Of a stretch of DNA of 64,000 nt, positions 1 through 64,000 are shown piece after piece (the stretch's first letter is position 1; each line of letters begins with the position of its first letter). Source of the stretch: Oopsacas minuta (lineage: Eukaryota; Animalia; Porifera). The DNA is taken from positions 248,001 to 312,000 of the forward strand of contig JAKMXF010000277.1 in the NCBI GenBank assembly GCA_024704765.1, in the 5' to 3' direction. The position numbers and the translations under genes were made by a program. The notes under the pieces are model-generated. The model did not search any database. It was not told the DNA's origin and was given only the letters and a program-made list of their open reading frames with translations.

Positions 1-348
1 ATAATCCTACCCTGAATATCATGCAAATCACAGGAAAGTTGGCAAGTATGTGTACCAAGCTGAGTGCAGGACCTGCTATACCGGTTCTCACGGATCTACC
101 CCAATGAAAAACCGCGAAAATCAAATCACAATACAAATGGTATCATACTTAGTTTATACCTAAAAAGAATACCAACACATGAATGCATGTATTTATAAGT
201 AACAAAATACATATGAATATAAGCTAATATTAAATGAGAGTTCAATAATGATCGATATGAGAGTATATAGAGTAAAGAAATAAAATCTTTATACACCAAC
301 CAATTATATGAATACCATAGCAACCGTATTGCTATGATGGAATTTAAG

Positions 349-996
349 CTATGTAGTAGTGTTTCCAATACCTCTTTTGTATAGTGGACCAAATTTTTTC
401 ATGTAAGAATGGACGAATTCCGTCGCTTTTATCCGAACAGAATCGTTGAAAAGAAGTTCATTCTCAAAACCTTTCCTATTACTCTCCTTCTCAATAATCG
501 CGTAAGTTAATTTCCGTGCTAAATATTTAAAATCCTCCGTTGCTGAAATACGACCATATCTACAATCAGGCTTTCTGTATTCGCCTAGAATGCCGATCAC
601 ATGCTTTGAAACTCTCTGTTTAAAATTTTCACGGAGAATTTCATTTTCAGTAAAACAACGATCTTTATCATCGAAAGATTCATACGGTGATATTGCGTCA
701 TCAGAATTCGGCGTGATGGGATCTGTCCCAGGTACCAATGGCCTATGAGGACGTATAGTGGGCGTAGTGGGTGAATAATGTTCAACAGCTGTGTTCGCCA
801 CGGGTCTAGCCGGTGATTGATAGAATGCATTAGTCTCTACAGGACGTTCCCATTGAGTTTCACGTGTAACTGTATTGTAGTAGTACGACTTACCTGTCGG
901 GTCAGTTGTCTCACGCCAGTTAAGTGGTAATTCAAGAGGTGGAGGAGGTGGAGGCGGATCTGATTCTGGGATTGTAGTGTTTACAGTTGGTGGAAT

Positions 997-1045
<49 letters not shown>

Positions 1046-4000
1046 GCAACCTGTTGATATTGTTGCTTTTGTTTTTGTTGAGATAATAACAATGAAAGCG
1101 ATGGATTGGCAAGGAATGACAATGGATTTTCTATAGGTGATGGTTGAGTGTTGAGAAGTGTGGCTGTGAGTGCGTTTAACTCTGTCAAAGGATTATGTAC
1201 AATATTCTGCTTACTCAAAGACATTGAATTTATCAAAGTGTTCAGAATCGTGTTATCAGTTGCTGGCGATAATAATGGTGAACTATTGAATGCGGATTTA
1301 CTATTAGGCAACATTGACTGCATCAGGACAGCTAATAGTATCTGTTGCGTAACGTTATCTGGGTATATATTTCTTTGTATAGTTTGGAAAGCTTGTATCA
1401 GTTCATTTGATCTGTTAATATTAACAGAGTTTGTTATGTGCTGGTTATCAAATACTTGTGGGATTGTGGCGGAAAAATTTGGTGTTTCAGAAGTTGTTGA
1501 AATTGTTAATGGTTGCTCTCTGAGAGATTTCGCGAATGCTGATGCTAGATTTGGGTCGCTTAAAACCGCGCTAAGCTCCTGGGGGAGCGGAGGAGGAGGT
1601 GGAGGTGTATGTTCAGTGGGTAAGGTTGTTGGGAGGGGTGGAGCTACACCAGGTGGCGGTGGTTCTTTCTCCTTATTATTCGCGGAAAATATCTCAGCTT
1701 GAGTGGCTAAAAGCGCGAGTTTATCAGAGCTAGCCGTCAGCATAGTAGGAGGCAGTTGTAAAGAAGCATTAACGCTTACTGTCTGTACAGGTATAGGGTA
1801 TCGGATAGGAGCAACTCCTGGCGTAGGATATGACTCACTATATTTGTAATAAACATTTTCCTGATTATTATAGAACTCTTCTGAAGGGTGAAGCAATGGC
1901 TGATGATTCACGAAGTAATCAGGATTCTCTTTGGGGAAATTTGGGTATGAAATGCCATGTTTTCGAGGTTTTTTGGGACGTTTGTAATCATGTCTTTCGT
2001 CTGTATGTTGATGTGGCCGTTTCTTAATTTGTTGACGTTGTTGATGGAATTCAGTTTGATTTTGTTCTCCATCTTTGGTTGGGATTTTCGGGAAATCATT
2101 GTTTTTCTCGATTTCCTTTTTGCCCTGTGAATTTTGTGCTGAGTCTTGAGATACAATTGGGTGTTGCTTTTTCGGTATGGGCAATTCACTGCATTTCGTT
2201 GGAAAATCTCTTTTGGAGAATTTTGACAGATGTTTGACAGTTGGCGTGCAGGGGGTAACGTCTTTCTCCTCAGAAGTTATAGAATTCGGGGATGAAACTG
2301 GAGTAGTCCGCATGCCGCCAAGCGTCGACGCCTCCGAGGCCATGGATTCATTTCTGCCAAGTTTGTTTTTGGATATTTTAATGTGATGCCCTTTCGTTCT
2401 GTGATGTTTATCTTTTGAAGAATGACGGTGATGAGATTTATGACGTTTCAAAGATTTTCCTGTAATTGAACTTGCTGAGCTATGGTGCCTATTTCTATCT
2501 TTTTCCTCACGACGTTCGTGATGTCGCGATTTCTCCTTTTCATGTTCGTGTTCTTTCTTTGATTTCTCTTTGCCTTTTACTCCTTCATGTCCACGATCTT
2601 TCGATCGACTTCTCCCGCGTTTTTTCACGGTATCATCACGAATAATCGGTTTTGAATCCTTCTCAATTTGTGGTTCTTTTTCAATAAAAAGTATTCCTTC
2701 TGGTTGAGTGATCTTATCTCTTTTCGGTGCTGTGTACACCGCACATATTGATCTCCACTTTTCTAAAATTTTGGAAGCTTCTTTTTCCACTTGCTGTGTA
2801 GTAACTCCTTGGAACTTTTCCACCTCTTGACAGTCTTCAATCGCATTATTCGATACATTTGAATGTTGCGTAGTGCTCTCAGGGCTTGTAGAATTACCCC
2901 CTGTTGTTGTGCTAACTAAATTTTCTGACGAGTCCTGAACGGCCTTCGTCCAAGCTTCGATTATGTTAATAAGCTTAGATTCATCTTGTATATTCTTGTA
3001 ACTGATTTGTACATTTGATAATACCTTAAGACATGCGGCCCTATATGCTAATGCATTTCTAGGTGCATCCTGCATCCACGTACAAATCATCTGTAAGCCA
3101 TTATTGGCTACAAACTTTTTCAGCATTGACTTACCTGATTTATGTAGAATTATAAGCAGAGCTTGTCTATGGTGAATATCACATTTAGTTTTCTGCATTA
3201 AATTGACTAGACTAATTATTTGTTTCTCAGTTGCTAGTTCTCCATCTTTCCCGATAATTCTAGCTAATTTCTCTTCAAAGATTTGCTCTTCACTTTTCAC
3301 CGGCTCACTGGGAACATTGCTTGAAGTGCAAGGCTCATTTTCACTGCCTTTTATACCAAAACGAGTTGGTCTATGGTTGGTAGTAGCTTTTGGTTTGGGG
3401 GAATTTCCAAGTATTTCCGGTTTAACAACCTGTAACCCATTCGAAGTTGTTGCATCAGATTTGATAGGAGTAGGATCAATGAATACAATTGTATTAGTCT
3501 GATTAACAACTTCTTCAATCTCTGTGATAGTAACCTTTTTCTTTGCTGGGGGTTTTATTTTTCGTACCGTGTCCTGTTTTCCTTCTTTAGGCGCGCCCAA
3601 ATATCCTCTACAGTTTTTAGAGCCACAAAAACACTTTTGCATTTTACTACTTGTGAATCTCTCATATTGATAATCGAATGTAATTTCATCATTTTTCGAA
3701 ATGTCAATTACTGAGAAAAATCCGACACGAATTTGACCGCACACATTCCATTTTTGTGTTTCAGCATTCGGTTCACATGAATGATTAATAAACCTAGAAT
3801 AATTACCCATCTTAGTTGCGTCAATAATTTCATCTGCGCTTAGTGACATGAAATAATAATGACGTCGTCTCTCCTGTTCATATCTCCGTTTCCGTTCCCC
3901 AAACTCTGTCAGTGAACAGACTTCACCACAATACTCCATTATGAATGAACCTATATGAATAATGTTAAATATAAATATGAGAATTTTTTACATTAATTGG

Positions 4001-6563
4001 TGAGCTAATAGCCATCAGTTCTTGATTCTATATGCTAATTAGATATTTAACCAAGGATAGCGGATTTCGGTATTTGATTGAAAGTCATTTTGAGATACTC
4101 CTCGAATGGTTGAAGTGGGGATTTCTATATAACATACAGTAGAACTCGGATAAGACTTACTATTTCTTACATCCCAAAATATAAGTCATCATAATTTGTA
4201 ATACAAACATATTCGGATAAGACGTACTAATTTCTGTTTCCCGAGGGGGTACGTCTTATCCGAGTTCTACTGTAAAATGATTAACACTTATTTCAACAAT
4301 AACAACTGCTAACAAAAATAAACTCATCATCCATGGTTCATATACAAAACTAAACACTAAATATAAGGAACTTCAAAATACATTCATGAACTTCCTACCG
4401 TTTAGAAAAGGAATACCATAAAGTCTATCATCAAAATTACACTTAATGCCATTACATACATCTGGTATTGTGAATATACTATTATCAACAGAGCCTCTAG
4501 TGAAATTCATGAAAACTATATTAAAACCTTCTAAATTATCTAACTCAACAGGAATAGATGGAAGAGGGATATTCAGCACATAGAGCATCTTTAAGGGGCC
4601 AATACTGTACCCATTTTGTTCACACGACCACCAAATCATTGTACTATTTTGCCCTAAGAGTTTGAAATCAATAAAATTGGAGAAAAATGGAAATGCAGCT
4701 TGTGTGTAAGTCATATTCGCACAATTACAACTGAGATTATTATCCCGTAAAGTTACACTATACATCATTTTGTTGTATATTATTGTTGTTGATAGACCAG
4801 GGATATTCATTTGTAGTAGAAATAGTTTCTCATTGAAATGTTCGGCATTATATCCGGTACCGATATCTCGTGTTAGGCCTGAATCTTGAATTGTCCAATT
4901 CGAAGAGTAATTTTTGGGGAATTTTGGTTGATTGGGGATTTTTGAAAGAGAGACAAGCCACAGAGTGCAGAAAAGAATGAATATAGAAAATTGTTTCATT
5001 TAGAAATGGAATCTTTAATCTTTACTGGAATTATTTATGAGAGAATTTAAAGTCTATGCTTAATTAAATATGGGAATATTGGAAATTCAATATGTGTAAT
5101 TAGTTATTTGATATTCTGAGTAAACTCATTAAAAATGAGATATAGAGGAGGCAAGGTTTAGTGAATATAAAGGTTATAATCTCTAGAGGTGTCCAGGGTT
5201 CATAGTTCATACAGAGGGGGGGCCCTGAGATTCCCTCCCACATCCGGTCCCCCTAGAATTCCCAAAGATTAATATTGAATATTTGGTATATGACAACAGT
5301 AACAATATGCATGAAACTATTTACATGGAATGGTGTTCTTGTGATAAATCGTTTCCCACCCCAGCAAAAGTCCTGTATGAAACCCTGATAATCTCTATGC
5401 GTGATGACTTGGAATTTATCACCTCAATAAAATCGGTCGATAATTTAAAAGTAATAAATTAGGCAATATTCGAAAAACACTCAAAATTCTGCAAAATATC
5501 GAAAAAATCAGAAAATTTCCAAAAAATACAATTTTGTTATTACTGATCCTCCCCCTAAGGTAGTTACTTATCCCCGCATACGGATTTAGATATTTAAAAA
5601 TCAAAATATAGCTAAATATGGTAGTCAGCCAGACGTCAGAATAATTTGCAGTACTGGCTCACGATATTCACGTCATGAAAATGAGCGCTACCTAGTTTCC
5701 CCATTATATAATTTCCATGTACTTTTAAGGGTCATTTTCCAGGGATAGTGAGAGGTCATTTATTATTCTGAGGGGGATAGGATACATGTAATATAGTATC
5801 CTCCCGTTATAACGAAATGAAACCGGGGTACAGAGCACATCGCTGCGCTGTGAGAAGAGATTACTGTACTAAAACTCTCGCCGATAAAATACGACATCCC
5901 ATAGCATTCTAATACACTAAGGCAATGGCACTAGCTATTATTTCAGGACCAGGGATTAGTTAACCTAGTTTGGGATTATGTATTATGCTAGAGTGTATAT
6001 CTCAGAAACAATGCACTTTGGGCCGAATGAATGTATTACATACTTGTAGAAACACATATTATCATTGCCTTAGTGTATTAGAATGCTATGGGCATACGTA
6101 TAAGTAAACCGAAAATAATAACACATGTCAAAGGTTTATACCAACCTGACGGAATATCCTGCTTAGCTCTCAGCCCCCATCCTTTACACACAGTCTTGAA
6201 TACCTCAGAAACTGCATACTGTGTTTTTTGAAAGTGTTTATTTGTACAGAAATCTCCTAGCTTGCATTTAGAAGTACACTCTATCATCATCATTCTATTC
6301 AGACAATTCTCCCCGCATGCTTCCTCAGGACTATCAACAGCTGGGTCGTAAACACATGCACACTCTAATCGTTTGTTTTTCTTCTCCCTCCTCGAGCTAG
6401 ACTTTATATTCTCACTCAAATATAAATTCTGTTTCACCTCGATGAATGGGGACGGTTTACTCATATCGAATGGGTCAGCTGGACAAATTTCCTCACGATC
6501 ACTCTCTTCTGACGGTATAAGAGGGTCGTCGTAGAACTTGTACTCACATTCTGAGTATGACAT
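349..6563 (-). CDS. SETD2: Histone H3K36 methyltransferase SETD2/Set2; exons 6563-6146 and 3950-349, about 1339 aa
   Basis: Exon 1 has AWS Cys motifs and GWGLRA. Splicing GT(6145)..AG(3951) gives DIPSG-SFIMEYCGEV in frame (4020 nt total). Also RFINHSCEPN, post-SET CFCGSKNCRGYLG, WW domain (NWRETTDPTGKSYYYN..TQWERP) and C-terminal SRI domain. Confidence 0.95.
997..1044 (-). repeat. Pure (CAA)16 microsatellite encoding polyQ16 in SETD2
   Basis: 16 uninterrupted TTG units on the + strand; Q16 lies just before the WW domain. Confidence 0.95.
4137..4272. mobile_element. pogo/Tigger-type MITE, 136 bp
   Basis: 20-bp perfect TIR CAGTAGAACTCGGATAAGAC / GTCTTATCCGAGTTCTACTG, flanked by TA on both sides. 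Confidence 0.9.
4373..4999 (-). CDS. Secreted ependymin-related protein (EPDR family), nested in the SETD2 intron
   Basis: 208-aa single-exon ORF with signal peptide, N-terminal PKFPKNYSSNW, C-terminal FMNFTRGSVDNSIFTIPDVC typical of ependymins, and N-glycosylation sequons. Confidence 0.75.
   Translation of the reverse strand: MKQFSIFILFCTLWLVSLSKIPNQPKFPKNYSSNWTIQDSGLTRDIGTGYNAEHFNEKLFLLQMNIPGLSTTIIYNKMMYSVTLRDNNLSCNCANMTYTQAAFPFFSNFIDFKLLGQNSTMIWWSCEQNGYSIGPLKMLYVLNIPLPSIPVELDNLEGFNIVFMNFTRGSVDNSIFTIPDVCNGIKCNFDDRLYGIPFLNGRKFMNVF
5194..5387. mobile_element. Probable MITE with CAGGGTT..CATACAG / CTGTATGAAACCCTG termini
   Basis: Imperfect terminal inverted repeats. ATAATCTCTA occurs on both sides but is offset on the left. 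Confidence 0.45.
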
Positions 6564-7668
6564 CAGTCACTAGCCTCACAGCTACCTGTAGACTAGTATA
6601 GAGTTACTTAGGTGATATATATATATATACATATACCCCGACCAATTACTTTCCACATGCTGGTCATCACACCGTTTTAACGGTAGATTGCAACATAAAG
6701 ACAAGTAAGGATAATTGTCTCTATGAAAAATATGACTGGGCATATCAATGAGTGGGTAATTTGCATAATATAAGATATCCGATATTTAAAATTTTGTAGT
6801 GCAAGTTATTGCTACACATGCTGGTCACTTGGGGTGTATGTGCATAGGCCTCAGCATCAAGAGATTTAATATATGACCCAGGGGGAAAAAATTGGATATT
6901 TCTGGCTTTTTATTCCATAAAAGAGGGAAAATTCATAATATTAGGACTCTCAACTTTCACAATTTCAGGACTACAAATAATGCAGAAGAATCCCTGCTTT
7001 TTCATGGAGCTCTGTAATATTCCCTTGTAAAATAAGAAATCCAAGGATTAAAAGAAAAATATCCAGGGAAACAGTTTCAAGGGTTGGTAAGTATGGCCCC
7101 AGGGTTGGTCAAATTTTGATAAAATCAAAAGTTTTGTATTTCATATAGAAATGAAGGGTTAGAGGTTATCACTTCGCTTACGGCCTAGCCAGGAGTGTAC
7201 AGAAATGTTTTTAGAACCTTAGGGCTTCCCTATTTCTTGGAGCGGAAAGGAGAGGTTTTCTTGAAAAAAATGGATTCACGACGCCCTTTGTTTATTGTGA
7301 AATAAAATTGCGATTTTTAAGGATAAATGTGGGCAAACCATTCCCTCAAGAAATCTAGCCTGTTCCGTTCTGTAAAAAAGTGATCCCAAAAATTATTCTG
7401 ACAGTTCATGAATTTACATAGGATTTAGTAATAATTATGAGATTCTAACTACTCGAATATAATTTATATCATCTGCCTAAAATTACTTTGCACAAATACA
7501 CAATTAGGCGACCAACATAACCAAAAATTGTTTGATTTATCTTTTGTCTTTGAGTGAGCCAATTGTTAAAACCTCTCACCCATGACTTCTATAAAGGACA
7601 AGATTGTGTTGAATAATTTTAACGCCAATCTTGTCCAAATGTCCATCCAAGTAAGTACTCGAACTAGA

Positions 7669-7924
7669 GTTCATCCCAAAACTCAATTATTCATTGCATG
7701 GTGATGCCTTTATTGCCTTACACGTTCAAAATCCACACCGATATGTGCCAAACACCAATTCAAGCTAGGAGCATGCGTGAATAGTTCATGGTGTATCGAG
7801 CTATGTTCATCCGCGTTCATGGAAATATGAGTTGCAATGGAAATTCGTACTTTGGCATATATCGGCTTGGATTTTGGAATTGTAAAGCATCACTATGCCA
7901 TGAATAATGAGTTTTAGCATGAAC
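7669..7924. repeat. Degenerate fold-back element (arms about 75-85 bp)
   Basis: 7669-7752 aligns to the reverse complement of 7851-7924 at roughly 80% by eye. Confidence 0.7.
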
Positions 7925-8235
7925 TTGGATCGATGAGTTTCAATAAGAATTTCGCATAAAAAATTGAGTTTCGCATGAACATGTTAGTTGGTTTGGTAAC
8001 ACCGATGTGGCTATGTCCTACCCAATCAGCCTATTCAGTATTAAAAAGCCCTATTGCATTATAGTCACAGTAATTAGACTCCATTCATTCAATTCTACAA
8101 TTATTAATAATTCTGAGAAGTTTATTAATAACCTAGAAAATTATATAAATTGAAATAATATAAATATAGCAGACAGAATTTGGATAAAGTGAAAGGTTGA
8201 AATCTGCTGAATTGAGTGTTCTATACTGCTATTAT

Positions 8236-8600
8236 TCTGAAAATTATCTAAAGTTGGCCTACTCATTATGTATGTAAATAAAAGACCACCAAATGCCACT
8301 TTTTACACCTTTTAACTAGACTAAAGTATAGAAAATTAGAAATCCATCTTCTATAAAGTGGAAATTTTATGCCTGTAACTTCTTTGCCAGCGGATATCTG
8401 GGAAAAGGCGATTTTCATTTCAATTTAATCGTGAGAGAATAATTTTGCCAGATAAACGCAGGCAGAGGGATTCATTATCAATTTTTCCGTTTTATGAAAA
8501 GGATTTCTGTGCTTTAGTCTGTTTAAAATATGTTAAAACGTGGCATTTGGTAATCTTTTATTAACTTACATAATGAGTTGACAAACTTCTGACTTCAGAA
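8236..8600. repeat. Degenerate long-TIR fold-back/MITE (arms about 120-130 bp)
   Basis: 8251-8326 matches the reverse complement of 8512-8588, with weaker extension on both sides. Confidence 0.7.
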
Positions 8601-8902
8601 AATATTGTTGAACAGTTTCCAATCCTTGAGTAGAAGTGAACACAATTGGACTGAAATCAGGCACCACGATGCTATTCAGTCACTTTTACATATTTGATAT
8701 TTTAACTTTGGGGTTCCAAAGTTAAAAATGCACACCTCCGCTGTTATCGATACTTAGTCCATGTGGATATTATAGCTCACCACCTCCTAAAATAGACAGT
8801 GAGATCCAGATCTGAGATGAATTAGTCACAATAGGTGACATAGCCTTATCACGTCATAAGTTGGGTCATTACTTGCCACTGACTCAACTTGCAGTAAATA
8901 TG

Positions 8903-8959
8903 CTTCGTCGGAAACTCGTGACGAAGTTCAGTAAACTACGTCACGAGTTTCCGACGAAG
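8903..8959. repeat. Near-perfect 57-bp hairpin
   Basis: CTTCGTCGGAAACTCGTGACG (8903-8923) is the exact reverse complement of 8939-8959. The inner AGTT/AACT also pairs, leaving a 5-nt loop. Confidence 0.9.
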
Positions 8960-9705
8960 TTATGTGCTCGTTCCTTTCTTTTTCCAGACACTATGTCAAG
9001 CTGTTTCTTGAGAGAGTAGCCCAACTCATATTCTTCACTACGGCAGACCTACGGATGCTTCCAGGGGCGCCGAACTTACTAACAACTTGGAGTCAAGCGA
9101 AGGCTCATGCATTATTGGTGGATGCCTCAAACGTGTATTTTTATTAGTTCTATATGGCCGTAACCATTTCTAGTCATTTCTAGTTTTTATTTGTTTATTG
9201 TATGTATTGTCAGAAATATTATTTATGAATAATTATCCCGTACTTACTATCGTCGAGAGTTTACAGGAGTATCAGTGTATATTATTTCTATTATACTACT
9301 TAGACTACCCATATGGTTGAGGAAGATTTACATATACATGGTAGTTGAGATTTCCAGAATAAATCTAACAGCATATACTCTGCTCTTGCTATAATTCAAT
9401 GTTGCACGTTGGGCGAATCCTGGCCCGTGGTCTCGTCCGGTCCTCCCCTTTGGTGCTAATTTATGATGAACTCTGATCTCACTTAAAAAATACTCCGATA
9501 TCTTAAAAATGAATTTGCCCTTATTATCTCCCATAAAATACTTCCACACAGCATTTATACTAACTTCCATTCGCTCATTGAAATCTCATTATTTCAACAA
9601 AATTTGGTTTCATTACACGAAACTTGTCTGAATATTTTCCGTTACATTGTATGTTCATAGCTCCTAACTAAGATATATAAACTTCAAATCAAGGTTGTAT
9701 ACGAA

Positions 9706-12700
9706 ATGTCTAGCTCGGAAGAACAAGTCACACTATTATTTGAATTTCTCCATCATGTATCTTCACTAAGTACAGTAAATTCAAAAACAAATGAAGATGG
9801 ATTCGCTGCAGAATTCCACGAACTCAAAGCAATGAGTGCTGACTTGAAAACTAACAATCAAATAGACACAAAAGTCGGTTCGTTACCCGTCAACAAAAAG
9901 AAAAATCGCTATAAAGATATTCTACCATTTGAATCGAGGAGGGTTGAGCTACACCCTATAGAAGGAGAAGAAGGTTCTGATTATATAAACGCTAGCTATA
10001 TAACAGACCCATTGAATAAATCAAGTTATATCGCCGCACAAGGCCCTAACAGTTGTACTGTGGAGGATTTCTGGCGGTTATTATGGTACTATGCGATTGA
10101 GATTGTAGTAATGGCTTGCCGTGAGGTAGAATTAGGAAAGTCTAAATGTAAAAACTATTGGGTTTCCCCTGGTGAAGTGAGGCAGTTTGGAGCGATAACA
10201 GTCACACATATTTCTGAAGAGAATATTACTGAAGATTTTATTCAACGTAAAATGCATATACGTTGTGGAGATGAAAACCAAATGATTACACAATTGCATT
10301 ATACAGGTTGGCCGGATCATGGAGTGCCCAGTGATGTATTGCCTATATTGAGTACTATAAAGAAGATTAGGACTCTTGTTCCTTATGGTAATGATGTGCC
10401 AATTGTTATTCATTGTAGTGCTGGATGTGGGAGAACTGGTGAGTTGTATTTTGTTATTATTCACGTGCTCGCGTGTAAATTGGAAATTTGTGCCTCGAAT
10501 TTTTTATTGAAACAATAAATACTCATATATGAGTAACTTGAAAGTGAAAATTCGGAATCAGCGTACTCGGTTACCCCAGTATAACCGATGGAACTAAGTT
10601 TCTGTGACTATTTAAAATTTGTTTACTACAAGTAGTATTCACAATACATTGTTGACAATATCACATTTGAATGAGGCTGTTTTGACCCGATTAACCGGAG
10701 TGAATTAACACTTCTGTTTCTGGCTCCTTGACCGATTAACCGATGGTCTATTAAGCTGAGAGTCTATTGTATTTGGAATCAGCGTACTCGATTACACTAG
10801 TACAGCGGTTCCCAACCTTTTTCATCCGCGGACCTCGTAACTCGAATATAGTACATAATTTCTAAGTAAAAATGATCTCGATTAGTCCCATATTATAATC
10901 TTATGTATTCTAATATCTAAGTAAATATTCTTTAAACTAAACTGTCAGGTCATAGGCGCCGAACCCGGGAGGCTGGCAGGGGGTATTGAGACTCCGTTGG
11001 ATTGGTTACAGCCCCATAGAGCTATTACTAAATATATGTGTGAGCCTGGATCGTTCAAGTTGTTAGAATTTTCGGTGTCCTTGAAACTGCCCAACGCCTA
11101 ATTCGGCTTATTCATGTCATCAGAGCCAGTAATGATCCTTATTAAGAGATCCCTACTTTATTATGCTTTCTATATATTCTTATAGGTGCCTTAATCGGGA
11201 TAGATTATGCCCGATCTCTCCTTGAAATGAAGAAATTCCAAACTCCCAGACAAGTATACGAAATCGTCAGAAATATGCGTCTACAGAGACCAGCAATGGT
11301 ACAAACCAAAGACCAGTATATACTTGTATACAAAGCAGTGTTTCATCTCGTGAGACAATATTTAGATGATTATCAACATGATCCTAGTGTTGCTCATATG
11401 TTTGATGCTTCTATTACTATGCAACTTTCTCAGATATCTCTGCCTGAATATCAGAATCCTTCTGGTTTGGATGAAGTTGTTCAAGAGTTGGGAGGGGAAT
11501 TAAATGAGGAAGAATTCGCTTCATCAGGTAAGCATACGTCTTACAGAATTTAGAATACCTTATTGTCCTGAAAAAGCGCCCAAACAATTAGTTTTCGTGA
11601 TTTTATGAAAATAACAATAGAAATTGTTCCAGCTGATATTTTTGTTTACAAGTAAAATTATCACTTGGAACAATTTCGGAAATTAGAAATTCCAATTTTT
11701 AAAAGAGACCGATTTCGATATTTCCCAACCTTGAGATTTCATGTTCTAGGTCACAGTACACCAATGCAAACACCAAAATCTTCATACGATCTTAATGCTC
11801 CGAATCTCAAACCTCAGACCAAAACACCAAAACTTCCAACTTCAACTAGGCCAGATTTACCTAAAAAACCATTAGAAGTTCCTAAAAAGCCTATTAAACC
11901 ATCAGATCCTATTCCCAAACCAGTCGATTCTTTTTCCAGCGACACCAATGCAAAACCTAATGACAAACCGATTGTTAGCAGATATAACCCACCTGTCTCT
12001 ACCAAACAGATGCCAGATATACCAACTAGGCCTCCTGCTTTTGATATCAGACCTAGACCCGAGAAACAGGTACGTCCCTCGGTTAAACCAGTTTCCCCGC
12101 TTAAAAGAACCTCACTTTCTGAAGTAGACAGGCCGAATCCACAACCTGAATTGCCTCTTTCCTTATCTATGCCCATAAATACTACTCAAAAATTGAATAA
12201 AATTATGTTACCACCATCACCTCAAATAAGAACCAATGTTTCTAACGAAAAATTGAATGAGATTTTAGAAGAGAGAAATAATACAAAACCATTTGTAACG
12301 TCTTCAAGGGAAGAGAAGAAACCACTCTTTCCAGCACAACCTAAACCGGTGAGTATTTTGATAACAGTACAGCTATACTGGGTTTGGATGGTTAACCAAC
12401 TTTTCGAGGCATAAATCATGCTCAAAAACTGTTTTTAACGCCTATAACTAATATTAGTGTTGTATAATATTTGTAGAAATTGATTCAGAATTTTGAAAGT
12501 CGTCTTTGGCACTGCTCAAAATAAAGTCAAATTATATACTAAGTTTTTCAATACGTCTTTTAATGAAAACGTATTAGGTATAATCCGTATTTTATAAGAC
12601 GTATTATACGTTCAATCTACAATTTTTGGTGACGTAACTTCTATTGGGCTGAATTCTGCAATAAATATATTGCATGATAACAGAAGTTCTCGAATTGTTA

Positions 12701-14138
12701 ATGAGAAATATCAGCATAGTTAACCAAATTATATAATACTTGATAATAATGTGATATATACAAGTCCAAAAATGTAAAAATCTCTTATTTCGAGATTAAC
12801 ATAGACGTATAATAGGTTCAAATAGATCACGTATAAGTATTATACAACTTAGGCTCAAATATACTACCGTTCCAACTATATTTGTTTCTCATGCTTTTCA
12901 GACTGATGGCAAATTTTACGCATTTGACTTTTTAAAGTTAGCAACCCTGTAGGCATATTGTTCAGAAATTTCCTGCCAAGCATCTCTAGCGCCCCGAATG
13001 ACGGGATAAACAATCATGCATGAAGTTTCCGATCAATACTGCTTGCCCTTGTGTGACTGTTAAGAGTGGTATTCACTACTCGGGTAACAAAAATTAATGC
13101 GTATTATCCGAGTAGAGATGGCATTGCAAAGAATTGTAACTAACTTTTGGGGATGCAAGAAGTGCGTATTAGTATTTTATATCTCCTTCCTATTAGACAC
13201 CCGTACCTCCGCCAGCTACTTCAACCACCCAACAAGCAATCAGCTCCATATCAGAACTCCTAACACAAGCATCTTTAGACAAAGGTCCTGACTATAGTGA
13301 TGATGATGATGAGGACGACTACTGGGATCCTAAAAACAATCAACCTGTTGCCCAAGCCATTTTACAGGGTAATATGAAGAGCAGAGCAGATACTGACGAT
13401 GAAAATGAGTATTGGGAGCCTAAGAATAATCAACCTGTTTTGGCTGCAATTCAACAATCAAAAAAGGCTCCTCGCGAAAAAATTTCGCTCAGCTCAAACC
13501 GTTCCAATTCCCCACCCCCTTTATTACCCCCTAGGCCTTTAGGTGGTTCACAAACGAATCTTGCATCACAAGCTTCATTAGATTTATGCACTGAGTTCGT
13601 TGATGCGCCTCCAATCCCTTTAAAATCAATGCAAGATCTAGATTTAATGCAAAGCACAGAAATGCTATCTCCCCCTCCCTCAAGTTCACTCCTAGTGCCT
13701 ATACCAGTTGTCACGAATGAAGATGATTACGATGTTATTGTAAATGTTGAGAAGGAAATTTCACCGATAACTTCTCCTCCTGAAATTTACAAATCTCCCC
13801 GCAGTGACCCTGTAATACCACCGCCAAGCCACACCACCAATGGTAAACCAGTAACGACAGCTCCCTACCAACCAAAAGGTAAGATTGGAATGGGCGGGTT
13901 AATAGCTAGCATTAAGAAAACAGATTTATTTAAACAGAAATATTCTATACCTACTATATCCCATTCACCTAACATTCCAATCAGCGAAACGGTTGTTACG
14001 ACAGATGAACAGCGTAGACTAAACAAACGTGGTCGAGTTGAGTACGGACCAGTAGGCTATGGTATAAGATTAGGTAAACCCAATGGCCCTCGTACGATTC
14101 CACAAACATGGAACAGTTATGCACGTGAATCTTTGTAA
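9706..14138 (+). CDS. PTPN12: PEST-family non-receptor tyrosine phosphatase (PTPN12/18/22-like); exons 9706-10438, 11186-11527, 11750-12348, 13197-14138, about 871 aa
   Basis: KNRYKDI, DYINA, WPDHGVP, HCSAGCGRTG and MVQTKDQY motifs. GT-AG junctions keep frame (2616 nt). Pro-rich tail ends in the CTH motif GYGIRLGKPNGPRTIPQTW. Confidence 0.9.
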
Positions 14139-15172
14139 GATTTTTGGAATAAAAATAAAGTTTGAATCTTTAAATATACATTAATTATTTGTAAAATATA
14201 TTTAGTGGTTGTGTAAAAATTGTGTTATCATTGGTCTTGTGTTCAGTATGTTGAGTTGCTATATACTAATTTTGTATCTGTATATGATATTAATGGGAAG
14301 ATCATGTATATTATTATTACTTGTAAATTGCTGGCGTTTGTTTAATAATGTGCGTACCTGTATGATTACAAAGAGCCTCTTGCGATTGAGCAACTAATCA
14401 ATAAACGCTGATAGAAGTTTCAAAGTTTTATGTCGGATAAATATCTTACAACCAATTGGCGAGGTATATAGCTGGATATGAAGTAAACTAGGAAATTAAC
14501 CTTGGTCTACAATATGGGTTACCAATTACTGCCGGGAAATTTGGCATTTTTATGACGTCGAAAGGCGCTAAAATCTCGTTTTTGGAATGGGGGAATTGGT
14601 AAATTTAGTGTTCCTCTTTGTTACGAACATAACACTTCTGCAGTAATCAGCTAATTGTTATTATTTGTATTCTTTTCAATACAACTCTAATGTTTCAAGA
14701 GAAAATCTCTAATCACCGTCTGTGCCAACTTAAATTTTACCAAATTTATTTTAGTTGATTATTGAAAGTATATTATTCTGCTAAATATTTATTTTAGCAA
14801 AGAAAGAAAATTGAATTTTACTAATCTTGTTAGACATTTTAAATGTCAAAATAGAGTTCTACATCCTTGTTTACCCCTATTTAACATGTGGGGCTAATCA
14901 ATATGATAATTGTTCACTAAAAGGTGTGAAAATATGATTAATCATATGATAAATCTGTGTAAATATATTTAATAGAATGTATTGACCCAATAGAATTGCA
15001 GTCTACATCAATACAAATACACCAAACCTAATTTTCTGCAGTTCTGTATAATATAAAATCTGGACTTGTCCGATATTTCTGGCTGCTGCATCTCTTGTCC
15101 AATGAAATGGTGTGAAATTCTATTTTATCATTCAGTGTCTATTATGACGTCATGATTCACATTTATTTTCTG

Positions 15173-15322
15173 CAAGGTTGCAACCGAAAAGTTCAATATT
15201 CGGTATTCGGTTGGTCCAAACCGAATATATCAGTATTCGGTTGAACCAACCGAATAATATCAGTATTCGGTTAAGCAACTATTCATGACTACTGATATTC
15301 GGTTCGATCGGTTTCAACCTTG
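15173..15322. mobile_element. hAT-like MITE 45 bp upstream of the ART gene
   Basis: TIR CAAGGTTGCAACCGA / TCGGTTTCAACCTTG, internal TATTCGGTT repeats, degenerate 8-bp TSD ATTTTCTG/ATTTCCAG. Confidence 0.65.
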
Positions 15323-15367
15323 ATTTCCAGGTGGGTTTAGCTACTGAATACCTATCCTCCAATCAAG

Positions 15368-16500
15368 ATGGCAACCAATATATTCGTAAATAATGAAGGT
15401 CAAATTAATGCAATGCTAAAATCAGCAAAAAAAGGTAATTGGGATGTAGTTTTTGATATCCTTGAAAACAAGCCTTCTCTTGTTAACTGTATTTCCTCAG
15501 ATAAGGCTTGGGGTGTGCTCCATCAAGCTGCATGGATGAATTTATTCCCTGTTGTAAAACGACTAATTCAAATACCTGGATGTGATCCAGCTATTGAAAC
15601 GAGACGGGATTACGCACGTAAACATGGACCTGGAAAACTCCACGTGAACTATCCACAAATCATGGAATACAGTGTTACCTCCTTGAGGCAGAGAGAAGAT
15701 CAAGTTTGTGCTCTCCAATGTCTATCGCTCCAACATTTGTCCTCATACAAAGTGAACTCGAGTTGACTGGGAAAACACTTTCATTGGCATTATCATGCTT
15801 CAAAAAGGTTCTTTTTAGTCATCTTGAATTTAAGAATGATCATTCATTCACTTTCATAATGAGAACGATTTTTCAAGAATGTCTGACTAATTGGCAAAAG
15901 ATAAAAAACAAAATTTGCATTGCCTTAGAAGGACATAATTCCCAAATGTCGAAACTTTTGAAACATGGTTTTCCTTGTAAATTCGATACTATGGAACTAT
16001 TTTTTAGCCGTGTTATTTACGCATATACTAATGAAAGAGATAGCATATATGATAGCTTGAATGCAACTCTTGCTGCCCAAGCAAATCCACAATACACCCC
16101 CAAAGGTCATGATATTGCCCTTGCAGGGTATGCAATACTATTGAATGCTATTTTAATGAATTGGAAATCATTGAATAAATGTAAAAGATACACTTATCGT
16201 TGTATGGGATTACATCCTTATGATATATCACAATATCAAGTTGGGAGGAAATTCACTTGGCTCAGCTTCATATCCAGTTCAATAGATAAGAATGTAGCAC
16301 AAATATTCACTGACAAAAATCTGATACAAGTGACATTTATTATAGAGAACAAGTCTTGTAATCGTTGGTCACCGAGGTATATTGGAGATCATTCAGCCTT
16401 TCCAGATGAAAATGAATGTTTATATCCTTGTGGAACAAGTTTTGTTGTAACTAGAGTGAATGGATTGAAAATTTATTTGAAACTTTGTAATTATTATTGA
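15368..16500 (+). CDS. Ankyrin-like repeat + ARTC (R-S-ExE) mono-ADP-ribosyltransferase, about 377 aa, split by a 1-nt frameshift at 15634-15637
   Basis: Ankyrin-like LHQAAW..VVKRLI..GCD. Restoring one A gives GKTPRELS and joins the two ORFs. Catalytic motifs YR (16195-16200), SSS (16272-16280) and ENE (16408-16416). No signal peptide. Confidence 0.75.
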
Positions 16501-17049
16501 TTTAGTTTTTATTGGAACTTTTAGTTTGTTACTTGTATATACAATAAGAGTATGTTTTTCGTTGTTTTGGAAATAAAATGTATAAACTAGCTATTTGCTC
16601 GGTGAGGTTTGTAATATTACAGTTAAATTGTGTATTTTATCTATTTGAATGATCACAAACTATTAATTCATATTACGTAATTACGTGTATATATATGTGT
16701 AGAATACTCCATACACAAGATGTATAATATTTAGCGGGATCCATTGTACTAACATTATCCACTTATCATAACACTATTCTCATATCAAAATACTGAAAGC
16801 TGTTTTAATTACAAAAATTATTATCCTAACAACAATGAATATTCACATTATAAAATTCACAAAACTTTTGGTTTAATCTTAGTATTTAACACAGAGTTTT
16901 ACTGTAAATATATTCCAATGAAATATGCATTATTAATTATTTATGTTCTTTAAGATTCAAACTGTAATTCACATTGAACTTTATGATATTACCAGGAAAG
17001 ATACCATCTAGTTAAAACCAGTAGAGTTATGAAACACAGATTGTGGAGG

Positions 17050-17140
17050 GGCGCTTTGTGAGTGAACTAGCAACCTTGAATATTATATTCTCAGGTCTCA
17101 CTGCTCTGACTAGTTTGGATACTAATAATTTGGAATTTAG
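17050..17140 (+). pseudogene. Isolated LRR-A gene fragment (copy at 25524-25614)
   Basis: Matches the LRR-A segment ctttgtgagt..atattctcaggtctcac and carries the same internal deletion as the relic at 24645-24730. Confidence 0.75.
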
Positions 17141-17679
17141 CAATACACCATGTGTTATTTTGTGATAATTATTATATGAGATTAATTTGGGAAGAATTAG
17201 AGGGAACATTACATATAGGTATGTCATTATATGTGGTATCTCTCTACCTTATACAAAATACAGTATAACTCGGATAGTTACAGTCATATATGGATACAAA
17301 AATCTGATCCGTGAGACTCACGTGAGTAGGCTGTGAGAGTGGGCATCTCGGGTATCACTCGATAGTTCTTAATTCTCAGATGAGTTATATGGATCACCAA
17401 TTGTGATCTATGGTCCACTTAAGTAGAAACAGCTCGCCACGCTACAGGATATACATGCATTTCTCGCCTCCTAATTCACAGTAGATACTTTATCTATGAC
17501 TACTGGGCATTTAACAGTAATGTGTATTTCACTGAAGTATCTATGTTTTGTCTGTAATATTGAAGAGATAAATTCACATAAAATTTATGTAAATGATTCT
17601 TCACTCAATTTTTTCTCATATTACATAATACTACCACAATTAGTGTATAAATATCTCTAAAGTATATGAAGTAATACCT

Positions 17680-17687
17680 TATAAATA
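17680..17687 (+). promoter_or_regulatory. TATA box of LRR-A1 (same motif at 24110 and 26154)
   Basis: CCTTATAAATAGGG conserved about 60 bp upstream of the ATG in all three paralogues. Confidence 0.55.
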
Positions 17688-17744
17688 GGGATATCACTAT
17701 AGCTAATATATATTGAATATTTGAATTGAAGCAAGATATTAACA

Positions 17745-19275
17745 ATGAAGAGTAGAGCTAGTAGTATCTTAGCATGTGTTGGATTGTTTGTTGTGTATTT
17801 GATAGTAGTTGAGGCTGTCTGTTGGATAAACTGTCCTACTGAGTCAATTGGTTCATTAGAGCCCCTTCTGTTACCTGAATGATGATGGAGGTTCTATGTA
17901 TTGTGAGATTAGAGTGTATACATCTGGATTAAATGGACTGACTAATAATTGGACTCAAATCAAGCTAGTTATTAATGTAACAAATCGTATCAGGGAAATT
18001 GGGATCGATTCACGCTTGTCAGATTATCAGTTAGAAATAAATGCTTATCGTCAATTCAATAGTATAATAACTTTCACATCAAGTTCTAATAATCATATAG
18101 TATCACCATCGGTACTTACCTCACTTCCTAATCTTGTACACTTTTATATGTGGCGTGGAAACTTCTATCATTTTCCTATATTTTCACTTTTCAACAAACA
18201 ACTAACTCTTCTCGCTCTATATTCTTTCGGGATTCGATCAAATGCCCCAGTAATTAGAAGCCGCTTTGTGAGTCAATTACCCAATCTAGGATATCTCTAT
18301 CTCTATCCTAATAATATGTTGGTGGTAACTGAAAATATATTCTCAGGTCTCACTACTCTTAAATATTTGTACACTGAAAATTTGCAACTAAGATATCCAA
18401 TCAGAACACTATCTCCACTCGTTAGGCTGAAAAGATTGAGTATTCGTTACGCAGGTTTATCTGAAATAGATTTTCTAAAGCAAACTCCCTCGCTATACCA
18501 GTTAACCAGTATTAGTTTCTGGGGTAATAATATTCACTCATTTAACACTGATGTCTTCTCTGATTATACTCAATTAGAGAGTCTAGAATTGAAGACAAAC
18601 TTCATTGCTATTATAAACAGAACAAACGTTAATAAATTGTTCAATCTGGATTTTCTACGTCTTGGTTACAATCAAATATCAACAGTTCCTGAAGACTCAT
18701 TCAGAGATATGCCTCAACTTCGAATAGTTGCTTTATCTGACAATCAAATCACAACTATTTCTAGCAAAGTATTCGAGCATCTGTCTAACATTGAAAGAGT
18801 ATATTTGTCGAACAACCCATTTCATTGTGACTGTAGGTTAGAATGGATGTCAATTGTAAGTCACAAATACGATATAGATTTCGAAGATCCATCCTGCAAT
18901 ACTCCACCAGAACATAAAGGTAAATCAGTATTGTTACCATCTCTCTACACAAACTGTACTAGAGAGCTATCTTATCAGTGTTTCAACAAATCAGTTAAAT
19001 GTCCAAGAGGTTCTTACTGTCAGGATACACTACATAGCTATGAGTGTGTGTGTGAAGGAGAAGGAGTAGTTTTCTCCACCTCACTTAACAGCTGTATTGA
19101 CTATGAGAAACTCATACAAACAACAAAGTCGTTATGTGGAGAATATGTATTGGATAGTAATGGTCATTCGAACTGCACTCCATCAACCAATGTCGTTACT
19201 ACCCATGCGCCAACTTGTCCAGTACAACCTGTAACGGAAGCAGATAAAACTCCTACTAGTCTTCCTCCTATATAA
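17745..19275 (+). CDS. LRR-EGF protein family A, copy 1 (signal peptide, about 10 LRRs, LRRCT, EGF, Pro/Thr stalk); extra C at 17862-17865
   Basis: ATG 17745 (MKSRASSILAC) matches the paralogue at 26219. GAGCCCC here vs GAGCCC there shifts the frame. LxxLxLxxNxI repeats, NPFHCDCRLEW, EGF CPRGSYCQDTLHSYECVC. Confidence 0.85.
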
Positions 19276-20454
19276 CAAGTACTTCTTCCCATTAATCATA
19301 CTTATTGTAATATTTTATTGTTAGTTTTAGAGCTAATCAATTCTGGTGCAAACCATTGAGTATTGATAGACTTGAATTACTATAAGTATGATTCACGATG
19401 TGCTGATTGAGATTGGATGAATAGTTTCCTGCAAGGTATTTCAAGATTATTTGTTCGTTATTTGTGGTGAGTTAAGTATATATTTGTTCATTGTTATTCA
19501 AAATGTTGGTTATTCATCAAAAATATGTGGCATTTCTCTTTTCGTCAAATAATTGCATAAATATACTCAATACAATTTGAATGGAAAATTGACCGTGACA
19601 CATCTAAACCAAAGTCCGCAGAAATGATCCTTAAGAGCATAATAACAGAATGTGTATTCATTGGGCATAACTGCCAACCAAGCAGAGAATGCTAACCTAT
19701 TATGTCATATCCATGTACAGTGCCCTCATTTTCCAACCCCATAATTTTCCTCGCTCGATGAGCTCCTAGTCTTACACCAAAGATCAGTTACACTACATAC
19801 TAACAGCTATTTTGTGCACAGTGTGATTTTGTCTCTCCGAATCAGGTTTGTTATGGAACAGCTCATGCCAATTACAATGAATATGTTTCCTCAATAACGT
19901 ATGGAATCTAGTTTCAACCAAAAGAGTTATGAATCACGGACTGTTCAGGGAATCCTTGTACTGTTGAATATGAACTGCTAATTTACATAACTAAATGTGC
20001 ATGTATATGTATTATTAGACTCATAATTAGTCTCCACCAAAAATCCTTGTACATTTGTACTAACTCCCTGTACGCCTATACAGAACTAACAATGGGCAAA
20101 ATCCCTGTCCGGCTGGCAGGTAAGATTGAGTAGTTAGACTTTCTCTTCCAGGAGTGCTATAGGATGTTTAGAAATGATTGAAGATGGAAATATCTTCAAA
20201 TAACTTTTACGGTCTGATTGAACCATTTGTATTCATTTGATTAGATAAGTATTTGTATAAATATTCAAAAACTTGGCCAAAATCTATAATAATATTTGAA
20301 ATAACGGAAAAAATGTGAGGCAAATTGATTGCATTATAGACTGATTGAATTCTTGTATTATACTGAGTCAGGAGTTCATACATTTAGAACGTCATTGTGC
20401 CTAAAGATTGTTATAAAAGGCTGTAATTTGTATTTCAGTTCAACAGGCCTTACA

Positions 20455-21927
20455 ATGAAATTAATATTAATAGTTCTTGTATTCACTCTTGCAGCAAATG
20501 TATTCGCAGAAATTGAGAATGAACAACTTAAACTAGAGTTAGAAAGCATTAAGCTAGAATTAAATGAATTAAAGGATCAGATGAACACTGTTTCAAGAGA
20601 GACAAGGCAAACATTGAACTGTACTTGTCCGCCAGGTCCAGTAGGGGAGAGAGGAGAGATTGGAGCTCGAGGACCAGATGGAGCACCAGGTCAAACTGAA
20701 AATCCGGGATATCCAGGCGAAACGGTACCAAAAGGCGATCCGAGACCTTCAGACCCACTGGGACCTCCAGGCCCACCGGGACCTCCAGGTCCACCGGGAC
20801 CTTCAGGCACTCCAGGATTTACAGGAGCTCTGGGACCTTCAGGCGCTCCAGGAATAAAAGGAGATCGTGGATTTCAGGGTTCACAAGGTTATCCTGGTTT
20901 TCGTGGGGTACAAGGATACAAGGGAGAAAGGGGGGACGTAGGAGAAATTGGACCGATTGGACTACATGGTCCATTTGGAGTGAAAGGTGAAAGAGGGCCT
21001 CCAGGAATAACAGGAATAACAGGAGATCCGGGACGTTCAGGTGCTCTAGGAATAAAAGGAGATCGTGGAGTGGACGGAGTTGAGGGTCCAATTGGGTTCC
21101 CTGGTGCAAAGGGAGAAGTAGGAGATGATGGAGAATTTGGACTCAAAGGTGAAGTAGGTGACCAAGGCCCACGTGGACCTCCAGGTTTTGCAGGAGACGC
21201 TGGACGACCTGGGATTGATGGATTTGATGGGATTCCAGGTGAAACAGGACCTGCAGGAACAAAGGGATCACAAGGTGATCGTGGTTTTCATGGGGTACAA
21301 GGATACAAAGGAGAAAGGGGGGACGTAGGAGTAATTGGACCGATTGGACCACGTGGTCTATTTGGAATGAAAGGTGAAAGAGGGCCTCCAGGAATAACAG
21401 GAATAACAGGAGATCCGGGACGTTCAGGCGCTCCAGGAAGAACAGGAATAACAGGAGATCCGGGACCTTCAGGCGCTCCAGGAAGAACAGGAATACCAGG
21501 AATAACAGGAGATCCAGGACCTTCAGGCGCTCCAGGAATAAAAGGAGATCGTGGAGTGGACGGAGTTGAGGGTCCAATTGGGTTCACTGGTGCAAAGGGA
21601 GAAGTAGGAGATGATGGAGAATTTGGACCCAAAGGTGAAGTAGGTGACCAAGGCCCACGTGGACCTCCAGGTTTTGCAGGAGACGCCGGACGACCTGGGA
21701 TTGATGGATTTGATGGGATTCCAGGTGAAACAGGACCTGCAGGAACAAAGGGATCACAAGGTGATCGTGGTTTTCATGGGGCACAAGGATTAAAAGGAGG
21801 AAAGGGGGACATAGGAGTAATTGGACCGATTGGACCACATGGTCCATTTGGAGTAAAAGGTGAAATAGGGCCTAGAGGTAGGAAAGGGATCAAAGGAGAG
21901 AAAGGAGATAGTTTTATAAGGTGGTGA
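20455..21927 (+). CDS. Short-chain intronless collagen 1 (signal peptide, coiled coil, RETR, CTC, long Gly-X-Y domain), 490 aa
   Basis: ATG 20455 matches the paralogue at 44549; TATAAAAG at 20412; long Gly-X-Y run; no C-terminal globular domain. Confidence 0.92.
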   Translation: MKLILIVLVFTLAANVFAEIENEQLKLELESIKLELNELKDQMNTVSRETRQTLNCTCPPGPVGERGEIGARGPDGAPGQTENPGYPGETVPKGDPRPSDPLGPPGPPGPPGPPGPSGTPGFTGALGPSGAPGIKGDRGFQGSQGYPGFRGVQGYKGERGDVGEIGPIGLHGPFGVKGERGPPGITGITGDPGRSGALGIKGDRGVDGVEGPIGFPGAKGEVGDDGEFGLKGEVGDQGPRGPPGFAGDAGRPGIDGFDGIPGETGPAGTKGSQGDRGFHGVQGYKGERGDVGVIGPIGPRGLFGMKGERGPPGITGITGDPGRSGAPGRTGITGDPGPSGAPGRTGIPGITGDPGPSGAPGIKGDRGVDGVEGPIGFTGAKGEVGDDGEFGPKGEVGDQGPRGPPGFAGDAGRPGIDGFDGIPGETGPAGTKGSQGDRGFHGAQGLKGGKGDIGVIGPIGPHGPFGVKGEIGPRGRKGIKGEKGDSFIRW

Positions 21928-22024
21928 AATTCCAATTTACTTTTGGTTAAATTCTATTGTATACCTTTTACTTACTTTTTTAGTTCTTATTTTTGGAGAA
22001 AGATGTATGCATGTAAATCAATCA

Positions 22025-22420
22025 TTAATTGGGACAAAATTTCCGCTTAATTGGGACAAAATTTCCGCTTAATTGGGACAAAATTTCCGCTTTATTGGGA
22101 CAAAATTTCCGCTTAATTGGGACAAAATTTCCGCTTAATTGGGACAAAATTTCAGCTTAATTGGGACAAAATTTCCGCTTAATTGGGACAAAATTTCCGC
22201 TTAATTGGGACAAAATTTCCGCTTAATTGGGACAAAATTTCAGCTTTATTGGGACAAAATTTCAGCTTAATTGGGACAAAATTTCCGCTTAATTGGGACA
22301 AAATTTCAGCTTAATTGGGACAAAATTTCAGCTTAATTGGGACAAAATTTCAGCTTAATTGGGACAAAATTTCCGCTTAATCGGGACAAAATTTCAGCTT
22401 TATTGGGACAAAATTTCTGC
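22025..22420 (+). repeat. Minisatellite: 18 x 22 bp (TTAATTGGGACAAAATTTCCGC)
   Basis: Exact 22-bp period with no spacers; variants at only a few positions. Confidence 0.95.
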
Positions 22421-22552
22421 TTATTAAACAGGGAACAACGTAGTTCACGCACAATGCGTATGCAATGCAACCTTAAGTACAATATACATGATTGCCTAAA
22501 CATTGAAATGAATCCAATATTGTTACGAGTAGACCTGTCGCTTAAATTTCAA

Positions 22553-23775
22553 ATGGCCAAACGTAATGACCTAACGCTTCCTGACAAAATTCATATACTT
22601 GAAAAGATCAAGTTGCAGCCACCCCAATCTAGAACTTTGCGTTTTCTCTCTGACCTGTTCTCAATCCCCAAATCCACAATTGGAGACTGCTTAAGCGGAA
22701 GAGAAGCGGTGAACACATCCAGGAAGAGGGAAAGAGATGGGAAAGATCCAGAAATTGATGTAGCACTAAATCAATGGTTCAAAACTGTCCTTCATAAAGG
22801 GTAAGAATTAGTGGATTGGTATTGAAGACCGAAGCAGAGGAATTCGCTAAAAAATTGGGCAGACATGACTTTATTGCGACTGAAGGTTGGTTATCCCGAT
22901 GGAAGGGCCGTTACCAGATCAAATCTAAGCATCTCACGGGGAAAAAGCAAGTGCCGACTTAGAGGGAGCAGAAAAATGGAGATTAACAATACTCCCTGAG
23001 TTTCTTAGAGAATATGACCCCATAACATATATATATATGCTCTGATTAGAGATAATCGTAAAATCTTACTACTAATCGATAACTGTCCTGCACATCCTTA
23101 AATGAAATCACTCAGAAATATTCGACTAGAATTTCTCCCTGTAAATACGACCTCACTCATACAACCTTTGGATCAAGGCATTATCAAAAACCTGAAAACT
23201 TTCTATAGGAAGGAATTGATCCAGATGATCATAAGGTTATTGATGAAAATGTAATCAACTCCTCAGTTACAGCCATCGATATTAGTTCCAAAATTTCGCT
23301 TCTAGATGCTATATACTTCCTTGCTATAAGCTGGCGACTTGTGAAACAGGCTACTATTGCTAACTGTTTCCACAAGTCCGTGTTCGGAACACTTGAAAAT
23401 GTAGAAGAGTCTGAATTGATAGATGAGAAACGAGTCTTAAAAGAGGTGACAAACGGAGATGACTATCTGAACATTGACAAAGATGCTCCATGCTTTGATG
23501 ATTCATGTAACTGAGATGATGATGTTATTGAGGGGATTATAAGTAAACGGGCTTGTGTTCAGGGTGACTCAGAAGATGACGAAGAAGAAGTAATTGTTCA
23601 ACCAGTGGTTTCTCATGCTATAGCCACGGAGTCAATTCAAAACTTGCAACGATATTTTATTGAACAAGGATTTTGTGATGTATCACAAAAAGCATTAGAT
23701 ACCTGTGCTGAAGTAATATTTACAAGACTTCTATCGAGCAAGAAGCAAACCACTATTGAGAAATATTTTTCTTGA
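22553..23775 (+). pseudogene. Tigger/CENP-B-like transposase pseudogene
   Basis: HTH MAKRNDLTLPDKIHILE, CENP-B HTH (GWLSRWK), DDE_1 motifs IDNCPAHP and IQPLDQGII, tail KQTTIEKYFS. Has stops, frameshifts and an internal deletion. Confidence 0.9.
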
Positions 23776-24173
23776 CTTCCCTTAACATTCGTGTGTAGTT
23801 TCAGTCTGGTACACTATATTAGGCAGTAACATTATTTGTTTAATTCTATTTATTAGTGATTATCATCAAAATTGTTTCCAGAAATGCCAAACAATCCGGC
23901 ATCCAAAATTTCAATTTTCTTACTTTAGGTGGGTATGGCTCAATCATACAGTGGATATATTGCTTTATGCAATTATGGGGTCTGTGACTGAAAAATAAAG
24001 AATCCCTGCTATATTATCATTAACATGATTTCTCCGGTTAATCGGGACAAAAGGCCTGGAACAGATGTGTTCCGATTAAGCGGAGTTGATTGGATATGGA
24101 GAAATACCTTATAAATAGGGTATCACTATAGCTAATATACATTGAATATTAAAATTAAAGCAAGATATCAAGA

Positions 24174-24845
24174 ATGAAGAGTATAGCTAGTAGTATCTTA
24201 GCATGTATTGGATTGTTTGTTGTGTATTTGATAGTAGTTGCGGTTGGCTGCTGGATAAACTGTCCTACTGAGTCAATTGGTTCATTAGAGCCTTTCTGTT
24301 ACCTGAATGGAATTCTAGGGACTGTGAGATATATGTGTATAATCAGAGTAAATATACTTACTGAGTATCAGATTTGGAATGAAATCAAAGTCGTTACAAA
24401 TGTAAGAGATCGTATCAATACTATTAATAAATGCTTATCGTCAATTCCATCAAATTCCTCTTTCAGGTCATTCTTCAATAATCATATAGTATCACCATCA
24501 CTACTAACCTCGCTTCCTAATCTTAATAGCCTTCAAATGATCGATGGTAATTTTTATCGTTATCCTATTTTTCAGATTTCAACACACAACAAACGTATCT
24601 CTATTGGGAGATCGTGTTTCTATCAAATGGCACAGTAATTAGAGGCCGCTTTGTGAGTGAAGTAGCAACCTTGAATATTATATTCTCAGGTCTCATTGTT
24701 CTTACTAGTTTGGATACTAATAAATTGCAATTGATACATCACTCAAAATACTATCTCAACCTGCTAGGTTGAAGGCATTAAGTATTCAGAAGGCAGAATT
24801 ATCTGACATAGAATTTTTAAAGAAAACTCCATGGCTGTGCCAGTT
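24174..24845 (+). pseudogene. LRR-EGF family A relic (5-prime part, frameshifted and deleted)
   Basis: MKSIASSILAC start and the same promoter; decays and joins the ART remnant at about 24846. Confidence 0.85.
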
Positions 24846-24950
24846 ATTCATCCTTCCAATATGAAAAAGAATGATTATATCCTTGTGGGATAAGTTTTGT
24901 TGTAACTGGAGTGATTGATTGAAAAATCGTTAGAAACTTTCTAATTAGAA
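24846..24950 (+). pseudogene. Remnant of the ART C-terminus
   Basis: Matches 16391-16500 (gaaaatgaatg..tatccttgtgg..agttttgttgtaact). Confidence 0.75.
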
Positions 24951-26218
24951 ATATTTAGTTTTGATTTGAATTTTATTTGTCATTTGTAAATATTTTAAGA
25001 GTATTTATTCTATGTTTTTGGAATGAAAAATTATTGACTAGCTTTTGCTCGGTGAGGGTTCTACTTATTACAGTCGAATTTGTAGTTTTTGTCCATTTGA
25101 ATGACGACAAACTATTGATTCATAATACGTAATTACGTGTATATATATGTGTATATATTGGATTCCCATATTATAGAATACTCCATACACAAGATGTATA
25201 ATATTAAGCGGGATCCACTGTACTAACATTATCCACTTATCATAACACTATTCTCATATCAAAATACTGAAAGCTGTTTTAATTACAAAAATTATTATCC
25301 TAACAACAATGAATATTCACATTATAAAATTCACAAAACTTTTGGTTTAATCTTAGTATTTAACACAGAGTTTTACTGTAAATATATTCCAATGAAATAT
25401 GCATTATTTATCTTTTATGTTCTTTAAGATTCAAACTGTAATTCACATTGAACTTTATGATATTACCAGGAATGATACCATCTAGTTAAAACCAGTAGAG
25501 TTATGAAACACAGATTGTGGAGGGGCGCTTTGTGAGTGAACTAGCAACCTTGAATATTATATTCTCAGGTCTCACTGCTCTGACTAGTTTGGATACTAAT
25601 AATTTGGAATTTAGCAATACACCATGTGTTATTTTGTGATAATTATTATATGAGATGAATTTTGGGAGAATTAGAGAGAACATTACATATAGGTATGTCA
25701 TTATATGTGGTATCTCTCTACCTTATACAAAATACAGTATAACTCGGATAGTTACAATCTTATATGGATACAGAAATCTGATCGGTGAGACTCACGTGAG
25801 TAGGCTGTGAGAGTGGGCATCTCGGGTATCACTCGATGGTTCTTAATTCTCAGATGAGTTATATGGATCACCAATTATGATCTATGGTCCACTTAAGTAG
25901 AAACAGCTCGCCACGCTACGGGATATACATGCATTTCTCGCCTCGTAATTCACAGTAGATACTTTATCTATGAGTATTGGGTATTTAACAGTAATGTGTA
26001 TTTCACTGAAGTATCTATGTTTTGTCTGTAATATTGAAGAGATAAATTCACATACAATATATGTAAATGATTCTTCATTGAATTTTTTCTCATATTACAT
26101 AATACTACCACAATTAGTGTCTAAATATCTCTAAAGTATATGGAGAAATACCTTATAAATAGGGATATCACTATAGTTAATATATATTGAATATTTGAAT
26201 TGAAGCAAGATATCAAGA

Positions 26219-27778
26219 ATGAAGAGTATAGCTAGTAGTATCTTAGCATGTGTTGGATTGTTTGTTGTGTATTTGATAGTAGTTGAGGCTGTCTGTTGGA
26301 TAAATTGCCCGAATGAGTCAATTGGCTCGTTAGAGCCCTTCTGTTACCTGAATGATGATGGAGATTCTACGTATTGTGGGTTTATAGTGTTTATATCTGA
26401 CTTAAATGGGCTGACTAATAATTGGACTAAAATCAAGCTCGTGATAAATGTAACAGATCGTATCAATTATATCGAGATCTATTCAGGCTTGTCAGATTAT
26501 CAGTTAGAAATAAATGCTTATCGTCAATTCAATAATATATCAACTTTCCAATCAGGTATTAATAATCACATAGTATCACTATCTTTACTTACCTCGCTTC
26601 CTAATCTTGTATACTTTTCTATGTACTATGGAAACTTCTATCATTTTCCTATATTTTCACTTTTCAACAAACAACTAACTCATCTCAAACTCAATTATTT
26701 CGGGATTCGATCAAATGCTCCAGTAATTCGAAGCAGCTTTGTGAGTGAATTACCAAATTTAGAATATCTCTACCTCTATTCTAATAATAAGTTAGTGGTA
26801 ACTGAAAATATATTCTCAGGTCTCACTGCTCTTACTTATTTGTATACTCATAATTTGCAACTAAGATATCCAATCAGAACTCTATCTCCACTTGTTAGGC
26901 TGAAATATTTGAGTTTTGGTTGCGCAGGTTTATCCGAAATAGATTTTCTAGAGCAAACTTCATGGCTATCCCAGTTAAACAGTATGAATTTCTGGGATAA
27001 TAACATTCAGTCATTTGACACTGATATCTTCTCTGATTATACTCAATTAGAGAGACTAGAATTGGACACAAACTCCATTACTATTATAAACAGAACAAAC
27101 TTTACCAAATTGGGCAATCTGGATTTTCTACGTCTTGATTACAATCAAATAACAACAGTTCCTGAAGACACATTCAGAGATATGCCCCTTCTTCAAATAG
27201 TTGATTTATCTGGCAATCAAATCACAACTATTTCTAGCAAAGTATTCGAGCATCTGTCATACATTGATAGAGTATATTTATCGAGCAACCCATTTCATTG
27301 TGACTGTAGGTTAGAATGGATGTCAAGTGTAAGTCACAAATACGATATATATTTCGAAGATCCATCCTGCAATACTCCACCAGAACATAAAGGTAAATCA
27401 GTATTGTTACCATCTCTCTACACAAACTGTACTAGAGAGCTATCTTATCAGTGTTTCAACAAATCAGTTAAATGTCCAAGAGGTTCTTACTGTCAGGATA
27501 CAATACATAGCTATGAGTGTGTGTGTGAAGGAAAAGGAGTAGCTTTCTCCACCTCACTTAACAGCTGTATTGACTATGAGAAACTCATACAAACAACAAG
27601 ACCGTTATGTGGAGAATATGTATTGGATAGTAATGGTCATTCGAACTTCATTCCATCAACCAATGTCGTTACTACCCATGCACCAACTTGTCCAATACAA
27701 ACTTGTCCAGTACAAACTTGTCCAGTACAACCTGTAACGGAAGCAGATAAAACTCCTACTAGTCTTCCTCCTATATAA
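26219..27778 (+). CDS. LRR-EGF protein family A, copy 2, intact, 519 aa
   Basis: Uninterrupted ORF with signal peptide, LRRs, LRRCT, EGF and a stalk with TCP(I/V)Q repeats. Confidence 0.9.
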   Translation: MKSIASSILACVGLFVVYLIVVEAVCWINCPNESIGSLEPFCYLNDDGDSTYCGFIVFISDLNGLTNNWTKIKLVINVTDRINYIEIYSGLSDYQLEINAYRQFNNISTFQSGINNHIVSLSLLTSLPNLVYFSMYYGNFYHFPIFSLFNKQLTHLKLNYFGIRSNAPVIRSSFVSELPNLEYLYLYSNNKLVVTENIFSGLTALTYLYTHNLQLRYPIRTLSPLVRLKYLSFGCAGLSEIDFLEQTSWLSQLNSMNFWDNNIQSFDTDIFSDYTQLERLELDTNSITIINRTNFTKLGNLDFLRLDYNQITTVPEDTFRDMPLLQIVDLSGNQITTISSKVFEHLSYIDRVYLSSNPFHCDCRLEWMSSVSHKYDIYFEDPSCNTPPEHKGKSVLLPSLYTNCTRELSYQCFNKSVKCPRGSYCQDTIHSYECVCEGKGVAFSTSLNSCIDYEKLIQTTRPLCGEYVLDSNGHSNFIPSTNVVTTHAPTCPIQTCPVQTCPVQPVTEADKTPTSLPPI

Positions 27779-29007
27779 CAAGTACTTCTTCCCCTTAATC
27801 ATACTTATTGTTACTATTTTATTGTTAGTTTTAGAGCTAATCAGTTCTGGTGCAAACCATTGAGTATTGATAGACTTGAATTTCTATAAGTATGATGCAC
27901 GATGTGCTGATTGAGATTGGATGAATAGTTTCCTGCAAGGTATTTCAAGATTATTTGTTCGTTATTTGTTGTGAATTTAGTATATATTTGTTCATTGTTA
28001 TTCAAAATATTAGTTATTCATCAAATATATGTGATATTTTCTCTTTTACCAAATATTTGCATATAATATACTCAATACAACTTTGATAGAGAAAAGCCCG
28101 GGGCACTTCTGAACCAAAGTCAGCAGAAGTGTTACTAAAGAGTATAATCACAGAATGGGTATTCATTGGGCATAATTGCCTCAACCATGGCAGAGGATGC
28201 AAACCTATTTATGTCATATCTCTACACGGAGCACAAATTTTCCATAGACATTGGTCAAAATCCCTGTAAACCCTAGAAAGTTTTTCTGGCTCGCTAAGCT
28301 CGCCTGAAAAACTTTACTAGCGTTAGTTATACCACCTCCTGAGGTAATATCTAGAAAAGTAACATTTGGTTGATCATTATTGAAGATAATGTCCTACTAA
28401 ACAAAAGAAACTCTAACTACTTTCGCAGAGCTGGTATTAACCAGAACACTTTAAGATCCGTGCTGCCGGCCTGTACTATACGAATATACAAAATATCCAT
28501 TAGGATTAGTCCTGGTAAAGTAGGTATCAGTACGTATTTTCTAGAATCCTGGGAACTAGTTTCCCGTTAGATACTGTAGGCCGCAATAATATTTTGAGTC
28601 TGAACAAGATGAGTCACAGAGGCAATATCTTGAATTAAGTAAGAAATCAACTAAATGAAAGAATGTAGGAAATCTTAAAATTGGGTGAATATGGCAGAAA
28701 TGTGCACTTGGTAGGTCGTCTGGGCTGCCCTAAATTTCCGGGGGCCCGTGTGGTTTACGATGTCTATGCTGAGAAGTGAGAACAATAAGTCGACCATTTT
28801 ATTACTGAGCCACGATATCCTATGTAAAATTGTATACTGGATAGTCGGCACGACAAGTTATACAAATGTTTATATGGATTACAGGGAAAATTTCATGAGA
28901 ATTCTGAAATAGAATTGAGAGAGAATTTCGGATGTTTGATAAAAGTATATATGAATCCTAATTATCTTGTAGAAACGTGATAAGAGTAGAGTCAGGTGTC
29001 ATATCAA

Positions 29008-30417
29008 TCACAACAATAACATCAACACTATCAACACCAGGAATATGCCTTGAGGTACTAGTTTGTTGACACCTGAACATGTATACATATCAGAATCCAG
29101 AGTATATCCAGGATTACAAGAACAGTTGTAAGATCCTACAGTATTGGTGCATATTTGCGAACAGTTACTTGAGTTCAAAGAACATTCATCTATGTCAACA
29201 CAGGTGTTAGTTTCAGATTCGAATTCATATCCAGCTTCAGTACAATCACAATATGCACTAGTAGGAGTATTAACACAAACACTATCTGATGGACAGATGA
29301 AGGTATCATTGAAACAATGAAAAGATTGTACAGGGCAATTAATGTAGTTCGAACTATCCGTGATAGAATTGCCATTCAAAAGAACCGGTGTAGAACATAA
29401 GCCCTCAATTCTCCAACCTAGATTATGTGATACATGACTAAGCCAAGCCAAATCACAGTTACAATTAATTGGATTCGAAGTTAAATATACATCAATTAGT
29501 GATTTCTGTCTCGCAAAGAATTCCTGATCTAGTGTTATTAAATTGCATGACAATGCAAATAAGCACTCAAGTTTTGGGAATGTGTAGTTGAGTAGGAAAT
29601 TCATATTTATTGAATGAGATATTATTAGAGTCTCCACACCGTTCAGTCCAATAAATGCATCCTCCTCAATAACTATATCTACTGAATCTACTAAGAGAAC
29701 TATAGTGTTGATCCTCGCAGAATTTGCAAATAGAGGGCTGGGATATCTCTGTATTGGAAAGACACGCATATCAGTTATATTTCGAGCATTATCGAAAGCA
29801 TTATCTGCTAGATCAAACCATATAGCATCAGATGACTGTACAATATTTAAGAAATACAATTCAGGCTGATTTAACATTGCAGAAGTGACTGTAGCTACAG
29901 AAGGAAGTATCAGTGAAACCAATTGAATATATCCAAGTTGGCTACTGTAGAATACAGGAAATCCATCGAGTGTAAGATCATAAAGATATATAGCCCTCAG
30001 GTTAGAAAAACCGATCAGAAAATCTTTACTAACGTTTAGAATATCGCCTGAGGTAACTAATAGAGCTTCAACATCTGGATGATCAGTTTTGAAAATTAGT
30101 TCAATGTTTGCATCAAGAGGGTCTATATCAAGATATGCTATTCCGGGAGCAATCTCCACTACAATCGTCTGGTGATCTAGTCCTTGGATCTGAAATTCAT
30201 TGCAATCAAGATTAGGATATAGCTCTTTATAATATCTTGAGCAGTTGTAGATCAGGTCGTGAGCTTTGGCAGGATCACCAGTGGTAATCATACACCGTAA
30301 GACATTTTCAGAAGGAAAGGAGCAATCCACTTCTGAATCATCACACGTAATTCCTCTGACTGTATTAAGTGATGCACATAAAAATACAAAAAATGATATG
30401 GAGGAAATAGATAGCAT
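29008..30417 (-). CDS. LRR-EGF-cbEGF protein family B, copy 1, probable GPI/TM anchor
   Basis: Signal peptide from ATG 30417, degenerate LRRs, NPINCNCDLAWL, cbEGF CVDIDEC..CSCNPGY, hydrophobic C-terminus. Confidence 0.88.
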   Translation of the reverse strand: MLSISSISFFVFLCASLNTVRGITCDDSEVDCSFPSENVLRCMITTGDPAKAHDLIYNCSRYYKELYPNLDCNEFQIQGLDHQTIVVEIAPGIAYLDIDPLDANIELIFKTDHPDVEALLVTSGDILNVSKDFLIGFSNLRAIYLYDLTLDGFPVFYSSQLGYIQLVSLILPSVATVTSAMLNQPELYFLNIVQSSDAIWFDLADNAFDNARNITDMRVFPIQRYPSPLFANSARINTIVLLVDSVDIVIEEDAFIGLNGVETLIISHSINMNFLLNYTFPKLECLFALSCNLITLDQEFFARQKSLIDVYLTSNPINCNCDLAWLSHVSHNLGWRIEGLCSTPVLLNGNSITDSSNYINCPVQSFHCFNDTFICPSDSVCVNTPTSAYCDCTEAGYEFESETNTCVDIDECSLNSSNCSQICTNTVGSYNCSCNPGYTLDSDMYTCSGVNKLVPQGIFLVLIVLMLLL

Positions 30418-30986
30418 TGTATGAAGAATTGTATACAAGTTGAGTAGCAATACACACAAATTTAACATACAAGTGTATGTAAACAAGTATATACGTATGT
30501 TGGTTGTGTAAAATCAATATAAATTCACATAATTTGTCAAGGTTTGTCATACATGCCAAACAAAGTGCATACTAACTCGGGACAGATTAATGCAATTTCA
30601 TGGGACATTTGGTCATTTCCCGGTACGTCGCGGGAAACTCGGAACCAAAAATTTCGTATTGAGAAACTCACCGAACTTAGGTCAAATGTTGATTAGATAA
30701 TCTGTAACTGAAATCATTACTCTCAATCAAAAAGTACTTATAGCAGTAATCATAATTCAAGAGTAATATTAGCAGTATTCTCCCATTTTTCCCGGGGCGA
30801 TTATCTCGCTAGGAATAGTGAGAATCGAAGCCAATAGATGTTTAAATAGAGATGTAATACAATCTATAATATTTGATCCTATAACAGATAATATGCTCAT
30901 ATGTATTTGTATATAACAAGCCTATACTAGTGTGCATGTATTAAGTTTGTTTGTAATTCGACTTAACTTTCGTTTTCATAGTTACA

Positions 30987-32399
30987 ATGTTAACAATATC
31001 CTATCTATCAATTCTTGTACTATTCTTCATATCACGTAATACAGTGTACAGTGGAAATACTTGTATAACTTCTGAAATATCTTGTTTTTTTACTGAATAC
31101 ACCCTATCTTGTGATGTTACCACCAATGACTCAAGTATAGCTAGCTCAATAATATCCTTTTGTTCGGCATATTTCTCAACCACATTTCCTCCTTCCAAAA
31201 CTTCCCAACTATTTAATGTCCAACAAATCGATCAGCAAACTATTGATATAGAGATCGACCAGAGAGTGCTGAGTCTTGATTTAATCGTTGAAGGAAATAA
31301 TGTAATCGTCTTCAATACTGATCATCCAAATGTTACAACTCTAAAGATTACCACCAACGGGAGTCTAACTGCGAGTAAAGATTTTCTAAGCGGTTTCTCC
31401 AACCTACAGTATGTATATCTTGAATTTCTTACACTCGATGGATTCCCTGTATTCTATACTCAACTTATAGAAATTCGTTTGGATTCACTGATACTACCTT
31501 CTGTAGTTACAGTCACTTCTGCAATGTTAAACCAGCTGATATTGATAAAATTAACCATGATACAGACATATGTTGCACAATGGTTTAATTTAACTGGGAA
31601 TGCCTTCGATAATGCTACATATATCACAGATATGACTCTCTATGGAATACAAAGATATCCCAGTTTTCTATTTGCTAATATTGTGAATCTCCAAAATCTA
31701 TCTCTCATTGTAGATTCACTGGACACAGAATTTGAAGATGATGCATTTATTGGATTGGATGAATTAGTGATTCTGAGAATATCTAATTCAGTAAATATGG
31801 ATTTTCTACTCGAATATACATTCTCAAAACTTGTGACATTAATAGTAGCATCATGCAACCTAACAGCACTAGATCAGGAATTCTTTGCAAGACAGAAATC
31901 ACTAATTGAAATATATTCAAGTTGGAATCCATTTGAATGTGGTTGTGATATGGCCTGGCTTAATTACGTATCAGTGAATCTGAGTTGGACAGTTGATGGA
32001 ACTTGTTCTACCCCAGTAGATGTGGATGGCAATTCTATCACGAATAATTCAAACTATATTGGCTGCCCTCTACAATCTTTTGGGTGCTTCAATGATACAT
32101 TTATCTGTCCATCAGATAGTATTTGTGTTAATACTGCTTCTAGTGCTTTTTGTGATTGTACCGAAGCAGGATATGAATTCCAAAATGAAACTAACACCTG
32201 TGTTGATATAGATGAATGTTCTATTTCCACAGATAACTGTCAACAAATATGTACCAATAATAATGGATCTTTTATCTGTTCTTGTGAACCTGGGTATACT
32301 CTGGATACAGATATGTCTACCTGTTCAGGTGTCAACAAGCTAACATCCCAAGGTATACTCCTGCTGGCGATAGTGTTGATGTTGCTATTATTGATTTAA
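30987..32399 (+). CDS. LRR-EGF-cbEGF protein family B, copy 2, probable GPI/TM anchor, 470 aa
   Basis: Same architecture as B1; [12 protein letters not shown]; ends [24 protein letters not shown]. Confidence 0.9.
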
Positions 32400-33339
32400 C
32401 AGCTAGCATATCTACTGACAGTTAGTATCAGTATCTACCCTTAGGACAGTTCTATCTATTATCCAAGTATTTCATACATATACTCTATAGTTTTCTAATG
32501 TGTTCGTATTTAGAAAAAGCATTTTAATGTGCCCACTATACTTTCTTATGTATATTTCTGCTTTTTTTGAGGTCCTATTATATAGTTATTTTACAATCTA
32601 TGTAGAGGCTACATATATGTATCATGTCGATTTGTCAACTTGTCGATATTGCGAAATAGTAAATGAACATACAAACTGAAATATATTTTGTAAAACGTCG
32701 ATTTCGTAATATCGACATTATTTATTTGTTGATTTTGTAAAATAGTAAAACTCAACACCCTCCTTTGTATAACTAATCGACAAAATCAGATCCACACACA
32801 TTTATTGGCCTATATAATGCACTAGCAAACATAAAATACAAATTCCAATACACTGGTCCCCTCTATAGAGTCCTACAAAGGGAGAATATCTCAATGTTGA
32901 TTTGTTCAAAGTTGAATTTTGGAAATCAACATGCATTCAGCATACTATACAGATGGTGGAATGTTGCTGTTGATTTTGTAATATCAGCTAATAGAATTGT
33001 TGTTTTGCATATTCAACATCTCAAAATATCTATTTTACAAAAATCAACTATTGAAAACTCGCTACCTCCTTGTTATAGATCTTGGAGTTTTGAAGCGCTA
33101 TCTAGTTGCTGTGAGAGATATTTCTTGGGTGCGCAAAGAAACCCTCTTCTAATTGTAATATCCGTATTTTTGAAGAGTCTTCCCATGATACCTAGATTAC
33201 TCCCTGGATGCTATATTCGGAATGAAATATATGGTTATATTAAAGTAGTATTTAAATACACTAAGATTGGAAAATATATGAATAATACAATTACTTTAAA
33301 ATGTAACAAATTTACAGGTTATGCGAGTAAATGTCAATG

Positions 33340-34173
33340 TTAATCTCTAAATCGTAAATGCAACATTTTAGCTTGATTTTTAGTTAACTTAACTGGAGGT
33401 TTTGGCTCTTTACTAATCTTCTTATCTTTTATATCTTTCCAGAACATGGGTTTATCTGGTATGGGTTTATCTGGTATAGAGATACTAAAATTCTCATCTC
33501 TACCTTCTTGTAGCCATAAAAAATCAGGACCATCCAGACCATTATTTTCCCCTTTTCTGTCAGACTTAATCGTCTCGAGTACCTTCACGATAGCTGAAAT
33601 AGGATGCTCTCCCAAAAGTGCATATTTTATCGACTTGATATCACATTTGATCCTCTTGTCCACCTGAGGGTTCTGATCAAAGTATGGGCTACTTACGAAT
33701 GTATCTCCACTTGTGTTCCAATGATACAAAAATTTTAGATTAGACAGGTCATCATTTTTTCTAGCCAGGTATAGCGTGTATCTTGTTTCTGTTTTTCCGT
33801 AGGATAAGTACTTCGCAGTTGGATCTGGTGTTAATATTACTTCTGGGTCTCTCAAAACTTGCATCACAACGTTCCTGGATGTAGGAATTTCTTCGTCTAT
33901 CTTGTTACCTGAAATAATAACAACATGATATTTAGGTAGAAATTGGCCAAATGCCTGGCGCACAAAATACGAGTCTAGTTCTGTATTTTTTAGTTCAACA
34001 TCTTCAATATTTTCATTGTACTCATTGCAAACTTGAATAGGTTTACTTTTAGGCTCCACTTCGTCGCATTGCTTGTTTACTTGTTCAATATTTTCTTGTG
34101 CTAGCGTGTGTACTATTAAGTGTGTTTGCTGTGAATGTGGTTTGTTAGCCACCTTACTATTTCCATAGCCCAT
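33340..34173 (-). CDS. Orphan protein copy 1, predicted N-myristoylated (MGYGNSK), 277 aa
   Basis: Intact ORF with a diverged paralogue at 38247; no domain recognised. Confidence 0.8.
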   Translation of the reverse strand: MGYGNSKVANKPHSQQTHLIVHTLAQENIEQVNKQCDEVEPKSKPIQVCNEYNENIEDVELKNTELDSYFVRQAFGQFLPKYHVVIISGNKIDEEIPTSRNVVMQVLRDPEVILTPDPTAKYLSYGKTETRYTLYLARKNDDLSNLKFLYHWNTSGDTFVSSPYFDQNPQVDKRIKCDIKSIKYALLGEHPISAIVKVLETIKSDRKGENNGLDGPDFLWLQEGRDENFSISIPDKPIPDKPMFWKDIKDKKISKEPKPPVKLTKNQAKMLHLRFRD

Positions 34174-34633
34174 TTTCCTGATAATATTAATGGCTATTTT
34201 GAGGTCTTATTATTCCTATATTATATTCTAGCTATCTGCCTAATCTGTAATTCTGTATAGTACGCATATTGTCTATGTGAATAGTATTTCTTTGAAATAT
34301 CAATTTATGAACTGATTACCTCACCCACGAATGTCATCATAAGCTTATGATATTACATATATGTACTTGCCATATTTGTGTAGAACTGCTCCAAGCTAGC
34401 ATCGGATATCGTTGTATTGTGAAATTTGATATATACAAATTATTTCTTTATTCTCTAATAAAAATTATAATAGGGACACCGAAATCCCGGATTGGATCAA
34501 AACTTCAATCCCGAAATCCAGGGATTACAAAATATTATCGGGATTGTAAGCCCTATTTGCAGTCTTCTCATAATTAGTACACCAATAGATATGCATACAT
34601 ATGTACACTAGATGCAATAATATTATTTAAATA

Positions 34634-34766
34634 CAGTCTGAATCGGTTTTTCTTACTTTATTTTCATGCTAATATTGTAAAGAATGTGAGATTTACATTC
34701 ATTTTCTTTCGATATTTCTTTCTTTATTACCGTGCAAGGAAATAGTAAGAAAACCGGTTTCTACTG
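34634..34766. mobile_element. pogo-like MITE
   Basis: TA-CAGTCTGAATCGGTTTTTCTTACT ... AGTAAGAAAACCGGTTTCTACTG-TA. Confidence 0.7.
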
Positions 34767-34778
34767 TAATTACTATTC

Positions 34779-34982
34779 CATACTTACCAACCCTTTCTAA
34801 CTATTTCCCTCTGGATGTTTATTTACCTCGATTTCTAATTATATGCAAATAATAAGAATATTTCGCTATTTTGTCAGAAAATTGTGAGAAATTTCAAAGA
34901 TTTCTTGGATCAGGGTTATTTCTTTAGATATCATATCAAATCCTGGGATAATCCAAGGATCCCTTGAAGGTTGGCAAATATG
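34779..34982. mobile_element. MITE with CATACTTACCAACC termini (related ends near 30-48 and 7080-7095)
   Basis: CATACTTACCAACC / GGTTGGCAAATATG; CTATTC on both flanks. Confidence 0.65.
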
Positions 34983-35010
34983 CTATTCACTAATCCAATT
35001 AACAATGATA

Positions 35011-35408
35011 AAGTGCCACCTCTATAAGTGTGGTCTCTATAAATGGGGAACCTCTATCACCATTGAGGAATTTATGCCTCTCACATTTTATTTCCATAAG
35101 TGTGGACTTCTACGATAAATTTTCTTGAATAATCAATTTTCGTGCTCGATTTGGAAAAAATTATTTATCACTATGATGAATTGAAATTCTTGGATTTCTC
35201 AGAAGAATATTTCTTGCTAATTTTTATTTTCAACCGACAACCTTAGTTCATATAATAATAACCTAATATCGTTGAAATAAAGTCGTAATACATAGTGACT
35301 CAAATATCTCTCGTTCAAGGACATTTAGATTTGAAATTAGAAATGGGGAAGGGGGGGTCATCAGGAGATTCGCCGGCCTGACTTCCCCCACTTATAGAGG
35401 TTCTACTA
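35011..35408. mobile_element. pogo-like MITE
   Basis: AGTGCCACCTCTATAAGTG ... CACTTATAGAGGTTCTACT, with TA flanks. Confidence 0.6.
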
Positions 35409-35465
35409 TAATATTAATCTTGTGCTAATTTGAGTAGATAAATCTCTTGATACAATGTCGGAATA

Positions 35466-36155
35466 CAGTAGAAGCCGCTTAATCTGGACTCGGATAATCG
35501 GGATATCCGCTTAAACGGGACAATGGTTTTGGAACAGATTTTTTACATAGAAAAATCGTCGGATAATTGGGATATCGAATCGGTTAATCGGGATTTTTTA
35601 TCCGATTAACCGAATATTAATTGTATTCGCTTAATTGGGATTTCTATCCCAATTTAACGATTGTATATTTATACAGAATCATTGTAAAATGGTTTGTTTT
35701 AAAACTAGGAATTTGAATATTCTCTACAACCATAACAATACAACACAGATGCGATTACCATTTACTAAACTAAGATTATTAACATTGCTCACTCGCCTCA
35801 GGTTCCATTGGCTATTCCACCGTGTATAATTCCCTTAATAATGACCACACTGTTGGATATCCAAACGTTTTGCATGGGTTGCGGTAATAAACACATGCAT
35901 AATTATTCAAACTATATTTTCTTACTTATTAAGTATATATCGTAACGCATTCTATGACCTCTTGAAGCGGAACTATACCCATACTACAACCAAATCTCTA
36001 CTAAACCTAGATAAATCAGGATTAGTAATAGAGAAATAGGATATATCTGGTCATGTGACAATGAAAAACTAGTTTTGAATACTTCAATAATCATAATCGG
36101 TTAATCGGGACCAAACATTGCCTCCCGAGCTGTCCCGATTAAGCGGCTTCAACTT
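35466..36155. mobile_element. Non-autonomous Tigger relative of the 22-24 kb element
   Basis: TA-CAGTAGAAGCCGCTTAAT ... GTCCCGATTAAGCGGCTTCAACT; multiple TAATCGGGA subterminal motifs. Confidence 0.75.
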
Positions 36156-36341
36156 ATAATAATGACAATATTTAATTATTGAAATAAAGTAAGGAACGAA
36201 AATATATTATTAATTAGAAATGACATAAATATATAGATATAGATAATTTCGGGAAATTAGAATCTGTAATGACTGATGTGAGTAAATATGAATCCTAAAT
36301 ATCAGTAGTAATGCAAGAGAAACGAGTATAAATATCAGCTG

Positions 36342-37625
36342 TCAAATCAATAACAAACACATCAACACAAACACCAGGAATAGTATGCCTTGGGATGTTA
36401 GCTTGTTGACACCTGAACAGGTGTTAGTTTCATTTTGGAATTCATACCCTGCTTCAGTACAATTACAAAAAGCACTAAGAGCAGTATTAACACAAATACT
36501 ATCTGATGGACAGATAAATGTATTATTGAAGCACTCAAAAGATTGTAGAGGGCAGCCAATATAGTTCGAACTATTCGTGATAGAATTGCCATCCACATCT
36601 ACTGGGGTAGAACAAGTTCCATCAACTGTCCAACTCAGATTAACTGATACGAAATTAAGCCAGGCCATATCACAACCACATTCAAATGGATTCCAACTTG
36701 AATATATTTCAATTAGTGATTTCTGTCCCGCAAAGAATTCCTGATCTAGTGCTGTTAGGTTGCATGATGCTACTATTAATGTCACAAGTTTTGAGAATGT
36801 ATATTCGAGTAGAAAATCCATATTTACTGAATTAGATATTCTCAGAATCACTAATTCATCCAATCCAATAAATGCATCATCTTCAAATTCTGTGTCCAGT
36901 GAATCTACAATGAGAGATAGATTTTGGAGATTCACAATATTAGCAAATAGAAAACTGGGATATCTCTGTATTCCATGGAGAGTTATATCTGTGATATATG
37001 TAGCATTATCGAAGGCATTCTCAGCTAAATTAAACCATTGTGCAACATATGTCTGTATCATGGTTAATTTTATCAATATCAGCTGGTTTAACATTGCAGA
37101 AGTGACTGTAACTACAGAAGGTAGTATCAGTGAATCCAAACTAATTTCTATAAGTTGAGTATAGAATACAGGGAATCCATCGAGTGTAAGAAATTCAAGA
37201 TATACATACTGTAGGTTGGAGAAACCGCTTAGAAAATCTTTACTCACAGTTAGACTCCCGTGGGTGGTAATCATAAGAGACGTAACGTTTGGGTTGTCAG
37301 ATATGAAGACTATTTCATTATTTCCTTCAACGATTAAATCAAGACGAACTACTCTCGTATCGATCGACACGTTAATCGTCTGCTGATCGAGTTCTTGGAT
37401 ATAGAATTGTTGAGAAGTTCGATTACTATTAAAAAAATATTCCGAACACTCGGAGATTACGCTGCTAGCTTTCTCTGCGTCGTTATTAGTGGTAATATTG
37501 CAATATATTGCAAAGGATTCAACGGTACATGATATTTCACCAGTATCACAAGGAGCTCCACCCAATACTATGTCAAGTGATGTGAACAAAAATACAAGTA
37601 TTAATAAAGAAGAAATTGATAGCAT
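36342..37625 (-). CDS. LRR-EGF protein family B, copy 3 (cbEGF module deleted), probable GPI/TM anchor
   Basis: Signal peptide from ATG 37625; core near-identical to B2; ends [11 protein letters not shown]. Confidence 0.9.
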   Translation of the reverse strand: MLSISSLLILVFLFTSLDIVLGGAPCDTGEISCTVESFAIYCNITTNNDAEKASSVISECSEYFFNSNRTSQQFYIQELDQQTINVSIDTRVVRLDLIVEGNNEIVFISDNPNVTSLMITTHGSLTVSKDFLSGFSNLQYVYLEFLTLDGFPVFYTQLIEISLDSLILPSVVTVTSAMLNQLILIKLTMIQTYVAQWFNLAENAFDNATYITDITLHGIQRYPSFLFANIVNLQNLSLIVDSLDTEFEDDAFIGLDELVILRISNSVNMDFLLEYTFSKLVTLIVASCNLTALDQEFFAGQKSLIEIYSSWNPFECGCDMAWLNFVSVNLSWTVDGTCSTPVDVDGNSITNSSNYIGCPLQSFECFNNTFICPSDSICVNTALSAFCNCTEAGYEFQNETNTCSGVNKLTSQGILFLVFVLMCLLLI

Positions 37626-38246
37626 TGAAATATGATAGAAAAGAGTTGATGAGGAGAATTTAATTACAAAAGGCATATGCACGTTTATATAAACTCAGTG
37701 GCTATATGACATATCCAAAATCCCCACATGATATACATATTAAGATCGCACATAGTGTTTTCAGTTCCGGTGTGAATTAATATACTAAGGATAGCATGAT
37801 AATACAAAGAATTTTTAGTACAGCTCTTATCCGATAAATCCAATCTGGGAGATATGAGAAGTCTTCATGGAAGTATCGATTTGTGTAATTGTGAATTGGC
37901 CATATATAACGATTTCACATAGATTACTATGTCGTATTAGGTATTACATGGTTTCCCTCACTAATATTTATTACATATGATTACAGCCTTTTCATCGTTG
38001 TGTAGCATTCGTATATCACTTATCTAAATGATATTATATTTAATTGTACGAGGATTTACGCAGTTACTTTAAAAACATTATATATTGATGATGTCAGTGG
38101 ATAAGACTATATACTACCAGTTAATAATGATAATATAGACGTTATTTAAAGAAATATAGATTACACATATATACATAGTTAGAATAACTATATAATAATA
38201 TAGGAAAAATGGGACCACCAAAATAGCAATAAATAATATTAGAAAA

Positions 38247-39055
38247 ATGGGCTGCAAAGAAAGTAAGGTTGCTAACAAACCACAATCACAACAGACACGC
38301 GAAATTGCACATACAGTAACACAAGAAAATAATGTACTAGAAAACAATCAAGACAATGAAGTGGAGCCTAAAAGTAAACCTATCAAAGTTAGCAATGAAT
38401 GCAATGGAAATATCGAGGAAGTTAAATCATTAGATTTCCCAGATTCAGAAAAGTCCTATGTACGACAGGCATTAGCCAAATTTCTACCTGATTATAATGT
38501 CGATACCATCCCAGTATTCGGAAAAGAAGGAAGTATCGTTGTTATGCGAGTATTGAGAGACCGAAATGTAATATTAACACCAGATCCAACTGCGAAGTAC
38601 TTAGTCTACGGAACAACAGAAACCAGATACACGCTACACCTGGCTAGAAAGAATGATGACCCGTCTAATCTAAATTTTTGCATCATTGGGACACAAGTAG
38701 AGATAAATTCGTAAGCAGCCCATTCTTTGATCAAGACCCTGAGGCGGGCAAGGAGGTCAAATGTGATACCAAGTTGATACAAGAAGCACTTAAGAACAAG
38801 GATCCTGTCTTAGCTATTGGGGAGGTACTCAAGACGATTATGTCTGACAGAAATGGGGAAAATAATGGTCTGGAAGGTCCTGATTTTTTGTGGGTACTAG
38901 AAGGTAACGGTGAGAATTTTGGTATCTCTACAACGGATAAATCCATGTTCTGGGAAGATATAAATGATGATAGAATTGATAATGTCCCTAAACCTCCAGT
39001 TAAGGTAACTGAGAATCAAGCTAAAATGTTGCATTTACGATTTAGAGATACTTAA
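38247..39055 (+). CDS. Orphan protein copy 2 (MGCKESK dual-acylation motif), frameshift at 38672-38674
   Basis: Two ORFs together are colinear with 33340-34173; CTAAATTTTT here vs CTAAAATTTTT in copy 1. Confidence 0.75.
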
Positions 39056-40061
39056 CAAATTTACCATCATTTACTTGGAAACTATATAATGTGTTGGCTA
39101 GAATATGATAGATTGTAAATGTATTTTCTAAAGAACTTTATGTAGAGTAAACTTGGATAATACGTAGCCAATTGGAGAAACTATAATATTTACGTGATAT
39201 TTGAGTGTAAGTCTTATCCGAAGGGACTGTATTAAAAAAATTGGTGATACATTTTGGTTTGAAAGAATTAGCACGCATCACCCGATTATTCGGCTAATTC
39301 ATTTTGAAACAATGATAGAATGTAAGATCGCGATCATTTTTAGTCACCACTCTTCCCTCTAAGGAATCGGGAGGGGTATTCCCCCTGAATTTTCTCATTT
39401 TTAGAGGTTACTCCACCGAATTTTGACAACACCCCATGTCAGATGTGCTGCCCCCCGAAAGTTAGAGGGAACCCTGAGAATGTGGCTACTGGGACATTTT
39501 ACTTATTCATAATAAACAAATATTTGTTGAAACTGGTTGACGTTCATTTAGTATTTCTCGAATGTACAATTGTTTATTCAGTACTGAATATCCAAAATAC
39601 AAATGGGATGAGGATGGGAATTATGTTTTCCTGCGTGGGAATACCCATATGGGAATGGAATGGGTATGGAGATTGAAATTCTACTCCCACGACAATCCCT
39701 ATTCATAGACAGAACTAGGGCTATTTTGAGTGCGCATCTGCTCACCTATATTCTAATCCACCCCAATATATAAAGTATAGGACAGGTGGGCATAGCATCA
39801 TCTTTACCCACACAGGATTCAAGATCCTAGTTGTGTCAATGTGTGTAGTAATAAATTTCAATACATTACCTTCGTAATTGTCTATACTATACTATACTAT
39901 ACTTGATATTACTTAATTCTATGTGAAATCATATTAGTTGCAAGTGCTAGCCAATATGAGTCATTCGATATAATTAGATTGGTGAGCTGTTTGAGATTGT
40001 ATAAATGAACTTTACAATAAATATTTCCAAACTGTACACAAATTGAAAGACATTAATAATA

Positions 40062-40916
40062 ATGGAGAGAGCTAGAACATTACTAAATGCTGTAAATAAA
40101 TACTTTGACACAGCTGAAACAATGATCAAGTGGCTAAAAGCACTAGTTGGGGACATAGAGAGTCATCAAAAAGCAGTGAGGATCTCAAAGACAACTGCTG
40201 CTTCAGTTGGAATCCTGAGTACCGTGCTCCTATTCACTCCTCTTGCCCCTCTAGGAGTTGCTGGTATTGCTGGATCAGCTATTACAGGAGTTGGTACATC
40301 CATTGGAGACATAATAAGGACAAAATTAGATTCTTCAAAGATCACTACCAAGGTAGAAGAAATGAAGTCAGACGAAAAAGTACTTATAACTTTGCTCGGA
40401 GTATTGGGTAATGATATAAAGGCAGAGGTAAAAAGGTCTGGAGTATCTGATGAAATAGCAGTAGGTATTCTACTCGGAGGTATTGTGCCAACCGGAGGTA
40501 TTGTGCTAGCAGGAGGAGGTATTATGCTAATAGCAGGAGCAACTGTAATTCTTTCTGGAAAACTGGCTGTTGATGGTGCTATTACAGGAAAGGTTGCACT
40601 AGATTTGGCAAGAATTTCTGCTACTTCTATCAAGACAGCAACTTCTTTGTCTGGGATGGCAGGTTCTATGTCTGAGTTAGTAGTAAGAGGAGCACAGGCA
40701 GTAACAGGAGCTGCTAGAGTAGGAGTGGGTGCTGTAGGGGTTGCAAGTGGTGCGTTGGCTGGAGTTGGTGCAGTCATTGGAGTAGCAGATGCTGTGTGGA
40801 CCTGGAAACATAATAATCCGAATTTAGATACTACAAAGGCACTAATTAAACAACTAGTGGATTGTGTTGCCGAACTGGTTGAGCTGAAAAGTTCATTGGA
40901 GAGGATCTGTAATTGA
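40062..40916 (+). CDS. APOL: Apolipoprotein L-like protein, 284 aa
   Basis: Amphipathic N-helix; HQKAVRISK followed by a Gly/Ala-rich hydrophobic hairpin (LLFTPLAPLGVAGIAG); second Gly-rich hydrophobic segment; C-terminal leucine-zipper-like helix; no signal peptide. Confidence 0.7.
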   Translation: MERARTLLNAVNKYFDTAETMIKWLKALVGDIESHQKAVRISKTTAASVGILSTVLLFTPLAPLGVAGIAGSAITGVGTSIGDIIRTKLDSSKITTKVEEMKSDEKVLITLLGVLGNDIKAEVKRSGVSDEIAVGILLGGIVPTGGIVLAGGGIMLIAGATVILSGKLAVDGAITGKVALDLARISATSIKTATSLSGMAGSMSELVVRGAQAVTGAARVGVGAVGVASGALAGVGAVIGVADAVWTWKHNNPNLDTTKALIKQLVDCVAELVELKSSLERICN

Positions 40917-42328
40917 CGGGGTGATGTGACTTCGTCAAACTACTCACTTCCAACTAGTGGAAAGTGATAGATAAACATAGATTTTATGTGATTAGTTTCG
41001 TATTAGTTTGAATGCTCATACTAAATTCTTGTATCTATAGCTAGCTCAGTTCGCATAACTTATGGTACTTCTTTTGTATTTGTTTTGGATCTTTGTATTA
41101 AAATCTTGTTGAGGTAGAGTTTTAACCTTTTGAAAGTGATTTAAAGTTGAAAATATTTGGTCAACGAATACAACATATGAAATTATGAATGGAATAGATA
41201 ATACATATAGAGCTTAGCCCTACTAGAGCACGGCTTTGGTACAATTGGTGTTGGGTATAATGAAATCACGGAAAATTTGAAGAATAAGGTGAATTGTTCA
41301 ATTTGAGGTATTGTACAGTCCAAAAAATAAATGCAAACATGGGATTTGAACAGAAGGCACCAGGTTATTAGAAAATGATCTTAAGAACAACGCTAATGAA
41401 ACACACTGATCAACAACTATTGAATGCGATATAAAAGCTCAGACCCACATTAAATAGCTTGAAAAACACATAACTACAATTAGGGGGCATGATTCATAAT
41501 CGAAACAAAATTCCCATCAACAGAAACCAAAAGAAAGTGGATGCCACCATATTTTGTACTTTTTAGGTGAAAATCGAAGGAACATAAGCATTTACATAGA
41601 AATGACACCAATTGGATAATACAAAATATATTACTTGCTAATAGAATGTTGACTATAATGTTGAACTCAAATTTGTAAACTGAAAAATATAGTTAAAATC
41701 CAAATATTTCCATAAAGAAGCACCTTCGCGAAAAAACACAATTTATTGTTGTTTTCATAAACAAAACAATAAATTTTCATATTATTATTAATTCAAAACT
41801 GTGAAAATCAGATTCTGTATAATTGCTATATTTATTCAAGTAATGTAGAATTCTGTTACATTCTTGATAAACACGATAAATACATAGTTATGTGATATCT
41901 CATAATTGAGAAATTCGAATTCAATACAACATTCCATAAATCCTTTCCTTGACAACGAACAAACAAACACAACACAACAATCGAGTTTTAATAATATAGA
42001 CTGCACTGCCAGTGACTGTAGTGCCTATGAGCACGTGACAGCCAAGAGCAGTATTAAACAATTAGCTGTTCAATAACTAAGCACATCTAAGTGACTATAT
42101 GATTCAAAGTTATGTAGGCTAAGGGTTTGGGCCTCGATGGCCTCCCCTTCAGTATACAAAGCAGTAAAAATACAAGGACATAGGGAAAGGTTGGTAAATT
42201 GCCCATAAATGTATTCCACATAATATTTGGCTTACTTATCAGTAATAGATGATGTAATAATTATCAGTTATAAATTATAATCCACCAAATCATTTGCAAA
42301 ACATATTCAGAAATATTCGTAAACATTA

Positions 42329-43087
42329 TTACCTATATGGGTCTATCGATCTACCTTTTTCTCCAGTTCCTTTATATACGTAATAACTGATCCCTTTCTG
42401 TCCCTTCTCACCTTTCGCACCTTGTGGTCCAGTGACTCCAGTACTGCCTTTATAACCGGGTACTCCAGGTGACCCTGGTTCACCATTTGTACCAGGAAAT
42501 CCAGGTGGCCCAGGATAAGCAGGGAAGCCTTGGGGCCCGATTGTTCCTTTAGCACCAGGGTAACCCTTTGGACCCGGCGTACCTTCTGGTCCGGTTTCAC
42601 CCTTCGCCCCCTGATCACCCGTGTCTCCTTTGAGCCCTTTTGGACCTGGCGCGCCTTCCCTACCATCAATACCAGGTTTTCCTGGGATTCCGATTGCTCC
42701 AGGAATTCCTATAGAGCCTTCTCGCCCCATAAACCCAGGGAGGCCGATATCACCTATGTCTCCTCCCCGACCCTTTGTACCTTTCTGACCTTTAAACCCT
42801 GGGATCCCCTGACTACCATCATCCCCAGCTGAACCTTTAGTACCCTTTGTACCATCTGTGCCGTGCTGTCCTACATTTCCAACCTCTCCTTTCTGTCCTT
42901 TCTGTCCAGCACAAATACAATCTTCCACACTTCTCTTATCTCTTGTTAAACTATCAACCTGACTCTTCAACTGTTCTATCTCAATTCTCATTTCTTCCAT
43001 TTGAGTCATAAATATCTTTTCATCTAATGCTCCAGTTGTTATTACAATATTTGTAATAACAATGAGAATAAATATTGTGATTTTCAT
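42329..43087 (-). CDS. Short-chain intronless collagen 2 (signal peptide, coiled coil, RDKR, CIC, Gly-X-Y), 252 aa
   Basis: Uninterrupted Gly-X-Y run of about 59 triplets. Confidence 0.92.
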   Translation of the reverse strand: MKITIFILIVITNIVITTGALDEKIFMTQMEEMRIEIEQLKSQVDSLTRDKRSVEDCICAGQKGQKGEVGNVGQHGTDGTKGTKGSAGDDGSQGIPGFKGQKGTKGRGGDIGDIGLPGFMGREGSIGIPGAIGIPGKPGIDGREGAPGPKGLKGDTGDQGAKGETGPEGTPGPKGYPGAKGTIGPQGFPAYPGPPGFPGTNGEPGSPGVPGYKGSTGVTGPQGAKGEKGQKGISYYVYKGTGEKGRSIDPYR

Positions 43088-44548
43088 TGTTTACAAACAA
43101 TTTCCTCCAATTGAAAATTCTCAGTTCATTTTATATCAAATTATGTTTCTTATTTCATCTTTGTAACATATTTTCATTGATTAGCAAACCAACCTTCTCA
43201 AAATTACAGGAAATTATTTGTATTTTAAACCCAATAAAAGAATCGTGGTTACAAATTGCCTAGAATGTTGTATTACATAAGATTACTTCAGCATTATGTA
43301 ATTGATAACCAAATTGCTATGATGGATGTAATAATGGTTAGTGTATTATTTGCATAGCGATTTCAGTAAAAATGTGATTTAACTGAATGCTGCCGGGAAA
43401 ATGTGTCATTTTATTACTTCAAAAATGTGCTGAAATCTCGATTTGGGGGTGGGAGTTGATTGAAACGAAGTGGTGGCATGATCGTATTCTTTTCGTTACG
43501 AACGGCAGTAATCGGTTAAGGTTAGAATGAAATATAATTAGCTTCTATCATACCTTGGATATTTTCTCGAAATTCCAAAATTTTCAAATTTTCCTGGATT
43601 TCAAATTTTATGTACAAATAATATGAATTCTTCCCACATTTTATGAGAAACAAAGTCAGAATAAACGAATATTTTCGCTGGATTAAAATTTCCCCTAAAT
43701 CATAAGTCAAATTCCTATATAGTAGCTGCATGGTTATTAATACCACGCGCAATGATGCCTGAGCATTCACCCCCTCCCCATACCTAACATGTCTGGCTAA
43801 GTCAGGGATTGTCATACATACCGTTACATATATACTACAATTACACGATCTTTTCTCAATTATATTACTTCATCTGCGGCGCGTGAGATTTCAACAAAGT
43901 CATATATTACTTATTATCATATCTGTAAAAGCCTCTCAGTTAGAGGTCACTAAACAAAATTTGGGGAGACTTAGCCAAATCCAGCCTCCATTACCCGCTG
44001 CTCATGACTTGCTTGTAACATTACTTTTCCTAACTCCTTTGTTAGCGTTATTAGTACGAGTATTAGAAACTCCACTGTAAAATAACTTTGAACTTGCTGA
44101 CTCTACTTTTGATTATATCAATAGCATGTAGGTTATAATGTACAGTGATTAAAGCTTTCACTTTCTAGAAAATTATGTATTCTTAATGCGTATAATGATG
44201 AATGAAACCTCAGTGCAAATGGGAGTTAAACCAGTTTGCAAATTTCAAAAACATAATTATAGATTCATATTGTCTTGTTTCACTTTCCAGTCATGGATTA
44301 ATGCTGACATATACTTATATTTAGCTCTGCAACACCAGAACTAATATCCACCTTACAAACTTAGCCAAAATCTATAATAATATTTGAAATAATGGACAAA
44401 AATGTGCCGCAAAATTGATTGCATTATAGACTGATTGAATTCTTGTATTATACTGAGTCAGGAGTTTTCATACATTTAGAACGTCATTGTGCCCAAAGAT
44501 TGATATAAAAGGCTGTAATTTGTATTTCAGTTCAACAGGCCTTTTACA

Positions 44549-45214
44549 ATGAAATTAATATTAATAGTTCTTGTATTCACTCTTGCAGCAAATGTATTCG
44601 CAGAAATTGAGAATGAACAACTTAAACAAGAGTTAGAAAGCATTAAGCTAGAATTAAATGAATTAAAGGATCAGATGAACACTGTTTCAAGAGAGAAAAG
44701 GCAAACATTGAACTGTACTTGTCCGCCAGGTCCAGTAGGGGAGAAAGGAGAGATTGGATTTCCAGGACAAGATGGAGTACCAGGTCAAAATGGAGAAACG
44801 GGACCTCCAGGCGCTCGAGGAATAAAAGGAGATCGTGGAATGGAAGGAGTTGAGGGTCCAATTGGGTTCACTGGTGCAAAGGGAGAAGTAGGAGATGATG
44901 GAGAATTTGGACCCAAAGGTGAAGTAGGTGCCCAAGGCAACCCTGGACCTACAGGTTTTACAGGAGACTCCGGACGACCTGGGATTGATGGATTTGATGG
45001 GATTCCGGGTGCAACAGGACCTGCAGGAACAAAGGGATCACAAGGTGATCGTGGTTTTCATGGGGCACAAGGATTAAAAGGAGGAAAGGGGGACGTAGGA
45101 GAAATTGGACCGATTGGACCACATGGTCCATTTGGGGTAAAAGGTGAAATAGGGCCTAGAGGTAAGAAAGGGATCAAAGGAGAGAAAGGACGTCATTCTT
45201 TTATAAGGTGGTGA
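44549..45214 (+). CDS. Short-chain intronless collagen 3 (signal peptide, coiled coil, REKR, CTC, Gly-X-Y), 221 aa
   Basis: Close paralogue of collagen 1 including promoter (TATAAAAG at 44504) and 3-prime UTR. Confidence 0.92.
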   Translation: MKLILIVLVFTLAANVFAEIENEQLKQELESIKLELNELKDQMNTVSREKRQTLNCTCPPGPVGEKGEIGFPGQDGVPGQNGETGPPGARGIKGDRGMEGVEGPIGFTGAKGEVGDDGEFGPKGEVGAQGNPGPTGFTGDSGRPGIDGFDGIPGATGPAGTKGSQGDRGFHGAQGLKGGKGDVGEIGPIGPHGPFGVKGEIGPRGKKGIKGEKGRHSFIRW

Positions 45215-45944
45215 AATGCCAATTTACTTTTGGTTAAATTCTATTGTATACCTTTTACTTACTTTTATTAGCTCTGAGATAGATGTATGTATGTAAATCA
45301 GTCATTAATCACAAATAATATCTACAATAGTGTACTATACTTTGCAATGCTACAGGTCTAGAATTTATTGCCTAAGTAATGAAATGTATATTAACATTTA
45401 CAGGTTGGTGGTAATACCCTCAGTTATTATCTACAACACGACTTAATTAGTACAAGAAGAGAAACACACTAATTGATCCATATTATGTTAGTATACGACT
45501 TGACGTTGTAGATTATTTTGCTGTAGTGAAATATGAATATGCCCTGGCTTATGAGTTAATAGGCCATGTTTCAGTGGACATTTCGCTTCCTATGCTTTAA
45601 TTGTGTTAATTCAAATTTTGGAGCAATTTTTATCGATATTATTATCAGTCAAATAGTGAAAATACATACTTTTAGATAAAATTAGATGTTGAAACTATAA
45701 AGGTCATGGAAGTAGAAGTTTTTCCCCGAGGGGTACATCTTATCCGAGTTCTACTGTACGTAGTTTATTGTTTTGATACCCTTCACAAATGAAACAATTG
45801 GATATTTAATGAAGTGATAAGTTATGGAAATACACTACAATGAAATAGGGAACATAAATATGTAAAAGACACGCAGTAAAGAAACACAATTTTTGAAAAA
45901 AGAGTAAATAATGTATGCGTTATATAAAATGAAATTGTAATGAA

Positions 45945-47225
45945 TCACGAGAGGGTGAGATGGGGATAGATCGAATTACGAGAGGGTGAGATAGGGATAG
46001 ATCGTCCAATAGAAATGGTCTTTTTCAGAGGTATATGACTATTGAAATCAAAATAAAACCTAAGAAACAATGATTTCTCCGGCGTTATAAAGTTATTATA
46101 ATTATGCCGATACATTTTGTGGAATATTCCGCTTTCTCGCCAAGCCTTAAGATTAAAGTCCATTGATCTTTCTTCCCAACTCGAATTCGTGAAATCCAGC
46201 TTATCGACTACAACAGCAATGTATCGTGTAATAATTGGCTCTCCTGGATATTTGTGGATGTGTTCTACCCCATTCCTCTTAAGAGAGAAATTCATGTAAC
46301 CTGCATGATAACTCAAATGTATGTGACAGCTAATTTTGTCAATATAGAAAACAGGACTCAGCTCTGTGTAGCCATCACTTTGCTTTTTAACTTCCTTGAT
46401 TTCCCAATCAACTCCATCAAGTTGCTTCATTGCTCTTACCTGCATATTTAATCCAATTCGTTCTCTCTTCAATGACTTAATTTCTTGATTTTGCTGAGAT
46501 AATACAGCTAAAGTCATATCTATATGTTCTGAGGTGAAATATTTCTTGTGTTCAGTGAGGAACTGTCTTTGCATTGGATCTACCATACAGCCAAAATCAG
46601 CGAAAGGACATTTGATAAATTCTAATGGGCAATCTTCTTTATGATGAAATAGCTGTATACGAGGAAATTTCTTTCCACAAGTATTGGGACACAAAATAGG
46701 AAATTCTCTGCAAACATTCAAATGTTTATCCATTTCTAGAAATATTTGCATTTTACTACAGTAGACACATTCTATTTCTCGCATTGGGCAAATTATGTTA
46801 TTGTGTTTGTCTGTTTCTTGTCTTTCAAATATTTCTTTGCATTTTGAGCATTCAACCCGAAAGAATTCGCATATTTCCAAGTGTTCTCTAACTTCTGAGA
46901 ACTTTCCATTCCAACTGCAATCTCTAAAAAGTGGACATTTCACAATCAGTTTCGAAATTGAAATCTGTACTGTGTTCACAGAGTGAGACTGTAATGGAGA
47001 AGTACAACATACCGAACAGCTAGTTTCTCCATCTCTACAGCTAACAGCATCTCGCATAACTCCCAAACAAATCTTACACATAAGAAATTCTTCTTCTACA
47101 GAGTTGAGATTTTGAAGTAGAATTTCCCGCCTATATCCACAGTAGTGAACAACTCCAACCTTGCTTCTCTTCACAAAGAGCAATTCACTAGTGTCATCTG
47201 GTAGAATGTTTGCTTTTGAAGCCAT
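45945..47225 (-). CDS. TRAF-like protein copy 1 (degenerate RING, TRAF zinc fingers, coiled coil, MATH-like domain)
   Basis: CKICLGVMRDAV; repeated C-x2/3-C..H..C fingers; CPFADFGC; C-terminal beta-rich domain starting VDWEIKE. Confidence 0.85.
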   Translation of the reverse strand: MASKANILPDDTSELLFVKRSKVGVVHYCGYRREILLQNLNSVEEEFLMCKICLGVMRDAVSCRDGETSCSVCCTSPLQSHSVNTVQISISKLIVKCPLFRDCSWNGKFSEVREHLEICEFFRVECSKCKEIFERQETDKHNNIICPMREIECVYCSKMQIFLEMDKHLNVCREFPILCPNTCGKKFPRIQLFHHKEDCPLEFIKCPFADFGCMVDPMQRQFLTEHKKYFTSEHIDMTLAVLSQQNQEIKSLKRERIGLNMQVRAMKQLDGVDWEIKEVKKQSDGYTELSPVFYIDKISCHIHLSYHAGYMNFSLKRNGVEHIHKYPGEPIITRYIAVVVDKLDFTNSSWEERSMDFNLKAWRESGIFHKMYRHNYNNFITPEKSLFLRFYFDFNSHIPLKKTISIGRSIPISPSRNSIYPHLTLS

Positions 47226-47299
47226 TTTTTGAGAAATTCTACAGATACAATACTTTTCAAATATTATGATGTATTAATCTTATGGTTTAGTTAAAACTA

Positions 47300-47462
47300 C
47301 AGTCAACGCCGGTTAAATCGAAGCTCAAAAGACCGCGATAATTGTTTCTATAAGCTGAGTTCGATATATCCGAAATTCATGCTACTTTGGCGGTTTGGGA
47401 TCATATTTGTACAAGGTAGAGTTCGACTAAAGAGGGTATTTCGATTTAACCGGCGTTGACTG
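47300..47462. mobile_element. pogo/Tigger-type MITE at the palindrome centre
   Basis: 23-bp perfect TIR CAGTCAACGCCGGTTAAATCGAA, TA flanks, 117-bp unique core. Confidence 0.9.
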
Positions 47463-47536
47463 TAGTTTTAACTAAACCATAAGATTAATACATCATAATA
47501 TTTGAAAAGTATTGTATCTGTAGAATTTCTCAAAAA

Positions 47537-48799
47537 ATGGCTTCAAAAGCAAACATTCTACCAGATGACACTAGTGAATTGCTCTTTGTGAAGAGAAGCA
47601 AGGTTGGAGTTGTTCACTACTGTGGATATAGGCGGGAAATTCTACTTCAAAATCTCAACTCTGTAGAAGAAGAATTTCTTATGTGTAAGATTTGTTTGGG
47701 AGTTATGCGAGATGCTGTTAGCTGTAGAGATGGAGAAACTAGCTGTTCGGTATGTTGTACTTCTCCATTACAGTCTCACTCTGTGAACACAGTACAGATT
47801 TCAATTTCGAAACTGATTGTGAAATGTCCACTTTTTAGAGATTGCAGTTGGAATGGAAAGTTCTCAGAAGTTAGAGAACACTTGGAAATATGCGAATTCT
47901 TTCGGGTTGAATGCTCAAAATGCAAAGAAATATTTGAAAGACAAGAAACAGACAAACACAATAACATAATTTGCCCAATGCGAGAAATAGAATGTGTCTA
48001 CTGTAGTAAAATGCAAATATTTCTAGAAATGGATAAACATTTGAATGTTTGCAGAGAATTTCCTATTTTGTGTCCCAATACTTGTGGAAAGAAATTTCCT
48101 CGTATACAGCTATTTCATCATAAAGAAGATTGCCCATTAGAATTTATCAAATGTCCTTTCGCTGATTTTGGCTGTATGGTAGATCCAATGCAAAGACAGT
48201 TCCTCACTGAACACAAGAAATATTTCACCTCAGAACATATAGATATGACTTTAGCTGTATTATCTCAGCAAAATCAAGATATTAAGTCGTTGAAGAGAGA
48301 ACGAATTGAGTTGAATATGCAGATGAGAGCAATGAAGCAACTTGATGGAGTTGATTGGGAAATCAAGGAAGTTAAAAAACAAACTGATGGTTACACGGAA
48401 CAAAGTCCTGTTTTCAAAATTAACAAAATTAGCTGTCACATACATTTGAGTTACCATGCAGGCTACATTAATTTCTCTCTTAAGAGGAATGGGGTAGAAA
48501 ACATAAACAAATATCCAGGAGAGCCAATTATTACACGATACATTGCTGTTGTAGTTGATAAACTAGATTTCACGAATTCGAGTTGGGAAGAAAGATCAAT
48601 GGACTTTAATCTTAAGGCTTCACGAGAGAGCGGAATATTCCACAAAATGCATTGCTATAAATATCATAAATTTATAACGCCGGAGGAATCATTGTTTCTT
48701 ACGTTCTATTTTGATTTCGATAGTCTTATACCTCTCAAAAAAACAAAGTCCATCCGGCGATATATCCCTATCTCACCCTCTCGTAATTCATTAGTTTAA
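47537..48799 (+). CDS. TRAF-like protein copy 2
   Basis: First 247 aa identical to copy 1; C-terminal domain diverged. Confidence 0.85.
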   Translation: MASKANILPDDTSELLFVKRSKVGVVHYCGYRREILLQNLNSVEEEFLMCKICLGVMRDAVSCRDGETSCSVCCTSPLQSHSVNTVQISISKLIVKCPLFRDCSWNGKFSEVREHLEICEFFRVECSKCKEIFERQETDKHNNIICPMREIECVYCSKMQIFLEMDKHLNVCREFPILCPNTCGKKFPRIQLFHHKEDCPLEFIKCPFADFGCMVDPMQRQFLTEHKKYFTSEHIDMTLAVLSQQNQDIKSLKRERIELNMQMRAMKQLDGVDWEIKEVKKQTDGYTEQSPVFKINKISCHIHLSYHAGYINFSLKRNGVENINKYPGEPIITRYIAVVVDKLDFTNSSWEERSMDFNLKASRESGIFHKMHCYKYHKFITPEESLFLTFYFDFDSLIPLKKTKSIRRYIPISPSRNSLV

Positions 48800-49599
48800 T
48801 TCGAAAATATTTCATATTTATTCACCATTTTTGAAGTCTATTCATTACAATTTCATTTATATGACGCATAAAATATTTTGTTCTTTTTAAAGAATCATTT
48901 TATTTACTATTTATCTTTCACATATTTATGTTCCCTATAATTCATTGTAGTGTATTTCCATATTTTATCATTTCATTAAATTTCCGATTGTTTATATACG
49001 TACAGTAGAACACAGATAAGATGTACACCCTCGGCGGGAAGCAATAAATAATGCATACTAATCGGTAAATGTTCTGATATTTTCCTATGCAATTATTCCA
49101 TGCTATAATTATGATATTTTCGGCACAGTGAAAATTCGGCAAAAAGAATCGTTAAGCCGAGTACGTATGGGAGGAGGCAAGAATATATCGACCCTTCAAC
49201 AGACTGAAACTGCAGCTTGGAATATTTACACAATAATCCATTAGCTTTTTAGCCGTTGGGGTCTGCAATTCATTATGGAGGCACAATATTGAAATTGTAT
49301 ATTTGGAATCCACAGGCCGATAATATCAGACTAGAAGTAGAAACAAATCTCATCATGATGAAATATTGCCATTCATTACCATATATAGAAATACACGCGT
49401 ATATCAAATCTGATATTGTACAAATATGGTCCCTATACGCCAGAGTGACATATATTTAATCGGGGTGTACCGAACTCCACCCATATCGAATAATTATTCT
49501 ATTCCCTGGATCTTCGATATAATAGGAGTTGATTATGTAATGCTGAATTAATAAACTTGATACCCATAACACACAAGTTTTCTACAACACAACCCAGGC

Positions 49600-49830
49600 C
49601 AGAATACGTGCGATTGCAGTCTGATGGATCATACGAAGCATCAAGTGAACTAAATGATTTCTGTCACAGAAAGAATTCCTTATTCACTGTTGTTAACTTA
49701 CAATCAATTGCTCGAATATTATTTGTGGAAATTTTTACAAGATACGTTATATAAAACACACAGTACCATAACAAGGATCTCCATCTACTCTCAATATTGA
49801 TAGATAGAATAATACGAGTTTAAGACTGTA
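49600..49830 (-). pseudogene. Heavily deleted LRR-B relic
   Basis: Minus strand reads LKLVLFYLSILRVDGDPC, then EFFL*QKSFSSLDASYDPSDC, resembling the B4 N-terminus and LRRCT. Confidence 0.5.
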
Positions 49831-50062
49831 GAAATTAACAGCATTGTTCTAGCTAATTGGCTAATAGGAAATACATTCAACATGTTGGAAAAGTGGAACT
49901 CTCATATCAAAATAGAATAATTTACCCATAAATTCAACATTTGACAAACATGGGTTAAGACTAAAAATGTAAAAGTAGATATTCCCTAATTTGTAATACG
50001 ATATATACATAACATAACACAGAGAATTCAAACAGACAAATCTAAAATATATGAGCCAGCAG

Positions 50063-51430
50063 CTATATCAACAACAACAACAACAAATAGAGGAGCAGGA
50101 GGAATGTAATTGCTTGAGATGTTAGCTTGTTGACACTTGAACATGTATACATATCAGAATCCAGAGTATATCCAGGATTACAAGAACAGCTGTAAGATCC
50201 TACAGTATTGGTGCATATTTGCGAACAGTTAATTGAGTTCAAAGAACATTCATCTATGTCAACACAGGTGTTAGTTTCAGTTTCAATTTGATATCCAGCT
50301 TCAATACATTCACAACCAGAACTGTTAACTACATTGAAACCATTGACACATGGAAAATAATTTTTCGTACAGTTTACATAGTTTGAAACATCAGTAAGGT
50401 TTTTGCCAGCTAAAGTGTTCGGTGTAGAACATTTCCCTGAAATTCCATTACGAAAACTTACAAGACTAACCCAAGAGAAATCGCAATTGCAATCAAATGG
50501 GTTATCTTGAGCATCAAGTGTAACGAGAGATTTCTGCCTCAGAAGGAATTCTCTGTTCAATGATGTTAACTTACAATCCTGTACAGATAATCTTGTTAAT
50601 TTCGGAAATGTGTAAGTGAGTAACAAATCCATATTAATTGAACCGTCAATAACTAGTGAGTGTAATTCATCTAATCCAGTAAAAGCATTAACTTCAAAAG
50701 TGGTATTCACAGAATCCACTCTTAGTTCCAAGTTAATCATATTTACCAGTTTAGAAAACTGATAACTGTTGTAATGACGGAGTCCATGTATAGTGAGCCA
50801 TTCAATACTTAAAGCATTGTCGAATGCATTATCAGCTAATGCAAACCATTCTGCATCATATGTCTGTGTTAAGGTCAGGAATAATAGTTTAGGTTGGTTT
50901 AACATTGATGGAGTGATTGTGATTACAGATGGGAGTTTGAGTGAATGAAATACGATATCATACAGTTCAGTACTGCTTAATACAGGGAATACATCGAAGT
51001 GAATATTAGTAAGATCAATAACAGGCAAGTTTGGGAAATCAGTTAAAAACTCCTCACTCACGTATAGAGGTTGAGATGATGAAATAGTTAAAATACTAAT
51101 ATCCGGTTGAGAATGATTGAATATGATTGAATTATTTCTTCCATCAATTTCTAAGTATAATTCCGTTACTCCACCAGAAATATCCAATATAAGTGTTTTG
51201 TTATCGATTCCATTGATATTAAAGTGAAATGAGAATGCCGCGATACTAATAGTTCTATATGTTGTACACTCGCTGAGTAGGTCACTAGCTATGTTTGCAT
51301 TACTAGTGGAAATGTCACAATATATTGCCGGTCTATAAAATGAACAGCTGATGTTATTGTCAATACAAGGATCTCCATTGATTGATTGACAGAATAATAT
51401 GAGAATTAAGACAGTATTAATCAATAGCAT
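50063..51430 (-). CDS. LRR-EGF-cbEGF protein family B, copy 4, probable GPI/TM anchor
   Basis: Signal peptide from ATG 51430; NPFDCNCDFSWV; cbEGF; hydrophobic tail. Confidence 0.88.
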   Translation of the reverse strand: MLLINTVLILILFCQSINGDPCIDNNISCSFYRPAIYCDISTSNANIASDLLSECTTYRTISIAAFSFHFNINGIDNKTLILDISGGVTELYLEIDGRNNSIIFNHSQPDISILTISSSQPLYVSEEFLTDFPNLPVIDLTNIHFDVFPVLSSTELYDIVFHSLKLPSVITITPSMLNQPKLLFLTLTQTYDAEWFALADNAFDNALSIEWLTIHGLRHYNSYQFSKLVNMINLELRVDSVNTTFEVNAFTGLDELHSLVIDGSINMDLLLTYTFPKLTRLSVQDCKLTSLNREFLLRQKSLVTLDAQDNPFDCNCDFSWVSLVSFRNGISGKCSTPNTLAGKNLTDVSNYVNCTKNYFPCVNGFNVVNSSGCECIEAGYQIETETNTCVDIDECSLNSINCSQICTNTVGSYSCSCNPGYTLDSDMYTCSSVNKLTSQAITFLLLLYLLLLLLI

Positions 51431-52128
51431 TGTTCTTCTTCTGCTCTGGTTAATACACATTTGAATATCTTTAGTTGAGAGAAAGGAATTACAGCTTTGG
51501 ATCCACTCGGTTAACACCCTGACTAAACTTTGGAACCCATTAATGTATAGTATATTAATATTTGGTATATCATTAATATAAAGCCGAAACGTGTGAAAAT
51601 ATTGTTAATTACATGCTAAACACCACTAAAACCAGTAATATTAATTGTATTCTCCGAAAATCTCGGAAACTATCTTCACTTACCATAATACCGACAACAT
51701 GTGGAGACCTAATCTCTAGCATCCTTATTGTACAGATATATAATTGTAATTGGAGATCATAAGCATATACCATAGATCAGAGAATATATTAAAGTAATGC
51801 AGACCAAATATGGACATATAGCTATAGGAATTAAGAATTAATATTAATAAATGAAGAACAGAGCAGTTATAAGAGGTGCTTAAAATTAAGAAGAGATAAA
51901 CAATAATAAATATGCAAATATCTATAAAACAGCCAAACATAAGGAAAAGTGGGTGTGCTTCACAATTACAAGCATGCAGTTTAGTATTATAAAGCTGTTC
52001 AAAGTAATATTAGGGGAGTCGAGTATTCCATTACAGGGGTAGAATCGGGAGTAGGGGTGTTCTAAAGTTGGGGGAGGGACCCATGTGGGATTCTATTCAG
52101 GGGGCCCTTGTGCACTATTCGGTTAGTA

Positions 52129-52705
52129 TTAACACAAGAGGAGACTAAGGAATGCAATTCTTGAGATTTTAGTCAATTGGCAACTCAAGTTCTGAACATG
52201 TAAATATATCAGAATCCAGAGTATATCCAGGATAACAATAACAGCTGTAAGATCCTACAGCATGGTACATATTTGTTGACAGTTATGTGTAGAAATAATA
52301 CATACATCTATGTCAACACAGGTGTTAGTTTCAGTTTCAATCTCATATCCAGCTTCATAACCTTCATTACATTCACAATCAGCACTGTTAACTGAATTCA
52401 AACATTGGTAGATGGAAATGGAGTGTTACTACAGTTTATATAGTTTGAGGAAGCAATAATTTTGTTGCCAGCTCAATTGCTCGGTGTAGAACATGTTCCA
52501 TAAATTATACTACTGTAATCTTTATATCACTAACAAAGGCTAGACTACAATTGCATTCAAGGGGATTAATTTGAACAATAATTGAATTGAGAGATTTCTG
52601 TCTAAGAAAGAAGTTCTTATTCAAAGTTGTTAACCCACAATCCTGTACAGTTATTTCCCTTAGCTTAGGAAATGTGTAATTGATAATATAATCAATAGCA
52701 ATCAC
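52129..52705 (-). pseudogene. LRR-B 3-prime relic (LRRCT-EGF-cbEGF) with stops and frameshifts
   Basis: YTFPKLREITVQDCGL..NPLECNCSLAFV, then a disrupted EGF region. Confidence 0.85.
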
Positions 52706-52941
52706 GATCTCAGATCATGTTTAACGAACAATCGTTATCGTTATCGCCATCGTTAATATAGCGATCAACTAATGCTAGTAAAGGCTTATGCAGTATAGGC
52801 TGACATGCTTTTTGAACGCGCGCTGTCACAATTGGCACATGTTGTCTATAGCTATATACATGCTTTATTAAGAAGAATTTGATGATAAATCTCGTTAATA
52901 CGAATTATTTTAAGTAGGATATATCATATTTTTCTACTTAT

Positions 52942-53055
52942 ATGATATGATGTAATATCCCATCGAATAACTAATGATATGATGTAATATCCCATCGAAT
53001 AACTAATGATATGATGTAATATCCCATCGAATAACTAATGATATGATGTAATATC
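52942..53055 (+). repeat. 32-bp VNTR, about 3.6 copies (ATGATATGATGTAATATCCCATCGAATAACTA)
   Basis: Exact repeats ending about 92 bp upstream of the UBL ATG. Confidence 0.95.
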
Positions 53056-53147
53056 GTATCTAATAGCTGGTAATAGGTCCAGTTATCACATATATATAAC
53101 CTGTAATACTTTACGATGCTCATTAACAATCTATCAGTTTTGCTAAG

Positions 53148-53831
53148 ATGGAGAGTATATTTATTGTTGGACTTGAAGGGAAAGTGAAAACTATTAATAT
53201 CGAAAAAGTTCGAATGAATGTAAGGCATATGTAAGGTTACTATAAAGAATACTGAGTATAGTTATACCCAATTGCAGAGATACCAACTCTGGTGCATTTT
53301 AGCCCCTCAAACTGTAAAATCTCACTGTTTTTGGTTCTTTAACAGTAATTTTACAGAGATCTCAAATCTCACAGATTCTTACTGTCAGTTTGATTTTGTT
53401 TGAGACTGGCATTTATGAAATTGTAAATTGATGGTTGCATATAATGTTCAACAATTTTAATGTATAAAGATGTGTTCTGTATATTAGTCCAGCTTTCATA
53501 ATCTAGAATCCACGCGAAATAAAGCAAAGGTTCTATAATACGCATAATATTTGTTTTCTGATATTGACTGTAGATCAAACGTATAATATCAAATTTCTGT
53601 CTATCCTCACACTGTATTGATCTGTATCTAATTTTATAGAACTACACTATTAAAGAGTTGAAATCTCAAGTATTCATAAGATGTGGGATAGAAGTTGAAG
53701 CTCAGAGACTGATCTACATCAGTAAAGACCTGGAGGTTGAAAGGAATGGCAAAGAGTTAACTCTAAGTGACTATGGAATCCATCGTGATTGTAATATTAT
53801 GCTGGTTGTGAGGTTACCTGGCGGCACATAG
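53148..53831 (+). CDS. Ubiquitin-like modifier copy 1; exons 53148-53219 and 53640-53831, 87 aa ending VRLPGG-T (absent from ORF track)
   Basis: MESIFIVGLEGKVKTINI joined by GTAAGG..TTTTATAG to NYTIKELK..QRLIYISKDLE..LSDYGI..LVVRLPGGT; colinear with the ubiquitin fold. Confidence 0.88.
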
Positions 53832-54558
53832 AGTTTAAATTAAGTGTACGTGAGTGTATTGATACTGTTTTCTATTATTCGTTGTATTTTTTTGTAACTT
53901 TCCTAAGTAATTACGTATATTTATTACTACCACGCAATTCTAAGATTCTCTCCAATACATATTTAGTCAAAATTTCAGACTCAGCTAATGGGGAGTGGCC
54001 TAGCCAATGCTAATCACTCAAATCATTTTGGTAAAACGCTCATTTTTGGGATTGGGTTGGACTCTATCGCAGATATATGTAGTAAGCCCTATTCATAGAG
54101 TATCGATCAAAGGCAGGTGGGTATTTTAAACGGGTTAAAGAGGGTTAAATGATGTGCACTTAACGCGCTTTGGGTGAAACACTAGGCCTTGCCATAAGAA
54201 GACAGCCAAAACCGTTTGTTTCTACCTGTTACTGCTGGGATTGTATAGGATGTGGGATTTACATACATTGTCCAGCAAAGAAATAGAAAAAACAGTTTCG
54301 TATGCTAGTTTACTATGCATTGGTTGCTCAACCCAAAACAACATCCTGCCGACCAAAAAGCCGACCAAGACCTAGGGGGGACATAGATGATAGATCACAA
54401 TATTTTCTTTATCTGCTCGATCGGGAATTAATTCGTAATTAAATAAAATCCATTTGTACTATTCAAATAAGTAAACATTCTATATCTTGATTAGTTTACA
54501 GTATTATTCTAGATATTTTCATATCTAATTCATAGCAAAACGTAATTGATTGTTCGAC

Positions 54559-55383
54559 ATGTGTGCTGCAAAAAACAATGCATTAGAAACACGGAGTGTG
54601 GAGATTTGGAATGTCAGGAAGGGAGGGGAGATGTGTTTTTGGCGAGATGAGACTAGAACAGTTTCATTTAAACATCCGACTAGTGAGTGTTGTACATGCT
54701 TCGATGATGATAGCGGGTTGGAAATGAGTTGTGAACATTACATATGTCCAGATTGTATCCTGAGACAGACATGGGTACAAATCCAACATCTAAAATTTGA
54801 AATAAGTTGTACAAAATGTCCCGCTATCATAAGTATTGAAGATATAATGAAGTTTGGACTGGCAGATTGTGAGGAAAAGCAATTCATAGAAACAGCGATT
54901 TCTGTCAATTTTTGTGAGAGTCAAGACATACAACAGTGTCCGAATTGTCAGAGTTATTGTCAACGAAAGAGATCTGACACAGCTCAGGTACAGTGCACTA
55001 TTTGTGCCAAAAAGTTGAATAAGAGCTTCGAATTTTGCTGGTTTTGTCTGAGAGAATGGAATAATCCAGTGAACTATCAAATCTGCGGCAATTTGAACTG
55101 CAAAAGAGAAGAAATTCAGAAACTACGAAATTCACCCAAAAAAGTATTCGGAGATAAAAAAGGAAAAGCTCTATCTATTCCTATTCTAAGAGCTTGTCCT
55201 AAGTGTTTTACTATAATTGAACATACAGAAGGATGTAACGAAATAACTTGTAAAGTTTGCAAAACAGCATTCTGCTTCATCTGCTTAGCAAGGACAAGAG
55301 AAGGGAGTTTAGTTTGTAGGGGGAGGACTTATACAAACATAACGTGTGTTCCTGCTCCTATTCAAACTAAATTGAGGTCGTAA
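54559..55383 (+). CDS. Compact RBR (RING1-IBR-RING2) E3 ligase copy 1, 274 aa
   Basis: RING1-like CCTC..CEHYICPDC..CTKC; IBR CPNC..CTIC..FCWFC; Rcat CPKC..IEHTEGCNEITCKVCKTAFCFICL. Confidence 0.85.
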   Translation: MCAAKNNALETRSVEIWNVRKGGEMCFWRDETRTVSFKHPTSECCTCFDDDSGLEMSCEHYICPDCILRQTWVQIQHLKFEISCTKCPAIISIEDIMKFGLADCEEKQFIETAISVNFCESQDIQQCPNCQSYCQRKRSDTAQVQCTICAKKLNKSFEFCWFCLREWNNPVNYQICGNLNCKREEIQKLRNSPKKVFGDKKGKALSIPILRACPKCFTIIEHTEGCNEITCKVCKTAFCFICLARTREGSLVCRGRTYTNITCVPAPIQTKLRS

Positions 55384-55826
55384 ATTTGAACTTTACATGT
55401 GTTTTGCTTTATTTAGCTTACTAGAATTGAGATTATTTGTTTTGGTTAGTTTTGTAAAACTTCATAGTTTGTTATTATTTTAAAAGAAGTTCACGATCAA
55501 TATTAGCCGATTGAAAGGGACATTATTGCAAAATGGTTTTAACTGTTCCAGCTAATTTCAGTCTGTATTGTACTTGTAAATCAGATATGTATTAAATTTC
55601 ATGTTTACTTTACTATGCTTTACTAGTGTATTAATTAATTAATGTCAACCCATATATCCTTTTGAGATATTTACAATATGTTGTTGTTGCTTGCTACAAA
55701 TCATACTTGTGCATAAAGAATTGAAATCGATTATATTTTATGTACATTAATATCGCTTTTGTTGCAAAGTACTTGTAGTTATACGTAATTTCCTCTACGC
55801 AGTTCAGTCACGGACATTTATGCTCA

Positions 55827-57850
55827 ATGGCTAATGATGAACGTAGACACCAATATTTTGTGTCTAAAGCAACGAAGCGACTAAAACGAGATCTGAAATT
55901 AATCCTCACTGATCCTATTCCAGCTATCGATGTAGCACCGAATGAAGACGATATTCTAGACTGGCATTTCGCTATACACGGTAAGAATGACACTCCATAC
56001 GAAAACGGTGTATACCATGGTAAGCTTGTGTTCCCTCCCAATTTTCCTTTTGGTCCACCTAAAATATTGTTCCTGACTCAAACGGGAGATTTGAAGTGAA
56101 CAAGAGGATTCGTTTCAGTCTGAGCGATTTCCACCCTGAAGAATGGAAGCCCGCATATTCAGTGACAGCTGTACTACGTGGTGTTTATGACTTTATGCAT
56201 GAATCGACTGAAACTATTGGAAGCATTAATTCTAGTGTAAGTGCTAGAAAGCAATTAGCTCTTGACAGTAGAGAATATAATCTCAAAAATGATACATTTT
56301 GTAGACTGTTTCCTAATATGATTCAAGATGATATGGGAAATGATGTAGATTCAGTTAGTCAAGACGAATCGAATCAAGGTAACAACGAGGTTGATTCGAG
56401 TGAGATTCCAGGGAGGATTGAAATGAATATAACACTAAAGACATATGCCACAACAAATCCTATTCCAGATCTTGGTACCAAAGTTCTACAGCATGGAACA
56501 ACTGATACAATTGATTCTCATCCTTCTACTCCTCAAAATCAAGATATTCTAGAAACAATTAATCCAAATTCTATTCCAGATCCTCAAAAACAGGAGGAAA
56601 CTAGAATCATAAATTCCCCAGAAAACGAGATATCCAATCCTCCCCTGAACCCCGAGACTCCAAAGTCAGAAGATGGAATCAGATTCACAACTATATTTCC
56701 ACCACCATTTAAGTCAGATATTAGCTCCGCCATTGAGCTTCAAGCAAGACAAACTCCTCCAATAAATGAACCAAATTCTCCAACACAGGATCAAGCTAAT
56801 ATTAATATTCACATCATAAACGAAATAAATGAAGTTCTGATTCCTCCAGAAAGATGTAATCCAAATTCTATTCTGAATCCTCAAAATCAAGAGGAAGCTA
56901 GAATCATAAATTCCCCAGAAAACGAGATATCCCGTCCTCCTCTAAACCCCGAGACTCCAGAGTCAGAAGATGGAATCAGATTCACAACTATATTTCCACC
57001 ACCATTTAAGTCAGATATTAGATCCACCATTGAGCTTCATGCAAGACAAACTCCTCCAATAAATGAAGATCTGATTCCTCTAGAAAGATGTAATTCTCCC
57101 TCAGTAAATAATGTGATGCCTCCAATGATAGACGAGAATATTCCTGCAGATAATGTAATCACTATACATACAGATACCGAGCTAAATGAAACTCTTACAA
57201 ATGATACTCCTACACAACCACCAGTTGGAATACCAATACCTCCTCCAGAAATGCCTTATAATACAGTTACATTACGAGAAGATTCTAATGCAGATCTCAA
57301 TAGCTCCTTAATAGCTACAAGTTCAGGCAGTCCTATAGGTATTCCTGTACCTCAGCCTTCGATAAAGCTCCCAGCGCAAGAGCCTGTTCGCCGTGCTCGT
57401 CCATTCAAAATATCACCAATATCACCTATACATTCTAGTTTATCACGAGAAAGGAATCCAAACTATAATCAACTTCCAGCATACGAAACACCACCACCCT
57501 ATTCACCTAAACAAATTTCCAATACCTCTATACAGCCGAATCCTTTAATGAATTATGCCATTGTTAATTCCCAGTATAATAATGCTGTTGTAATAGCGGA
57601 TTCAGCTCGAGTACCAAACAGAAAGAATCCTGCCAAAAGGCCAAGATCCATCCCCTTTATGTACAGAACGCAAAGTAGAAATCTTGGAGACATTGAAAAA
57701 GGAACTTTGCGGCAGGAGAGAAGTTACGAACTGCCAGAGATTAATCACCACGAAATTAACTGCTATTATATTGCATTACTTGTAATAGTAATCTTATCTG
57801 CTATTGGGCTTTTATATTTGTTTGCTCAACTGAAAATAAGCTTGAAGTAA
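55827..57850 (+). pseudogene. UBE2J2: UBE2J/Ubc6-type tail-anchored E2 copy 1; frameshift at 56079 and catalytic Cys-to-Arg
   Basis: ATKRLKRD..WHFAIHG..TPYENGVYHGKL. ACTCAAAC here vs ACTCCAAAC in copy 2. Active-site codon is CGT (56111-56113). Long Pro-rich linker and C-terminal TM helix. Confidence 0.8.
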
Positions 57851-58046
57851 TTGAGTGACTTCTCTTCTAGTTATATTAGAATGAATTTTAGAATATCTTT
57901 AGCGGAATATAGAAGATTTACACAATTTTTACAAAATACACAAATTCAGATCCTTAATACAAAATACATTACACATAACTATCATGAATAAATTCTTACA
58001 TCTCATTATAAATGTGAGTGCTAACTTTAAATTCTACGATGGCCTA

Positions 58047-58620
58047 ATCAAGTGTAACGAGAGATTTCTGTCTCAGAAGGAATTCTCTATTCAATAATGT
58101 TAACCTACAATCCTGTACAGATAATCTTGTTAATTTCGGAAATGTGTAAGTGACTAACAAATCCATATTAATTGAACCGTCAATAACTAGTGAGTGTAAT
58201 TCGTCTAATCCAGTAAAAGCATTAACTTCAAAAGTGGTATTCACAGAATCTACTATTAGTTCTAAATTAATCATATTTAACAGTTTAGAAAACTGATAAC
58301 TGTTGTAATGACGGAGTCCATGTATAGTGAGCCATTCAATACTTAAAGCATTGTCGAATGCATTATCAGCTAATGCAAACCATTCTGCATCATATGTCTG
58401 TGTTAAGGTCAGGAATAATAGTTTAGGTTGGTTTAACATTGATGGAGTGATTGTGATTACAGATGGGAGTTTGAGTGAATGAAATACGATATCATACAGT
58501 TCAGTACTGCTTAATACAGGGAATACATCGAAGTGAATATTAGTAAGATCAATAACAGGCAAGTTTGGGAAATCAGTTAAAATTCCTCACTCAGGTATAG
58601 AGGTTGAGATGATGAAATAG
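58047..58620 (-). pseudogene. Internal fragment of LRR-B4
   Basis: Near-identical to 50513-51085. The 5-prime end was removed by a deletion at GTTAA microhomology; the 3-prime end is cut by the duplication breakpoint. Confidence 0.9.
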
Positions 58621-59144
58621 TTAATTACATGCTAAACACCACTAAATCCAGAAATATTAATTGTATTCTCCGAACATCTCGGAAACTATCTTCACTCACC
58701 ATAATACCGACAACATGTGGAGACCTAATCTCTAGCATCCTTATTGTACAGATATATAATTGTAATTGGAGATCATAAGCATATACCATAGATCAGAGAA
58801 TATATTAAAGTAATGCAGACCAAATATGGACATATAGCTATAGGAATTAAGAATTAATATTAATAAATGAAGAACAGAGCAGTTATAAGAGGTGCTTAAA
58901 ATTAAGAAGAGATAAACAATAATAAATATGCAAATATCTATAAAACAGCCAAACATAAGGAAAAATGGGTGTGCTTTACAATTACAAGTATGCAGTTTAG
59001 TATTATAAAGCTATTCAAAGTAATATTAGGGGAGTCGAGTATTCCATTACAGGGGTAGAATCGGGAGTAGGGGTGTTCTAAAGTTGGGGAGGGACCCCAT
59101 GTGGGATTCCATTCAGAGGGGCCCGGTGCACTATTCAGTTAGTA

Positions 59145-59722
59145 TTAACACAAGAGGAGAATAAAGAATACAATTCCTTGAGATTTTAGTCAATTGGCAA
59201 CTCAAGTTCTGAACATGTAAATATATCAGAATCCAGAGTATATCCAGGATAACAATAACAGCTGTAAGATCCTACAGCATGGTACATATTTGTTGACAGT
59301 TATGTGTAGAAATAATACATACATCTATGTCAACACAGGTGTTAGTTTCAGTTTCAATCTCATATCCAGCTTCATAACCTTCATTACATTCACAATCAGC
59401 ACTGTTAACTGAATTCAAACATTGGTAGATGGAAATGGAGTGTTACTACAGTTTATATAGTTTGAGGAAGCAATAATTTTGTTGCCAGCTCAATTGCTCG
59501 GTGTAGAACATGTTCCATAAATTATACTACTGTAATCTTTATATCACTAACAAAGGCTAGACTACAATTGCATTCAAGGGGATTAATTTGAACAATAATT
59601 GAATTGAGAGATTTCTGTCTAAGAAAGAAGTTCTTATTCAAAGTTGTTAACCCACAATCCTGTACAGTTATTTCCCTTAGCTTAGGAAATGTGTAATTGA
59701 TAATATAATCAATAGCAATCAC
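59145..59722 (-). pseudogene. LRR-B 3-prime relic, duplicate of 52129-52705
   Basis: Near-identical to the unit 1 copy. Confidence 0.85.
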
Positions 59723-59958
59723 GATCTCAGATCATGTTTAACGAACAATCGTTATCGTTATCGCCATCGTTAATATAGCGATCAACTAATGCTAGTAAAG
59801 GCTTATGCAGTATAGGCTGACATGCTTTTTGAACGCGCGCTGTCACAATTGGCACATGTTGTCTATAGCTATATACATGCTTTATTAAGAAGAATTTGAT
59901 GATAAATCTCGTTAATACGAATTATTTTAAGTAGGATATATCATATTTTTCTACTTAT

Positions 59959-60136
59959 ATGATATGATGTAATATCCCATCGAATAACTAATGATATGAT
60001 GTAATATCCCATCGAATAACTAATGATATGATGTAATATCCCATCGAATAACTAATGATATGATGTAATATCCCATCGAATAACTAATGATATGATGTAA
60101 TATCCCATCGAATAACTAATGATATGATGTAATATC
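59959..60136 (+). repeat. 32-bp VNTR, about 5.6 copies
   Basis: Same unit as 52942, with two extra copies. Confidence 0.95.
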
Positions 60137-60228
60137 GTATCTAATAGCTGGTAATAGGTCCAGTTATCACATATATATAACCTGTAATACTTTACGATGC
60201 TCATTAACAATCTATCAGTTTTGCTAAG

Positions 60229-60856
60229 ATGGAGAGTATATTTATTGTTGGACTTGAAGGGAAAGTGAAAACTATTAATATCGAAAAAGTTCGAATGAAT
60301 GTAAGGCATATGTAAGGTTACTATATAGAATACTGAGTATAGTTATACCCAATTGCAGAGATACCAACTCTCGTGCATTTTAGCCGCTCAAACTGAAAAT
60401 CTCACTGTTTTTGGTTCCTTAACAGTAATTTTTAGCAGAGATGTCAAATCTCACAGATTCTTACTGTCTGTTTGGCTTTTGTTTGAGGCTATAGATTGGA
60501 ATTTATGAAATTGTAAATGTATGATTGCATATAATGTTCAACAATTTTAATATATTAAAATGTGTTCTGTATATTAGTCCAGCTTTCATAACCTAGAATC
60601 CATGGGGAATTTAGCGAAGGTCTGTCTATTTTCGAACTGTATTGATCTGTATCTAATTTTATAGAACTACACTATTAAAGAGTTGAAATCTCAAGTATTC
60701 ATAATATGTGGGATAGAAGTTGATGCTCAGAGACTGATCTACACCACTAAAGACCTGGAGGTTCAAAGGAATGGCAAAGAGTTAACTTTAAGTGACTATG
60801 GAATCCATGGTAATTGTAATATTATGCTGGTTGTGAGGCTACCTGGCGACACATAG
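60229..60856 (+). CDS. Ubiquitin-like modifier copy 2; exons 60229-60300 and 60665-60856; ends RLPGD-T (di-Gly lost)
   Basis: Same splice sites as copy 1; GGC changed to GAC at 60848-60850. Confidence 0.85.
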
Positions 60857-61200
60857 AGTTGAATTTACATGTACGTGAGTGTTTGAGACTGTTTTATAAC
60901 ATTTACTCTAATTTCTATTATTCACTAACTTCCTTAGTAATTACGTGTGGTATATTCCATTATTTTGAGATATTCTCAAAAATTGTACATATATTGTATA
61001 TGATGTATTTTGTCAAAATATAAACTCGGCCGATAGAAAGCCTTGCCCAAACACATTTGCATTATTTTATGGACTGGGTTGGAATTAATTATTGCAATTA
61101 AGCTATATCTACCATATACCCACATACGATATCAGGATCCTAGACAACCTTTCATAAGTGGGGCTTAAGAAATATAGTGGAGGGGATTATTTCTTATTGG

Positions 61201-61283
61201 CAGGGTTGCCGTAGGAATTCCCATAGAATTTCCTGTGAGAATGGGATAGGAATGAGGATTGAATTCCGTTCCCATGACAACCG
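61201..61283. mobile_element. Small MITE (CAGGGTTGCC..TTCCCATGACAACC); related sequence near 39600-39700
   Basis: Imperfect TIRs with internal GGGAAT repeats; absent from unit 1. Confidence 0.5.
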
Positions 61284-61337
61284 TACATATTAGCCAATGG
61301 CCATATAGGTAAATTAATAGTAGAAAAAGGGCTTAAG

Positions 61338-62023
61338 CAGGGGCGTCGGAAGCTGGTATTTTCATGGGAGGATTTAATGATGTGAATGCATGAATAATAA
61401 CACTCAATTTAGTAATCTAGATAGTCTAAATTAGAGCTTTGGCAATCTCCCAAACTTACTTCACGGTGTTAAGTATTTATGGACATTTGTAATTTTTGAA
61501 AATATAAACTGTAGTATATTCATTGCTTATATATTACTAGTGTAGTTGGTAATCAGCAGCCAATGAAACAAATGGAAAATTACTTTTTAACAAGCTTTGT
61601 TGTTAGTAGTAAATTATTACTATAAATGTGAGGTGCCAATTAACAACTAGATAATATGAAGATATAACTCCAGCAGGCTTCAACCAATGACTGGATGTGT
61701 GAGGTTTTTGTTGAAAAACTTCCCAACTGGCAACAACATGATAATATGAAAATAACTATAAACAAACTATGAAGGGGTGAGATAATACCCTCAAGGGGAT
61801 AACCCCCATCGTAGTTGGTTTATAATTATTTTCAAACAAGTATTGAGGATGCCGATCCGGGGTGTAAACTATTGTACATGATATCCCTCCTAAATTGGCA
61901 GAATGTTCTAATAAATTCGAAAATAATTAAATACTCACTCACAATTATAGGGGGGATTATCCCCCTCTGTCTAAATCATGGGGGGGATGAGTACCCCCAT
62001 CCCCCTCACTTCCGACGCCCCTA
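61338..62023. mobile_element. Non-autonomous hAT element, 686 bp
   Basis: TIR CAGGGGCGTCGGAAG / CTTCCGACGCCCCTA and perfect 8-bp TSD GGCTTAAG; absent from unit 1. Confidence 0.85.
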
Positions 62024-62142
62024 GGCTTAAGCCCCCAAGCCCCCTCCCTTGTCTACGGCCTTGGATATATATATATTAAACTAAGATATTTTCCTCTATC
62101 ATCTGGATATTTGTAAATTGAATTCATAGAAAATATTTCCTG

Positions 62143-62964
62143 ATGTGTGCTGCAAAAGAAAGTGCATTAGACACACGTATGGTAAAGATCTGAGATGTGA
62201 GGAAGGCAGGAGATATGTATTTTATCAGAGACGAGACCAGAACTGTTTCATTTACCCATCCGACTGGTGAATGTTGTGTCTGCTATGACGATAGTGGATT
62301 AAAAATGCGCTGTGGACATTACATATGTCCAGATGATATCCTACTCAATACGTGGGAACAAATCCAACATCTAAAATTTGAAGTAAGTTGTCCAAGCTGC
62401 CCTGCTATCATAAGTATTGAAGATATTATGAAATTTGGACTGCCAGATTGCGAGGAAAAGCAATTCATAGAAGCAGCGATTTCCGTCAATTTCTGTGAGA
62501 GTCAAGACATACAACAGTGCCCGAATTGTCAGAGTTATTGTCAACGAAAGAAAACTGACACAGCTCAGGTACAGTGCACTATTTGTACCAAAAATATGAA
62601 AAAGAGTTTCGAATTTTGCTGGTTTTGTCTGAGAGAATGGAATAACGCAGCTAACTATCAAATTTGTGGCAATTTGAACTGCAAAAGAGAAGAAATTCAG
62701 AAACTACGAAATTCACCCAAAAAAGTATTCCGAGATGATGGAGGAAAAGTTCTATCTATTCCTATTCTAAGAGCATGTCCTAAGTGTTTTACTATAATTG
62801 AACACACAAAGGGATGTAACGAAATGACTTGTAAAGTTTGCAAAACAGCATTCTGCTTCATCTGCTTAGCAAAGACAGAAGAAGGGAGTTTAGTTTGCAG
62901 TGGGAGGACTTACACAGCCATAACATGTGTCGCTGCTCCTATTCAAACTAAATTGAGGTCGTAA
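62143..62964 (+). pseudogene. Compact RBR E3 copy 2 with a nonsense codon at position 17 (re-initiation at ATG 62215 possible)
   Basis: TGA at 62191-62193 replaces TGG of copy 1; RING1 reads CPDD instead of CPDC; IBR and Rcat intact. Confidence 0.75.
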
Positions 62965-63406
62965 ATTTGAACTTTACATGTGTTTTGCTTTATTTAGCTT
63001 ACTAGAATTGAGATTATTTGTTTTGGTTAGTTTTGTAAAACTTCATAGTTTGTTATTATTTTAAAAGAAGTTCACGATCAATATTAGCCGATTGAAAGGG
63101 ACATTATTGCAAAATGGTTTTAACTGTTCCAGCTAATTTCAGGCTGTATTGTACTTTTAAATTAGATATGTATTAAATTTCATGTTTACTTTACTATGCT
63201 TTACTAGTGTATTAATTAATTAATGTCAACCCATATATCCTTTTGAGATATTTACAATATGTTGTTGTTTCCGCTACAAATCATACTTGTGCATAAGAGA
63301 ATTGAAATCGATTATATTTTATGTATATTAATATAGCTTTTTGTTGCAGAGTACTTGTAGCTATAGGTAATTTCCTCTACGTGGTTCAGTCACGGACATA
63401 TGCTCA

Positions 63407-64000
63407 ATGGCTGATGATGAACGTAGACACCAATATTTTCTGTCTCGAGCAACGAAGCGACTGAAACGAGATCTGAAATTAATCCTCACTGATCCTATTC
63501 CAGCTATCGATGTAGCACCGAATGAAGACGATATTCTAGACTGGCATTTCGCTATACACGGTAAGAATGACACTCCATACGAAAACGGTGTATACCATGG
63601 TAAGCTCGTGTTCCCTCCCAATTTTCCTTTTGGTCCACCTAAAATATTGTTCCTGACTCCAAACGGGAGATTTGAAGTGAACAAGAGGATTTGTTTCAGT
63701 CTGAGCGATTTCCACCCTGAAGAATGGAAGCCCGCATATTCAGTGACAGCTGTACTACGTGGTGTTTATGACTTTATGCATGAATCGACTGAAACTATTG
63801 GAAGCATTAATTCTAGTGTAAGTGCTAGAAAGCAATTAGCTCTTGACAGTAGAGAATATAATCTCAAAAATGATACATTTTGTAGACTGTTTCCTAATAT
63901 GATTCAAGATGATATGGGAAATGATGTAGATTCAGTTAGTCAAGACGAATCGAATCAAGGTAACAACGAGGTTGATTCGAGTGAGATTCCAGGGAGGATT
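63407..64000 (+). CDS. UBE2J2: UBE2J/Ubc6-type E2 copy 2, UBC domain intact, runs off the window
   Basis: Open for 198 codons; FLTPNGRFEVNKRICFSLSDFHPEEW with Cys TGT at 63692-63694. Confidence 0.88.
   Translation, partial: MADDERRHQYFLSRATKRLKRDLKLILTDPIPAIDVAPNEDDILDWHFAIHGKNDTPYENGVYHGKLVFPPNFPFGPPKILFLTPNGRFEVNKRICFSLSDFHPEEWKPAYSVTAVLRGVYDFMHESTETIGSINSSVSARKQLALDSREYNLKNDTFCRLFPNMIQDDMGNDVDSVSQDESNQGNNEVDSSEIPGRI

Follow-up and report, generated by a model that had tools for sequence, protein, structure and literature searches.

Are the LRR genes at this locus, here called LRR-A, a family of recognition proteins whose paralogues diverge under selection on their ligand-binding face, as the original prediction proposed? 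The source DNA belongs to Oopsacas minuta (Hexactinellida), whose genome comprises 61.5 Mb in 365 contigs, and the best named matches in a protein search were all from O. minuta. The window, which is the whole 64,000-nucleotide stretch that was analyzed, lies on contig C277, which carries five near-full-length LRR-A copies (A1, A2, A4, A5, and A6). By their sequence, A1 and A2 sit inside an old 3.4-kb duplication, the blocks of which share 90.4% identity across 3408 nt (self-BLAST) with a mosaic identity profile. The second block starts exactly where the 3′ end of a relic, A3, falls, and truncated relics resembling A3 adjoin A4, A5, and A6. The features of this part of the window are as follows.

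16391..19735, + strand: duplication block copy 1, with the 3′ end of an ART gene, the upstream region, LRR-A1, and the 3′ flank (counterpart 24846-28244)
17745..19275, + strand: LRR-A1, with an ATG at 17745 and the LRR-to-stalk frame open from 17896
24094..24846, + strand: A3 relic, a divergent N-terminal fragment with ~71% nucleotide identity to A1 and A2
24846..28244, + strand: duplication block copy 2, which includes LRR-A2
26219..27778, + strand: LRR-A2, 519 aa, the sole fully intact copy
27734..27782, + strand: putative A2 intron, GT..AG, 49 nt, inferred from sequence (A1 equivalent 19231-19279)
27783..27863, + strand: putative final A2 exon, coding for a hydrophobic tail (YFFPLIILIVTILLLVLELISSGANH) followed by a stop

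Most copies carry lesions. In A1, an additional C in the run at 17859-17862 causes a frameshift past codon 40, and the stalk repeats have an in-frame 30-nt deletion; as assembled, A1 is not an intact gene. Frameshifts are present in three of the five near-full-length copies (A1, A5, and A6), and A4 has a 126-nt deletion followed by an early stop. The A5 lesion is real, because a deletion derivative without LRRs at a second locus has the same 2-nt insertion. With A2 the sole fully intact copy and A4 ending early, the family in O. minuta may be largely in decay. Public O. minuta gene models are artefactual for four of the five copies, with one fusion (NCBI model P0002, which joins A1 to an upstream ankyrin/ART gene), one false intron that skips a frameshift, and two truncations; two copies bear the NCBI names “slit isoform X3” (A4) and “ISLR2-like.”

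The module order of A2 is a putative signal peptide, a Cys-capped N-flank, ~13 LRR strands, an LRRCT-like cap, a 6-Cys EGF-like module, a small β module, and a (T)CP(V/I)Q stalk. The predicted signal peptide was assigned by eye, from a V-x-A directly before the first Cys. The N-flank holds four cysteines (26, 30, 42, and 53), the C-terminal cap has an NPFHCDC...C...C motif and a modeled helix at 363-375, and the Pfam LRRNT and LRRCT models gave no match to LRR-A up to E = 10. The A2 repeats themselves matched Pfam LRR_8 (E = 9e-27) and LRR_4 (E = 9e-19), and LRR-A contains ten LxxLxLxxN(x)L units at a spacing of 23 to 28 residues. The AlphaFold model of A2, built from a 41-sequence alignment (pLDDT 87.3, pTM 0.80), has strands about every 24 residues, and its top Foldseek matches were LRRTM2, Nogo receptor, FLRT2, Lingo-1, and TLRs, with a probability of 1.0 to Nogo receptor, LRRTM2, FLRT2, and TLRs. 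LRR-A is accordingly modeled as tandem ~24-residue LRRs forming a curved solenoid with a concave parallel β-sheet. The EGF-like module shows C-x6-C-x5-C-x8-C-x-C-x13-C spacing and two modeled β-hairpins, with hEGF as the best Pfam match (E = 0.011, 16.6 bits, below the 29.3 cutoff). Pfam searches found no domains beyond the single LRR domain and one EGF-like module, and no TIR domain, and the ORF terminates in the stalk. The putative tail exon extends just 6 residues beyond the hydrophobic stretch. Its frame is preserved in A2, A4, A5, and A6, with a 1-nt deletion in A1; within the 20-codon hydrophobic core, four of five point differences are synonymous third-position changes, and the remaining one, T>N, adjoins the A1 deletion. 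A short membrane tail on LRR-A is possible.

We then compared A1 with A2. The seven strand pairs and three linkers quoted in the original prediction are all present in the A1 ORF (17896-19275) and the A2 ORF (26219-27778). At concave positions 2, 3, 5, 7, and 8 of the ten LxxLxLxxNxL units (aa 130-372), the two differ at 26 of 50 residues, versus 23 of 193 at the remaining LRR-domain positions (Fisher p = 7e-9). The claim that differences fall almost only on the concave face was thus right as to enrichment and overstated in degree, with about half of the LRR-domain replacements lying off the five x positions. Over aa 51-129, 21 of 79 residues differ, and in the LRRCT and EGF-like module 4 of 87. 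By Nei-Gojobori counting, concave positions gave dN 0.345 and dS 0.12 (ratio 2.9) and non-concave LRR sites a ratio of 0.44; concave pN also exceeded the synonymous pS of the entire LRR region (p = 0.003). Two less variable repeats, LGYLYLYPNNM / LEYLYLYSNNK and LDFLRLGYNQI / LDFLRLDYNQI, were absent from the earlier list.

Along the duplication, A1/A2 identity runs 82%, 97%, 88%, 97%, and 79% with sharp edges, including those of the A1 5′ tract against its 82% outer flank. The resulting tracts are listed here.

16700..17830, + strand: homogenized 5′ tract of A1, upstream DNA and signal peptide, identity with 25174-26304 of 97.0 to 98.8%
17831..18812, + strand: A1 variable tract, from the LRRNT strand through LRR10, 88.0% identity with A2 26305-27285
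18813..19521, + strand: homogenized 3′ tract of A1, with LRRCT, EGF-like module, stalk, and 3′ region, 96 to 98% identical to 27286-28025
25174..26304, + strand: homogenized 5′ tract of A2, containing TATAAATA (at 26154-26161, ~60 nt 5′ of the ATG, read from sequence)
26305..27285, + strand: variable tract of A2, with all 22 M2a sites (below) of posterior above 0.95
27286..28025, + strand: homogenized 3′ tract of A2, which pairs with 18813-19521

In the variable tract, dS between A1 and A2 was 0.14 and dN 0.115 to 0.128, and the C-terminal part had an about sevenfold lower dS of 0.02 (p = 0.002). Near-invariance of the upstream DNA, LRRCT, and EGF-like module, also part of the prediction, is borne out as an observation (16700-17744 is 97.0% identical to 25174-26218); because synonymous divergence falls there too, it reflects mostly recent homogenization by gene conversion or crossover and not constraint alone. 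Among the five copies, informative sites back all 10 possible pairings, 59% of site pairs are incompatible, and a PHI-like recombination test gave p = 0.013. Judged from these patterns, the LRR-A copies are recombinant mosaics.

Selection among the O. minuta copies was examined with codon models of our own implementation, not codeml or HyPhy, and “concave” was defined by LRR motif register and DSSP strands, not by measured solvent exposure. For the five paralogues, a fixed-sites partition model gave ω 4.8 at xxLxLxx positions and 0.68 in the rest of the LRR domain, with 2ΔlnL = 74.5 against ω = 1 (p = 6e-18); the outcome that would have told against selection, exposed sites not higher than the rest, was not seen. 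Model M2a was favored over M1a (2ΔlnL = 132, p = 2e-29), with 10.5% of sites at ω 9.3 and 22 sites of posterior above 0.95 spanning aa 52-332, though site models assume a single tree and recombination is evident, which to some degree inflates both this p-value and the list of sites. Twelve of the 22 sites belong to the predefined x set, and nine lie on three N-terminal strands, ~24 residues apart in the AlphaFold model and in register with the concave strands. In total, the confident model places 21 of the 22 on concave-sheet strands, and none fell in the LRRCT or EGF-like module. The selected sites are alternate residues of strands 52-57, 84-89, 109-113, and 132-136, and so on to 327-329.

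The partition and pairwise tests are robust to recombination, as their two site classes are interleaved. In all 10 pairs, concave dN (0.35 to 0.56) exceeded LRR dS (0.07 to 0.16), with ratios of 2.6 to 6.6, and non-concave LRR sites had ω of 0.4 to 1.2. Per-position pN was 0.34 to 0.44 at positions 3, 5, 7, and 8 and 0.19 at position 2, with a mean pS of 0.106. The minimum numbers of nonsynonymous and synonymous changes were 85:4 in concave codons and 62:31 in other LRR codons (p = 4e-7). Tyr accounts for 18.4% of residues at concave positions versus 1.8% elsewhere. Neighboring LRR-B paralogues, serving as an internal control, had ω below 1 in each third of the gene.

Two further tandem arrays, X and Y, independent of each other, composed of intact genes, and taken from ENA assemblies made with another assembler, showed the same pattern. 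Concave ω was 2.66 in array Y (six genes, p = 3.5e-12) and 2.51 in array X (four genes, p = 8.5e-5), and other sites had ω of 0.2 to 0.5. Across 24 homologues, entropy was 2.19 bits at concave positions versus 1.00 bit elsewhere (p = 4e-15). O. minuta has five LRR-A copies along with relics, and each array in the other assemblies holds at least 4 to 7; beyond O. minuta and ENA homologues, the protein search returned generic LRR proteins at ≤31% identity. Collectively, dN/dS exceeds 1 only on predicted exposed β-strand residues, repeatedly across paralogues, which places LRR-A among gene families whose concave LRR face is under diversifying selection, a class that is functional and not a homology family. 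The partition, M2a, and pairwise tests and the other arrays support the proposed likeness to the diversifying selection of VLRs and plant LRR receptors.

Mosaic history could itself be the cause, if the A1/A2 flanks were newly homogenized by conversion and the LRR tract retained older divergence, with no selection. The sevenfold step in dS, the 97% identity of non-coding upstream DNA, and the sharp tract edges fit this reading, which does explain the “invariant” A1/A2 regions. It leaves the periodicity within the LRR tract unexplained, however, since interleaved classes with a common history differ so widely in ω; concave dN exceeds dS in 10 of 10 pairs, and other pairs with similar LRR and C-terminal dS have the same pattern. 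As sole cause it is largely refuted by these sequence comparisons, and we consider it very unlikely. We give equally little credence to relaxed constraint, in which a dying family consisting mostly of pseudogenes accumulates replacements by neutral decay. The frameshifts in A1, A5, and A6, the early stop in A4, the reality of the A5 lesion, and a non-concave ω that nears 1 in some pairs all lean that way, and values of 0.7 to 1.2 at such sites are compatible with partial relaxation. Decay, however, predicts ω ~1 throughout rather than the observed division between concave and other sites; the intact pair A2-A4 still has a ratio of 2.6, and the open-gene arrays X and Y repeat the concave excess with low ω elsewhere.

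The O. minuta assembly is a hybrid of Illumina and PacBio data made with SPAdes (PMC10280926). Mixed or collapsed near-identical paralogues or haplotypes might have created false mosaics and frameshifts, and indeed 100% identity over 300 nt abuts diverged stretches and the A1 frameshift falls in a C homopolymer. Chimeras, however, would not target exposed-residue codon positions at a 24-amino-acid period, the pattern recurs in two assemblies from another assembler, and the A5 frameshift was found again at the second locus, so that we hold this explanation to be extremely improbable. A less remote though still unlikely alternative accepts the diversification and assigns it to matrix or cell adhesion, for example to the adjacent duplicated short-chain collagens, instead of non-self recognition. 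Collagen genes adjoin A1 (20329-21927), with more at 42329-43087 and 44549-45214; small leucine-rich proteoglycans bind collagens, and the structural neighbors LRRTM2, FLRT2, Lingo-1, and Nogo receptor are adhesion or guidance LRR proteins. Yet sustained ω well above 1 with a Tyr/Ser-rich face is atypical of matrix binding and typical of arms-race or self/non-self systems (plant R genes, VLRs, antibodies). The surrounding genes also look immune-like, with a TRAF-type zinc finger, ARTC, RBR E3, and, nearby, a putative GIMAP.

We therefore judge it highly probable that LRR-A is a lineage-specific tandem family with its concave face under diversifying selection, and a candidate for variable recognition. 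Each gene is read here as one long ORF for an extracellular LRR solenoid protein, in which the exposed, Tyr- and Ser-rich concave residues (x in LxxLxLxx) have repeatedly been under positive selection, and purifying selection maintains the hydrophobic framework, the convex side, the caps, and the stalk. Paralogues exchange sequence both inside the array and with another array ~100 kb off, which homogenizes flanks and shuffles LRR segments, and copies are born and die, as seen in the frameshifted copies and adjoining truncated relics. If the concave face binds variable ligands, the family would form a germline-encoded recognition repertoire, possibly directed at microbes, food particles, or conspecific tissue (allorecognition). 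Of the predicted “variable recognition receptor family,” the variable face under selection is supported, whereas receptor status is what we infer and membrane anchoring is putative; Pfam detected no intracellular signaling domain in LRR-A, so signaling would need a partner.

Somatic ectopic conversion among complete copies, possibly from relics, might even yield variable receptors per sponge or syncytial lineage, so that a non-bilaterian would have a functional counterpart to the VLR assembly of agnathans. The mosaic paralogues, the relics beside every full copy, and the LRR-less derivative are compatible with this idea, but the relics, at 44 to 64% identity, look too divergent for recent donors, and we regard it as highly improbable. 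Under the favored germline reading, the LRR family carried by this very compact glass-sponge genome is small, and its footprint of diversifying selection ranks among the clearest, being periodic on predicted concave-sheet strands and recurrent in two further assemblies. Sponges recognize non-self and handle dense microbial communities, and the candidate receptors known so far (NLRs, SRCR proteins, aggregation factors) are mostly from demosponges. We found no mention of the LRR-A family in the glass-sponge genome papers examined, and its members give Hexactinellida concrete candidates for receptors of immunity or allorecognition.

Among known systems, the Nogo receptor, LRRTM, FLRT, and Slit families share the capped ~24-residue “typical” LRR solenoid and give the best structural matches, but identity to LRR-A is 14 to 26%, LRR-A lacks Ig, FN3, and the four-domain Slit layout, and these families are conserved, not hypervariable. 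A Slit protein combines four LRR domains with several EGF repeats, LamG, and a CT knot; the NCBI name of A4 was rejected, as LRR-A has one LRR domain, one EGF-like module, and no other Pfam domains. Invertebrate TLR/LRR-only repertoires (sea urchin, amphioxus, bivalves) likewise expanded in tandem within particular lineages, carry LRR ectodomains, and have reported positive selection in the LRRs, whereas LRR-A is a small family without TIR or any cytoplasmic domain; with no TIR match and a tail of 6 residues, assignment as a Toll or Toll-like receptor was rejected. Agnathan VLRA/B/C resemble LRR-A in the order of modules, which in the sponge proteins would be signal peptide, LRRNT, LRRs, LRRCT, Thr/Pro-rich stalk, and possibly a hydrophobic tail, and in diversity concentrated on a Tyr-rich concave sheet. 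The sponge genes, however, are germline-complete and include an EGF-like module that VLRs lack, and a VLR-type incomplete gene with an intervening sequence or hundreds of flanking cassettes was not seen in the one assembly. LRR-A was rejected as a VLR, A2 being a complete germline ORF flanked by relic fragments, and as VLR kin, the best Foldseek matches not being VLRs (a TLR5-VLR hybrid ranked 12th). Plant LRR resistance proteins (Cf-4/9 family RLPs, NLR LRR domains) share germline tandem arrays, gene birth and death, paralogue exchange, and dN > dS with hypervariability restricted to the exposed x of the β-strand motif. Homology to these proteins is confined to the LRR motif, and LRR-A, without NB-ARC, kinase, or the plant-specific LRR subtype, has an ectodomain of animal type, with putative LRRNT and LRRCT caps, an EGF-like module, and a stalk. 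LRR-A would be an independent, early-branching case of a conserved scaffold with a hypervariable concave face, comparable to plant R proteins and lamprey VLRs.

The window was placed at C277:248001-312000 (C277 being contig JAKMXF010000277.1) in a genome of 61.5 Mb and 365 contigs, which agrees with the published description of the O. minuta genome as compact (PMC10280926). GC content was 33 to 39% in most 2-kb windows, with 44% over a collagen gene. The long ORFs encode SETD2-, PTP-, collagen-, TRAF-, RBR-, and LRR-type proteins, a eukaryotic content, and the named best protein matches of the LRR gene were all from Oopsacas minuta, a glass sponge. Self-BLAST revealed a 3.4-kb direct duplication (16391-19735 versus 24846-28244, 90.4% identity), which holds two copies of the leucine-rich-repeat family LRR-A:

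26219-27778, + strand: A2, intact ORF of 519 codons
ATG at 17745, + strand: A1, start homologous to that of A2, frame broken after codon 40

The A1 frame is lost through a +1 frameshift, one additional C in the homopolymer run at 17859-17862, and the long A1 ORF of the original prediction begins at an internal ATG, 17896. The peptide pairs quoted there for A1 and A2 were all found in the ORFs.

To define the exposed face, we delimited ten LxxLxLxxNxL units between aa 130 and 372, placed 23 to 28 residues apart, with positions 2, 3, 5, 7, and 8 taken as the concave, predicted ligand-binding positions. Between A1 and A2, 26 of 50 exposed positions differed, compared with 23 of 193 other LRR-domain sites (Fisher p = 7e-9), and dN/dS (Nei-Gojobori) was 2.9 at exposed positions and 0.44 elsewhere. 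The concave pattern is thus genuine and well beyond chance expectation. The claim that the paralogues differ "almost only" on this face was nonetheless overstated, given the 23 other LRR sites and the 21 replacements, from a total of 81, in aa 51-129; only 4 fell in the 87 residues of the LRRCT and EGF-like module.

Identity between A1 and A2 formed a sharp-edged mosaic along the duplication:

outer 5′ flank: 82%
16700-17830, upstream DNA and signal peptide: 97 to 99%
17831-18812, LRRs: 88%
18813-19521, LRRCT, EGF-like module, stalk, and 3′ region: 96 to 98%
outer 3′ flank: 79%

Divergence at synonymous sites tracked this profile (dS 0.14 for the LRRs and 0.02 for the C-terminal part; p = 0.002). 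In this pair, the upstream kilobase and the LRRCT/EGF region are therefore near-identical mainly through recent homogenization of an old duplicate, by gene conversion or crossover. The LRRCT, EGF, and upstream DNA had been described as nearly invariant; they are near-identical in A1 and A2, but this is no evidence of constraint, as dS also falls. In other copy pairs, C-terminal dS was 0.02 to 0.13, near LRR dS.

A six-frame genome search found three more near-full LRR-A copies on this contig, some 100 kb further downstream, and each full copy was flanked by truncated N-terminal relics of a divergent "A3-type" subfamily, consisting of a signal peptide and about 100 to 140 aa. A further derivative lacks the LRRs:

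A4 (locus L003): 126-nt in-frame deletion, then early stop
A5 (locus L004): 2-nt insertion within the EGF-like module
A6 (locus L005): 1-nt deletion and 53-nt deletion
window 24094-24846: relic A3, stopping exactly where the A2 duplication block (block 2) starts
L033 3112-3609 (-): A3-type relic
L034 2115-2621 (+) and 9259-9606 (-): A3-type relics
L021 1261-1671 (-), C277:379657-380067: LRR-A derivative without aa 58-421

The derivative's junction is out of frame and falls between a pair of (S/T)YC microhomologies. The 2-nt insertion of A5 is also present in the derivative; this lesion is thus real rather than an assembly error, and is either older than a duplication or copied by conversion. 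Public gene models of these copies were wrong: P0002 (583 aa, named ISLR2-like) sidesteps the A1 frameshift by fusing the LRR part to an upstream ankyrin/ART gene, the A5 model interrupts the EGF-like module with a false intron, and those of A4 and A6 are truncated. Within the second LRR-A cluster, ORFs at L033 975-2002 (-) resemble Tc1/mariner transposase by eye and adjoin a Rab-like GTPase fragment.

Across all ten pairs of the five copies, concave dN (0.35 to 0.56) exceeded LRR dS (0.07 to 0.16) by 2.6- to 6.6-fold, and omega at other LRR sites was 0.4 to 1.2. By repeat position, pN was 0.43 (position 3), 0.37 (5), 0.44 (7), 0.34 (8), and 0.19 (2), with 0.02 to 0.17 at the remaining positions and a mean pS of 0.106. 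Codon likelihood models, in our own GY94/F3x4 implementation, gave omega of 4.8 at concave versus 0.68 at other sites when site classes were fixed (2dlnL = 74.5 and p = 6e-18 in the test against omega = 1; p = 3e-39 for two omegas over a single one). With no prior partition, M2a was favored over M1a (2dlnL = 132), placing 10.5% of sites at omega 9.3. Twelve of the 22 sites with posterior above 0.95 belonged to the predefined set; the others were nine at 52/54/56, 84/86/90, and 111/113/114, and G299. None of the 22 lay in the LRRCT or EGF. Concave positions were 18.4% Tyr, compared with 1.8% elsewhere, and Ser, Asp, Glu, Arg, His, and Gly were likewise over-represented at them.

AlphaFold modeling of A2 with a 41-sequence alignment reached pLDDT 87.3 and pTM 0.80 (single-sequence run, pLDDT 37), and concave assignment combined motif register with DSSP strands. 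Model strands ran at 52-57, 84-89, 109-113, 132-136, 155-163 ... 351-353. As the first three hold the N-terminal selected sites, on alternate residues and in a register of about 24 residues, these sites are predicted to extend the concave sheet. The original prediction of diversifying selection on xxLxLxx positions is supported, both by the dN/dS contrast and by the mapping of selected sites to model strands. By Foldseek, A2 groups structurally with extracellular LRR proteins of the capped type, namely LRRTM2, Nogo receptor, FLRT2, Lingo-1, and TLRs. Pfam returned no LRRNT or LRRCT match on excised cap segments and only sub-threshold EGF matches on the excised EGF segment; the predicted EGF-like and cap modules are supported, below Pfam thresholds, by Cys spacing and the AlphaFold model. 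A (T)CP(V/I)Q stalk closes the ORF, and LRR-A has no signaling domain.

Recombination was considered as a caveat on these tests, and pseudogene decay as a rival source of the concave excess. Each of the ten ways to pair the five copies was backed by informative sites, 59% of site pairs failed the four-gamete test, and compatibility between neighboring sites exceeded that after shuffling (p = 0.013). Region trees (iqtree) were star-like, weakly supported, and mutually discordant. The copies are therefore mosaics, which makes the single-tree site models (M1a/M2a) anti-conservative. The pairwise and partition tests are unaffected, because the site classes alternate every few codons and share a common history. 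As for decay, a word-indexed protein search found about 25 LRR-A homologues in ENA assemblies (43 to 51% identity), including two tandem arrays:

array X, L031 (ERZ25766962): four open genes
array Y, L032 (ERZ25071281): six complete open genes and one partial

Concave dN exceeded LRR dS in 21 of 21 pairs from these arrays (ratios 1.1 to 3.0), with omega of 0.19 to 0.50 at other sites. Maximum likelihood concave omega was 2.66 in array Y (p = 3.5e-12) and 2.51 in array X (p = 8.5e-5), and entropy over 24 homologues was highest at positions 3, 5, 7, and 8. The same excess in arrays of open genes rules out pseudogene decay as its cause. As a local control, paralogues of LRR-B, a second LRR family in the window, had omega < 1 in all three thirds of the gene:

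29008-30486 (-), LRR-B gene
30987-32399 (+), LRR-B gene
36342-37682 (-), LRR-B gene
50063-51517 (-), LRR-B gene
58044-58562 (-), LRR-B gene

LRR-B genes comprise irregular LRRs, LRRCT, cEGF/EGF_CA, and an in-frame hydrophobic tail. The middle thirds of B2 and B3 are almost the same (dS 0.017), but dS reaches 0.6 in the N-terminal third; this is another conversion mosaic, with a polarity opposite to that of LRR-A.

LRR-A may also possess such a tail, encoded beyond the ORF:

27734-27782: putative 49-nt GT..AG intron of A2
27783-27863: putative hydrophobic tail exon of A2, YFFPLIILIVTILLLVLELISSGANH
19231-19360: A1 counterpart of A2 27734-27863, with a 1-nt deletion

Splicing of 27734-27782 would connect the stalk in frame with the hydrophobic tail. 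The tail frame is intact in A2, A4, A5, and A6. Within its 20-codon core there are five point differences, four of them synonymous at the third codon position and one adjoining the A1 deletion. This suggests a putative membrane-tethered form. Array X has a hydrophobic stretch after the stop, in the +1 frame, but lacks both a plausible short GT..AG intron and any synonymous bias, and array Y has no hydrophobic tail; the tail is therefore not demonstrable as family-wide.

The surrounding genes include three for short-chain collagens with a signal peptide and N-terminal coiled coil:

20329-21927
42329-43087 (-)
44549-45214

The first contains direct repeats at spacings of 387 and 486 nt, shares segments of 88 to 94% identity with that at 44549, and is followed just 3′ by a tandem repeat (22025-22423; 66-nt period, units ~95% identical). 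An ORF at 15706-16500 matches Pfam ART (NAD:arginine ADP-ribosyltransferase; E = 2e-8), and its final 110 nt recur at ~82% identity where the A2 duplication block begins (24846 onward). Nearly identical TRAF-type zinc finger genes lie head-to-head at 45945-47225 (-) and 47537-48799 (+). With its TRAF-type zinc finger, ART, and RBR E3 genes, the region is immune-like in content.

Full-text searching found no report of the LRR-A family; "LRR" and "leucine" are absent from the text of the O. minuta genome paper (PMC10280926), as are "LRR" and "leucine-rich" from that of the A. vastus glass-sponge genome paper. Collectively, sequence-level support for LRR-A as a case of a hypervariable face is good, and the function of the family is a prediction. 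The predicted product is a capped LRR solenoid. Its exposed concave residues are under recurrent positive selection, flanks are homogenized and LRR segments exchanged among paralogues, and the copies turn over through birth and death. By analogy with solved LRR-ligand complexes of structural neighbors, the concave sheet would be the ligand-binding site, and the family may supply, from the germline, a set of binding specificities directed at variable targets, either microbial or allogeneic. LRR-A does not belong to the VLRs, as its germline gene is complete, to the TLRs, as it has no TIR domain, or to Slit, as it has only one LRR domain. Its evolutionary mode matches that of plant R-gene LRRs, and its diversity map resembles that of VLRs.

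What the first reader, a model, noticed from the sequence alone, without database searches (positions are those of the whole stretch)
53148..57850. Operon-like UBL - RBR E3 - E2 cassette: candidate dedicated ubiquitin-like conjugation system
Three same-strand genes within 4.7 kb encode a modifier, an E3 and an E2. The 87-aa UBL is missed by the ORF track because it is split by an intron. It is clearly not ubiquitin, NEDD8 or SUMO. It keeps the Ile44 and Lys48 equivalents and Arg72 (the known ubiquitin-E1 determinant), has Pro for Arg74 and a 4-aa insertion, and has a one-residue extension after GG that implies protease maturation. No E1 is in the window. Location in a defence-like cluster suggests an ISG15/FAT10-like inducible modifier acting at membranes through a tail-anchored E2. 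Functional coupling is inferred from adjacency only.
Basis: partly seen in the sequence, partly recalled or inferred. Interest (0 to 1): 0.88.

Follow-up and report, generated by a model that had tools for sequence, protein, structure and literature searches.

The report
Ubiquitin-like tag, ligase, E2 cluster
A glass sponge keeps a small ubiquitin-like tag gene beside its own ligase and a membrane-anchored E2, and in corals, clams and amphioxus the same tag is fused to that ligase, which points to an undescribed protein-tagging pathway; the E2 at the reported coordinates is broken.

Summary
The three genes are real. The 87-aa ubiquitin-like gene (UBL, 53148-53219 + 53640-53831) is spliced exactly as proposed: an RNA-like run holds the GT..AG joint. 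The RBR ligase (54559-55383) is intact. The UBE2J2-type, tail-anchored E2 (55827-57850) is broken in this copy by a 1-nt deletion near 56079 and a catalytic Cys-to-Arg change at 56111. The intact, expressed form matches a second tandem unit (60229 to the window end), whose UBL ends GD and whose RBR has an early stop.

The window is Oopsacas minuta. UBL-RBR adjacency recurs in two more loci of this genome and in four other assemblies, and the E2 is adjacent in four of those six loci. All nine of their UBLs, like copy 1 here, end RxxGG plus a variable 1-6 aa tail.

The RBR belongs to an unnamed animal family (226 representatives at E <= 1e-30). In many members (Acropora, bivalves, amphioxus) the same UBL is fused to the N-terminus and still ends in GG.

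My reading is a modifier precursor with its cognate RBR E3, and the E2 as likely partner. Conjugation itself is untested. No E1 lies in the window, and an inducible or defence role is not shown. I found no description in the literature searched. Other notes from this scan report the same module elsewhere in this genome.

The parts
53148..53219 (+). UBL exon 1 (24 codons, MESIFIVGLEGK...)
   Evidence: start and exon end conserved in relatives
53220..53639 (+). UBL intron, GT..AG, 420 nt
   Evidence: joint 53219->53640 in run X4, depth 1968
53640..53831 (+). UBL exon 2 with stop; ends ...VVRLPGG-T*
   Evidence: Pfam PF00240 8e-9; 43% identical to ubiquitin
54559..55383 (+). RBR E3 (274 aa): RING1 (C3HC4, CPDC), IBR, Rcat with catalytic Cys226, C-terminal APIQT motif
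55827..56078 (+). E2 (UBE2J2 type), 5' part of the UBC core up to the frameshift
   Evidence: Pfam UQ_con 1.4e-15; alignment with copy 2
56078..56113 (+). Lesions of copy 1: one C missing at 56078/56079 (Pro codon) and CGT (Arg) at 56111-56113 in place of the catalytic TGT (Cys)
   Evidence: Reads: contigs of X2-X4 carry the extra C, all four runs carry T at 56111, and the X1 contig lacks the extra C
56081..57850 (+). E2 3' part in the shifted frame: rest of the UBC core, Pro/Ser/Asn-rich linker with a 297-nt internal repeat (56548-57067), tail-anchor TM 57770-57826, stop
60229..60856 (+). Tandem copy 2 UBL (exon 1 60229-60300, exon 2 60665-60856), ends LPGDT*; this is GenBank LOD99_3633
62143..62964 (+). 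Tandem copy 2 RBR, in-frame stop at codon 17 (62191-62193); RING1 has the family-typical CPDD
63407..64000 (+). Tandem copy 2 E2: intact frame, catalytic Cys present, runs off the window end

Best explanation
This is a conserved gene module of glass sponges, present here as two tandem units.

It encodes three things: (1) a ubiquitin-derived modifier precursor, a single beta-grasp domain ending RLPGG plus a short removable tail; (2) its cognate small RBR-type E3; and (3) a tail-anchored UBE2J2/Ubc6-type E2.

Proposed mechanism. A protease trims the tail to expose Gly-Gly. An E1 encoded elsewhere activates the UBL; this is probably the general ubiquitin E1, because the Arg72 equivalent is kept. 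The UBL is passed to the membrane-anchored E2, and RING1 of the RBR binds the charged E2. The UBL then moves to the Rcat cysteine (Cys226) and on to substrates at the cytosolic face of the ER or another membrane.

In cnidarians, bivalves and amphioxus the modifier is made as an N-terminal fusion to the same RBR. There it would be released by cleavage after GG, as ubiquitin is released from its ribosomal-protein fusions.

Shown: gene structures, splicing, expression, domain identities, conserved GG, conserved linkage and the fusion. Inferred: processing, choice of E1, E2-RBR pairing and conjugation. In this window only a mixture of the two units could supply all three parts.
For: - Splice joint and expression.
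- UBL to ubiquitin 43% identity, with the hydrophobic patch and R72 kept.
- GG plus a variable 1-6 aa tail in 10 of 11 sponge UBL genes.
- UBL immediately upstream of an RBR in L001 (three times), L002, L003 (twice), L004 (twice), L005 and L012.
- A J2-type E2 adjacent in L002, L003, L004 and L012.
- The RBR family has 226 representatives at <= 1e-30. 42 of the best 150 carry an N-terminal UBL, and 38 of about 40 complete UBL ends are RxxGG. G80 and G81 are invariant in 17 fused proteins.
- The fusions are real transcripts in Acropora.
- In the AF2 model of the Acropora fusion, the GG and the following linker (residues 80-88) are the only low-confidence stretch between two well-modelled domains.
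- The catalytic Cys of Rcat and the zinc ligands are invariant.
- RBR copy 1 against copy 2: dS 0.31, omega 0.31, so there has been long purifying selection.
- All E2 paralogues except window copy 1 keep the catalytic Cys and a membrane anchor.
Against: - There is no biochemical evidence of any kind.
- No E1 or protease lies in the cluster.
- RBR ligases are not known to pair with UBE2J2 (my knowledge).
- L001 has three UBL-RBR pairs but no E2 within 20 kb. Pecten has no neighbouring E2. Amphioxus has a different, UBE2D-like E2 next door.
- Each unit in this window carries a lesion.
- UBL copy 1 against copy 2 gives omega about 1.1, though on only 10 changes.
- The J2-type E2s of the cassettes may simply be the species' general ER E2.
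Confidence: 0.5

Rival explanations
1. The UBL and RBR are a functional pair, but the UBL is never conjugated. It acts as a regulatory or pseudo-donor subunit that binds the RBR, as the Ubl of Parkin does or as allosteric ubiquitin does in HOIP, HOIL-1 and RNF216. In sponges it has been split off as a separate polypeptide. The LRLxGG tail is kept because it fits the donor-ubiquitin groove of the RBR.
For: The N-terminal UBL + RBR architecture of the fused relatives is the Parkin/HOIL-1 layout. RING1 of the fused members has lost half of its zinc ligands, which suggests unusual E2 handling. There is no E1 or protease in the cluster.
Against: The stand-alone sponge UBLs carry short tails after GG that vary in length and sequence, the mark of processed precursors. 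To my knowledge regulatory UBL domains such as those of Parkin and HOIL-1 do not keep GG, whereas here GG is nearly invariant across phyla.
Confidence: 0.22
2. Only the UBL and RBR belong together. The E2 is the organism's ordinary ER-associated UBE2J2/Ubc6 enzyme working with ubiquitin, and it sits next to the pairs by descent and tandem amplification, not by function.
For: The E2 core is a clear UBE2J2/Ubc6 member. The search found no other J2-type E2 named for this species. L001 lacks an E2 within 20 kb. Outside sponges the J2-type E2 is not the neighbour.
Against: The E2 is adjacent in four of the six other loci, from three other assemblies and a second contig of this genome, in both gene orders. 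It is amplified together with the pairs, and it diverges fast for a housekeeping E2: 67-79% identity among glass-sponge copies, with variable linkers and anchors.
Confidence: 0.2
3. In this window the module is a decaying duplicate array: non-functional remnants of a family whose working members lie elsewhere in the genome.
For: Copy 1 E2 has a frameshift and Cys->Arg. Copy 2 UBL has GG->GD and copy 2 RBR has a stop at codon 17. UBL omega is about 1.1.
Against: One lesion-free copy of each gene remains. All three genes are covered well above intron and intergenic depth in the RNA-like run, and the expressed E2 form is the intact one. RBR omega is 0.31. The long E2 ORF of 584 codons stays open behind the frameshift.
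Confidence: 0.08

Closest known systems
Ubiquitin and its natural fusion precursors (UBA52, RPS27A; FUBI-S30)
   Same: Beta-grasp domain 43% identical to ubiquitin. L8/I44/V70 patch, K11, K27, K48, R42, R72 and the L-x-G-G end are kept. It is made with a C-terminal extension (sponges) or as an N-terminal fusion to another protein (other phyla).
   Different: Two loop insertions (4 and 5 aa), R74 to Pro, and K6, K29, K33 and K63 lost. The fusion partner is an E3 ligase, not a ribosomal protein. Sequence varies widely among paralogues (51-71% identity to this UBL across the related loci), unlike ubiquitin.
Parkin and HOIL-1 (UBL + RBR ligases)
   Same: N-terminal ubiquitin-like domain followed by RING1-IBR-Rcat in the fused relatives. 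The RBR fold is shared.
   Different: No RING0 (Parkin) and no NZF (HOIL-1). The UBL here keeps Gly-Gly and in sponges is a separate gene with its own stop. Identity to either RBR is only 17-20%.
RNF217, RNF144A/B, ARIH1/2, RNF19 (minimal and Ariadne RBRs)
   Same: Best fold and sequence matches: Foldseek probability 1.0, and ARIH1 Rcat at 1e-5 by sequence. The small size is like RNF144 and RNF217.
   Different: At most 25% identity, with no one family clearly nearest. Family-specific features are Asp at RING1 ligand 6 (CPDD), IEH before the catalytic Cys and a C-terminal APIQT motif. There is no TM segment on the E3.
UBE2J2 / yeast Ubc6 (tail-anchored ER E2)
   Same: UBC core 1.8e-52 to human UBE2J2 with the TPNGRF...C.S.SDFHP signature. 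C-terminal tail anchor.
   Different: About 670 aa against about 260, because of a repeat-containing low-complexity linker. Some paralogues replace the TM with a Cys-rich end. The copy at the reported coordinates lacks the catalytic Cys and is frameshifted.
ISG15 (with UBE2L6) and FAT10 (with UBA6/USE1)
   Same: A ubiquitin-derived modifier with a precursor tail (ISG15) and a candidate preferred E2. The comparison draws on my own knowledge of those systems.
   Different: Those are tandem double-UBL proteins of vertebrates, while this is a single domain. No dedicated E1 was seen, and induction was not tested.

Membership tests
Conjugatable (type I) ubiquitin-like modifier | Ubiquitin-family beta-grasp domain | tested here: met
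   Pfam PF00240 8e-9 on exon 2; 43% identity to ubiquitin over 74 positions
Conjugatable (type I) ubiquitin-like modifier | C-terminal Gly-Gly, free or followed by a removable extension | tested here: met
   LPGG-T* in copy 1. GG plus a 1-6 aa tail in all 9 homologues of other loci. Copy 2 has GD
Conjugatable (type I) ubiquitin-like modifier | Activated by an E1, carried as a thioester by an E2, found attached to substrates | not testable with these tools
   Needs biochemistry or proteomics
RBR (RING1-IBR-Rcat) E3 ligase | RING1 with a full set of zinc ligands | tested here: met
   C-x2-C...C-x-H-x2-C-x2-C...C-x2-C in copy 1. Paralogues have Asp at ligand 6
RBR (RING1-IBR-Rcat) E3 ligase | IBR and Rcat domains with a catalytic cysteine | tested here: met
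   Pfam IBR 4e-8 and IBR_1 6.5e-7; invariant C226 in ...GCNE...; Foldseek probability 1.0 to ARIH1/2, RNF144A and RNF217
UBE2J2/Ubc6 E2 | UBC core of J2 type | tested here: met
   2f4w 1.8e-52, Ubc6 1.6e-46
UBE2J2/Ubc6 E2 | Catalytic cysteine in an intact reading frame | tested here: not met
   Copy 1 (the reported gene) has a 1-nt deletion and CGT (Arg) at 56111-56113. The feature is met in copy 2 and in all relatives
UBE2J2/Ubc6 E2 | C-terminal transmembrane tail anchor | tested here: met
   IALLVIVILSAIGLLYLFA, mean hydropathy 2.9, ending 7 residues before the C-terminus; the same in L002 and L003
Parkin | RING0 domain between the UBL and RING1; orthology to Parkin | tested here: not met
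   No room and no match for RING0. Parkin chains are only 17-20% identical and rank below ARIH
ISG15 / FAT10 | Two tandem ubiquitin-like domains | tested here: not met
   Single domain of 87 aa
Unnamed metazoan UBL(GG)-RBR family (Acropora, bivalves, amphioxus; annotated 'ARIH1-like', 'polyubiquitin', 'DDB_G0292642-like') | RBR with IEH-x3-C catalytic motif and C-terminal APIQT, associated with a GLEGK...RLxGG UBL | tested here: met
   Profile search and alignment. In sponges the UBL is a neighbouring gene, not a fused domain

The most novel reading that the evidence does not exclude
The UBL is a true, so far unrecognised protein modifier of animals. It is encoded next to its own RBR ligase in glass sponges and fused to it in cnidarians, molluscs and cephalochordates. 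It is released by cleavage after Gly-Gly and attached to targets by that ligase, and in sponges it is delivered at membranes by a UBE2J2-type E2.
Probability: 0.4. Interest if true: 0.9.

Novelty: new variant of a known kind. Interest (0 to 1): 0.72.

Why it matters
New ubiquitin-like modifiers are rare finds. This would be a family in which the tag and its ligase are genetically tied together, by fusion in several phyla and by tight linkage in glass sponges, so each names its likely partner. That makes the pathway directly testable with a handful of recombinant proteins. It would also be a second natural use of the principle of making the tag as a cleavable fusion, beyond the ribosomal-protein fusions. 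The link to a UBE2J2-type E2, an enzyme known for membrane-proximal and non-lysine ubiquitination, and the position among amplified LRR, TRAF and ART genes suggest a membrane-associated signalling or immune role in early-branching animals. That role is not shown here.

Tried and rejected
1. UBL exons as 5' exons of the RBR (a Parkin-like single gene, as in GenBank model P0018). Rejected: every sponge locus has a stop 1-6 codons after GG, including the locus of P0018 itself (LPGGNKYY*). The reads gave no joint from the UBL to the RBR.
2. The copy-2 RING1 Cys->Asp as a lesion. Rejected: CPDD is the family norm and copy 1's CPDC is the exception.
3. The copy-1 frameshift as a pure assembly error. 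Not settled. Contigs of X2-X4 carry the extra C, and none of the four runs shows the Arg codon. The X1 contig lacks the extra C while carrying the Cys codon. Contigs collapse near-identical copies, so they cannot settle it.
4. L004 and L005 as another species. Corrected: the window itself is Oopsacas minuta, so these are paralogous loci of the same genome. Cross-sample support rests on the four ENA assemblies, whose species I could not name.
5. NCBIfam scan: empty, as expected for eukaryotic proteins.
6. Seven literature searches found nothing on this family. Subscription journals are not covered.
7. Full reconstruction of the amphioxus neighbour E2: only the first and last exons were found.
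Full report
**What is at the coordinates**

Three same-strand genes lie in 4.7 kb. The UBL starts at 53148. Exon 1 ends at 53219 before GTAAGG, and exon 2 starts at 53640 after TTTTATAG and ends LPGGT-stop at 53831. Exon 2 alone matches Pfam ubiquitin at 8e-9.

The RBR is a single 274-codon exon, 54559-55383, with Pfam IBR and IBR_1 matches.

The E2 starts at 55827 (UQ_con 1.4e-15). It does not read through: the frame breaks after codon 84 and continues in another frame to 57850.

**A second tandem unit and the lesions**

A repeat search shows that the whole region is duplicated in tandem with an offset of 7.0-7.6 kb. Aligning the two E2 starts shows two changes in copy 1:
- It lacks one C of the Pro codon in ...LTPNGRF... 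at 56078/56079.
- It has CGT (Arg) at 56111-56113, where copy 2 has the catalytic TGT (Cys).

Copy 2 has its own defects. Its UBL ends LPGDT, and its RBR has a stop at codon 17. Its RING1 'Cys to Asp' is not a defect, because CPDD is the rule in the family.

This agrees with the scan's note s1-226667. The reported cassette therefore has a good UBL, a good RBR and a broken E2. The neighbouring unit has the reverse pattern.

Divergence between the units is mosaic, which indicates an old duplication partly homogenised by gene conversion:

| Gene | dS | omega |
|---|---|---|
| RBR | 0.31 | 0.31 |
| E2 | 0.02 | 0.47 (7 changes) |
| UBL | 0.04 | about 1.1 (10 changes only) |

Some stretches of 300 nt are 100% identical.

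**Reads**

Four runs from one sample hold the region.

X4 carries TruSeq adaptor remnants. Its depth runs from 0 upstream of the E2 to 936-1602 over UBL exon 2, 153-279 over most of the RBR coding region and 500-2800 over the E2, against 15-45 over the intron and spacers. It behaves like RNA. It contains a contig joining 53219 to 53640 (GT..AG) at depth 1968.

No joint links the UBL to the RBR. All four runs show T (Cys) at 56111, and X2-X4 show the extra C, so the intact E2 form is the one assembled and expressed. One X1 contig lacks the extra C.

These are assembler contigs, which collapse near-identical copies, so absence of the copy-1 variants is not proof.

**Organism**

The copy-2 UBL is letter for letter GenBank 'hypothetical protein LOD99_3633 [Oopsacas minuta]'. 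It sits on a contig of 566,867 bp, the same length as the contig of the window's own RBR proteins. The window is therefore the glass sponge Oopsacas minuta, and an independent annotation uses the same two-exon model.

**Identity of the parts**

- UBL: 43% identical to ubiquitin. L8, I44, V70, K11, K27, K48, R42 and R72 are kept. R74 is Pro, and K6, K29, K33 and K63 are lost. There are insertions of 4 and 5 residues.
- E2 core: matches human UBE2J2 at 1.8e-52 and yeast Ubc6 at 1.6e-46, far above other E2s at 1e-17. It ends in a tail anchor with mean hydropathy 2.9. A 400-residue low-complexity linker with a 297-nt repeat lies in between.
- RBR: matches solved structures only weakly by sequence (ARIH1 Rcat 1e-5). 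Its AF2 model (pLDDT 72.5) is recognised as an RBR with probability 1.0, but with no more than 25% identity to RNF217, RNF144A, ARIH1/2 or RNF19B. It is a separate RBR subfamily.

**Linkage**

| Locus | Source | Gene order |
|---|---|---|
| L004 | same genome | RBR<-UBL<- E2-> UBL->RBR-> |
| L005 | same genome | UBL->RBR on an 8-kb contig |
| L001 | ENA assembly | three UBL->RBR pairs, no E2 within 20 kb |
| L002 | ENA assembly | RBR, UBL, RBR, E2 (571 aa, tail-anchored), then a TRAF gene |
| L003 | ENA assembly | UBL, RBR, UBL, RBR, E2 (547 aa) |
| L012 | ENA assembly | E2 (230 aa), UBL, RBR |

The four ENA assemblies come from other samples. None of them holds the window's exact RBR protein.

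Every UBL has the same two-exon layout and ends R-x-x-G-G followed by 1-6 unrelated residues and a stop. The GenBank model P0018, which fuses the UBL and RBR, skips such a stop and is an artefact.

**The wider family**

A profile of the RBR finds 226 cluster representatives at E <= 1e-30. Named members come from Acropora, Ruditapes, Mercenaria, Pecten, Solemya, Branchiostoma and a fish. Their labels are only automatic ones such as 'ARIH1-like', 'polyubiquitin' and 'DDB_G0292642-like'.

Of the best 150 representatives, 42 carry an N-terminal ubiquitin-family domain, and 38 of about 40 complete UBL ends read RxxGG followed by a linker. In 17 aligned fusions both glycines are invariant.

The fusions share the GLEGK motif of the sponge UBL. 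In Acropora they occur as continuous ORFs in transcript contigs from three runs.

The AF2 model of the Acropora protein has confident UBL and RBR parts, joined by a low-confidence GG-linker at residues 80-88.

Amphioxus has three tandem fusion genes beside a divergent UBE2D-like E2.

**Reading**

Gene fusion in some lineages and tight linkage in another is classical evidence that two proteins work together. Near-invariant Gly-Gly in front of either a variable tail or a flexible linker is what is expected of a modifier released by a protease. It is not expected of a purely regulatory UBL domain.

I therefore read the UBL and RBR as modifier and cognate ligase (about 0.5 for real conjugation). 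The UBE2J2-type E2 is the likely but less certain donor. The alternative is that it is the species' general ER E2, since the search found no other J2-type E2 named for this species.

The defence or inducible idea rests only on neighbours: LRR-EGF, two TRAF-type genes and an ART gene in the window, and TRAF or caspase-NHL genes in relatives.

**Novelty**

Seven full-text searches found no description. The components are of known kinds, but the modifier family and its fusion or linkage to its own RBR appear undescribed.

Other notes of this scan (s1-309840, s1-304929, s1-304981) report the same module elsewhere in this genome. I did not check those places, except that s1-309840 resembles L004.

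Noticed in passing
window 50513-64000: The tandem unit (offset 7.0-7.6 kb) also carries an LRR-EGF membrane-protein gene on the minus strand (50063-51517; partial copy 58044-58562) and fragments of a second one (52.1-52.8 kb and 59.2-59.9 kb). Divergence between the units is mosaic, from 100% identical 300-nt blocks to RBR dS of 0.6 in its first third, which suggests repeated gene conversion.
   Followed up: partly
L011 (Branchiostoma lanceolatum CM068847.1) 1-19414: Three tandem UBL-RBR fusion genes, each ...VVLRL(P/Q)GGS. A divergently oriented 151-aa E2 lies at 3329-9287. Its first exon matches UBE2D1 only at about 1e-5, so it is a divergent E2 paralogue. This may be a second case of an E2 recruited next to this family.
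   Followed up: partly
P0032, P0034, P0035, P0036 (E2 paralogues in ENA assemblies); P0031 (L004): Short J2-type E2 paralogues (230-260 aa) have no transmembrane tail. They end instead in Cys-rich motifs (..FCCFK, ..LCCLI, ..FCPCIS, ..LCFCLCCIK), which may be lipid anchors replacing the tail anchor.
   Followed up: no
L005 / protein P0018 (Oopsacas minuta KAI model, 399 aa): The GenBank model joins the UBL to the RBR by splicing out the GG-tail-stop. The genome reads LPGGNKYY* there, so the 'fusion' in this species is an annotation artefact.
   Followed up: yes
window 45945-48799; L002 20420-20822; L012 16384-18075: Two TRAF-type zinc-finger genes lie in a head-to-head palindrome just upstream of the cassette. 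A TRAF-type gene follows the E2 in L002, and a caspase (Peptidase_C14)-NHL gene lies near the cassette in L012.
   Followed up: no
window 55884-56630 (run X1): One contig combines the copy-1 deletion (no extra C at 56078) with the copy-2 letters at 56027 and 56111 (Cys codon). It is either a third haplotype or copy, or a chimeric assembler path.
   Followed up: no
window 56548-57067: A 297-nt direct repeat (92% identical) inside the E2 linker encodes a duplicated 99-aa Pro/Asn/Glu-rich block (...INSPENEIS.PPLNPETP.SEDGIRFTTIFPPPFKSDI...). Its read depth in the RNA-like run is the highest of the region.
   Followed up: no
alignment A3: The fused, non-sponge members have a degenerate RING1 (…MxCGHAIxPExL…) that lacks the first Cys pair and the CPDC/D pair. 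The sponge members keep a full RING1.
   Followed up: no

Follow-up and report, generated by a model that had tools for sequence, protein, structure and literature searches.

When a group of genes is duplicated side by side and lesions then appear in both copies, which genes are still working, and does the pattern of survival reveal what selection has acted upon? The question is raised by a 64,000-nucleotide stretch of contig JAKMXF010000277.1 from the glass sponge Oopsacas minuta (hereafter the window), in which a cassette of UBL, RBR ligase and E2 genes is present in two tandem units. A preliminary description had noted that one lesion-free copy of each component remains, and had taken this as reciprocal degeneration that restores a 1:1:1 dosage, with all three genes under selection. 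The observation holds in part: four of the five lesions described are present, and a lesion-free copy of each component does remain (UBL1, RBR1 and E2-2). We examine below the reading placed upon it. The features concerned are these:

50513–58046, no strand assigned: tandem unit 1, which contains UBL1, RBR1 and E2-1 besides a part of a minus-strand LRR-EGF gene and an older fragment of an LRR-EGF pseudogene
53148–53219, plus strand: UBL1 exon 1, 24 codons with the same sequence as UBL2 exon 1, followed by the donor GTAAGG
53640–53831, plus strand: UBL1 exon 2, intact, with a Gly-Gly-Thr-stop end (Pfam ubiquitin, E = 8e-9)
54559–55383, plus strand: RBR1, a 274-aa open frame with the Rcat cysteine present (Pfam IBR)
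55827–57850, plus strand: E2-1, a disabled UBE2J2-like E2 whose Pfam UQ_con match is limited to the first 85 residues
58047–64000 and on beyond the window as far as about extended coordinate 66050, no strand assigned: tandem unit 2
58047–58580, minus strand: truncated LRR-EGF gene copy at the left end of unit 2
60229–60300, plus strand: UBL2 exon 1, identical to UBL1 exon 1
60665–60856, plus strand: UBL2 exon 2, with a Gly-Asp-Thr-stop end (GAC at 60848–60850)
62143–62964, plus strand: RBR2, with TGA at codon 17, the remainder open and every conserved cysteine kept
63407–64000, plus strand: first 198 codons of E2-2, whose full ORF is 674 aa with its stop side at extended coordinate 65431

Unit 1 is 7.5 kb long and is followed directly by its tandem repeat, the bounds having been set by blastn of the window against itself together with a repeat search; sequence past the window was taken from locus L001 (window-equivalent 52215–72964). 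Each unit contains a two-exon UBL gene, a gene for a 274-aa RBR ligase and a gene for a tail-anchored UBE2J2-like E2; the products would be a ubiquitin-like modifier (UBL) precursor with a GG-X end, a small E3 ligase of the RBR class and a tail-anchored E2 of the ER type, similar to UBE2J2/Ubc6. A tblastn search of the window for more cassette copies found none beyond these two. About 415 bp are private to unit 2, after which homology to 57876–58053 picks up again at 65873–66050, and the LRR-EGF copy at 58047–58580 is without the segments equivalent to 50063–50512 and 51092–51596. The UBL-RBR spacers (0.7 kb and 1.3 kb) show no similarity to each other or to the rest of the 73 kb, and the one 5' of RBR2 has been reshaped by a high-copy repeat. 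Identity between the units is 97.6–98.4% in the LRR part, 92.8–94.5% around UBL exon 2, 77–93% in the RBR gene and 98.6% in the E2 gene. The mosaic of dS values (RBR 0.31, with 0.67 in the first 90 codons; UBL 0.04; E2 0.01) points to gene conversion, which is read here from the unevenness of dS and not from a tract analysis. Ectopic conversion from a donor paralogue was considered as the cause of the high RBR divergence and rejected, since the protein collection holds no paralogue nearer to RBR1 than RBR2 is; the next-best match is 72% identical and falls outside the RBR1-RBR2 clade. Read evidence was drawn from Logan contigs of public runs X1–X4, all four from one study. Run X4 is taken as RNA from its behaviour, without such a record, and contigs give no transcript starts or levels.

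The earlier claim that E2-1 is dead is borne out by the sequence. One C has been deleted after position 56078, where unit 2 has CC at 63658–63659, bringing a TGA stop into frame at 56097–56099; codon 96, which encodes the catalytic Cys96 as TGT in E2-2 (63692–63694), is CGT (56111–56113) and encodes Arg in E2-1. Both changes are derived. E2-1 is only 1.4% diverged from E2-2, yet it has suffered a frameshift and lost its catalytic cysteine, and is a young pseudogene. Because the frameshift precedes the Arg codon, the proposal that an Arg-bearing E2 might act as a decoy does not stand. An NCBI model of E2-1 (648 aa), in which an intron skips the frameshift, was rejected because no such joint is listed among the contigs on the near-identical stretch of E2-2. 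The preliminary description could follow E2-2 only to position 64000; beyond the window its 674-aa ORF stays open as far as extended coordinate 65431; the protein retains Cys96 and has a hydrophobic anchor at its C-terminus. The product matches Pfam UQ_con at 1e-20, and the UBC core matches the human UBE2J2 structure 2f4w over residues 14–168 (E = 1.8e-52) and Ubc6 (E = 1e-46). E2-2 therefore has the UBC fold, the catalytic Cys in its J-type context and the C-terminal anchor of a UBE2J2/Ubc6-type enzyme, a set that the frameshift and Arg96 deny to E2-1. All four nonsynonymous differences in the UBC domain are derived in E2-1, and none in E2-2.

The change of GG to GD in UBL2 is likewise real and derived. 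The genes end GGC GGC ACA TAG in UBL1 and GGC GAC ACA TAG in UBL2, the changed base being 60849, and Gly-Gly is kept in all eight other family UBLs examined; in the seven of the other family UBLs with sequence past the GG, a single residue and then a stop follow. Judged by sequence, UBL1 is a plausible conjugatable modifier, with a beta-grasp domain and an exposed Gly-Gly end, and UBL2 (ending GD-T) is not. UBL2 has lost the Gly-Gly used in conjugation, and the changes gained on its branch alter amino acids only: 5–6 derived changes are nonsynonymous and none synonymous, against two of each on the UBL1 branch. The UBL2 intron is spliced in an X4 contig, with 60300 joined to 60665 (GT..AG). A 399-aa Oopsacas gene model (P0018) presents a UBL and an RBR as one spliced gene. 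We rejected this arrangement: the genome at the corresponding locus (L007) reads RLPGGN, a GG-X end that the model skips, and a search of the X4 contigs for a UBL-to-RBR splice joint found none.

The RBR genes are less straightforward. The RING1-IBR-Rcat architecture with its catalytic cysteine is present, Pfam IBR/IBR_1 matches lie above cut-off and ARIH1/2 are matched. The IBR and Rcat cysteines are invariant across 29 sequences, both copies here among them, and the family RING1 is atypical in having Asp at zinc ligand 6. RBR2 had been described as carrying two lesions. The first, TGA at codon 17 (62191–62193; TGG in RBR1), is present and derived; the second, CPDD in place of CPDC, has its polarity reversed. 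Asp at this position (codon 62335–62337 in RBR2) is found in 24/25 closer family members (consensus fraction 0.96) and in 4/4 polarising outgroups, so it is the ancestral state, and the Cys of unit 1 is derived, having arisen by a two-base change (GAT>TGT). The derived changes in RBR1 RING1 are G42S, G59E, D66C and P102A plus a one-codon insertion; its structure model has a mean pLDDT of 80. In RBR2 an in-frame ATG (Met25) lies at codon 25 (62215–62217). The 24 residues lost by starting there are present in all homologues and are modelled in part as a helix, at residues 16–25.

RBR1 and RBR2 are sisters (support 100/99) with a pairwise omega of 0.31. By parsimony polarisation, for which the outgroups are just 61–72% identical, nonsynonymous and synonymous changes since the split number 11:14 on the RBR2 branch and 22:12 on the RBR1 branch; both lie below neutral expectation (p=6e-5 and p=0.023, respectively). 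Branch lengths in the tree are 0.067 and 0.13, the RBR2 protein having changed half as much as that of the supposedly intact RBR1. These counts indicate that, its nonsense codon notwithstanding, RBR2 has for most of its history been subject to purifying selection, and that RBR1 is the faster-evolving copy, above all in RING1, although the branch counts are small and the difference in rate falls short of significance (Fisher p=0.18; relative rate p=0.08). The pattern in which a disabled copy drifts neutrally and the survivor is constrained is seen for the E2 UBC domain and the UBL (5:0 versus 2:2), but for the RBR pair it is reversed.

The contigs, aligned to unit 2 with the state of E2-1 scored as variants on E2-2, reproduce most of the lesions. 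Contigs from X1, X2 and X3 span the UBL2 GD codon and the RBR2 TGA with 0 differences, and the E2 deletion form is found in one run; three runs contain the form without the deletion. The T/C difference at 63692 (E2 codon 96) is not among the listed contig differences, and the contig with the deletion is otherwise free of differences; the two sites are 33 nt apart, and this contig probably reflects a path switch between near-identical copies. X4 contains a contig from which the UBL intron has been removed by splicing, UBL2-specific sequence, an E2-1-type 5' variant and an RBR2-specific contig, and RBR2 is probably transcribed. This last contig spans 62213–62550, starting just 5' of the Met25 ATG, and 62150–62212 is uncovered in X4. 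Together with the constraint on its branch, the retained Rcat cysteine and the Met25 ATG, it indicates that RBR2 was either lost very recently or persists as a ligase with a shortened N terminus. The case for its being dead is not convincing, and of the evidence previously read as its inactivation only the codon 17 stop stands.

Reciprocal gene loss or pseudogenisation after duplication, and the birth-and-death of tandem multigene families, are established concepts. We find it reasonably likely, on balance, that the cassette is a real tandem duplication undergoing such birth-and-death turnover, with patchy gene conversion, in a tandemly arrayed family. As in those processes, different members have been lost in each unit with at least one copy kept per function, related arrays contain scattered pseudogenes and gene fragments, and conversion appears to have homogenised parts of the units. 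There are 28 close homologues, many in arrays; at one locus (L005) the RBR gene is in pieces, and at another (L004) an intact RBR gene is accompanied by 124 nt of residual E2 sequence. In contrast to classic reciprocal loss, what is duplicated is an enzymatic cassette of three genes, present as a single tandem pair, rather than a whole genome; it is doubtful that RBR2 has been lost; and the distribution of the lesions cannot be told statistically from chance placement: three lesions fall on three different genes out of six with a probability, by our own arithmetic, of 8/20 = 0.4. If every gene must be kept in one copy or more, random loss of redundant copies would give the complementary pattern and say little on dosage. 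The present working set probably consists of UBL1, E2-2 and RBR1, with RBR2 as a possible further member in N-terminally shortened form. As complementary loss this is tidy but unsurprising duplicate-gene turnover, which does not by itself demonstrate dosage selection. Read as a natural experiment, it suggests that loss is tolerated in an E2 copy and in the GG of one UBL, with constraint kept in both RBR genes.

The reading proposed originally, that E2-1, UBL2 and RBR2 are all null and that reciprocal degeneration has left a single 1:1:1 UBL:RBR:E2 set with selection on all three, is unlikely, if not negligibly so. It draws strength from the lesion-free copy of each gene, the whole of E2-2 included, from the conservation of GG in all other family UBLs and the low omega of the RBR pair, and from the universal presence in homologues of the partly helical N-terminal residues that RBR2 lacks. 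It must contend, however, with the ancestral state of CPDD, with the more constrained branch and apparent transcription of RBR2, and with the presence of UBL2 and E2-1 among the X4 contigs as well. Since chance alone would yield complementarity in 40% of cases, the pattern does little to argue for selection, which is better supported by omega and by the conservation of the E2 and of GG. Moreover, on contig JAKMXF010000029.1 (L006/L008) two UBL-RBR pairs flank a single E2 gene (2:2:1), so 1:1:1 is not a family rule; a single E2 can probably work with two or more UBL-RBR pairs.

Less probable again is that unit 2 has been neofunctionalised, with a Met25 form of RBR2 lacking the N-terminal helix and UBL2-GD acting as a non-conjugatable, binding-only regulator or decoy, both beside E2-2. 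The X4 contig that begins just before the Met25 ATG would suit such a start, but contig ends are not transcript starts. The 5–6 to 0 excess of nonsynonymous changes in UBL2 would also suit positive selection, though the counts are too few to tell this from relaxed selection. The strong constraint on RBR2, the UBL2-specific sequence in X4 and the repeat-remodelled spacer agree with this reading; the GG and N-terminal 24 residues found in all other family members do not. A fuller version, in which the repeat gave RBR2 its Met25 start, UBL2-GD is a regulator and RING1 of RBR1 is adapting, so that two diverging conjugation modules share one E2, is similarly improbable. The Asp-to-Cys change in that RING1 affects a zinc ligand and took two base changes.

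An artefact of uncollapsed haplotypes, mis-assembly or sequencing error is very improbable: the roughly halved word depth of unit-specific contigs relative to those common to both units is also expected of haplotypes, the data come from a single study, and junction 58046/58047 is bridged by no listed contig, so that the tandem order rests on the published PacBio+Illumina assembly, but both forms are represented among contigs from several libraries, made according to the source paper from separate adults of a cave population that is isolated and low in heterozygosity, the short-read contigs reproduce the GD and TGA substitutions and the E2 deletion, unit 2 begins inside a truncated LRR gene, the RBR dS, a divergence ranging from 0 to >20% and the non-homologous spacers are far past allelic variation, and tandem arrays of the cassette family are found in assemblies of other sponges. 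We consequently consider a haplotype or sequencing-error origin unlikely and favour the view, given the structure, the mosaic pattern of divergence and the finding of both forms in several libraries, that the units are paralogues.

A literature search for a description of a UBL-RBR-E2 cassette found none. With a GG-ended UBL gene beside its own RBR and UBE2J2-like E2 genes, and expanded in glass sponges, the cassette is a promising candidate for a conjugation system private to an early-branching animal. E2-2 shares with UBE2J2 and yeast Ubc6 the UBC core, the TPNGRF...C active-site context and the C-terminal hydrophobic anchor, but differs in its length of 674 aa, in a repeat-containing linker of ~480 aa from core to anchor and in adjoining its own UBL and RBR genes. 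The RBR resembles the Ariadne-type ligases ARIH1 and ARIH2 in its IBR/Rcat Pfam matches and in weak structure matches (down to E = 1e-5), but is only ~274 aa long, has no Ariadne domain and belongs to a family whose RING1 normally has Asp for the sixth zinc-ligand cysteine. Distant relatives (P0029) have a UBL fused ahead of the RBR as in Parkin, whereas in Oopsacas minuta the UBL is a separate gene with a GG-X end.

Self-comparison revealed a tandem duplication within contig JAKMXF010000277.1 (566,867 bp; GCA_024704765.1), which encodes the RBR protein of unit 2 and which, like the homologues drawn from the same assembly, belongs to the hexactinellid (glass) sponge Oopsacas minuta. Unit 1 occupies 50513-58046 and unit 2 runs from 58047 to about 66050, its left end falling within a truncated version of unit 1's LRR-EGF gene, which lies on the minus strand. 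Positions past 64000 are extended coordinates, read from locus sequence L001 (window 52215-72964), whose first 11,786 bases match the window exactly and which gives 9 kb beyond the window's end. Each unit carries three plus-strand genes:

53148-53219, plus strand: UBL1 exon 1 (two-exon, 87-aa gene)
53640-53831, plus strand: UBL1 exon 2 (Pfam ubiquitin, E = 8e-9)
54559-55383, plus strand: RBR1, single exon, Pfam IBR match
55827-57850, plus strand: E2-1, single exon
60229-60300, plus strand: UBL2 exon 1 (two-exon, 87-aa gene)
60665-60856, plus strand: UBL2 exon 2
62143-62964, plus strand: RBR2, single exon, Pfam IBR match
63407 to extended 65431, plus strand: E2-2, single exon

The UBL introns are bounded by GT..AG in both units. 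The E2 core matches human UBE2J2 (2f4w; E = 1.8e-52) and yeast Ubc6 (about 1e-46), and a hydrophobic anchor lies at the C-terminal end. Directly 5' of UBL exon 1 is a 32-bp tandem repeat array, with four copies in unit 1 (52910-53107) and six in unit 2 (59927-60188); the 300 nt around this exon are 100% identical between units, whereas exon 2 differs by 5%. Both units also contain an older, broken minus-strand LRR-EGF fragment (52184-52702 and 59201-59719), which shares about 77% identity with the 3' portion of the 50063-51517 gene. A stretch of about 415 bp 3' of E2-2 (extended 65457-65873; L001 13243-13659) is exclusive to unit 2, and a contig from sequencing run X2 breaks at the corresponding position, 57876.

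The preliminary description had proposed that complementary lesions leave one lesion-free copy of each component, and this claim stands. E2-1 lacks one C after 56078, which brings a TGA into frame at 56097-56099, and its catalytic codon is CGT (56111-56113) as opposed to TGT in E2-2. UBL2 ends in Gly-Asp-Thr (GAC at 60848-60850) where UBL1 has Gly-Gly-Thr, and codon 17 of RBR2 is TGA (62191-62193) where RBR1 has TGG. Followed past 64000, as had been advised, E2-2 stays open for 674 codons, to extended 65431. The supposed second RBR2 lesion, CPDC to CPDD, is instead the consensus when 29 family members are aligned: Asp is found in 24 of the 25 closer relatives as well as all four outgroups, and Cys solely in RBR1 and one further protein. 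Judged by this alignment, the Cys of unit 1 is the derived state, the replacement having taken two base changes (GAT>TGT). The suggestion that an Arg-bearing E2 acts as a decoy fails because the frameshift sits 5' of the Arg codon. The E2-1 gene call on record (648 aa; L001 3613-5636) seems to skip the frameshift via an intron; contigs aligned to the near-identical E2-2 contain no joint matching that intron.

Contigs from four public runs of one study (X1-X4, Logan contigs) were aligned to 57750-63749. The GD codon and the RBR2 TGA are both covered with zero differences in X1, X2 and X3, and the E2 deletion is carried by X1, where it shows as a gap at 63659, with the undeleted form in X2, X3 and X4. 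The word depth of unit-2-specific contigs is about half that of contigs identical in both units, which fits two paralogues but would also suit two haplotypes; none of the contigs listed spans the unit junction (58046/58047), and the tandem junction rests on the published assembly, a PacBio and Illumina hybrid from an isolated cave population in which low heterozygosity is expected (PMC10280926). The libraries are described there as coming from different adults, so both forms recur across individuals. Since, in addition, the UBL-RBR spacers are non-homologous (0.7 kb versus 1.3 kb) and synonymous divergence between the RBR copies is 0.31, it is unlikely that the units are alleles or the lesions errors.

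Run X4 behaves like RNA, a nature we infer from its contigs. They join 60300 to 60665 across a gap bounded by GT..AG, which corresponds exactly to the UBL intron, and intergenic 60950-61349 has no X4 coverage. UBL2-specific sequence is covered with no difference listed, an RBR2-specific contig spans 62213-62550 with three differences (RBR1 would show dozens), and an E2-1-type 5' variant (AT inserted at 63397) is present at depth 182 of 824. The damaged genes therefore do not look silent, although contigs reveal neither transcript starts nor levels. The segment 62150-62212, with the old RBR2 ATG and the TGA, has zero X4 coverage.

Divergence between units (pairwise, unit 1 versus unit 2, Nei-Gojobori)
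RBR, whole: dS 0.31, dN 0.095, omega 0.31
RBR, first 90 codons: dS 0.67, omega 0.27
RBR, remainder: dS 0.19, omega 0.31
UBL: dS 0.04, omega 1.1
E2, whole: dS 0.01, omega 1.6
E2, UBC core: dS 0.024, omega 0.48
E2, linker and tail: dS 0.006, omega 3.0

Within one 7.5-kb unit dS thus varies 30-fold, a spread that cannot be attributed to selection and that, on these pairwise estimates, implies either that gene conversion acted in patches or that the duplication is older and its flanks were homogenised. This contrast between genes makes the E2-1 defect very recent relative to the RBR split. All four amino-acid differences in the E2 core are derived in E2-1. For UBL the counts are small, with five nonsynonymous and no synonymous derived changes in UBL2, two of each in UBL1 and one further nonsynonymous difference, R38I, that is not polarisable; a non-conjugatable UBL2 may have some role. 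The long, Pro/Asn/Ser-rich E2 linker, which joins the UBC core to the membrane anchor, differs between the copies by 20 nonsynonymous and 2 synonymous changes and contains an internal tandem repeat of 297 bp (92% identity; 56548-56770 and 56845-57067 in E2-1) that is also present in E2-2 (extended 64129-64648).

The RBR2 TGA is real, yet the gene cannot simply be called dead, as it is the better conserved of the two RBRs. Polarised with four outgroups, the admittedly small branch counts are 22 nonsynonymous and 12 synonymous changes for RBR1 (p=0.023) and 11 and 14 for RBR2 (p=6e-5), both lower than expected under neutrality. The maximum-likelihood tree joins the copies as sisters (support 100/99) with branches of 0.13 (RBR1) and 0.067 (RBR2). 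At family positions conserved at 80% or more, RBR1 has five private, mostly radical departures (F26C, G42S, G59E, D66C, P102A) and RBR2 four milder ones. Either the nonsense codon would be recent or translation would begin from codon 25, an in-frame ATG that also starts the 249-aa NCBI model. The AlphaFold model of RBR1 (mean pLDDT 80) places a helix at residues 16-25, and a product from Met25 would be without this structured N-terminal element. Upstream, the UBL2-RBR2 spacer at 61350-62150 shows word depths of 200-1950, against about 50 in adjacent unique sequence, together with numerous loose ends. The stretch is either a repeat in high copy number or a fragment of a transposon, and it is absent from the spacer of unit 1 and from the rest of the 73 kb.

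Close homologues of RBR number 28 (E-values below 1e-50), at least five of them in O. minuta and a dozen on a single 1.7-Mb contig of another sponge-derived assembly. Pairs with UBL ahead of RBR occur at every locus examined. The GG end is kept in all eight other family UBLs, with a single further residue before the stop in all seven extended past it, and in more distant relatives (protein P0029) UBL is fused to RBR through GG. O. minuta contig JAKMXF010000029.1 has a single 242-aa E2 flanked by two UBL-RBR pairs; a 1:1:1 ratio is therefore no family rule. Selection on the genes had been read from the complementary pattern, which is weak evidence: of the 20 ways in which three random hits can fall on six genes, 8 put them on three different genes. 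Where one copy of each gene is required, six of the eight end states combine copies from both units, as observed. Selection itself is better shown by the RBR omega of 0.31, the conserved E2 core and the conserved GG. Partial decay of units is recurrent across family loci, since L004 (ENA ERZ25766962, another sponge-derived assembly) has an intact RBR and a 124-nt E2 remnant before a complete UBL-RBR-E2 unit, and at L005 the RBR is broken into three frame-shifted pieces. The best account of the glass-sponge UBL-RBR-E2 family is birth-and-death turnover plus gene conversion. On this account E2-1 is a young pseudogene and UBL2 a copy that is diverging or under relaxed constraint, while RBR2 was either lost very recently or encodes a ligase shortened at its N-terminus.

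The arrangement at L004 (3153-4652 and 8553-14564) is parallel, its two RBRs being 89% identical in DNA. The 399-aa LOD99_11374 (P0018; L007 987-5944, O. minuta JAKMXF010000180.1) joins UBL to RBR and omits the GG end, where the genomic sequence reads RLPGGN; this is probably a merged gene model.
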